From NCBI GenBank assembly GCA_000934665.2, contig JYFJ02002615.1, positions 1 to 54,028 on the forward strand: a stretch of 54,028 nt of DNA, given 5' to 3'. The notes below the pieces were generated by a model. It had not been told where the DNA came from. It did not search any database and was given only the letters and a program-made list of their open reading frames with translations. Position numbers and translations under genes: made by a program. Positions 1 to 54,028 of this stretch are shown one piece after another. Positions within the stretch are counted from its first letter, which is position 1. The number at the start of each line of letters is the position of its first letter. This DNA comes from Catajapyx aquilonaris. Lineage: Eukaryota.

Positions 1-201
1 CCACAGGTGGTAAGGCCTCTTTGGCTAGTTACACCAGAAAATTCTATTTAAATGTCAGAAGGAGCGATTAGGCAAAAATCGCTAAAGAGTGTATCTCCGT
101 AATGCGGCGGCCAAACATAATGATTCCTATACTTAAATCGATCCTCTGGTGGCTAGGAAGGCAGTCATATACGTCGGGGCACTGAGTTCAGATACACCCT
201 G
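1..201. mobile_element. One arm of a Tc1/mariner-type MITE, truncated by the window edge; same family as 48162-48586
   Basis: Ends ...cactgagttcagatacaccCTG followed by TA. Reverse-complementary to about 48162-48363. Confidence 0.85.
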
Positions 202-3200
202 TATATGCGAATGAGTTACACCAATAGTCGACCAAAGTTGGTTCTGAATAAACACCATATACTTATTGCAACGCGATCTGTGATTCAACACTGCTGCCGC
301 CTGATGCCACGTATTTTAAAATCCCTCCTCACCTTGTGCTACAGTTGCTGGGAACATCATTAGTGCCCATCTTGCGCCTGGATACTATACTTTCCAAATA
401 GAGTGGTTCGTTGGTATATCTCGTGATATCCCTGACTCTCCAGCCTATATTGGAAATAAGGAATGCTGACCATAACATTTGGACTATAATATCACCACAG
501 GCCCCTTCCGACTAGACAAATTTTTGTCTATTTTAAACCGTTTTTGCTATATCTCATGTAAACCTGTATATTACCAAGGTGAGTAAATATTTCTGAATTT
601 GGAACCGATATTATCTCACGGCTGACCTTCTGCATGTAATGATATGTCGTCTAATTGAAGGGGCCCGGCGTTCAATACCCCCGAACGCGGCCATGTTACG
701 CTTGAGAAGGTCGTCTGTTACAGGAGTGTAGTTGTGAAACGTGTAGCAAATTAAAGCTGGCTGGATATTTGATTGTTGCTTAATATTTCGTGTTAGGTTT
801 TAGATTTTTTCTCATGCAGAGAATGAGTCAGCATTTAGTGATACTCTTTGTGAGCAAAATGTTACGTGGGTTAGTAGGTTACCTACTCAACCTGCAAAAG
901 AAATATACGACATTTGAGTATACTTCATCACAAGGACATTTCTTTGAAATGAAGAGTATGTGTATTCACAAGCTGTAAGTTTACCCCACGTCTTCATAAA
1001 GTTCGACCATTCTTACATATGTGGTAAAGAGTTAGTGATAATTACACAAAATTAGTGCCGAGCACTTCTGGACGAATAGTGACGTAATGACGTGATAGTG
1101 CGATTAATCAGGACTGCCTTTCAGGGGAATAATTATTATATAGTCTTCCTATATACTTAGGACAGGTGTTAGGTTGTTGATTAAAGTAGAAAATCGTAGT
1201 GTCAACATCATCTGATTAATATCACTCCACAGTCGTACTCACTGTACTGGCCGCAGCTGTCGCGAGCTGATTGACAATCGAATAAGGATCTCACTTCGAC
1301 ACGTCCCGAAGCGCAAACTCTGTTAATAATATTGCACACAATGTATTACCACCAACTGCGAATGACCTCAGCTTCGAAACAAAGAATCAGATACTCCACG
1401 AAGTCACGATTTACTGGCATATGTCAATAGTTAATAATACGTGACATGTGACCGCAATCAGTTGCGTACTTGCGTAGATGCTGGGAGAATGGGAAGTTGG
1501 CAAGGACTCTTCAACTTTTTATAGCAAAATTGAATCAAGATAATTTGCTTGATTTTTAGAATCAAACTTTTCAGTACATGGCTGTGTCCATTTTAATATT
1601 GACGTACTACACATGCAGATGTGACAGGGGGACCTTGGATGTGGCTATTGTCATTGATCTGTAGATACTGCAGGTGTTAGTTACATGCTGATTAAGTGTA
1701 TGTGACCAATGAACTGTGATCACATTTTTGTTGTGTATATTATTTTCTTATTAATTTCTTAAGTACAGGAGAGATTATGAACGAGTAGTTGCCGTGAGAG
1801 GAAGACTGTCCACGTTAAGATAAGTTACACGTTTTATAAATTACAAGATTACGTGTTCGTTCCGTTCCAGATGGGGTCATAGTGTATGCGAATTTTTCGT
1901 GATGCACCATATCATGTTTCGCTTTTGGTTGGTGTTAGTGGTTATTATGTTGTGTTATCATTGCATTGAAGTGTTTGTCACGTATATCTAGGCTACAGTT
2001 TGAATTTTGATTAATTTCATCACCTGTTGTAATATGGAGGTGTATTGCTTCCAGTATACTCACAAAGAATGATTCAATTTCTCCCACCAAATGGAAGTGA
2101 GGGTGGGTAGATGGCGTTGGTGATGTGGACATTGTGGGCAAGGCCTGCTTGGCTGGCGGGCGATGCATAAATCCATTGGTGGCTAAAAAGGCGGGGTTTT
2201 GGAAGCCTAGAGGGTTGTGCTACCGGAGAGAGGGTGGGCTTTGGGACCTTTCGCACCCACACAGGTAGGCAGGGGGAGGCCTCACCTGGACTGAGAGGGG
2301 GGGCCCTCCCCTCCCACACTTCAGCTGCTACCCCATCCTTTTTTTTCCGATGGTACGGCCTACCTGTAAATGAGATGACACCACACCTTTCCTTCCACAA
2401 GGCCGAAAACAATAATTTTGGGATAAACATACTGGGGAGGTGTCATGCGTAGGGAAAAACACGGTGCTTTCCACAAGCGTAAATTCCGTAAACACACGGA
2501 AATGAAAACATCTTGTCTGAACTTTGCTCAGGAGCTATAATTTTACAGATGTATGAATAACGGGCTCAAACTGCAATGCACTTGTGGTTCGGGTAGGTGA
2601 CAACGTGGGAAAAGAGAGGACGTGTTATTATCCTGCCGCGGGAAGTAGGGTGGGTTGCCTACCTTCGCGGATGTACCTGGGAATCTGTGGGAATGATGAG
2701 TAGTACCGCATTCCGGTAGTGTATTTATAGAGAAAAGCAATATCATGTGCATACAAAACGGGATGTTTTACGCCCATTATCCTTTATTTGCGCCCATACC
2801 ATAGGTTTCCGTATCTTTAAATAGTAAATTCATCGTAGATGGAAACCAGGTGGGAAATTTTTTATCGAAGAGTCGAGGGAACAAGAGTGGTGAACCAAAT
2901 ACTGAACATGTGCCTTGACTGGCTGCAGTGCACCATAATGTGTATGCACACTTTTGGAGCTCTTAGCAATTTCTAGTAGGTTTCAGAGGGTAATTTCCAC
3001 ATATTTTGCAGTTATACGTAGGTCAGCTGTGTACGCGACTGTACAGAGGGCCTTTGAAGACTATCATAACCACTGCGGTACATTGCCAATATGTATATAG
3101 TGTGAATTTACAAGCATTCTAAACATGATACGAGTATCTGCAATAGTACAGATGGCACGAATATAGCCTTTGTTAGGAATAAAAACGATGAAGTGAGGCA

Positions 3201-4234
3201 TGCATTAGAAAGAGTTCAAGATACGCATGTTTTAGATTCGTAAGTATTTATTAATATACAAGGTGATGGTTTAGAAAGGAAGAACCACTGTTTACAAAAA
3301 TTCGGCGTATTTAGCTGACTTCCAGCAACCAAAAAAAAATTAGGTTGAGCTTACTTGTAGAATTTCCGAGTAATTGCTTACCTTCCTCTTGTTGGTCCGA
3401 AGAAAGCAATGGGCGACGGCTATTTGCTCCAATCCCTTATCTATCACATGGGTCAAAATTACGCCCTAATTCTGGCTTTGGGAGCACATTTCCGGAGCAA
3501 ATCGATATTTAGCCATGTAACGGGGTCATTACTGAGGCACACGGATGTTTTTGAAAGCCAAAATTTTAAGTCTGAAAACCCAGCAGGCATCAATGCCCTG
3601 TAGAGGGCGGTGGGACAGCTGTCTCGACGTGGTAAAAGATAGGAGTCCAAAAATTATGAGTATAGTGCAATTTCACATTATGCGTAAGGTGTCTTAGTCT
3701 GGGTTTTCCGATCTGAAAGGTTGGGTGCTAAAAACATCAATAATAATAATCAGTAATGACCCCCATTCGCTGGCCAAACATCGATTTAATATGGAAATGT
3801 GTTCCCATAAATGTAATTTTCACATGTATGATAGATACTGTATAGAAGTTAGATTGTTGGCCATTGATTTTTTTTCTTTTTCTAATATCTACAGTAAACT
3901 GTACTTTATGCCAAGCCTTTTCATGAATCACATATGACTTGCCAATTTGAAGTACGAGTAGAAGGCTGTGGTAGCGTTCATTTCACAGCGTGTTTACAAC
4001 GTGCAAGATCATGGTGTGTTGCCATTAGACTGGGAGGCCCGCTCTGAATGGTTAGAAAATTAAATAATTCCCATTACCGACAAACATGTATATTCATGCC
4101 TTATATGCCATTCCAGTTTTCTCCAATTTTGACGTATACAATATACTAACCTGAAAAAAACGGAGACTGACCATGCAGCAGTTCTTCATGCTCATATGTG
4201 TACCTTTACACTGTATGGCTGGTTTCGAGACTCC

Positions 4235-4357
4235 GTACTTTGCCCTATTTTCGAAAAACTGCACATCTGCACATAGCGGTAAGGTCGAGTTTTTAGGCAA
4301 CCCCCCTCAACACTCGAACTTACCGCTATGTGCCGAGGCATCTTTTTTCGAAAGTAC
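4235..4357. repeat. Imperfect inverted repeat (fold-back), probably a MITE remnant
   Basis: ttcgaaaaa..gcacatagcggtaaggtcgagt pairs with actcgaacttaccgctatgtgc..tttttcgaa around a ~20 nt spacer. Confidence 0.7.
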
Positions 4358-7176
4358 AGCAGTTAATGCATCTTTATGTGGAAGAATCCTTCAGAGCCTT
4401 TTCTTAGAAACAAACCGTTCCCTGGAAAGGGTTTTCGCATCGGGCCCTCACAGGGTTTCCAGTAACTCGAGATCCGTCAATGGAAAATCTTGTGTATAGC
4501 AAGAAGTCTTCGTAACATGAACACTTATTATTGAAGTTCGCGGAGGGGAATCCAATACTAACCGTGAGTTATTAATCAGAATGGAGCACACGGTGTAAAT
4601 TAATCCTGTTTTAAAATATAGAGGGGAGCGCATAGAATTTTGGCGATTAAATTGAAGACCTCTCGCATATATGGACCATCAAGGTAATTAAAGATCTAAG
4701 CAATCAGAATGGCCATCCTGGGTAACAGCTGTAATTATATAGTCCTTATAAATAAGGCTTTTGGACCGTTCAGGTGGCAAACCCTGCAATTGAGCTTAAG
4801 CTTGGGTATATCTGAAAGTGATCTAATCAGCTAGTCCGATAATATGGCTTTCAGTCAAGAAAAAATTGAGTGCTGCTACACGTCATTAAAAATGTGCCAT
4901 GGTTAAACTTCGTGAAGAGGACCAGTATTGGGAAAAGAGAAAGTGGTGCATGCAGTATAACTCCTCATAAGAGCCTGTAGTCATCACTTTTATTACATAT
5001 AATGTAATCTTGTGTATAGGACTAGGTATCGTGGTATATTGGAACTGTACTGAAAAAAAATATGTGTTGATGGTTTACAGTTAGATCTGATCTCTTTTAG
5101 CATATTTTCCTATACTATACACGTATACAGTGTATGTGATATAGTGTTTGCTGCCAATGCCTCCTCCATCTAATGCGGTCTACCGTCTACCTTGGCTTCC
5201 AACATATAGTCTGCCTTGGCTAATTAGTTTATTTGCCAACCACTGATAGTTTACCTGTGCATATTAATGGGCGGACCTAATTTCTTAATGATATACCAGA
5301 CTTACTCGTACTCTTGTTAATGCAATGAATGGAGCGCATGCATTTAAAACAATCGCAATCATGGGAAAATAGTCCGAATATTTTACATTCATTCCCAAGG
5401 AAGTAGGCGTAATTAGCCTGTTGTACACTTCAGTGCACACAGTAGTAAGTCATCATTTGGAATTTTTAATACCTTTCAAGTATAGCAATTACCAGATATC
5501 CTGACGCGATTTTGACCAGTGCCAAAAGCCAAAATTATAAAGCTGCAATTAAGGTGTGCAGAAGCATTGCGTAAGCACGATTTATTACCTTTCTTCATTT
5601 GCAGTAAAGAAGAAAAAAAAACACAATAGAAAGACAGGCAATTTGAAGCCCGTTGCCTTCACTCCACCGCGGTACCCATAAGACAACCGAATCTGTCCTT
5701 ACAACCACCTTCCATCTGTGCTACTCCCGTTCCCCCTAAGAAACCATACCTCCGAAATTGACAGGTTGGTCATTAGTTCCTCAAGAAGCTTAACCGCGGT
5801 CATGTGCAAAAGGACGTGCCATAAAAAGAAGGAGCTCCCGCTGTATAATTTCCAGGGCGGCATCTGGTAGCAAAATGGTACTACCTGACTGTCATATTTT
5901 TTTATTGTGGATCCACGTTTTTAATGTCATACTACAAAATTATTTTGAAGGCAGGAATATTAGATGGTTGGTGGCGGGGAGTGATCTCAGAAGCTGTCGC
6001 CACTGCCCATGAAAGCCACGAAAGTGAGCCAAATGACGCCGGCTCTCCTTTTTGATAATATGCTGTCAGAAAGGTGCGTCATGTGCTTCTCACGCGTTTC
6101 AGGCTTTGCGTATTGTGTCTTTCGTTTCTTGTGACTGGCAAAGAAATTCTGGAATTACACGGCAGGTGTGCTCATTTTCAAATGTGTTCACGATCTTATC
6201 ACGGCATATATGCCATTAATGTGCATTTCTGATTAATTTTTTCGTTTGAAGTTTAAATGATTGTCTGACTGCGGTTCTATACTGAAGCATCGATATTTTC
6301 TTAGAAATGAACAGTGATGCTCAACAGGCAGTAAAACTTCAAATGCAATTAAGCATGACATGAGTCGGAAACATGAGCTGGTCAGGAGTGTTAATTTTCT
6401 CAAAAAACAGGGTACCTGGCTACAGAGATGAGTGGTCAAGCATGGTAATGAGCCCCCCCCCCCTCCTTCCCCTTGATATTCCCTCCCGTCCCATGAAGAT
6501 GAGACGGCGGGGGATGTAAATTGGTGAGAAGCGCAAAGCAGGTGTTTTGCAGCTTTTGCCGGTAGATTTGTGGCGGTGGGGGGGGGGGGGTACCTTTTGT
6601 TTAGAAGCAAAGGAGTGTGTAAATTGGAAGTTCTCGTAGGTTTAATGAGGATCCGAGGTTGCCAACGTTCAATTCCGCCAAGTCACTTACTAAGAGGGGG
6701 GTATGAAGTGTGTTATTTTACCTCGGTACCTGGCGCTGGGATAATAATTGTCATCAAACTTGACTTATGGAGTAGGGTGGGTGGGAACTGGGAAGAAGAA
6801 GGGGGCAGGTCACAATTTTTTTTTCTGCGTAATTTGGTTCCAGCAGGCAGAGGGACAAATAATGATGATTGTGAAACGGGGAAGTCGGAAGGCGGGGACG
6901 TTATAGGGGGGTGGTAGATGGTAGGGGGGTACATAATACAGTCTAGTTGGCACAGGTGTTGTATTTGTGGAGGGCAGATTTTTTTTTCCTTTTCCTTTTT
7001 TTAACAGGGAGTGAAGGGGGTGGTCAAAATGGAGGGTACAAGAGACCTTTAGTACTCGGTTGGAACTTGCATGTTAGGGCTGTTCTGTGGACAGTGTGGG
7101 GGATAAGTCGATATTTGTGGCTTGTAATCGGTGACAAGGTGAACGTGGGAAATTCTACCATGGGTCTGTCGCGTTG

Positions 7177-7208
7177 CCTAACCTCATCCTCTGTTCTTTT
7201 CCATGCAC
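7177..7208 (+). other. Non-canonical 3' splice site: branch point CCTAAC, pyrimidine tract and terminal CAC
   Basis: Sequence gCCTAACctcatcctctgttcttttccatgCAC|gt with the candidate branch A at 7181 (-28). No AG dinucleotide occurs between 7139 and 7231. Confidence 0.8.
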
Positions 7209-7269
7209 GTCGTGTTCCTGTTCCTGACGCCAGATTCGACTACCTCTGCGAGTACTACAAGCCTGTGAG
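7209..7269 (+). CDS. OLA1: OLA1 (Obg-like ATPase 1 / YchF) internal coding exon, 61 nt, (S)RVPVPDARFDYLCEYYKPV(S)
   Basis: Translation matches the OLA1 segment [21 protein letters not shown]. The exon ends in AG|GTAAGT (donor 7270-7275), and the split codon AG+C=Ser joins the next exon in frame. The 5' boundary is placed by homology at ...CCATGCAC|GT CGT, a non-AG acceptor. Confidence 0.93.
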
Positions 7270-8457
7270 GTAAGTTGATAATTATTTTGTGAGGCTATAT
7301 GTCAGTGTTCCGAGTAACCAGGGAAAATGTCCATATATAATTTTCTAAGGTGTGCGCATAATGTATATGTACAGTAAATCCAGAATAGAAAGTGACACCT
7401 GGACGAGGTTATATAATGAGGGAGATTTGATAGCTAAAATGTGACAATTCTTTGTATTTATTAGAATATTGTTTGGCAATATAGAGATACTTGTATTTAT
7501 TTTCGATAATACCAAAAGCTATCTACCCTACTTAGTAATCTGCGATTGCTCAGCATGGACTACTTCATTTAACAGAACAGGATGCGCATTCATTATTTAT
7601 GAGATGATTATGTGATATGATCATTATAACACAGCATGATTGCAAAATGATCAGAGAAACGGAAGTTAAGCGTTATTTTTGCGCTTATCGCAGCGAATAA
7701 CCTTATTAGTAATTTAAAGAGCACATGCATGCAAATATTGAAGACCGAGTTAATACCGTCCGATTGAAGAGGACACGAGTGTAATTTGAGACAGGAAAGT
7801 CATGATTCGCGAAAAAATCTATTAGTACATTTTAAATGCCAGTAATCTGGTCTACTAACCAATGTGCACAAGTTGAGGCGGTTGCGGTAAAGGGTTTTAT
7901 ATGGTTTTATAACTATACTGCACTCTATACTATACCCACTCGGCTACGTGTTAATTTTAAGTTAAACTGCACTGCTAATTTGTTTGGCCTTAGGCTACGA
8001 AGGCCGATAGTTTGTCTAGTATATCTGCTAATTTCTACACTGCACTGGCGCCATAATGCAGAGGAGGATAGCGATTTACAAAACGAGATGTAGTTTTCCT
8101 CTGGAACTTTTCGTCAGTAACTCACACAGTGTCTTATATTGCCGACATTGTAAGAGATACTAAATTTTTTTAAATATTCCGAATGAATCGTGCGCAAGCA
8201 AATATTGTCCAGTTCAGGGACCAGGTATTGTACAATACTATTGATAACATGGGCTTATTATATAAGTTGTTATGCTTTAGGATAACTACAGAAGTCTACA
8301 CGAATTTGTTGCATTTCGCTTAGTTTAATGGGAGAAGCTAAGGGAACTGAGGCGATTAGGCGAATGTGTACTCTTGAGCCTTAAGGTAAGTACAGTAGAT
8401 CTGTAGATACATCATTATGTGTAGTTTTTAAAAATGTGCAGTTTTGAAAGATGTACG

Positions 8458-8851
8458 CATGGTGTATACGAATAAATCTGCCGTATGGTACGAGTGGTAG
8501 GCTATAGGGGGTGAGTATGGAAGAAGCATGGCATGAATTCGAAAGGTCGGCGACGATCCGTTTTGGAGATGTCGACGATGTCCATCGTGACAAGTGTGGA
8601 TACCCCCATACATGCGTGCATTGCTGGTTGCCGGAGTCAGGCGCTCGCACTACCAGACGGTTGCTCAACCCCCTGATCCGGGCAACCAGCGATGCAGGCA
8701 TGTATGGGGTTATCCACACTTGTCAGGTTCGACGTCGTCGCCGGCCTTTCGGACCCATGCAGTTCTTCTTCCGAGCACAGACCCTACCACTAATCAACCT
8801 TATATCCCTTATATCATTTTGGCAGATTTATTACAATTCGTATACACCCTG
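8458..8851. mobile_element. Fold-back MITE (~395 bp), same family as 52252-52646
   Basis: Ends catggtgtatacgaat ... attcgtatacaccCTG+TA. Internal arms pair (gaaaggtcggcgacga / tcgtcgccggcctttc). Long-range similarity to 52252-52646 (gacaagtgtgga.acccc, cattgctggttgccgg, ggcaaccagcgatgcagg). Confidence 0.85.
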
Positions 8852-11800
8852 TATTTGAGAAGGTATCCACATTTAGATACTTGGAGAATAAAAAGAGGGC
8901 GTGTGTCTGCTGTGTTGCACGAAAAGAAAAGCATTTGTTCCTCAGAGACTCCAAGATGATTTTTCCATTAATTTTGTTACTGATATATGAAAGATCCTGC
9001 GGGTACCACCTAATAAGGCAGAAGATGAGAAGTTGCTAGTTATCAGCAAAGAATCGGGCGTCGTTCTGGCGTAGGCGGCCGCTCGTTTTCTGAGGGGGAA
9101 AAGGCTTAATTTGGTTCATATCAGGTCATCACTTGGTCCCGAATTTTTATACCCCCCGGGGGCGACTGGTGACTGCTGTGCATCGTAACCCTTTTACAGG
9201 ACCAATTTTTTTCTTCTCCTTCTCCGTAGGCCCTATCAAAATTTCAGGTAGAGTAATGAAAATAATTTCATAATGTCAGTCTTGATTAGTGTCTTGTATT
9301 GCTGTGGAACGCGTTTTTGCAGGATAAATATTGAAGGTATTACAATCATGATAAATGTGGTTAGAGTAAAGTGTAAGTAGAAAATGAACCGAGTAGTGCC
9401 GATGATTATGCATACATTTTATGACTAATAGTGCCTTATTGTTAGGAAGTGTCTTGGAGGAAAGGTTTTTTTTTTGCCATGTCAAATTGCAACATATTTA
9501 AGTATACCGTACTTCTTCCATGACGTATAGTGAAAAAAGAGGACAGTAATAACATGTAATATGAACAATGCAAATTCGGGCAACAAATATTTTAAGGCAA
9601 TTGGCCTGAAATTCAAACAGGGACAATTAATGTTAAATCACGTAAGCAGTGACCTAAACTAAAATGCAGGCCTAAAAATGGCAGGTTTTGGTGCGTTAGT
9701 GTACTTGTGAGTACACAAAAACGGACCGTGATCGGTTTATGAACACGTCCCAATGGCACATTTTATTTTGTATGTTTTTCAATGAAATCGCTTTATTGCT
9801 TACTGCCACTTTCATAGGAATACTGCGTGTTATGATGATGTATTGATATGGGATTTGATTGTATTAATGATTACGTACTTATGCAAGTTTTTAAAAATAC
9901 TTATGCTGTAGAAAAAGTGTCAGTCACTTTTGGTGAGCTTTGTATTCCAATTTCAACCATTTTTACGGTAAGTGTATTACAGTCATGTTCCATGTTCAGT
10001 ATATTGGACTGATTCGACGTTTTAGACTGTAGTGTTTTTTTTCTCTCCTTTTATCATGCACGTCAAAGAAAAGCGGAACAACGCAGTTTCGCACTTTCAA
10101 CTAATTCATATGACTATAATATGTCTATAGGAGGCATAATTCTTTATTGTGCAACAGTGTTTTTTTTTTTTGCAATGGTGGAATATTTATAAGATGGTAT
10201 ATTCTTTCCCTTATTGTTCACTGTATCCTGCAGTCAAACATTTTCATTTTATACGTTGGCTGAATCTATGTATTTTTGACATAACTTTCATGATATGATT
10301 GTACAAGGAAAACTTAATGTGTAAGCAGAAATGCGCTGCTGATCGAGTATAAAAGCATTGAGAATGTTTCAATGCTGGATTGTAAACATTTCCAAATATA
10401 TTCTTCGTTATTTCTGTAATTGTGGAGGCGCACTACTTTTAATTAACTTCAGAATCTCAGGAAACATTAATCTAAGTGTTTATTAATATGCTATGTATCC
10501 CATGACTCTCTGTACCAACAGCCATAGGAATTTTAAATAGAAGCGCAATCAAAAAACTTTTCTGGATGGAGAGGATAGCTTTAGACAAGTTGTAGGCCTA
10601 CTTCATAAACTTCGATTGTTTAATTTAATCACCTTTAGATATTGCGGCCTTGCACAGTGTGTAAGTGATAACTGATAAGTAATGCGTCTCTTTGGCACGC
10701 TCTCTTATTTTAGGGTTCTGCTGCACTGAGGTCGACAGAAGCGGATCTCGATCTCGATCTAGACGGATACAGGATATTGCACACATCATGGAGAATGCGT
10801 TAGGCTATTATTAGTTACTGCAAATTGTGAAATCTTATAGACGCGAGCGATTTTCGCGAGATCTGAAACATTTTAGTGAGGGCAGGAGTGTAAATAAACT
10901 AACGAGGCATTGCTTTTTGCTCGAGTAACTTCTGCCTTGCCTCTGGTGTTGATTGTGTTTTGCATTGCAAACCTCTGTACGCATAATAACCGGATATGCG
11001 TGGCATGTGTCGAAAGACCGCCAGATATGTGTAGCTTAACAATTTATTTCCATTCGTGTGACTGAAAAGTGCACTTCCCTTATTTCTTCCTTTGTACGTG
11101 AGCAGAAACGTGGAGTACCTCATTTATCACTTCATGGCGGACTTAATTTGAAGATAACTAAACTGAGATCATGCGGGTTCCAACTCACTGGCTTCTGGAA
11201 TTACGCTGCAATTAACAAGCAAGGTCCTTAAGATTTTAACTCTGAACACAATTGCAGAAGGTGACGTTCCTAAGGAGTGATAAATGATGCCGGGTGCGCC
11301 GACACATCCGGGTTATAGGGCCCGCACTTATAATTACAAGCAATGCTTTAAAGACTTGTTTATGTTGTAACCAACGAAGGTAGTCGACCGGTAAGGTTAT
11401 GGGGATTCTATATAGCGATGCCTATATATTATGTGTACTCCACAGTTAGAGAAGTAATGGTGTTCCATATTGAAGATCACCTACTTTTCACATCGTTCAA
11501 TTTTTTGTCCTATGCAGAGCCATGAGGTGTTGAATCACATTGCTCGGGAGCCTAGAAGCTCTCATTTGGTGCCTTATTAGACCTATCATCATGAAAAAAT
11601 GCCTTAAACAAGAACATGCTTTCAATATACAGGGTACATTTGAGAACAAAGTAGGAAACAGTTTGTAAATGGCAGAAGTTGCGCATCAGGTTTACCAATA
11701 AATATTTACGAGGACAAATGCTTGTGCTGCCAGTGTCGAAAAATCTCTCGTAGAATTTTTAAATAACTTATCTTATAGAGAAGACACATGGCGGATCCTC

Positions 11801-14800
11801 CACGGAATGCAAAGATAATTTGTAAATCATTCAACATGTATTTTAGTTGGGAACTTTCAATATCACACTAAGCTGACAAGTGAGAGTTGTTGATGCAACC
11901 TGCTTCGCATCGGATTTGTGATGTAATGCTGTACGTAAATAATTTTGCACTAACAAGACAGTGCGGTAAGTGTATTCCTGGGCAGGTATGTCCCCTACTC
12001 CGATTGTGAGTGGCAAGGATTTATTAATTTGGCACGCAAGACTACCGAGCTCAGTGACGTCAACGACAAGTATACTGTATGTTTCCTCCGATGTTTTTTG
12101 GTCTAATGAGACGGTTGTAAAATATGGAAATATTCGGGTTCAATGATCCTTTGATTTAATTATGAGGATACATAATTATACATTATGCATAACTACATTA
12201 TGAGGATTGCACACAAATGAAGGAGCTATAACATGACATCTTGATGGCACAGCAGGTCAGAGGAGTGTTGTATAACTTACCGTATATATGAATACGACAT
12301 AACATTTGTGATGTTATAAAATTAAAGGGAAGTAAATTTCGGACAGATTGATACCCAATGCGGTACCATAAACATCAAGTATCATTTACGAGGGAACAAA
12401 AATACCCACCTAAAGTATAGTGCCGTGGTTCATGACAACAATAATGCCATGCTGTGGTTTTGGGCGTCATTGTTGATGGGTCGGCATATCTTCTCCTGTG
12501 ATGGAGCTCCCCACGTCACGAAATTGGACTCCCCACAGTTGTATTCGACATTCATCGTGTTAAATAACGCATGTCAGACATAAAATGCTTTCCTACTGTT
12601 TCAAAGGGACTTGAATTTTCACATGAGAGAAGGCAAAATATTACATCTAAGGTACACAGTAAGTTATACAATAGTATAGCCTACAACAGTTTCAGCTTGA
12701 CCTGCTGTTTGAATAAGGAAATTAATAATGTGGTTCATAATTGAATTAGTGTTAAGTGAAGACCAAAAATGCATTTAAATATTGCATCACGCGATTTTCT
12801 CCGGGTTGTTGACACAACTTGGAACTATTAGTTAGGGAATGGAATTGGCACCAAATGTTATCACCGTCCAGCAGCTCTGTTGGCTGCAATTATCGAAGTT
12901 AAAGATAGATTATCGCCAAGTCTATTTGATGGGGAAAGTTGTGATGGACTTTTCGTACAATTGATACTAATAACAGTGGCGGAATGGCGCACACGAGGCG
13001 ATTTCTTTCAGTTGGTAATTAGCATTAGGCGGGCGATATATTATGAAGGGCAGCTTTTAGGACCAAGACCTTGGCGTGGTTGTAAGGCCGCTTATTATAC
13101 CTTTTGCGAAATGGGAAGGTGGGAAGCAGATGCTATTCCCAGGTAATTGCAACAGCCAGTGAGAATATTAGAGGGACAAAGCGGTGCATATACCCCTAAC
13201 ATTCGCGGGGCACGTAACCCAGGCAAAGTTTTTTTTGCACTGTTTTGTAAACCCGTAATTGCATTACTCCTTTTTTTTTGCATAACTATAACAGGTATGA
13301 CAGAGCCGTTTATTAGGAGGAAGGGGTGTGCACATTGTCAATTGCTCTGATATTATATGCACAGGATAATACACTTGTCAGCCGCCGTACAAAATAGAAC
13401 TTATGATTTGATTATATTGTCACGGGCTATTTATGCCAAGATTGAACTGTGCTGACGTTTAAAACTTCAGCACCAGCTTGAGGAAAGCTTCCGTCATAGC
13501 TGAAATGGGTGTCAAAAACGGAATGTTTCAATAGGACATCCTGAAAGAATGGTATGGGTGCAAGAAAAAAGTGTATCTGTAAGCATAGTGTCGGTGTAAA
13601 ATGCATAAACCACGATGGCACGACCATTGCGTTCATATAAAAAGTAATTATGCGCAGGTGGGAATTTTGTTTAAATTGACATTTTTTTCTTGCATCCCAT
13701 TTGTTGCCCGTGTTCTATTGGGCCGTCTATAGTTATCCTTGGGCGCTGTACGATGGCTTTTTGATGATATAGAATTATAGATAGTATAGGCATATAACCA
13801 AATTCTGCCTCATCCTATTTTTCATGTGGAAGTTTGCCCATTGACATGAATGGACTATAGGAAACAGACTTGGCAACTACGTATGCAGATTTGAAGCAAG
13901 TGGCTCAGCAAGGATTTTCTCACCGGGAGTTCTAGTTTCTTTGAGGAAGGAGTTTGTAATAAGATTCATGTAAACTATAGTGGTACCATCAGTTACAATA
14001 CTTATTGCACTGATTTCTTATTGATTTTTCCGATAATGTCTCGGGGAATAAGACAAAAAAGCCGTCGAATATGGCGCATTTCAGGATTAAGCTCGATATT
14101 AGTCAAGGCTCAAGAGGTATAGGTTTGGCTAATAAAAAGAAATTGTTTTCGTTGCTTCAGTTTCCCTGTCCAAATATCGTAATAATTTCTCATTACTTTA
14201 TGTGAGAAGTGCGATTTTTCCTTACATGCCTACTGTATATATAGGGAAATAATCTGAGGATTATGCACTTGGAATATAGGTTGCAGGTGTGCTTGTTTTG
14301 TTTTCCATAGTTTTATATTAGTTATGATCCGTAATTTCTTAAGCCTATGCACGAAAGAAATCACCGTTGAAAATTCATCTTGTCGGGGCTTGAACAATAC
14401 AGGAAAGTCAGTTGTGAAAATGGTTCGACGAACAACCATCCTAACCCTGATGTATTATGTCATCAGAGGGAGAAATGACTGCAGGGTATAATTTACGAGC
14501 TGGAGCAAAAGATGAGTGGTGTAGTAAAGAAAGGAATAGTTGTGATCCCCCACCGGTAATAAGGGTCAGGAAAAAAAAGGAAGGATTTCGGGTCGTTACT
14601 GCCCGACTAATGACAACTCCCGACATTTTTGGTGCCGATTATTGTCTGGCTGAGTTTTCAAGACTTTAAAAAACGTGTTCGTAGGTGAGTAACTCCTCCA
14701 AAGGGTCTGCAGTCTTATTTCGAACATTTATTATTTTGTCGGAATTCTTTTCACGTCATTGAGGATAACAAATATTACCAGAAGCGATCAATTTGAAATG

Positions 14801-17800
14801 ACGGCGCACATTGTGATGCGATAGAAAGAAGAATGTGACAGATATCAGTTCTCGTCTGTAATTATGTTTGAAAATGAGCGCAGTTTTTTGCGAGAGGCCC
14901 TATAGATGTAATGTGTAATATATTGTGAGAGTCTGACAGCATTGGCATTTTCTCTTCACATTTTAGATTAATTTCATATGATAAATACCGCTACAGTCTA
15001 GGTAATTCTACATGCGTAACATTAAGAAGGGCTTAGATTGTATAGATTGTATGGATGCTACGCTGTTTTACAATAATTAGTGTCTGCTGTATCCAAAAGA
15101 AAAAGTAGTTCCGGGTAGATTTATACAAAAGTTAGTATTTTGTATAATGCATCTATTGCTATATACACCGAATAATGAGAAATATATCAGCCTGTATAAT
15201 TCATGACAGCTTGGTGCGTATTTCGGCGTATTTAGTAGCAAAACAAGAATGCGATGGCACGTTTTCGCATCTCACTTTCTATTTATTTCTTCAGTGCCTA
15301 CAGAATCCTATAAGGTAATGTAACGACCCATCCCATACCATGATTTTCTGCACCTCTTTGAAGTCAGGACCAAAGACGGAGAAAAAGTCAGCGAATTCCC
15401 GCCTGCAATCAGGGTGTTTCATTGATAGCGGACTCCCAATAAATTACTTATATCATAATTATGATCACCACGACATTTTCTTACAGGTAAATGTCGGTTG
15501 GGATGTGCATATATATGCACCTCTTCACCCATAATATTTTTAAACATAATTAAAACTGATGGGTGAAGAGAACCAGGATATGAAAGCATCCGCACCTGTG
15601 TAAAATGATATCTACAGTATATAGTTCTGTTGATTAGCCTGTTTCGGTACTATTATTTGAATATCCTGCTAGTGAAACCGAGGAGTAGTCAATAAAAAAA
15701 TGTTATTACGAATTTGGAAAAGCAAAATGAAGCCAAAGCAAGATCCAAATACTACTTTTATAATCATATCCAGCCCAATCATAGCTCAAATTTTTCTCTG
15801 TGATGAAACGCTGGTACAATTTCAAAACCAAATTCCGATCCGGCAGAAAATGGGGTTTCTAATAACTGCCTTATCATAAATTACAATTCCTAATATAAAA
15901 CTACAGGTTCTATTCACCCTGCGCCTGAACCTGTAATCGAAAATGGTGGGTACTTATTCTGAAAATATGTCGAAAGTATACTCCATTAGAGTTCATGTTG
16001 TCGTGCTGCCTTTTTGGAGTGTGCATGTTTCACGATATAAGAAAACAAGCTTCTATGCAACTATATACTGACGGTACCTATATATACCATGCGATATTGC
16101 ACTGTGTTTGTGTCTTATACAATATTTCTTAGAATGCGATGGCTAAATGAAAGTATAGGGACAACACGTTTGCTATACGTAAGAATAAATAATTACACTC
16201 GCTACATTATTTTAGTGTTATAATCCATCATGAGTTTGGCAAACGATCTTGCATAGCTTTGTTGCACGTATAGAGTTTGGATTACATTCTATCGCGATAA
16301 AGGGAGCCGGCTATCAAAAAATAAAGGCATACACTTGGTGTTGAGAGGGCTCGACACGGGCTTACAAAATATGGTGTCATGCTGGCTGGGAAAATGCTTC
16401 GATTGACATGGTGTTTGTGTTCTTTGGTATTATAACTGACGAGTTGTGCCATCATCGCACTAGCTACGGGATATTGATGCTTTTAAAAATATAACGTCCA
16501 AACGGTAGGCCCGTTTGCTTTTGAACGCTATAATGTAAAATGGTTTTATAAGGTAGAAAAGTGTAGGTAAAACGAAGTTAGCGAAAAGGCAAACTTGCCT
16601 GCATCATGAACATACATGCGGCTGGCCAGAATGCAATTGGCATATACCTGCCGTATAGCTAAGCTAACCACACGAAGCTCTCTACGATTAAAATCGATGT
16701 ATTTATTGATGGGCACCATTCAATTCCGAGGGGGAATTAGCCGGCGTAATTCCACATTTATTCATAAGTAAATGATCTCTCCTAACATTTTTCTGGGGGA
16801 ACATAGTACACTAACACACCCACTTTATGTCGTAATTATAGGTTACTGTATACTGTCACAACGTGAATTATAAGAAATATACTCCTTTAATAGAAAATTG
16901 TCACAGGTGGTAGTGGGGTGATCTAACGGGTAGGATATTCCATGCATAATTCCCACATTGTCAAAACTTAATTACCTGCTCATGGTATAATGAAGCCTCC
17001 CGGCCAAAAAAAAAAAGTGTACAGAATTTTGGCCTTGGAATGGGGTCAATGAATAGCTCTACCTGTTCATTATGTGGGAGGTACTGACCACCCTATATGG
17101 ACTCCATATTTTGGTGACCATAGCAACGGAAATGAAGTGTGAACAAGTCCTTATAACATGCCATTATTTCAAGCACTCTAATATGCAATATATACGACAT
17201 ATGAAAGTCAATAAAACGTACTTACGACAAACAGACTTTTCCCTGCGGTCTTCATTCGTTTCCTGACCTGAACAGAATCTCGATATTTCCTGGCGCCTCG
17301 AAGCTGCGGAAGTACAACAGGACGTCTTGACGAATCCATTAAAAAAAAAAAGCTCAATCGCTTGTAAAATCGAAATAAAAAAAAAGTCATCATAATCTTG
17401 AATCCCATCTTTCCCCTTCAGGTGGCAATTTTTCTAACCCTTTCCTTGTTCACCCCTCTCGCAAGCAAAGGAGAGAAAAAAATGCCCCTAGTGATCAGAA
17501 CATGAAGATAAAAAATATATATATATATACATGTTAAAAATGGAATGATGAGGAGTCTGTATCGGTACCCATCAGCGTAATGGGGAAGGGTTGAAGTCCG
17601 AATGGCCGTAATAAGATTTAATGGGATTAAGTATGGGGGGGTGCACCCCCAGTCTGCTTGATTGTCTCCTAGATGGGTGGGGGTGGTAGGGGGTGGTATG
17701 GGAGGTGTGGTTGGTTCCTACCCGAAGTCCGCCTCTCAACCTCCCCCCACTACCTGGGACCCCCATACCCACTATGTTTTTATTCCGGAGCGGTATCCTC

Positions 17801-19085
17801 CCGAAGTCGGGCAAATCACAGAGCTTGTGTCGCAGCCTCTGCAATTAGACGCCTGAAGCAGGGACTGTAATTTGCCTCGCCCTGGATATACCCCCCCAAA
17901 AACTACCTGCCGGACCCAATGGCTTCTGATAAAAACCGCTTTTTGCTGGTACACCCCTACAACCCTTCCATTCCGCCCCCACAGATTCCCCCTTGAAAAC
18001 ACTAAAACACCCAACATCAAATTACAGCCAACTTTTTGAGAGTTAAAAGGGGTAAGGTGGACGTCGGAATCTCAACGAGGAGTACAAAAAAGCATAATGG
18101 TAATATGAGTTTAAAAAAAATAGAATTGGGGAGAAAATGGGTATGAAACAATGATTATGGTCATCTGTTTCGAGTTGAAGCTCCCCAAGCACTGTTTTGG
18201 TCCCTTGAAATAACTGACCAGGAAGGTGCAAGTGTTTCATAGGATATTACTTTGCCCGGATAAGGAACTATGTTAATAAATTATAAATATTCTCAATTTG
18301 TTTGATGGGCAGGGTGTATAATTTTCTTTTGAATTTGTGCCTCGTTAGGTTTTTGCAGAAAAAAATTAAAGTTATGATCCAATATTTAGCCTTTTTTATT
18401 AGAGTATCTTCTTGCAGACCTACAACTATATATACAGACTTACTATCGATCACATTTAAAAAATACGTAACAGGAAAGGGATAATGAAAGCTCTGTTGTA
18501 ACTCGAAGCCAACCAATGTGAAGGTCTGGAAAAAGGTACCATTTAGTTATAACTTTATAAACACAGTGGTTTCATGTGCGGCATATACACAAAGACACCG
18601 CTCATGAATAAGGCATCGAATCTTTGCCATGTCATCGTCTACGTCCTTTATTAGTCACATGTAGGTCTAATGCTTTTTACCTGCCCGAATGCGGATCATA
18701 CTGCCTCGGGATTCTCCAATTTGGCGACAACATATTGTAAATTCCCCCATGATACCCCTTGTCAGAGATTGATTCGCCTATTATTGTACAGTATACAAAT
18801 TATATATCATATATTATTAATATCCAGATGAGAAATCGTCCATGCTCACTTGGCAAAGAACCACTACTTACTACTTCGGGATTAAGTGATATTTTAATGA
18901 ATATAATTTCTGGTATAACTTTATAGTCCACCCTTTCATGAAAATGTATCATTTGAATGCATTGTATTGGACTGACAGGTGGATGTTGCCAGAATATTTG
19001 AGCTACTCTGTATAGGGATTCTTGACACGACGGCATATGCGCGACATTGTGCTACAGTCGGGATGTACAGTACGTACTGTATCAA

Positions 19086-19218
19086 CAGTGCAAAAAGAAC
19101 TGTCCCAGTCATCCTGACGTGTGGGCTGGCCGCTCGACACACACCATGTAACTTACATGGTGTGTGTCGAGCGGGCAGCACACACATCAGGATGACTGGG
19201 ACAATTCTTTTTGAACTG
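19086..19218. repeat. Near-perfect 133 bp palindrome with a 1-nt centre at 19152
   Basis: caaaaagaactgtcccagtcatcctga...ccgctcgacacacaccatgtaa-C-ttacatggtgtgtgtcgagcgg...tcaggatgactgggacaattctttttg. Confidence 0.9.
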
Positions 19219-20799
19219 ATGAGTACATAGCAAGGCGATATTTGTACAGGTATATAAATTGTCAGACTATTTTCATTGGATCAAGATGTACTTGTATGAG
19301 GCATGCGGGATACTTTAATTTTATGGTACCATCAGTAATAATGATACAATGTCTCTCTGACCAGAGTTGTATACTGGTTGTTTCTTCAACGTTCAAAGGT
19401 ACTCATTCCAAAGTAATTTGAGTAGCTTCCTCGATTTATAAATATCAGTGGCATAATTCACGCTAGTCACACTTTAGACATTACTGGACATTTAGTTGAC
19501 TCATACACCATTATGTACAGTAGCCTACCTGCTATAACATACGTACACACAAGCAGACATTTCCAGCAGTGTAGAAGTTGTGAATAATTACTCCAACAAC
19601 CACTGTAAAGCGAAACAACAATCACGACAAGTTAGTATGGACCCCAGCATTGTTACTTTTAATGTTTATTTCCCTCTGTGAACTAGTTGTTGGTTGTTGG
19701 GCTATACAATTGAGGATAGGCTACTTGGGACTTGTGCAACACCAGCACGTATCATATTGTTAACTTGTAATTTGTGACAGTTATGCACGATGTAGAGACC
19801 CAGTAGTAAGATTTACAGTCTATTATTTATTTTGTTTACTTCGTTTCATATACCTGCGATGAAGAGAGGGAGTATTGTCTGTAGTATAGGTAAAATTTCT
19901 AGTTTGTTATACAGTATATACTCGTACACTATACTGAAAAAAACTGTAACTGAAAATCAGGCAACTATATACTAATTTTTTATTTTACTTACTTATTTTG
20001 CATAATGTACTTGTGCCACAAAAGTTTTACTGATCCAAGATCGTCTACAAATTTTCCACACTTTTGGATCGAATCTTCTACAGGAAGTTACCCATTTTCA
20101 AAGGCCTTGGCTTCTCCAGGAGTAGCAGCAGCAGTCATCCACCTTGTCCTCCTCCTGTTTGGTCTTCTTCCCTCTAACAGAAGGGAAATTAACATATTGT
20201 GCATGTATATTTTCTCCCCTCTATTCTCCACTAGATTGCCGCGTTTCAGAATTTTTTTTACTATACAATGAAAAAAGAACTTGGTAATCTTTTCCATCTA
20301 TAAGCGGATAATAACGCACTTTGCGTTTATATACTCTGTTATCGCAGCATGATGCGAAGACGCCCATGCCATTTTGTCTACAATATATATTGCTGGGCCG
20401 CAATGATATTGAAATCCTGCACTTATTTGAATAATAATTGCTTTTGGCAATCGATTGATTTTCTTATTACAAGAAGGAATTTGTGTAGGTTGCACGAATG
20501 ATCACTCTTATAAGACTAATGTGAGCTTGATTCATAGCATCAGAGACTATCAACTGCAATAATGGTATTATCAAGAACGCCATCATGAACATGCCTCTTT
20601 GCATTACTTAACATGAAAGGGAATGTACCATGGACGTGATTTTTTTTGTACAAATTACGACGTATAAAAATGCGTTTCGCGCTGGATTCAATTATCCTTA
20701 TTAAAACCCTGGATATTAATACAGAAAAAATGAAGCCCGCCCTGTTGACACAAGGCCGGTGAGAATGGTTAGCATTGCTTTGGTAGCTGCGATTACTAA

Positions 20800-21960
20800 G
20801 CAGAGATACGAGGATATTAATGGCGGCGGATAATTACACCTGAGGAACTGCCCCCTCCACCATTTTCCAGCCCCCATCCGGAGGAGGTATTATTACAGGA
20901 GTGGAACGGATGAACATATAGATAGCCGGAATGAATTTGATACCTCCAGGCTCCTCTTCCTACTGGAGCAGAAGAAAAAAGGAGGAGGACTAACTGCCTT
21001 GTAGGGTATGTTCAACATAAAGATGGAAATGGCGGCTTCTGAACCTGATTGATACGCCGCCGGGAATGTGCAATCTTGTGCTATCGAAATGGGAGCCTTA
21101 TAAGAAGAAGAAGCACGGTCAGTTATCAAATCATGATATGAAACTTGCTCCATCGTCAATGTGAGATGTAAAGGTGAAGGCTCAGTAACTAAAGTGGATC
21201 GTTCTGAATCCAAATCTGTCGGAGCTGTACGTATGTCGGGGACTGACCATTAGGGGATTGCCCTCTAAGGTATAGCATAATACTGTACTTAACCAGAATT
21301 TTAGTTGATAAATGGCTGTACTTCCCGGCCATTAAATCCAGGAATGCAACAGTGCTGGAAATAAAACTGACAAGATTACATTATAAGGAGCAGCTAGTTT
21401 TGTCCCCTGAGTCATCATGTGGGACACACGACAGAAAGATGGTGGAAAGGGGAGGAGGGAGAGAGGGGGGAGAGAGACGGAAAATGGGGTTGTCAAAAAC
21501 GAGATTGTGGGAACGGCCGTCCAAACGAGGGGCCTTGTCGGACAGGAGTATGTTTGTGTGCGACACGCAGCTTATTTCCCGTCCTTTAAAATTCAGCCCG
21601 GAGTTTAGTGACGTCAATCACCGGATTATGAAAATGTCTTGGGGACCCAGTGTAACTACCAGGTGACATGGCGGCCTCAATAGACCCAGGGGCCGGTGGG
21701 ACTTTGACCGCACGTGCCTCTCGTTCTCTACTCATACATTCGGGTTGGAGGGGCAAGAAACTATTGGGAGCAATACATTCGGATAATGCGTGTTTGCCCT
21801 CTCAGATCATGAGGAATTATTTATTACGTCCGTATCTACACACACACGAGGCTTCTTTCGGTGGTATGTTGCACGTGCTCGTGATATATTTTTTGACGTT
21901 ATCAGAGAACTAGTGGTCGGGAATGTTTTCACTTAATCTTTCAGACGAGTGTGTGTATGT
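20800..21960. promoter_or_regulatory. Candidate cis-regulatory (PRE-like) module
   Basis: ATGGCGGC (YY1/Pho core) at 20820, 21029 and 21668; GAGAG run 21459-21477; GTGT run near 21948; TGACGTCA at 21608. Motif evidence only. Confidence 0.3.
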
Positions 21961-23532
21961 CGAGATGTGCTGACTGAGCTTTGTTAGGGACCAGCCTGGT
22001 ATGCGAATCAGTTGAGGTAAAGTAAGATGCTTCATCAAAAATTGACAACATGTTTAAAGGTTTCCTTTCTCGAATATGGATGGTAAAACACTTCAGATTT
22101 GAAGCTGTGTTTTTTTGTACGTCATGGTGTGATATGAGTGTGTATCAAAGCGTATCAAATAAGGAGAAAATCTAATACTTTGTCGGATTATGGGCTATGA
22201 ATTTCTCGTATGAATACATAATCGGAAAATTTTCATACTTTTCTTTCGCACATATGATCTTATCTTCAGCCATTCAAAATGCTACTGCATTACACTAAAA
22301 TATGAAATTTAGCTAAATAGTAGCTTCTAGAGTCTCTCTTTTTTCTTCATTGTGACAAGTAAAAAAAAAAAAGCCAAAGCCCACGAGGATGATTGGAAGA
22401 AGTTATGGATTATTTATATACGGTAGATGTGGGGGTAAATCATAGCCATTTTTTCCAGGACTGCAATCACAGGTTACGATTTTATGTGTATTTAAACTAG
22501 TTGCTGAAGTTAACCATTCATAATGTTTTTCTTTCCTCATAGAGACTTAGACTGAACTTTGGGCCGGAAAAAAAATCGACATTCGTCTCATAGGTTTTGT
22601 GGGATATTTAAAGAAAATATTAAATGGCAGATAATAGCATGTTAATTTTGGTATTCTACACGGGAATATGACAGGGAATATTCTACGGATTAAGAAAGCA
22701 TGCAGCAGGGATGGTTGTGTGAATAACCTGCAGGATAATTTATTTCCTCGTATTACTCACATGATACGAAAATTTCCATGCGATTACTTCCGCATTGACT
22801 AGAAATTGCCAAAATAAACATGAGTAATTTCGTCTTAGAATAATGCAGGAAAAGTAATCAGAGAGAAAGTACGCGCCTTTCGCGCGCCACTCCTGCCATG
22901 TTCGGCACGTCCTCGGGTGCCCTGCACACTTGGCGCAAACTGGTGCCAGTTACGTCAGCATTTTATGCCGCATATTGCGCTGAACTGAAGACACTTGTGG
23001 TATTAGTGGCAAAAAGACCCGCCTCTTGGGCTAGATCTCCACTAACAACGTTTTGCATTGGTGAGTAACTCCCGGATTTGCTTCAGGTAAGGGAGATTAC
23101 TAGGCGCATCGTAAGACCAACATTTGGGCCTGCATATACTGCACATAATTTTTGCGTGAGAAACGCCAATGTTGTATGCGAAGTTTTGGTTATGGTAATA
23201 AACTTATTGGAAATGTATCTTTACATCACAAGTCTACCGATCCTGTTCTACGGGTGATATGCCTTGCAGGATGTTTCCTGCTTTGACTTGTGTGGTGCCA
23301 TAATCCATATTTAATTTCCGTCTCTCGCCGTCAATTGACACCTGGTGAAAAGTTACTTCAGAGTGTTTTGGTCGTATAATAAGTTATGGAATCGCCATAC
23401 CTGAAGCAACTCCGGGAACTGGCGACTCTGAATGGCTCCCTTTTAAAAATTTTACTGCGATATTAAATTTGTGATGAAATTGTGAGAAATTTTATAACAG
23501 CTGCGACTCGATCAGGAATATCACATAACTTA

Positions 23533-23582
23533 ATGATGATGATGATAGCAGCAGAAACAGCAGCAGCAGCAACAACAACAAT
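23533..23582 (+). repeat. Compound trinucleotide microsatellite (ATG/CAG/CAA)
   Basis: atgatgatgatgatagcagcagaaacagcagcagcagcaacaacaacaat. Confidence 0.8.
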
Positions 23583-24630
23583 GGTGAAAATGTTAATTAA
23601 AATATTGTAGATCTTAATTGTTGTTTATTGTTTTGGACAAAAATTGCATTCATTGACCGGTATATTTTTGTACGTACTGTATTAGTGTACTGTATTTGAA
23701 AATTTAATTTGAGTCTGCTTGTACCAAGTGGACTCTTAATTGTTTGCATTTCCGGCTTCAATATGAGGCGGGAAAGGGTAACATGTCGGGAATGTCATGA
23801 GGATGACATAGACGGCCCCAGGCGACCAGGGAAACTTGTCCTATAATTTCAGGATGTATTTATTGAGTCGTTTCGAAAGTTGAAAACTGGGTGTAGGAAG
23901 TTCAACCCAATTTGCCATAAGGTTTCTTAAAAAGTATCATTTGTCAATTAGTAATCCGATTTGTTTCATTTGTACCACGTGGTTACCCTCCACCACAACA
24001 TAACATCTGCCACCCGTTGTGGAGGAATTACCCTCGACATTTCATTCACGAAATAAGGCGTGATGCACAACCCGAATGATATCCTTACAACCTTCATATT
24101 CAGTTGCAATCCGACAACAATAATAACAATGAAGACGTTAAAAATAGACGACAGCTGCGTTCCGGAAGGTTTGGTTCCCTCCCACTTTCCCCTTTCCTCT
24201 CGCCCCATCATCTGTATAGAAAACCGCCTGCAGTGGTGTCATTTTGGTCGTCGAAAGTATGAGTTTGAGAGTCTCCTGATTACAGGAATGGGACTTGGTA
24301 ACAGCTCTGCAATTTAAGACCACAGCAAAGTAGGAAGGGGTTAGACATGAAGGGGTATGGTCGGTCTGGGAGGTGGTGGGAGGGGGTACAAAAATGCAGT
24401 GCATGAAGGATGTTATTGGCACGGGAGGATGTTGCTGGTACCGGCCTGGCTCAGTTTACGTCCGAGAGTGTGAGTGTACGAGTGCACAACAATGCTGATC
24501 CAAAGTGAGTGCAATTTTTTAAAAAGAAATGGTGCGTGTTTGGGTGCATATCCACCTGTTATCTATAATTGCATTGGAGGGAGGCTGCCAATGCTGGTGG
24601 GAGGAGGGCAACATGGCGCCTTCCTTTGGT

Positions 24631-24654
24631 CCCCCCCCCNCCCCCCCCCCCCCC
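24631..24654 (+). repeat. Poly-C tract containing an N (assembly ambiguity or gap)
   Basis: cccccccccNcccccccccccccc. Confidence 0.95.
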
Positions 24655-27414
24655 GCCCTACTATACCAAAACTTGTCATAACTTCCTGCGGGCAAAATTG
24701 ATTTATTCCGGAGGATCACGAGGGGAGTGGCTCCTTATCTGCGCCATTTTCGTGCATAAAGGGAGCCGGTGATTGAGGCCGATCCACGCCTAATCTGCTT
24801 ATGCTTAAGTGCAATTTGTGATTAGCAGGGAGCGAGAGAGATTGAGAGTTGAGTTTTTTTGGGGGGGCTAGAAACATGCATCGTGGCGGAGGAATCGATG
24901 GGGTTGTACGACTTGGGGTGTTGTAAGGAGTGGGAATGAAGCATATGACATGTATGACTAGGAGGCATAATTTATGAGTGAATGTGAGGGGAGAACAAGT
25001 GCCTGGTATGTTGTACGAGTGCAATCGGCTGTTGTTGTTATCCGGCTTTTTGATCTTGTCTGTGCACTGAGACGCCGGCTGTTTACTCGAGTGTGCAAAT
25101 ATCTATGCAATTTTGATGTGCTCCTTTTTTGGTAGCGATTTTCGTGTGTACGTGAGGGAACTGAGTAAACTGGGAACACCTTTTCGTCGTTGCTACCACC
25201 TGATTGGCCGATTTTTTGTTTTGGGATTATTACCCGTGACCGGGCAGTGAACATTTCCATTGATGGAGTTCACAGAATGGAACATGGCTTAGTTTTGTCA
25301 CTGGCGATGTTAATTGCAGATTGCTACACTTCGCGCATTACAGCCGCAAAAATAATACATGCAGGCTATAGTGTAGGGGTCTGAAATGTCTGGAACCTAA
25401 ACGTTCTCCGACTAATGCGAAATTTACATCATCAATTGGGAAGTCAGTAGCAAAATAATTCCTGATATGCTTGGCAACCGATATTCCGCGCTGGTTTTCA
25501 ATCAAGCTGAAAAGCTGAAGGAGAGGTCAGATTAACGGATCTCTGCTGTTGATCGCGATAATTATGCTGTAAATTTTTTACAGAAACATGCTACACCGTC
25601 TGAGAAAGTTCGTGAATGTACTTGGTCGACACATGGATCAAATATTGTGAACAACAGTACATGGGAACACATTTTGTGCTGCCATATGTGGGGCATTTCC
25701 AAATGATTGTGGACTTGGGAACATCCTCCCAAATAATATGAGCTTATTATGGCTGTAACTTCTGTACACTAATTATTAATTTGTGGAAATTTAGTTCATA
25801 AATATTTTGAAAACCTCTCATTTGTAATTAATATTGAGGGGCGAGATAATCAGGAAAATATTCCTTCATTTTCGTGTTTGATGTGAAACTGTATGATCAT
25901 CAAAGATACTGTAATAAGAAAAGAAAAAAAAACAAGACAGTCTGAAATACAATGCTGCTTACTGCATGTCAACATGTAATACGTAATCGCACCGTGTATG
26001 ATTTGGACTCATTTACATTCGCCAGCATATTACACGTTTATGCTTATGTTGGTCAATATTCGATAAAGGTATACAGTATGGTGTCCCAGTGAAGTAAATG
26101 ATAAAATACTGTGCTACACTTATTCACATCTCACATGTTATAAAACGAAGCAATTAAACAAAAGTACTATAACATATATTTAAGCGTCAAAACTTCACAA
26201 TGTGGTAATGAAATTGCAATTTTCATAATGTTACACACTTGCACCTATTAAGAGTTTTAAGAAAGCTGTGTCACTAGAATTTTGTCTTTATTGCAGCGGA
26301 TGTGCCATTCTTTTTGCGCCATTACCTACATTCGAGGGTCATGCATTTAATGTGACCTTACCTTTTAGAATAGGATAATTACCGTGCATTTATGAATGAG
26401 TAACACTAAATTGATGCCAGATTGGATATGTGACTATTTCTGATGCTGCACCATTTCTGTCTCCATAACTTAGAAAATAATATTGTGAACCGGTAATTTG
26501 ACGCAAATTTCATGATATATTTATTTAATGGTTGCAAGCATGTAAAATTATGAAGGCTTTAATTTTATTCCCATAATCGGCGATATGTGAAGATCTGGGA
26601 AGTGTGCCTATTACATTTGTATAATAGAAAGTGACGTTTTAAGACATTAAATTTTTGTAAATCAGTGGTAAGGGGAATGACAAGAAATTATCTTGTCAAG
26701 TTTGTGATGAAATTACCAACAACTTGTTTCCGCACTAAAAGCAAATATTTACGCCTATTTAAAAAAGGCCACCCAGAATTTTCCCAAGCCAAAATATGCA
26801 CAATTATCAAAACTTACGAATTTGTGCCGAATTGCTATTAATTATATATTTTTCTCGAGCAGCCACCTGGTATGTTGCATAGGAAATTAAAATTTGAATT
26901 TTGTAACTAACAATTTTGGTCCTTTGGCCAACATCACGGAAGCGCACATTAGCAGTGACAATGGATGGTGTCAATAGCCCCCCTATTCCGGCACATACAG
27001 TAGCCTACTTGTCCATGGCTAGTGCATTTCAAGCAAAAATCCTGTACTTGAAAGAGACTATAGGAAAACACTTTATAAGCACGAATGTCTTCGACAAATC
27101 CATCACCATTGTCAATGAATTAATTCAGAGGACAAGAATAATTTATAGCAGACGTGATCGTGCTGGTTTCCACTGGGCAACCACGAACTTGGGAGCGGAA
27201 AACTGCGGTTTAGGTCGGTAACCGCACCTGGGGAATAGCTTTCACGGATCGGATCCTCTGGACAATAGGAATACGGATGTGTTGAACCCCTGCAGTGTCG
27301 AACATGTATAGGATGTATAGGCTTTTAGGAATATAACACTTACGCAATATTTTGGTACTTGTGTTGTGGTTATAGTGAGTTGTTTTTAATTGTTGCCTTC
27401 CTGTTTCTTTCCAG

Positions 27415-27542
27415 CAAGGTGCCTGCTTTCTTGAGTGTGGTTGACATCGCAGGGTTGGTGAAAGGAGCATCAGAAGGCCAAGGACTGGGAAACGCTTTTC
27501 TTTCCCACATCAAAGGCTGTGACTCCTTGTTCCACGTATGCC
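27415..27542 (+). CDS. OLA1: OLA1 internal coding exon, 128 nt, [42 protein letters not shown](R)
   Basis: Contains the YchF/OLA1 G3 signature [20 protein letters not shown]. Acceptor ccttcctgtttctttccAG| and donor C|GTAAGT. Phase 2 in and phase 1 out are consistent with the flanking exons. Confidence 0.98.
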
Positions 27543-29572
27543 GTAAGTACATTCCCTCTTGAAAATTCAAGGTCATGTTCCAGAGATCATTGCAACCAAT
27601 TTGCACAAAGATGCTCTCCTGTACTTCAGTTTTTTTTCCGTCTACTATACTGCTCAGTGCCCATATTCGAGGCAGAAAAGAAGCGGCGCAGCGTATTAAT
27701 CGGACTGCAATGGGAAGTTGATATGAATATATACGAAACGATTTTGCAATCAGCAATAAGGTTTTTAAAATGCATTTTAAAAACTTCAATCTACAACTTT
27801 CCCAATGCTATATGGAACTATATGGAAATTAAATGGGGTCTTTGTGAAATTCCCTCAGTATCGTATCAAAAGCTTGTATCATATCAATAAAATTCTTTCG
27901 ATAATATTAACAATGTAGGAAGCAACATATGCTGAAGATGTTGAATGAGATGTTTTAAAGAGAAAACAGACGCTGTATACGTATACACATGCTCTTATAT
28001 AAGAAATTTGGTAAATTTAGCTACCAATGTGGTGAAAGTGAGTGTATCAAGTATACGTGGTGTCCGGATAGTGTGGGTAAAGCGTGACTCAGTCTTCTGA
28101 CACCTTGTTGTCAAAATTTGAGCAAATAATGGCCATTTTGAGCAGCAGTGATTTCCAAAATTCGATATCTAGTAAAAAAAACCGACAATAAGAGTAAGCC
28201 TCACTATTTGACATGTAAGAATGTGATTATTATGCACCAGTGTGCCCCATTCGCACGAATAATGTAGATCAGATTGCTCAATTGTTCAGTACTAATTACA
28301 GATAGTAACTACAAAAAGAGACAAATAACGGCGATGTGGTACTATTTACTGTTCGCGCCACAGTGACGTGATTATGACACGTTCTGAATCGCTGTTATTT
28401 ATTGGGTCAGCTGTAAAAGCTTAGATATATAAAAAAAAATCTGGAAAATAGATGTTGTGTAATAATTCTACCATATGACTGCTGTTTACCACTTGACACA
28501 TTGCTTGTCGATCACTATTCTCACGTATATAGACGTTGATTGTCCCTGCCACACGGCCGGCGGCATTATTCATTGTTCTTTCTCTATGGATAATTGCACA
28601 TTATGACGCACCTGCACATTGCATAACAGTTATCACGAATATGTTTAAGTCTATTCATACGTACGTGCAATTGAAGCAGTTATTTGATTTACGACACAGA
28701 TAATAATGAAATTTGTAATATTATACTTTCGGTATTAGGCGAATGCGTAGTTAGGTTTATTTCTTCATCATTAGGAAATCTTGAACCATTCTGAGACTCA
28801 CGTGCAGCATGCGGTTGTTCCGCAAACATAACATCACGCAATATCGTCTTCAAAGCACAGTTTGTACGTTTTAAAGGGAATTTGGTACTCCCCAGTTGCT
28901 GGCCGCCTTTCCTTGCGAATCATAAATTGAAGTGACCTGTTCAGTGTTGATACAGAATTTTCTGCTCATATGTATAGTGGTTGAGGCCATAGAGAGCCGT
29001 TACCCCGTGTGCGGCTCGTGGCCTTTTAGGCACTCTTCTTCCATGACCCGACTGCTGATGAATTCTGATTGTGAAAGGAAACGGGAGAATCCCGAAGAAA
29101 TCCACCTGAGCACAGAGAGAACCCATCGGAACTCTTTCCACTTGAGAAATTCTTCCGTTGGACCCGGGATCGTATGTGGGACATTAACGCTAACCACCAC
29201 ACCATTATGCTGCTGTATAAGCAGTTCTTATACTAAGTAACATACAGTATGTACAGTAATGCAAATGCACAATTTGTCGAAAAGTAGCAAGCACAAATAC
29301 TGCGGGTGTTGTAACGAGAAATAATTGTTACCCAGGATTTTACTGAATACTGATGCGGGTGTTAATATACAAATTAGGGTAAACTCTGCTGAGATTGGTC
29401 AGGTCTGTAAATTTAACAAAAAAATTGCAAGCTGACTTAGATGGTAACATCACACCATAAGAAATGGGCATGTCGTGATTATTTCTGCACAAAATATTTC
29501 TCCTTCCGATATAGTGCTTTCGAAGTGATCGGTAGTCCCATTATGACCGGAAAATCCTCACATTGTGCAGTA

Positions 29573-29872
29573 CAGTGTTGGACATTAATCGCGTCTAATC
29601 GCGTCATACTGCTTGCGACATTTTCTGATGCGGCAGAAGTGCAAATCGAAGTGATAGAGTGTGAGCCATGCGAGTAAGAAGAGGCAGGCCTTGAGTGACG
29701 TCACCGGCTGGGGGGAAATGGAGAAAAGGCTTGTCCCCTGCCAGTGACGTCACCCAAGGGCTACCATTTCTTACTAGCACAGCTCGCACTCTATCACTTC
29801 GATTTGGACTTCTGCCGCTTCGGGAAATGTCGCTAGCAGTATGACGGAATTAATGCCCAGAAGCCAGAACTG
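29573..29872. mobile_element. Fold-back MITE, 300 bp, TA target-site duplication, CAGT...ACTG ends
   Basis: TA-cagt ... actg-TA. Arms pair over most of the length (cgtcatactgct.gcgacattt / aaatgtcgctagcagtatgacg; aaatcgaagtgatagagtg / cactctatcacttcgattt). Confidence 0.85.
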
Positions 29873-30718
29873 TACAGAATGTCGACCTAAATGCTCTTGA
29901 GCATGTTTTGTTTTGCTTAGTATGTGCACACGTGCAGTCTTGCTCGCTCTATAAAGCAAACTGCCAACATTTACTCCGACATATTATGTATATGTGGCAC
30001 TTAATTACTTAGTGGTGTCGCGGCGTGAACGTCCAGTACTAATTGCTGTACCATACAAGTGTATGTAATTTTACTATGTCATTTATAGGAACGATAGGAT
30101 TTATAGGCGACGGTGCATATTCACTTGGAATAAATATTTATTTGGTGGGGTCGCCCACTTGCTTTGTAATTGTTCCTCGGTCAACTTTATGTGTTGCCAG
30201 GTCGCTCCGGTCATTACTGGCTTGAATGGGAGGCGGGAGGACTGTCGACAGAGGGGCAGTGCTGAGCTGCATTCATTGGAGTAATAAGACTATTTATTTT
30301 TGAGGTATTGTTGCAACTTCGAAACTGTAGCGATCAAGTGAAATATAAGCAATGAACACTGTAATGCATTATTTTAACATTATGCAAAATTATATTACAT
30401 GGTAGTGGAAAAATCATGTGTGATACCGGTTGTGTACATTCCACCCGATGCATATAGCCCTTAATTTTATTATGCACATCCTAAATCACCCATTCCAAAC
30501 TAGGTAGTTGAATTTTGGACCGGAAGCCATGATTGTATCGGTCAGAAAATTCCACGACACTCAGGGAGCACCACTTTTTACCTGGAAGCCAAGCGGAGGT
30601 AGAATGGGCGTGGCCTCACCTGTTTTTAATGGCCGATCCCGATTCCTTGGTTCGATACGAGCCCAATTTTAATTAACCATGGCGCCAACCGTAGTGGGCC
30701 GTTTCCTGTGTGGGTCGA

Positions 30719-30745
30719 GCACTAGATGGCACCACCAGATGGGGG
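30719..30745 (+). promoter_or_regulatory. Tandem CTCF-like motifs (candidate insulator)
   Basis: GCACTAGATGGCACC overlapping CCACCAGATGGGGG, compared with the consensus CCASYAGRKGGCRC. Confidence 0.35.
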
Positions 30746-31541
30746 GCCCTCTACCTTCTTACATGAAGAATATAGGCCTAAGGTAGATGATGGCAGTGGT
30801 GGATTCGGTAGCTGAGCAGACCCGCTGAGCTGTATTAAGGGCCTGACTTCTCACCTGGATGGGGGAGGAGGAAAAATGAGGGAAATAAATGAGTTGGTCC
30901 CGACCCCTGGGATGGGCCTCCCCCTCCTCTTCTCCTCCCCGTCCACTCCCATTCACCCCCTTTTATTATTCATTCTTCTGCGATGGGATTAACTCCACCA
31001 AGTCCTTCAATCGTATGATGGCGTTTTTTTTTTATAGGAGGGAAGTACACGAGACCACCCGCAGATTGTTTCGTTTTTGATGGAGATTGTTACGTGACAG
31101 GTAACATTTCAGGTGTATTGCGTAGTCACTTTGTAATAGGACTGGGCGTGTCCCGTGATTACTGGACGGAATGACTGTGCCACATGTGTAACTTGCAATG
31201 GCATTGAACAACAATGATGGTCATATGGGCGTAATGACAACGGCACATTGAGCGTCTGGTTTCTTGTAGTTGTAGTAGTTGGTCAAAGGAATATGATTAT
31301 TATTAAGAATTAGGAGTGATTTGCTTCGTAAAAACAATAATGGTGGTAGAACTGTGTGGAATACCAAGGACGGCATAGATATCTTGGGTTGTAAACATAG
31401 GCAATAACCGGTGTTGATGCTGCAATGGTATCTGACTGATATATTATTGCAGAATAAGTTCCAAATGTATGGAGTTCATGCTATATCCCTCATTATACAC
31501 ATGCTACATTTATTCACTGGATGTGCAAATCTGGAGATATA

Positions 31542-31772
31542 CAGGGTGTTCCATATTCGTGGGTCACTTTTTGATAACTGATATCGCCCAATAGCAGTTA
31601 TTTTTTGTAGCTTATTGTGCCCCTATAACCACGTGTAGCACCCCCAGTGGGTCGAATATAGAAGCAGTTATAGAATGGGGCACATGGTTAGTGGCACAGC
31701 AAGCTACAACAAATAACTGCAATCGGTCGATATCAGTTATCAAAAAGTGACCCACGAATCTGGAACACCCTG
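31542..31772. mobile_element. Fold-back MITE, 231 bp, TA TSD, CAGGGTGTTCCA termini
   Basis: TA-cagggtgttccatattcgtgggtcactttttgataactgatatcg ... cgatatcagttatcaaaaagtgacccacgaatctggaacaccctg-TA. Confidence 0.92.
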
Positions 31773-34700
31773 TATTAATAAACTTGTGTATATTTATGAT
31801 GCACAGCCAGTCGCTGATTTACTTAAGTGGATCATTTCGCAATATTACCCGTCAGGTACGTCGAATTTTACGTAACATTGCCGGACATGTCCAACTGTTT
31901 ACAATATGCAATGGTGTAGTGTAACCTTACACGCCTCGTACATCGATACTGTGGAGTCACTGTCCTATTCAATTGAAGCCGTTACGAGCGGGAAAGGGTT
32001 CCCCGCGATGCCCAGAAGCGGGTTGCAAATGTTTGTCACGTGTAAATTAAGTGAGGGAATGGGCCTAAAATAAATATCTGTTTCCTTTCCACCAAGCTAT
32101 TATCGGTACAGTCGCATTTGGATACTAAATTGTGAACAATGGCTTATTGCAGTGTTATAGGTTTCAAGAAATTGTCTTCAGCATGTGCTAGACGTACCGG
32201 AAAGATATCAGTAAACAGCCATGGAAATGTACCATCATGTTGCATTTTGTATTGGATAGAAGGGGTGGAATTTTTATTCCGGTCTTGCCTCAAAGAACAA
32301 AAGCTTATGCACGCTTAGGATGCTTTGCAGTTTGAAAGGAGTAGGCGTTACCCGCCAACCAGTTTGGGTTCGTGGAAAGAAGCCGTATGGTAAGCGTTCG
32401 TGTACTGTAATTTGTGTTGCATTGCACGGTGGTATGCCAGGGATGCTTAATTCTTCTTCAGCGGCAATTTGTCATTCACTTAAGCTGTATATAGTGTCAC
32501 TTTTGATTTTGTTAGTGTGTTGACGAATGTATCGCCGTTGTACTAAGGGCACGAGTAGCATAGAGCCTATACTTGCAATACATTCGAAACTTGCAGGCCA
32601 TGTCATAAGAAGGGAAGCATGTTATTAATTTATAGGCCTATTCAGCATATGTGCACATGTGTGATAGATTTGAAATGTACACCACTTCTTGTGTCCCGAG
32701 AGTCAGCGTAAATATGTACTGTTTTAAAATCCCGCAGATGTTGACCTCATGTTTTTTGCATGTGTGCGATAGGAGATATTGTGACTTATGAGATAATTTT
32801 TTTACCGTTCTGAGACAATACTGTAATAATAAAAATCCAGCACAGGTGCTAAGACTCGTCGCTGTTATATGGCCGTATACGTTCTTCTTATAGAAAGGCC
32901 GCTGTTATTATATAAGGAGCAGTTGGCGTTTGAGCCGTGATTGCTATAAGCAGTGAATACCAAGCCAGGAGCGTATGTTATAAGATTAAGTATGAACATG
33001 TTACTCTTAGGTCTATTGCATTAATGATAACGAGAATTTTGTCATAATAGTTTTTTTTTTTTTTCAAACCCGCCGTTTGGGCTGAATTTGTTTAGAGATG
33101 GCGCTGGCGGCTCCTCTTCAGACATTCACCAAAATGGAAAAGGGAGCAGTTACTTTGTTTCTTACACAGAAATGGACAAACACCATCTAAGTGCTGTACT
33201 GGAGAATACATGCGTGTATGTATAATTGTATATGCTTACGACTGGTGTAAAAAATTCCAGGTGCCATAGCTCTATATTCTACTGGCAAGGCTGTGGTCGC
33301 TTCATATGATCCTACCTCGTAAATAAAGGCTCGAACTGTCATTTTTTGAACAGCATATATTTTTTGCACACGCAGGCATTACGATTTATATCAGATTCAA
33401 TGACAATCGGGTGTATGCCATTTTAAATTGCCTTTTCATTTAGGTAATCATATCCCGCACCCTTACTATTTCCAGTTCAGTCTGAGTAAAACCTACTCTT
33501 ATATGCTGGTTGGCAATTTACGATGGAGTTGAACTTATTGGTGCAGGCGGTTATAGAATCGTATAGAAAAAATCACCTCCGAATTCAATCTGGGAATTCA
33601 GAATTTTTAAATGTTTAGCTGATGTCATGAATCCCAAACAGTTGAAGTTTGACGGGGAAGCTATCAATTTACAGAACGATTTGGAATAAAATGCATGAGT
33701 TTAAACTGTCTTGTCGGCACTTGCTCTTCAATCGCGTATGTATGGAGAAGACAATTGTTTCGCATTTTCCAGCATTCTATGCATATTGAACTACTAAACA
33801 ACGTACAGGTACATAATTAATGATCGTAATAATGGCAAATCATGGTCATTTTGGCTTGATGAAAACAGTCGTGAAGCCTGTTCAATTGCGTGTCATGCTG
33901 CTTAAAGGATTACAGTTTATCTATAAGATCCTATGCTAGGTATTCTCCACATTTGGTACAGTCTCTACACAGAGTATAAACAGACTTATTCAACGGTGCT
34001 AAACATTCATAGAATGAAATACATGAGGCCGTTTGTGCTGTGCGGATCGTCGATGAACGCCCGTGAACGCCCGTGTGAGAATCTTGACTTCTCAGATATT
34101 TTGATCAACCTGAACAGCTAGGCCTGTATTTTTACGGACCGACATGTGCTGAGCAGTATAATCAATTGTCTGCGTACCTGTTTAAGTTCGGTTTGGATGT
34201 GCTGCGAGGCGGACGTGATCTGCGAGAAAAACAAAAGCCGGCTGATGGGGTTAGCGTAGTGGTCGTAGTGGTCGGTGGGTCTCGGAGGCGTAATTTCTAC
34301 TGCACGGCCAGAAAGGCTCAGACACCCGCACTTTCATTCCCGACACTTTCCCCTTTCCAAGCAGATGATGTATACACACCCGCAGGGTTTTTTTTTTCTG
34401 TTCGACCCTGAGCATTTCAGTCAGGGTATCATGCGACCTGAACACCCAATTTTTTTTACCCCCCGGAAGTCTGCAGTTAATATCGAATTTAATGGATCCT
34501 GTAGTTAGGCCGAGTTCCTTTTGTGTTATTGATCATTATTGTGGTTCGCTGTATTTTCGGCATATAAAATGTGTTCATTTAGGTTTTATATTGCATTTTT
34601 TATAAGAACGACTATTGTACTACTATATGATAAAACTCCATTTTCACGAAAACGGCCAGGAAGTCAAAGGCTATAGTTTTTCAAAGGACTGGGACATAAA

Positions 34701-37700
34701 TAATACAGGTGTCACTATTTTGTTGTGATCTTGACATATTTTGTTTTGATGTTTAACTCGCAATAATATTTGAGCCAACTGCAATGAACTAAACAGTGAT
34801 GACTGGATAGTGTATAGATTCTGATCTTAACAATGCCACATTTTTGTGGGATTACAAGAAGCCTAATATATTGTATGACCATCAATATATTCCAACGTTA
34901 GTGGTTTTAGTATTTATGAAGAAGCGGGCCCTCGAAACCAGATACATCATCTTTGTAATTGCCTTTATTGTTGTTATCGCAATCCTGTTAAATGATTAGC
35001 CAATACGCTCATGTTAATAATGAAACTTCATGGAGGAAAGAGCACCACCCTCTATACGCTAAGTACATGTGCTGTTTCGGGCCTGGCTGCACCTTAATGA
35101 ATTACTCTGACTAGTTTCCTTTGTATTCCAAATTACTTCATGGAATGAGGTTTGCAAAATTCATGCACCTATACTTGCAAAGTAGACGAGCACATGGAAA
35201 TGCGAATTTGGAGGCTTCGTTTTCTCCGAACCAACAGAACAACTAGGATCTTGTTGTTGCCTGGTCTAGATTAATTTGCATAATTGCAGCAATTATCTTC
35301 TAAATTGGAGAGTATTGTAAGTTTCGGATCCGGTGGATAATTTTTTTCGCACTCGGGTAATTATGGTGACCTTCTGGCGGTTAACCGCAAATCAAGTATG
35401 AATAGGTGTACTTTATTCAAGAAATTAGGATCATTTGTCACAGGTTTTATTGTTCATCGATGGTTTGAAAAATTAAGTACCAGTAAGTTATGTGCATGAG
35501 TTAGAAACGTATAAGGTTCTGAAAATGCCGACGTGATTAATAAGTGCAGCCCTAATTATGGTTGCAATTTCCATACAACATTGATAAAACGTCAATTGTT
35601 GAAAAAAAAACCGTGCACATGTTTAGGTTTTGTTATTTTTCTAAAACCTGCTATACTTTTATTTGTAGTGTGCGAGGCACCGGTAACTCTTACCGTCATT
35701 TTTGTAAATATTGCTGTATATTGCTGCAAAATTAAAACGAAAGTCGAATCGGTGCATTTTTTAATTTATGAAAGTTACTTCTCCTGCTGAAGGTACTTTT
35801 TTTTAAAAATAAGGATAAAGCATGCGAAACTTGTACTCTTGTAAGCCTACCTTTTGTTTGTAGATTTGTAATATACTCCTAAGATTAAGATTAGTGCACT
35901 TATTGTTCACTTTATGCTTTGTAAACTGTTGCATGGGAAGTTATGCACCAGTTTTTTTTTTAAATGCATGACGTCAATGGTAAATCATACCTTTCTCCCT
36001 CTCAGGGTTTGTCACGCCAACCTCAATCCATTCTGCACCTTCTTTCAGCGTAACATCCTTTATGAATAGCCTATAGTTTTGTAACACATCCACCATGTAT
36101 GCATTACTGCTGAAATTCTAGCGAGTGATATGCAATAACTCTTGAAAGTTTGCATGCATTCTGATCGGTGTGACAATACATATGTAGTATTTGCTCAGAT
36201 TTCACACTGAATTAATTTATAGACATTCAGAGACATTATTTTAATGTATGTTATTTGTTGTGTATCATATGATAACGTAAAGGCTGACTCTGGCCTAACA
36301 GATTTTAGAAACACTGGAAGAATCCTAATATGTTTAGTATTGTTACATGTACTCAAAAAGGATTTTTTTTTGTCGTTTCCGGGAGTGTGTGTGATGTGGG
36401 GGTGGCGTGGGGAGTTTGGAAGGTGGACGGGGAAGGATGCAGGGTGGTGGGAGAGGGAATAGGGTGGGGGAAGGGGGGTAGTAGCGTGAATGAGCGGCGG
36501 GGCGTAATGAGGGGTCTGGGACGAGGTGGGGGAGGTTAGAGGAGGGGGCCGGCGCCGGTCTGGGCGGCGCCATATCCACCCCCCTCTCCCTCCCCATCCT
36601 CCCAGCCAACCCACCCACCTCCTCACCTCAACCACCTTCTCTCTAATTACTCAACTTTCTCACCTGTCCGCGGCGTCCCGATGGCGCTGGGGTCGCTGGA
36701 ATATTATTTCATACCGGCCGCCAGGTGGAACCATTATTCAGCTACATTTTTCGTGGAGCTACTTTTAAAATTCAACACGAAGGCTTGACTCTACCTGTGC
36801 TGATTAGGAGCACTGGTTTTAAACCAGTGTGCTGGGTACCCCTCAAATGGCAGACTACTGATGGTAATGGGGAAAATGGAAGGAAAACTCCTGGTCCTAC
36901 TAAAGTGTGCACCTGCATACCGGCATGCTTACTCTCTCTGGTACATTCCAATTTGTTCCAATATGGTTTGATGTCAACTTGATGCCATTGTTGTTATCGG
37001 TTGCTTAATGTAGACAACAGTGGTAACGTTATTCTGACCCTGAATAAATGTATTATTTTCCTTGGATACTGTTGCTTACCACTTGCAGCGTATCGTCATA
37101 TCAGAATGAGTATTCCCTCAGGAAAAAGAGTATTGATAGCATACTCGTATACCGTGTGATCAGTAATTACCTGAATTTCGTCTGGTAGGGCGAGCCCTAA
37201 TCTATTGTAAAGACGAAAATGCTCGACGACATTTTTCGGGTAATTACGAAGTTTTATTAAGAGACTTAATTACCGGTACGTCATTCAGGAGTAATGAATT
37301 TTATTCTGTTGGCGTTGGCTGTAAGAAAATATCCTGCAATGTAGATCACCCGTTTAGCAGAGGTGCTAGGTGTGTGGTAGATAACATACGGGCATAAATT
37401 TGATGCAAACTTTTACAGGGAATTAATTTAAGTTACTGTACCTACATAAGTGTCACTTGGTCTACAGAGTCTCGTTACTAAGGTAAGGGGTTTAAAAGAC
37501 AGGGTAATCCGTAAATATCCTAACAGATATGTGTCTCTCCATCACACGACCTCGCCTTTACAATATACTGTAGATTTTAATTTAAATTGCAGTTACGTTA
37601 GGTATAGGAGGCTGTTGTCGAGGGGACAAAAGTATTGTTTGATGTTCAGTAAAACAGGACTGCATACATTTTGTTACAACACGTGGATATCAGGGCTGCG

Positions 37701-40700
37701 GTCTTCATTCGGACTTAACGTTAGTCAAGACATGCGGTGAATAATTCAGTGATGCTTGTGACATGCGAGTGGCCACGTAGTATGCTGACATAGGCAACAT
37801 AATTATATGTGACGTGAAGTCGATGACATCGCAATTGCTCCCAAATTCTCAGAGCGAGTGCATCTTTTGTGGACGAACGAAAGTGTCACGTGTCGGCCTA
37901 TGTTCTATTATGTAAGACCAGCAAAATTACGAGCAATTTCCATGAAAGGATCTGGTTTCCCATGACCCGTCGACGTCCTCGTAACCTTTCAGGGCACGAG
38001 CTTTTAAATTTTAAAGCCGAAGCAAGGCGACTTTGTTATACTGCTCTGCCCAAGACTATTGTTACTTTGACATCTGGGGCTATCAGAGAACTTTACACTC
38101 TGACAATATGCACATGGGATGTCAAATTGGCAGCATGGACGGTAGTGGCATGTATGCAGGGTTTCTCAAATATCAGTATGGAAACGTACGGCTTGTTACT
38201 ATTGCAGAATGACATTATTGATAGAGATATTGTTATTTCATTTGACTCGTTAATTTTTCTGACTAAAATAACTTGTCATAAAACGCTAATTGCAACTGTG
38301 TGAATAATAAGATATCTTATAATGGAAGTGGTAAATAAGACATCTGTTCTGACACCTACTAATTAGTTAGTAGAAGCTCATCTCAGTTCAGTGTTAGATG
38401 ACATGTTAAGCAAAAAAAAAAAAAAAAGTGGGCATCCCTTTCTCACCTACTGTACCATTTGTGATGTTTTATAATGGGTAGAAAATCCAACTCCAGTTTC
38501 ACCCTAATGAGATTGATCCGTTGTTGTGCCATTGCGAGCGTGTGTGCATAAAAAATGAGAACTGGTGCTAAGTTGAGTTAGTTGTTGGCGTCCGGAAAGG
38601 TGGGTGATGAAGGCTGGAAACAGGTGAGGAAGTAATACTTAAAGCCTTCTTTCCCGTCCGAGAGGCGTGGCTTGTCATTAAGTGAATCAACACTGGAGGA
38701 GTAATTACACACCTTTTTTTGGAGGCCTAGATGTAGGGGGATGAGGAAAAGAGGAGTGTGGGGGAGTGGGGGGATATTAATAGGTGGGAGTTATTATGGA
38801 GAAGTGACAGGATAAATGAAAGGAAGTGGGGCAGTGTGAATCAATAAGAAAGCGGGTAGTCTCGCGTGCTGAAAGAGGACAAAGGGTAGGAGGATTTCCT
38901 GGCCAAGCAAGAAAACGGGCTGGGGTTTGTTGGCAACATCCCTCACCTGCATTTGCCTTGCGAAACTGCATTGAAACCGAGGCTCTCTACAACCCATTTC
39001 CAGCACGCTACCACCACGCTCAATAGAGCCAGTGTCGCTTCACTAAGGCGAAATACAGTCATTGCAGCTGCTTGTGGACTCTGAAATATAGGTATTGCTT
39101 TGCAATAGGATTGTATTTAACCTGCTTGCCGTACGGTGCGGAAATACGGTGGCGACATTGTCTGGTTACAGATTTTTTCATGCATCGTGGGGTGTATTGA
39201 TGATTTTGTAAACAGGGCATTTTCCAAAATGCTTTATATTGTTGATCCTCCCCCCTTTCTCTTGTTCACATACAGCACAAGTGTCATAATAGAATCATAC
39301 CAAAAAAAGGCAAGATTAATCTCGCAATTTGTGGTACTTGAGTCAGTTGGCTCGTCAGGTTCACACTGTTTGGTCTGTGAAAATATGTTGAAGTTGGGGA
39401 ATCACTGTGTGCATGCAAAGGTGTAAATGCAATTCTTTGTTCATACAAAGCGACGCTTCCATGTACTTGTACTGTATGACTCAATGTAGCAGAAGGGCAT
39501 AGTATACTGCACCAACACTTGTTACTGGGGAAGTGTGGAAGAAGCCACTAACAATGACGATCGTAAAATTAAGTACGATTCTGTGCAACGGTGTCACGAA
39601 GATTCGCAGTTGATTATACGTCATGAAATGACAGCATTTGTTCCTGCATTATTAGTTACTTCCAGACCTGACTCAAACTATTTATTAGTGCGAAGTTCTC
39701 GTGGTACAGTACCTTGCTTTTTATTCAGTATTGTTGCTCTTCATGAACATTCACTGAACTACTGTGTGTATGAAGAAATATGGTTTTGGACAAACATACC
39801 CTGGCATTATACAGCTATCAGCATACTATCAAAGGGAAGGTTAAGAAAAATAATTTATACGTTGATCTAGTGTGGGCAGTTTCATAATGCGGAATAGGCG
39901 AAGAGAAGTTTGTCGGAAACTGTAGCATTTTTATTGCCCACGACATCAGGAAGAATATTTACATGATGAACACAACCAGAACATTACAGACAGCGGGGAG
40001 TCTGAAGTTGTACCGACATAATATTTTCTCAATTTCCAGTTGTTAACACGAGCAAAAGCTAATTTCCCCCATGTCCCCTAACCAAGGAGATGTATACGGT
40101 AGTTTGTTCGTAATTCTGGCCTCGGAATAGGCCAAGGAATTGTCCTCTACTTGAATCCCCACATAAGGGAATCACTCTTCCTATAGTACTATATAGGATC
40201 CATCTTTGTTTCACATACCGCTGTGGTGTTGTCTGATCAAGTTGATTTTCCACTTCTCACAACCAAATTAACTAAATTAAAGGGGTTAACCGCACATATT
40301 TTAAGAGTCGCAGGATAAGTGGTATAGAGAAGTTGGTTCGGATAAAAAATAGAAAAATGATTCTCTTACTGTTATCACGCAAATACATATAAAACATACT
40401 TGACCATTATTATTTATGTAGTTCTATACAAAATATTTCATTTCAGTCTTTCTACGAGTAATTTGTAAAAATACATTTTAAAGCTTATCAGTTATCAGTC
40501 ACACATGTGTTCCATGTCTTATATTTGATTAATTTGAAAATGTCGAAGGTTTTTGAGTAGTGAGTTTCAGCTGTTTAGATATGATGTGTTGATCGCGAAT
40601 TTTACTTCCACACTTTCTGAAGCGCTCGGTTTGAAGCCACCAGGCGCAGCCTAGCCGATGCAATTTCTTTATTCGTTCGCCTATGTTGGGAGCACAGGTT

Positions 40701-41682
40701 GGGTGTACGGCAAGTACAGTACATTAGAGTGCTCATAACGTAAGAACCGTTTGGACCAAGGTTTGAACATTACAAAACGCTTCAAAGAATTTATCCCCAA
40801 ACAAACCACATGGAAGCATGATGGCAGATATATATTATAAACGCCTTTAGATATTCTAGGCCTATACTACTGCACCCAAGTACCATGTTGATTGAGGCAT
40901 TATTTATGCAATGGCACTAGATTTTGTAAATCTGTGGAGCGTACGACGCAAAGCCTGTAGTCTAACATCACTATAGATGAGACTGTCGTCTGCTAACTTA
41001 ATTTTCTGAAATGGCGATATACAAGTAGTAATATATTATGTACAAGTCACTTGGAGGTGTTGTATAGGTCTGGACCATTTTCTGTCCTGTATGTTGGCGG
41101 ATGCCCAAAGATGCCCCACTTAAATGGCTGGGGTTTTTGAGTAATACCAGCAGGCATTGTCGTGGTTCCTTCTTGAGTAGTTCAAGAGGAGCATCCTTGA
41201 GCATCCTCCATCATAGTGCAAACCTTGGACATAGGGATTCACATATTTTCACATCCCAGAAAAGTTTTGGTGGGCGGCAGAATAAGGAATGACGAAGAGA
41301 AGAAGGCTTTAGGTGTAGTGGCAGGCGTGCTGGATGCAGACATACATAACCTTTGACACGAAAAAAATGCTTCTATTTGCTCCAGAATAGTTACATGGTC
41401 ATAAATATAGTAGCCTACTCAGGAGTGAAGTGTCTGGAGAAGAAGAAACAAAATAAGCAGGCAAATTTGATGTAGGTACTTATAGCATTATCATTTTAGC
41501 TTGGGCTTGTTGGTCTAGAATAGGCTGTGGGTAAGACAAAATGCAAAGTTACAGTGTATACACATGGTCAAAAACTGAAAAATACATTTATTTTACTTGC
41601 CTGTCATTCATCGTAGGTGTTAAAGATGGATAAATAACTGATGGATCCATCATTCAAGTTGACGTGAAGCCTAAATACTGTA

Positions 41683-42159
41683 CAGGGTGGCCACGAATAA
41701 GGGTTACATGTTTGATGAGCAATCCCTATTAATATAAACGAGAGTGGATGTACTACATCCGCGAGCATAAAGATGGAGACGGCAGGCCCTCACCTTCGGC
41801 AGGCGGCTTTGCCAATCTCAGCTATTACGGTACCAAATATACTGTCATAAATACACGAACACACGCCTGAAGTAGGTAACTCGGTCCAAAAAGAGTTCAT
41901 TAATTTGAGTCGGATAAAGAAAGGTCAGAAAAGGGCCTGCTGTGCCGTCTCCATCTTTATGCTCGCGGGGGTACATAATTATGTTTGTATGTCACGCCTA
42001 TTTAACCCACTTTCAGAGTATAGAGAGCGCTGAAATTTGTCATATACCCATGTCTTACCTTTCGGTGATACCTGGAAAAGTCTGAAAACCCTGAATATTT
42101 GGCAACAAAACGAGTTATGAACTAACTTCCGTATTTAGTGCACTTTCGTGGCCACACTG
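41683..42159. mobile_element. Tc1/mariner-type MITE (CAGGGTGGCCACGAA termini) carrying a nested element
   Basis: Left end TA-cagggtggccacgaa; right end ttcgtggccacactg. Confidence 0.7.
41756..41971. mobile_element. Nested MITE with a 26 bp perfect inverted-repeat core, flanked by TA
   Basis: ccgcgagcataaagatggagacggca (41759-41784) and tgccgtctccatctttatgctcgcgg (41943-41968). Confidence 0.85.
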
Positions 42160-42202
42160 CAGTGCTACCCTGCTGTGTACACGTTGCTAGGAGAGGTTTC
42201 TA

Positions 42203-42400
42203 CAGGGTGTCCCACAAGTCTGGAACCATAGGTAATTATTGTATTGTAGGATTGCATTGTTGGTTTCTAACAAGTTGTGCCAACTTGCACTTTGTTGACA
42301 GTCAGAAAAGGTTGAGCACAGTTGGCAAAACTTGAAACCAACAATCCAGTCCTACAGTACAGGAATGACCTACGGTTCCAGAATTGCGTGGGACACCCTG
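42203..42400. mobile_element. MITE, 198 bp, CAGGGTGTCCCAC termini
   Basis: TA-cagggtgtcccacaagtctggaaccataggt ... acctacggttccagaattgcgtgggacaccctg. The right flank is AA rather than TA. Confidence 0.82.
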
Positions 42401-42789
42401 AATGTGGAATTCACCAAATATTGCTATCTGACCATGGCCTTGAAGATATTGGTGAGGAAAGGGAACTATTTCTGGTTGGAAAAGGAAGAGACGAGACGGC
42501 TTGCAGGGGGGTCAAGAAGATTGTGACTCATGATTCATAGGTGCCCTGCCTTCAAGTTCAGTTTCAGTTTTAAAATGTCGGGGAAGAGGAAGGGGTTGAC
42601 CCAGGTTCAACGTGCCCGTGTCATGGCCGATGGTCCAATAGAGCTGGCAAAAGTAATATCACAAAACCGGTGTGGCAAAATTTAGTGCTTCAAATGGATG
42701 GCTGGAAAGTCTCCGCAACAGGCACATAATTTCATGGAGAACAGTGCGTGATGGTGATGCAAGTGAATCTCAAAGTAGAATATTGCATA

Positions 42790-43253
42790 GAGTCAGGAAA
42801 ACATACGTATAATGCATACCGATTTTCCAACTTGGGTCAACTTGGGCACCATTCAAGTCGATGCAAGCTTGAAGTCTTATATTTTGAGAAATGGGCCGTA
42901 TACAGTATACGCTCCCCGAACCTACTGACCTTTTTCTTTGCGGATATTTAAAAAAATAAAATTCAAGTGTACAAGCATGCCAAATCATTCAAAACGTGAC
43001 TTGACTCGTCTGCCCAGTTATTATTGAGGCGTTTAATTATTCAATTCCTGTGGTGATCAACATAATAGCATGAGAGAAGGGCAAAATAAGACTTCAAGCT
43101 TGCATCTACTTGAATGGTGCCCAAGTTGACCTAAGTTGACCCAGGTTGGAAATTCTGTATGCATTATGTTTTCCTGACTCCATTTGCTTTCATTAAATTT
43201 TCTTGATGACTTATTGCTCATCAAACATGTGCCCCGTACTTCGTGGCCACCCA
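42790..43253. mobile_element. Decayed fold-back element with ~97 bp arms (42790-42886 and 43082-43180) and a terminal segment inverted relative to 41683-41723
   Basis: gggcaccattcaagtcgatgcaagcttgaagtctta pairs with taagacttcaagcttgcatctacttgaatggtgccc. Segment 43213-43252 attgctcatcaaacatgt...ttcgtggccaccc is the reverse complement of the 41683 end. Confidence 0.75.
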
Positions 43254-45336
43254 CAGATGCAGTAGGTAACGAGTCGTAAAGTGGTTCGTGATGACAAGTG
43301 TGACAGTACTGCAGTCAGTCAAGAATAGTTGACATTACAGCAGGCTGCAAGCCCTCGGAAACAGATCGGGTAAAATTCTTGTTCGAGTTTGAGCCACCGG
43401 GCAAGAAGGGTTGCTTGCTCACAGGATCCATGATGGATTTGCTCCTGCCGCGCACCGAAGAATCGGAAACGGAGCACAAGAACAGTGTAGCGTATTTCTT
43501 AAAGATGTGTGCACTTAATGTACTTAGAGTACTTATGTGTACTTAATATGCAGACATACATAGCATAATTTATTTTCGTTGAGAATAAATACAATAGTGA
43601 GAAGCGAAGGAAGCTGTCTTATACTGTAGTTATTTAGGGTATAGGTCTTGGTTGGCCTATACCTTTGTCACCCTGTCAGATCTTTTGAGTTCTGAAACTA
43701 CTCTTTCATACAGGGACATTTCTGCCATGCAAAGTATATGACTGGCCATATAGGTTGTACAAAGTTTGTTCACCTTGTCAAAAACATGTATAGGCAGTAT
43801 AATTTTCAAGGAGAGACAAGCCAAAAAGGGAACAGGTCCGGTACGTTGACTGCATGCTATTATCTGAGTTGGAGCTTTATGGCTGACAGATGGATTATTG
43901 GGATGGTTTGATGGGTCATGAAAGTCGTCGCGTGGTAGTCTGAAACAAAGGCTTCAACTTTTAAAATGTCATGTATTATCCCTATACGCCATTTTGCATG
44001 CAGAAGTGGTGTTAGGCACAGGAGAATGAGGCTGTTCTTACCTTTCACATTCCACGGACCGTATGTTATGATAGTGGTTATTGTAGATAGCCTATTAGTG
44101 TAAGCACAGTTCATTTAACCCGTGCAATATTGTACGTTGACTAAAGGATCGAGAGAACGAGTTTATTTCTTTGGGGAATAACCCTCGCATGAATAACTCA
44201 GAAGCAATGATATGGGAGGTGTGCGTTAGTGAAATCTAAACACAGAGTTCATGACTCGTTCGCCATTTTCCAAACGGATACAAATGAAAATCCTCCTCCT
44301 AGACCAAACAGAAATTATCTTACGGAAAGGTTCTACTCAATTCAGCGTCTGTTACAGTCATATTTTACTGTATTTTATTATCGGCCTTGTATATTATCTT
44401 ATCATTATGTACTGCATTAATTATAAGAGAATGAGTGTCACATGAAAAATGACGAACACTTTAAGTGAGTGGCAGTATCCTCCTTTCAAAGGGAATATCA
44501 CCGCAAACCGTCTTATTAAATTTTGGTGCAAAAACCTTAATCTGCGATCGTAAATATAAAGAACCATCACCTTGCGCCCTGTCGTGAGGGGAGTTTATTA
44601 TTATTAAATTTTCAGCCCGTGTTTTCTGTCGGCGAGGTAATTACTCCACAACACGGGGCCAGTATTTATGACACTGCTATACATCCTTTAGTTCCGGTAG
44701 TTATTTTGTGCCTCATTATTATTATTATTACTTGTTCTTAGAACTTACGATTTAAAAACAGCAACAGCTCGTTACTTGAAGCCAAGAACTAAAACTCATA
44801 TAAGATGGCGGATAGCAAAGCGCACATCCAATTGGGTTGATCAAACCCGGGACTAATCACTAAGACTTGATTGATGAGAACATCGAGACATCCAAATTCT
44901 CAAGCTTGTCAAAGGCTGCCTAATAACGAGCTAATCGACAGACGCAAGATGAACTACACTAATAGCTAGGCGGCAGCCACCCGGTAGCAGTAATTTAATC
45001 TGGCAAATGACCAATTGATGCGGATTTCCTAACCCTTTGCATCTAATTTCCTGTCAGGGAAAAGCAACTTAGCAGCAGCACAGTAGTCAAAACTCCGGAG
45101 CCCATTTCCCATACCCGTAATAAGGAATCAAGGAGCATATCCAAGTCCCTTCCCCACTGTCGCCTATTTCCTTTGACCACCAGCAGCTACTCCCTTCTTC
45201 GTCTCTTTTTTGTGCACCGGAGGGTTGATCTGTTCTCAGAAACCAATTTCCAGCCTTTGTCAGTGTTCGAACTCACATAGTTCGGAAACCGCTATAGAAG
45301 GGCAGGCAACATCAATATTAATATGTTTCGCTGGTA

Positions 45337-46004
45337 CAGGGTGATTCTTGTAAAACCGAACCCTAAAATTGTGTTATATTTCGTAAACTTATTGACGAAA
45401 AGCAACGAAATTTTCATGACACGTATACCTCCAATGATGTTGAGCATGACATTTACAGCAAGTGCTGGAAGTGGCCGCCATGTTATGCGAAGCACATGTA
45501 TTAAAACGCGGCGGTGCATGCTGTTGTCTAGAAGAGCGCGTCCCAATGTTGTGGATTTCATTAGTAATGTTTTCTGTAAGGCTTGAATCGTATGTGGCTT
45601 GTTCCTGTACACCCTTTCCTTCAAGATACCCCCGAAAAAATAAGTTTGGGCTCGTGATGTCACAGATTATTTTGGGAATGACTTACTACAGGGTGCGGAA
45701 ATTTATGGTATACCGTCTCTTTGGAAAATGTTAAGAGGGGTTCTAGACGATCACTTGATGGTCGCATCATGGGGTGTCCACAGCATATAGTTACCGAGAT
45801 AATATGCTTCAAACACAAGGTATAAAATATCCCACGACGATTGTTGGTGTCCCAAATCCCGGAGGTTTGAGTTTGCATAATTTGCTGTGATGTCATTTGC
45901 TCAACAACGTTGGAGGTACATGTCATAAAAATTGGATATATTTTCGTCCACTTATTACGAGATATAAGGAAATTTTAGGATTCGGTTCTATGAGAATCAC
46001 ACTT
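45337..46004 (-). mobile_element. Internally deleted Tc1/mariner-superfamily DNA transposon with a transposase remnant
   Basis: ~34 bp TIRs (cagggtgattcttgtaaaaccgaaccctaaaatt / aattttaggattcggttctatgagaatcacactt) with TA on both sides. The minus-strand peptide YFFGGILKERVYRNKPHTIQALQ resembles the DFFLWGYLKxxVYxxKPxTIxEL C-terminal motif of Tc1/mariner transposases. Confidence 0.88.
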
Positions 46005-48161
46005 TAATTCAGTCGAGATTATTTCTTAATTATTATTCTATCTGTCAGTCTGTCGTAATATACTGTGGTATATATAGTGAAGTTTCATGTAACATGCAGA
46101 CTCAGCAGGGAGGACGGTTACCATTCTATAGTAAATATTCACAATACCCGACATGTATAGCTAACATGTAAAGTGAACAAAGGCATGGGGGATCACAGCT
46201 GCTTGGTAAGAAAGAGCGATAACACTCAAATTCGGTGCCCATTACGTTCCTTACCGGAAGAAGGAGAAAATAATAGCCAATTTTGTGCCTGATGAATTTA
46301 AGGCGGCACACACATTAGTTCATGGGGTACCCATCTGCCTTAAGAACACTCGTGAAATGTGGTGAATGAAATTGTAGCATGTTAAGTATTGTTTCGCTGT
46401 GGATAATAGTAGTCAATAATGCACCTATATTGCGGCCCATGTGGTTTTGGATATGTGCAGCATACGTGGTTTGGGGGGTGGAATAATCAGAAGGATGGCC
46501 CTCTTATTATCCCTGGCTACGACGCAACGGGGATATACGATATCGCATCAATAAATACAAACTCTTGACTCTTGTATATTCCATTGTTGTTGGCATGTAT
46601 ATCATTGTAGTCGATTGTTTGGTAAACAGATGATAAGACCACCCAAACTTTAAATACATTTGCCTATTTACGCATAATGCTTCAATGTCCCTGTCAAAAA
46701 ATGAGCAACACTACCTCAGTTAACCATATTCCCTATTTACAAATCAGTAACTGCAATCTAAATAATTGCCTTTAGACTCGTACACGAATAGCCTTCTGAT
46801 CATGGAAATTGCTCAAATCAAAACCCATATAAATTCACAGAAATTACGTGACTTCGCATCACAGCTTTTCCCTAAAACGAGCTGCCTGCGATAACGGCAT
46901 TGCTTCCTCGTTAACTCATGCGACCGTACATCAAATCTGCAACACTGGTCAGCAGGTGCTACCAGAATAGAAATAATATATATGTAAGTTACATAATAAC
47001 CTTATTAAGAATTGAAGGGTTTGGTGGAAACAGTGTAAGTCCAGCACTTTTGTTACTTTCGAGAAAACGAATAAAAGTTGAATTCCCGGAATATTTCAAA
47101 AATGTTTATAATGACAATTTTTTGTTGAATAGGATGATACCAAAGTCAACATGCACCAGAATATTAAGTTTGTGCGATGCACATTACACATTCTACAGTA
47201 GAGTATAATGTGAACAAGTCTTGCTTTTGCACCGAATGAGAATCAAACATGTCCAAATAAATTATTTTTGTGTGTATGTTATGAGCATGGACAATCTTTT
47301 TTCTCCATTATAGGCATACATAGTGTTACAAACTCATCACTTAATTCATCATCAGATATTCAGGCTCCTCATCACTCTGTTTAGCCATACTGCAGCTCTT
47401 TAGTGACTTATACTAATGTGGCATTCCACGTCAATTGTAGGACCACTTTTCCGACAAATATTTTTCGATTTCGACCAAAATTCATGGGTTTGTAGTAGTC
47501 GTCGTTGTATGTAAAGAACCGACATTTCGTCTCTCTGTGACACGTGGTTGCGAAACTACAGGGTGTATAATTGCGATTTTTCACTCATTTGATGCGGTCA
47601 GGGCTTGTAATGGAGGCCCGTAACCTCTGAACCCCTCAAGTGAATCCAAATCTGATACGTGATTTTGGAAGCTCTTTTAAAGGCCTTTAATAATATCGCA
47701 TTGAAAATAGCCGAGATAAAATCTTTCAATTGCAGGATGGCGGCGAAATTTCGATCTTAATATAACTCAAAGTTCGCTACTTTTGGGATTTTTTTAAATA
47801 TACTTTGCAAAGATAAAACTGCTTTGGGTTACAAATCTTTTTTAAACACGTAAATGTGTATGGTCTGGTGGGTATTGCAGAAAACAACCTGCATTAGGCC
47901 TATGCCAAACAGAGGTGTCTATTACATTTTGTGTCGGAATAAGCGTGCTTAAAAATGGAATTAAACTGCTCTAAGATGTCGGAGAGAATGTTAACATCGG
48001 TTCACAGTCGTAAAGGCATCACATCAGTACCGGTATTCTATTCGAGGTCATTGTCACATTAAAAACTCGACAATATGGAATCATTCATTGCAATGTTAGT
48101 CTTCGCATTCAGGGACTTCAGGAACTTGACTGACAGTGTGAGAGATGTTTGGATGAATATA

Positions 48162-48586
48162 CAGGGTGTATCTGAACTCAGTGCCCCGACGTATATGACT
48201 GTCTTCCTAGCCACCAGAGGATCAACTTATGTAGAGGAGTCATTATGTCTGGGCAGCCTCATTACTGAGGTACACTCTTTAGCGATTTTTGCCTAATCGC
48301 TCCTTGTGACTTATAAATATAATTTTCTGGCGTAACTAGCCAAAGAGGCCTTACCACCTGTGGGCAACAAACCAACAAAGTCCCGCCCCCAGACCTTCCA
48401 GAGCCTTCTGACTGGGGGAGAGTTCGATGGGTGGCCTAACCGACAGGATATTTTGTACTACATGTTTGCGGCCAATTATCTCCGTAATGCGGCGGCCAAA
48501 CATAATGACTCCTATACTTAAATCTATCCTCTGGTGGCTTGGAAGGCAGTCATATACGTCGGGACACTGAGTTCAGATACACCCTG
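48162..48586. mobile_element. Complete Tc1/mariner-type MITE, 425 bp, TA TSD, ~110 bp inverted arms
   Basis: TA-cagggtgtatctgaactcagtg.cccgacgtatatgactg ... cagtcatatacgtcgggacactgagttcagatacaccctg-TA. A second copy lies at 1-201. Confidence 0.93.
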
Positions 48587-51116
48587 TATACACTATTCGT
48601 GATATGCTGATATCCAATGTAACATTTTCTTCAATGCACCTGGACTTGACCGACGGAATCACTGGATATTTCTGACGTGTAGAAGCAAAAGCCTTTACTT
48701 CCGGGAAAATTACTACGAGTGTGATGTTTACTGCTCCGACAAACCTGTGGACACAGCAAGATGCAAAACACCACATTCAGTGCTCACAATCAGAATCAGG
48801 AAAATTTATTGTACTATATTATAAATTGTGCTGGTTGGTATTTAAATGTGTTTCAGTATATTGACTCGCCCCATGCTGCCATCCACATTACAAGTTGTGT
48901 AAATTGGATAAATATACAACAAAAGCCGCTTGCTCTCGGTGTGCAGCCAATTTACAGACATTCTTTACTGTAAACTATAAAGGGTTTCTTCAATTTTCGA
49001 TTGTTGCCATACCAATGCGGTACACTATTCTGGCACATTACAATATCGACAACGCCATCGTGTCCGAAAGATTTAGGCGAGAGAGATACGCAGTGTATTG
49101 CAGGAGTAAAGGTGCAATGTGGGTTGCTAGACTCAAAGGGGCATCTTTATTGCGTCGTCAACAATAGAGGCCCTGCACCTAACATTCAGTGTATGTCAGG
49201 TGTGTCAGGTAAGGGAAGCGACTGAGGGATGAATGCCCGAGTAATAAGATACACCTTGCATACATCTAGGCGCGGCGTGGTGTATACAATCATGGTGTCA
49301 TTAATGTGTGAAGTTGTTTTTTTCTTGTATATAGTTGGGTTTGGCATATAATTACTGTATAGGTAGAGTTAATATCAAAAGGAACTAGAGCGTTTCCTTG
49401 TGCAATAAGAATGTGTCAGTACGTTAAAGGTCATTCTACTTGGAAGTCAAGCCCCATTGGAAGTATATGCACAAATAATAAATGACAATAAGCAGAGAGT
49501 TGCTGGAATGGCCGTGGCATTAGGGCTATAGAGGGAAACTCTGTCAGCTGAGACCACTTCGTGAGGAAAATGGGTGGATAGGAACGAATAAGTCGCCTAG
49601 AATAACCGAGCTGCAATTGGCCGATGGGCATGTTGGGTCTTTATGGATTTGTACCACCTGACCTTCCAAGCACCAACTGTCGCCTTTCCCTTCCCCCTAC
49701 CTCCCCTTTGTACAGTTTTTGCCAAACCACGCCCACTTAATATACTGCTGTATAACCCCCCACGTCCACACTACCGGGTAAATATTACATGCGGTGGACG
49801 CAAACAGGTCGAAAAGTATTATGCATTATTATGTTAATTGCTCGCACATTTCCTGGCGAAATTCTCGGACAATGCAATTAAGTCATCGGCGTGGAAAGAC
49901 TACAATTATTTGCATTGTGGCAGCCATGCTTTGTTCATCAGCGCGAGGTGAGAAAATTTCACGTAATTTAGGTAGGCGGTATAGGCATCTGCCTAAAATA
50001 CAAATGAGAATGGGTGGAAGAAAGTGGTCGGAAATTAGAGAGTAGGATATCCGTCACAATGAAGCGAGATGCTCTTTATACTTCACTTATTTCCCACTTA
50101 TCTGGCCTGATAGTAATAGGGTTCGTCGGAATGCTGCCATGCTGGTCAAGTAAAGTTTATACATGCTATACCAGATGCAATGATGTTGCGTAATTCAACC
50201 ATCATATTGGTTGGGAATGCAGGATGTGCCACACGCAGTTGTTTTTTGTCCCAGGTATATATTAGAGGGCCGTATAGTTCAAGTACAAACATTTATTATC
50301 GGAAATCAACGGTAATAATTTTACGTAGGGCATGAGAAAAAAAGTGGTGAAGAATTTGAGAGGGTAAGAAATAGGTAGGGGGCTTATGGGTCTGCATGAG
50401 GTTCGGCGTCACACACAACCTTTGAAAGCGGATTCCGCCATCATGATGGATGATTCCGTTGCATGATCCGCCCGCTTCCATTCTGATTGTTTTTCGTGTC
50501 CAGCCCTGAGATAAGTGGCCCCGAGGAACTCTGACAGCCCTCCCCAAATGATAGATAGAGAGATAGATGTAGCCAAGGCGTCCTATGGGGTGGCCAGACT
50601 CGAAATGGGTAGCCTATGCCGGCTGGTCCGGAAAAATCAAGGGGTAAAAACATAGCCATTTGGGGCCGCGTGTGATATGGCCAAGTTATGGGCATTGTCA
50701 GGACCACAGCCGTATCTCCCCATGTTGGGAGGGGCTTCAGATCGACCTCCTACTCCTTCCCTTTCCCTTTTCCACTGAACGTTCTGTCAGTTATCATGTC
50801 GGGTCAACCTCCAAAAATGTGTATTCTGTGTTTGTATAGATTATGTATGTCATTTTGATGGAGAATGAACAAAGCGGATAAGTGCCACTCCAGAACTTTT
50901 ATTTATCAGTTAAAAATAAAAAAGCAATTTTGTGATATTACATGGTATCAGTATAAGAGGAGAAAAACGTCGCGTTATCACCACCAACTCTAGGCTTTTA
51001 ATGTAAATGACTGTTATTAAAGTCTTGCCATTTTTCTGTTATTTAATTAAGTGTGCACTTAATTTCCAATGCAAATACTGATCATGGCCCATGTTTGTTC
51101 TTTCAATGAATTTCAG

Positions 51117-51292
51117 GGGGTTTCGACGACGACGATGTGACTCATGTGGAAGGGGAGGTGAATCCGGTGCGAGATCTCGATATCATATGCGAGGAACTTC
51201 GGCTGAAGGATCTGGAATATCTGCTAGCCCAGATGGACAAGCTAGAGAGGGGCGTTTTGCGAGGAGGTGACAAGAAGATGAAACCGGAATTT
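51117..51292 (+). CDS. OLA1: OLA1 internal coding exon, 176 nt, (R)[58 protein letters not shown]
   Basis: Matches OLA1 [32 protein letters not shown]...RGGDKKLKPEY. Acceptor tttcAG| and donor TTT|GTAAGT (phase 0). C+GG=Arg joins the previous exon in frame. Not present in the ORF track. Confidence 0.98.
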
Positions 51293-52251
51293 GTAAGTTG
51301 ATTTACTGCTAAAATCGTACAATGTACAGGATTCACATGAAAATTTGCGTGGTTTGAGATTGACCATGGACCTCTTCGATACTGGGTGTCCAGTTGCGTA
51401 GAATTGCCCGCATTTTCCAAGTAATTTATTTTGACACTTTACATTTTCCATGCATGTCGATTTTATAACATATTGGCGCAGCTGCGATGTTTAGCATGAA
51501 TAGGGTGAGTCAAAGAATATTTGTTGATTATTTACCGTAATATACATGTGTCGCCGTGCAGGTTTTTTGCGCGTATATTTTTACGAGTCATAAGCAGAAT
51601 GGTATGAAAGTAATAACTTCAGTTGTTTTTTTCTTTCTTTGCTGGAGTAAATAAATCACGGGGTTATGCTCTGACATGAAACATGTGTTTGGAAGCAAAG
51701 GTGAAAGCCTGGGAATCAAGAAGGACAATAGTGTCTGGAGAAAAGGAGGAGAACACTTACCGTACTTAAACGCTGCTAATTGGTAAAAACCATCTGTCGG
51801 CTTCAGGCGGTGTAATTATCCTTAGAGAGAGGCGCCTGGACGTGAATCTGAATGACAGCTGCAATCAGCGGTACCTTCATTGTGCTCTTTTTTTCACACA
51901 TGTAAACTTCTGCATCAGCGAAGCACCCTTTCTCCTTTCATTTTTTTTTTTTTGCGCTAAATCATATAACGTGTATCATGTGTGAACAAGAAATAACATA
52001 TCCCAGAGATATTAAACTAAGTAGGCCTACGTATCTGGAATGGCTATTGTATTGAGTCAGTACCTGACAAGGGATGGATGTTTAACTAGAGAGCTAGGAT
52101 GTTTTATAATGATTCCGACAAACTTTTAGGGTGAGTTGCTGGGCACAGCCAGGTGAATCACTTATGAGTGAAACCAGGGTGCCATTTTGTTTTCGCAACC
52201 TTGTTGTACCAAGAAAATTAGCATCAAACAAAGAGTGTAGGCCCTACTATA

Positions 52252-52646
52252 CAGTGTGGTCACGAATTAGTCTGCCAAAATGATACGGGTGGTATGGGGA
52301 TGCGTATGGTAAAGGCATGGCATGGGCCTGAAAGGCCGGCGACGCTACGTCTAGGTATCTATATAGGAGATGTCGACCTTTGACATCGAGAATGTCCATC
52401 CTGACAAGTGTGGACACCCCCGTGCATGCCTCCATTGCTGGTTGCCGGTTCCAGGCGATCGCAGCACGTCTACACAATTGCCTGACCCCGGCAACCAGCG
52501 ATGCAGGGATGCACGGAGGTATCTATACTTGTCAGGATGGACATCGTTGACGTCAACGTCGTCACCGGCCTTTCGGGCCCATACTCATTCGATGCTCACC
52601 CGCTACCATCCGTATCATTTTGGCAGACGAATTAGTGACCACCCTG
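52252..52646. mobile_element. Fold-back MITE, 395 bp, TA TSD; same family as 8458-8851
   Basis: TA-cagtgtggtcacgaattagtctgccaaaatgatacgg ... ccgtatcattttggcagacgaattagtgaccaccctg-TA. Confidence 0.9.
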
Positions 52647-54028
52647 TATACCATCTCCTCCTGTAGGTCGCTGATACAGCTGCGACACTTTGTCACTTCC
52701 GATGCGTGCAATGGATACATGGAGTAGGCATATAGCTTATATCATATACGTAATGTTTTTCACAAATTTACACATAGCTAGGCATAACGGGCATGGCCGG
52801 TCCAAATAAAATCCCATGTAATATAGCTAGGCAATGCATGATTTATCTAGGAAGTGACAGCTTTGTTCTAATTTCTCATTAATTAAGCTAACCTATTCAT
52901 GTCGTCTTGTCAAATTATTATTTTTGGTGAAGATAGGGGGAAGCTATAGCAGGCCTGATTTCATAGCTTTGAAGTCGAATGAGTGGCAACTTGAGATGTT
53001 TTGTAAAGGTGGCGGATAATAATTAGAAGGCCACCTTACTATAAGTGCAGTCTTTTGCTAATTGAAAGACTTGGGCCTATACACAAGAAATCTCCAATAA
53101 ACTTCATGCGATGCACAAAAGGTCCATACCTATATAGTGAGTGAGATGCGAACCTCACAGACTTGATAATGAATAGGCCTGTGCCTTCTGCGTTCAGAGT
53201 TGCAAGTAGCACATTATACTTAACATTGTTTACGCTGACAAAAAATTCCGGATCCTTTCAACTCCTTTGTGAGTATGTGGGTGATACGAATGGTACAACG
53301 CGTTTAGTTGGCACCATATTAGAGCTGTCAACTCTGACAGCGTATACGGCGGTTGAGGTAATACATGATGGGTCACCAATTCCCATCACACATGCATGCT
53401 GTATAATTATGTAGTGTTAGTGTTGTTGCTGTTTGTTCTTCGACCTGTTTTATGCCAGAAGCCCTAACGCAAAAATATTTAATGTCGTATATTATTGTGC
53501 TGCAGACTGATCACAAGTCTTGTGCACATCGTTCTATTCATGACCAGTATGGTTTGTCGGGCGTATAAATAAGCCTATTTTTTGTCAGACAAACGTTTAT
53601 ATGTAAATAATATTTATTTTTTCTGAGAACATCACGCAATTATTGATGGCATACAGAATGAGGACTCTTGGCCATCGTTCACGCAGCATATCCTTAGCGG
53701 GTTTTTAATGCCGTGTGTACTGAAAATAATCGATCTGACATGGCGCGATTTGGAGTAATTGCTGTAACGTTTTGGGGATCACTTATTTATTAAGCCAACT
53801 GCGTCACGTAGGAATAATGGGTAGGATAATGACTACATTTGGTTCAGAGACTGTACGTGTGCGAGAAAATTGGGCGTTATACCGTCCATGTTTGCTATAG
53901 TTCTGTACTAATGTCACGTATTATCATGTGATCGACACAGAATTTCATGTATGAGAGATGCGAGTGATTGCCCCGTGGTCTTCGTTGCCTCTGCCTGGTG
54001 CAATTAAAAGTATACCGTATATATACTA

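Follow-up and report, generated by a model that had tools for sequence, protein, structure and literature searches.

In the housekeeping GTPase gene OLA1 of Catajapyx aquilonaris, the intron that terminates at position 7208 of the window (the whole stretch of DNA that was analysed, 54,028 nt) ends in AC where AG is near-universal, and it is, with a probability of about 0.85, a U2-type AT-AC intron ('AT-AC II') orthologous to the AT-AC intron of Drosophila CG1354, which FlyBase File S4 lists as coding, type 'U2', with junction FBsf0000130271 (PMC4528330). An atypical AT-AC listing for CG1354 had been named in an earlier reading of this DNA made from the letters only (the sequence-only reading), and the listing is confirmed. 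Catajapyx adds one more species to a known rare class, already annotated for OLA1 in Drosophila. The donor of the Catajapyx intron lies outside the window, and its AT with a U2-type continuation is taken from orthologues; the AC end is backed by a transcript, and the orthologous series seems to span arthropods and beyond.

OLA1 exons and the AC junction

The window holds three internal OLA1 exons, in order and on the forward strand (Table 1), which align with arthropod OLA1 over roughly residues 61-182 (64-81% identity) with the conserved order kept, and whose protein matches bear PF01926 and PF06071. Judged by these matches, the gene is OLA1 (Obg-like ATPase 1, YchF family) and belongs to an arthropod-like animal; its introns measure 20 kb or more. 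An Rfam scan of the window gave 0 matches. A tblastn search of 1-7208 with five OLA1 proteins returned no upstream OLA1 exon, and the upstream-exon letters of the spliced contig described below match nowhere in the window even with 3 mismatches allowed, which makes the intron more than 7208 nt long; the sequence-only reading had likewise put an intron of more than 7.2 kb ahead of a 61-nt exon. An open frame at 6947-7208 with 'NVGNST', like the P-loop NVGKST, was considered as a degraded duplicate of the upstream exon and rejected, because 45-118 of 500 shuffles attain the same alignment score.

Table 1. Features at and downstream of the AC acceptor (window positions)
Feature	Position	Strand	Remarks
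3' part of the probable AT-AC intron	1..7208	+	donor and upstream exon beyond window start
AG-free zone	7139..7231	+	covers branch site, pyrimidine tract, AC acceptor and first 23 nt of exon
Putative U2-type branch site CTAAC	7178..7182	+	branch A = 7181 (-28), sequence match
Polypyrimidine tract	7183..7205	+	18/22 pyrimidines at -25..-4
Terminal AC of intron (3' splice site)	7207..7208	+	X5 contig fit starts at 7209; preceding contig letter A, not C
OLA1 coding exon, 61 nt	7209..7269	+	(S)RVPVPDARFDYLCEYYKPV(S); phase 1 at both ends
GTAAGT donor of next, ordinary intron	7270..7275	+	intron 7270-27414, 20145 nt
Next OLA1 exon, 128 nt	27415..27542	+	AG acceptor, GTAAGT donor
Third OLA1 exon of window, 176 nt	51117..51292	+	CAG acceptor, GTAAGT donor

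From homology, the exon had been proposed to begin with GT CGT GTT CCT straight after CAC. The window agrees, with CAC at 7206-7208 and GT CGT GTT CCT GTT CCT GAC from 7209 onwards, and a spliced contig now sets the exon start beyond homology alone. This contig (record 4, 1415 nt, depth 24.8) is from X5, an independent public run whose kind is recorded as '?' and which was picked for holding only the exon's share of words. It fits exactly 7209-7269, with 1 of 61 letters different, and because it covers exactly this segment the exon is entered directly after CAC. Ahead of 7209 the contig reads ...TTCCCTTCTGCACCATCGATCCTACTGAGA; its 5' overhang ends ...ATCGATCCTACTGAGA (in short form, the 3' end of the upstream exon is ...GATCCTACTGAGA), that is T-I-D-P-T-E plus one A, in line with the expected TIDPNE plus one A. 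The mRNA junction is therefore ...GAGA joined to GTCGTG at 7209. The 3' overhang, CAAGGTGCCTGCTTTCTTGAGTGTGGTTGA, is identical to window positions 27415-27444 (30/30 letters). The junction rests on one spliced contig of one run, which shows no AG acceptor, as the earlier claim of a used AC acceptor had it; since contigs lose rare variants, minor alternative acceptors may escape detection. Base 7208 itself, for which a check of reads had been suggested, is C in DNA contigs of the runs X1, X2 and X4 (Logan re-assembly, word depth 21-27), which span 6600-7900 with 7819 C>T in X1 as their sole difference; these runs are one sample, maybe the assembly's own source, and hence not independent.

Around the junction, the AG dinucleotides at 7137-7138 and 7232-7233 have no other AG between them, just as had been read from the letters; 5.25 would be expected in 93 nt, and of the 3051 such gaps in the window this one, at 95 nt, ranks in the longest 20. 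A CTAAC at -28 followed by a pyrimidine tract was likewise found as described, and we take this CTAAC to fit the metazoan yUnAy branch consensus. The pyrimidine share of the tract is close to the 19/22 at the ordinary AG acceptor at 27414. The 3' end thus has what a U2-type intron calls for, a tract and a yUnAy 18-40 nt upstream of the end (putative branch A at -28), and departs from the U12 type in having a pyrimidine tract and no TCCTTAAC at 10-20 nt. The best U12 branch match in -45..-5 is TGCCTAAC, with 6/8 letters of TCCTTAAC and its A at -28, a score also reached by 575 of 5000 random 41-nt windows; in -28..-5 the best match is 5/8. The stretch TTGCCTAAC agrees at 7/9 letters with TTCCTTAAC, the U12 branch consensus.

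Donor and acceptor in orthologous genes

The donor was surveyed in 120 listed short OLA1 proteins that contain the N-terminal exon. In these clusters, most of which are related to one another, DPNE is followed by N-K (A|AT AAR) in 108/120, of which 101 have N-K-Y (ATAAR-TAY), the protein reading being ambiguous as K is AAA or AAG and N is AAT or AAC. A G-start donor (S-K or S-E) appears in 5/120, five others are contiguous or spliced, and two are of other kinds; N-I-L/P after DPNE, expected from an ATATCC donor, occurs in 0/120. Among the organism-named short models N-K follows DPNE in 11/12 (10 insects and one crab), which bears out the earlier suspicion of conservation in arthropods. From these orthologues we infer that the donor here is /ATAAGTAY-like, an ordinary 5' splice site that binds U1 and U6 but has A for G at +1. 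The U2-like rather than U12 donor favoured in the sequence-only reading is what the orthologues carry: ATAAR-TAY, ATACGT in the non-animal gene described below, and never ATATCC.

On the acceptor side, the residue ahead of RVPVPD is R (C|GY) in 9/16 aberrant gene models, and R at this place in nine independent models of other species implies that the last intron base is C. In Cotesia typhae (P0178) the full 78-nt intron is kept as coding, giving DPNE-NKYQLRVKDFFFLLFYFFLTFYIYLA-R-RVPVPD. The Polyplax model P0005 reads DPNE-NN-KVPAFL, which would fit a transcript that takes a GT at +5/+6 as donor and leaves out the 61-nt exon, a net change (4-61 = -57) that keeps the frame. Two dipterans, Hermetia with DPNE-NKY and Lucilia with 'LR|RVPVPD', have the same codon position, and their models suggest that the CG1354 intron lies at the same codon as that of Catajapyx. 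In L010 and in Anopheles dirus the intron has gone altogether. A mink model (P0221) without the 15 residues just before the junction was set aside, as it has other odd substitutions too. An AT-AC intron in OLA1 seems to occur in many arthropods and in certain organisms further afield.

A whole intron of this kind, /ATACGT...CAC/, is present at the same codon in a non-animal eukaryote represented by a metagenome contig, L076 (GAAA|ATACGTATCT...CGCCTCAC|GTCGCG, 146 nt). The other three introns of this gene begin GTACGC, GTGAGT and GTACGT, the spliced ORF has 391 codons plus stop, and the exon downstream of the AT-AC intron is 362 nt long. Both TCCTTAAC and a U12-type donor are absent from the L076 intron; a GT-AG reading of it, with GT at +5 and AG inside the next exon, was rejected because it breaks the frame. 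The metagenome scan covered the best 80 of 459 relatives, best-covered first, by which intron-bearing genomic loci were mostly dropped, and an intron at this codon was found in 1/17 loci with both flanking motifs, namely L076.

The AT-AC intron breaks automatic OLA1 gene models on a large scale. At least 108 protein clusters are OLA1 'proteins' of 62-105 aa that are no more than exon 1 with translation run on into the intron, and N-terminally truncated and chimeric OLA1 models are also present, for example AK9-OLA1 fusions in bees.

Proposed mechanism and competing explanations

In the U2-type reading, U1 and U2 snRNPs and U2AF would recognise donor, branch site and tract just as they do in other major introns, and in the second step A at position +1 would need a final C, a pairing that takes the place of the usual one between first and last G. 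The AT-AC state would be old, and it would persist because a change at one end only leaves an AT-AG or GT-AC intermediate that splices poorly; some lineages have nonetheless acquired a G-start donor or dispensed with the intron. That arthropods, an echinoderm and L076 share its codon, phase and A..C ends would place the intron before animals. That it ranks with the oldest known U2-type AT-AC introns, and may be what is left of a U12-type AT-AC intron, we offer as a tentative suggestion with the odds somewhat against it; in such a history an early-eukaryote U12-type AT-AC intron may have drifted to the major spliceosome with its ends unchanged.

AT-AC termini are mostly U12-type (9 U12 vs 4 U2 among the AT-AC introns of FlyBase; PMC4528330), the donor is outside the window and TGCCTAAC fits TCCTTAAC at 6/8, so that a U12-type intron with its branch site TTGCCTAAC unusually far (-28) from the 3' end deserves weighing. 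We consider it very unlikely. The 6/8 score is also met in the random windows above, and U12 introns are described in an extract from a review as having an optimum branch distance of 11-13 nt and no pyrimidine tract, whereas 18/22 pyrimidines are present here. Moreover, N-I-L/P is missing from all 120 orthologue models, L076 has /ATACGT without TCCTTAAC, CG1354 is typed U2 by FlyBase (PMC4528330), and OLA1 is absent from human and mouse minor-intron gene tables in which the control TAF2 was found. A shade less probable still is that the AC acceptor is real and the donor is not AT (e.g. GT-AC), or that the X5 contig stems from a retrocopy or paralogue, as the unseen donor, the 1/61 difference and '?' kind of X5, and the G-start donor in 5/120 orthologue clusters might suggest. 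GT-AC is, however, called disfavoured in a review passage written of U12-type introns, 0 GT-AC introns are annotated in FlyBase (Table 3, PMC4528330), and the G-start lineages should have altered their acceptor too; as to a retrocopy, the X5 overhang is the next exon of the same locus (30/30), and a retrocopy would record the same splice anyway. An artefact, in which an error of sequencing or assembly (or a private variant) hides a true G at 7208 and the intron is an ordinary ...AG one, has a negligible chance in our view. Single-base errors do occur and the DNA runs may be the assembly's own source, but three runs at word depth 21-27 agree on C, an AG at 7207-7208 would still require a non-GT donor given the A+1 of the orthologues, and a terminal C is implied by the nine models of other species and read directly, as CAC, in L076.

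The sequence-only reading had also proposed that the A..C requirement is an adaptation, either against skipping of the 61-nt exon or as a rate-limiting regulatory step, and this we judge improbable. An AT donor should ligate poorly to a downstream AG, as with the single-end mutants in the main text of Sheth et al. (PMC1557818), and skipping of this exon, which is flanked by introns of more than 7.2 kb and 20.1 kb, would shift the frame. The idea is left unsupported, however, by the small size of the same intron elsewhere (78 nt in Cotesia typhae, 146 nt in L076, 1000 nt in D. melanogaster), by the 362-nt downstream exon of L076, and by the loss of the intron in L010 and Anopheles dirus and the G-start donor in 5/120 clusters.

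U2-type AT-AC introns are very rare, with 4 in fly (PMC4528330) and 15 counted in human in the main text of Sheth et al. 2006 (PMC1557818). The OLA1 intron opens no new kind of mechanism; as a conserved AT-AC II intron for which both G-start revertants and losses occur naturally, it is a resource for splicing evolution and, if its pre-animal age is true, would be a ready-made system for how AT-AC II introns persist and convert.

Relation to known AT-AC introns

A literature search on OLA1 with U12-type, minor or AT-AC introns and on CG1354 with AT-AC found nothing, and among the matches listed for CG1354 and intron none, judged by title and start of abstract, concerned this splice. OLA1 is not named in the main text of Sheth et al. 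2006 (PMC1557818), and neither OLA1 nor the control TAF2 is present in three supplementary files of Parada 2014, which makes these files uninformative on this point. The Drosophila CG1354 intron belongs to the same gene family and is likewise AT-AC and typed U2, without a similar alternative splice; it differs in length, with 1000 nt in fly (X:9779242-9780241; Crosby et al. 2015, PMC4528330) vs more than 7208 nt here.

U12-type AT-AC introns share the terminal dinucleotides and have old, conserved positions, but OLA1 differs from them in its clear tract, in having no TCCTTAAC at 10-20 nt, and in the non-ATATCC donors of its orthologues, as against /ATATCCTT or /GTATCCTT. AT-AC II introns, including those of SCN4A/SCN5A and TAF2, were reportedly described by Wu and Krainer in 1997. 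The OLA1 intron resembles them in its AC end and ordinary pyrimidine tract, and the donors of its orthologues agree with the operational definition in the main text of Sheth et al., a U2 5' consensus with G1 changed to A (PMC1557818). According to the same text, dependence on the major spliceosome was shown by experiment only for SCN4A and SCN5A, a difference from OLA1, where it is deduced from sequence features; the AT-AC intron of TAF2 is conserved between distant species (PMC1557818), and in this the OLA1 intron is like it.

The AC acceptor in genomic and transcript sequence

OLA1 (Obg-like ATPase 1, YchF family) has three of its coding exons on the + strand of the window, covering residues about 61 to 182 according to tblastn with five OLA1 proteins of arthropod or echinoderm origin. 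The third exon as query found 325 relatives, the top named ones being arthropods, with a maximum identity of 81%. The introns between the exons (20,145 and 23,574 nt) are ordinary, with GTAAGT donors and AG acceptors.

The AC acceptor at 7207-7208 is real and transcript-supported. The first exon starts with GT CGT GTT CCT GTT CCT GAC and is directly preceded by CAC (7206-7208). As the sequence-only reading had claimed, no AG occurs from 7139 to 7231: one is found at 7137-7138 and the next only at 7232-7233, with 5.25 expected in 93 nt, and this 95-nt gap is in the top 20 by length of the window's 3051 AG-to-AG gaps. The CTAAC placed at −28 was located at 7178-7182 (A7181 at −28), and the reported pyrimidine tract was also confirmed, with 18 of 22 pyrimidines at −25 to −4, compared with 19 of 22 for the ordinary acceptor before the next OLA1 exon.

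A search of sequencing runs with the third exon and its flanks gave five runs from one organism, none of them recorded as RNA. Four are DNA-like and come from a single sample, possibly the assembly's own source, while the fifth (X5) belongs to a separate sample and study and holds half of the query words, which is the exon's share. On 6600-7900, X5 yields one contig (1415 nt, depth 24.8) fitting exactly 7209-7269, with loose ends on both sides and one differing letter within the exon, probably a polymorphism. The 3′ overhang, CAAGGTGCCTGCTTTCTTGAGTGTGGTTGA, equals 27415-27444 in 30 of 30 letters, its single site in the window; as this is the next exon, the contig is the spliced form. On the 5′ side it reads ...TTCCCTTCTGCACCATCGATCCTACTGAGA, that is, F-P-F-C-T-I-D-P-T-E followed by the single A predicted for the upstream exon, and this A with GT from 7209 makes the serine codon at the junction. 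A leftward shift of the acceptor is impossible, since the base 5′ of the junction is A in the X5 contig and C in the genome, and with a rightward shift the intron would end in CG, GT, TC etc., never in AG. The upstream-exon letters have no match in the window at up to three mismatches, so the intron exceeds 7208 nt, in agreement with the earlier estimate of more than 7.2 kb. Contigs from three of the DNA-like runs (X1, X2, and X4; word depth 21-27) cover 6600-7900 and carry C at 7208, a check that is non-independent if their sample is the assembly source; their sole difference there is T for C at 7819 in X1, probably a polymorphism.

OLA1 exons, the L076 intron and intronic repeats (coordinates in the window unless a contig is named)
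Feature	Position	Strand	Remarks
OLA1 coding exon 1 of 3	7209-7269	+	61 nt; tblastn, boundaries read
OLA1 coding exon 2 of 3	27415-27542	+	128 nt; tblastn, boundaries read
OLA1 coding exon 3 of 3	51117-51292	+	176 nt; tblastn, boundaries read
L076 AT-AC intron	L076:3170-3315		146 nt, /ATACGT...CAC/; metagenome contig, non-animal eukaryote
Repeats	1-206 vs 48157-48363 and 48477-48590; 8572-8738 vs 52386-52547; 19078-19227; 31539-31775		within introns

Donor and spliceosome type in orthologues

As the window starts inside the intron, the donor side was assessed from orthologues. Short proteins (33-105 aa) with the first 60 OLA1 residues numbered 531, of which 120 were listed. DPNE is followed by N-K-Y in 101 of these 120, corresponding to an intron start AT (or AC) AAR TAY, and by other N-K in 7 (AT or AC, then AAR), so that A/AT (or A/AC) then AAR accounts for 108 of the 120. 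The remaining listed models show S-K or S-E (5; G-start donor), S-R-V, S-R or N-R-V (5; spliced, or intron-free), and R.. (2; other); N-I-L/P, expected from ATATCC, is seen in none of the 120. Twelve of the listed models are organism-named, and N-K in 11 of them, from ten insects (Pieris, Papilio, Tribolium, Holotrichia, Cryptolaemus, Trichogramma, Odynerus, Heterotrigona, Ooceraea, and Hermetia) and the crab Portunus, bears out the suspected conservation in arthropods; that of Anopheles dirus is contiguous, without the intron.

The model of Cotesia typhae (P0178) translates the entire intron, DPNE-NKYQLRVKDFFFLLFYFFLTFYIYLA-R-RVPVPD, which is 78 nt long, starts AT AAR TAY, is T-rich near its end and ends ..GCN C. 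Polyplax P0005 reads DPNE-NN-KVPAFL, which fits use by the predictor of GT at +5/+6 with the 61-nt exon skipped, the reading staying in frame because 4−61 = −57. An aberrant context precedes RVPVPD in sixteen models. In 9 of them (Zophobas, Acanthoscelides, Lucilia, Pogonomyrmex, Melipona, Apis florea, two Cotesia species, and the sea cucumber Apostichopus) the residue just before this motif is R (= C/GY), and in 1 it is G, as from an AG end.

When metagenomes were scanned with ten arthropod OLA1 proteins (N-terminal 124 residues), both flanking motifs were present in 17 of the best-covered 80 of 459 relatives; 16 are contiguous and one, contig L076, has an intron at exactly the same codon as the AC-ending intron of the window (...AACGAAA/ATACGTATCT...CGTCGCCTCAC/GTCGCGTCGAGGTGCCC). 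Its other three OLA1 introns are GTACGC..CAG, GTGAGT..TAG, and GTACGT..CAG, and ATACGT is therefore the usual donor of that organism with A in place of G1. Spliced at the four introns, the gene reads through 391 codons to a stop. In a 26-row tree, whose other 25 rows are proteins hand-picked for taxonomic spread from those stored by then, L076 groups with protist-like rows, outside the clade of 11 animal rows (support 100/100). The contig is from a GC-rich eukaryote with introns of 76-146 nt.

U12 introns, as described in a review (PMC3584512), have no pyrimidine tract and a branch-to-3′ distance optimum of 11-13 nt. At −45 to −5 in the window, the U12 branch motif is matched at best in 6 of 8 letters (TGCCTAAC, A at −28), a score attained by 575 of 5000 random 41-nt windows, and both ATATCC and TCCTTAAC are absent from the L076 intron. 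The intron ending at 7208 is almost certainly a major-spliceosome AT-AC intron, orthologous to the annotated one in CG1354, the Drosophila melanogaster OLA1 gene.

Persistence of the intron and its surroundings

What the window itself shows is an AC acceptor, an AG-free zone, a branch-site match, and a pyrimidine tract. Judging from the orthologues, the donor would be /ATAAGTAY-like, and from established knowledge the intron would be recognized by U1, U2AF, and U2 like any major intron; on the same grounds an A at the first base requires a C at the last. Persistence of the AT-AC state is best explained by a two-hit barrier between AT-AC and GT-AG, which would preserve it. The sequence-only reading had suggested that the A..C ends protect against exon skipping in giant introns, or make a rate-limiting step. 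This is not supported, as the OLA1 AT-AC intron elsewhere measures 78 nt (Cotesia typhae), 146 nt (L076), and 1000 nt (D. melanogaster). The two-hit barrier is not absolute, because a G-start donor occurs in 5 of the 120 listed models and the intron is absent from both Anopheles dirus and contig L010. The latter (342-585) is arthropod-like, genomic and 84% identical to millipede OLA1; it lacks the AT-AC intron (...GAGAGCAGGGTG...) and retains the next one at the position of window 7269/7270 (CTCAG/GTGACA), which looks like intron loss.

A stop-free 108-codon frame (6947-7273, +), which continues into the OLA1 exon, contains NVGNST, similar to the P-loop NVGKST of the upstream exon; this likeness is at chance level, with 45-118 of 500 shuffles reaching the score. 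The introns also hold dispersed or inverted short repeats of 78-96% identity and two palindromic stretches, probably transposon remnants. The only ambiguous base is a lone N at 24640, in G/C homopolymer-rich surroundings. Over the whole window, 24 of the 27 2-kb bins show positive GC skew (cumulative +2.1), and AT skew is mostly slightly negative; such a surplus of G and T on the sense strand along the long introns is as expected from transcription-associated strand asymmetry.

Relation to known AT-AC introns

The intron, which arthropods share with an echinoderm and a non-animal eukaryote, has broken annotation in P0229-P0348, P0045, P0104, P0128, P0150, P0152, P0176, P0178, and P0195. The resulting models include 62-105-aa "proteins" running from the gene's first exon into the intron, 345-349-aa models starting inside it, the Cotesia typhae model with the whole intron translated, and adenylate-kinase-9/OLA1 chimeras from bees and a bethylid wasp. 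This wide sharing and the large-scale derailing of gene prediction are modestly new, within reach of the searches made: literature main texts yielded no pairing of OLA1 with U12-type, minor intron or AT-AC, nor of CG1354 with AT-AC, and OLA1 is absent from the eight supplementary files of a 2019 minor-intron gene catalogue, in which the control TAF2 is present.

The AT-AC listing of CG1354, mentioned in the sequence-only reading, proved true. The FlyBase catalogue of exceptional gene models (PMC4528330) gives 13 AT-AC introns, 9 U12 and 4 U2, the latter in Taf2, CG1354, CG4433, and CG10750; its File S4 types the CG1354 intron (X:9779242-9780241) as AT-AC, "U2," coding and without similar alternative splice. 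In Sheth et al. 2006 (PMC1557818), the AT-AC II class comprises AT-AC introns with a U2-matrix donor and A at +1, of which 15 human, 6 mouse, and 3 fly cases are counted; the authors also note TAF2 conservation and recall the rescue of a G1>A mutation by last-base G>C in yeast and human. The intron ending at 7208 is of a known rare kind, in a new species.
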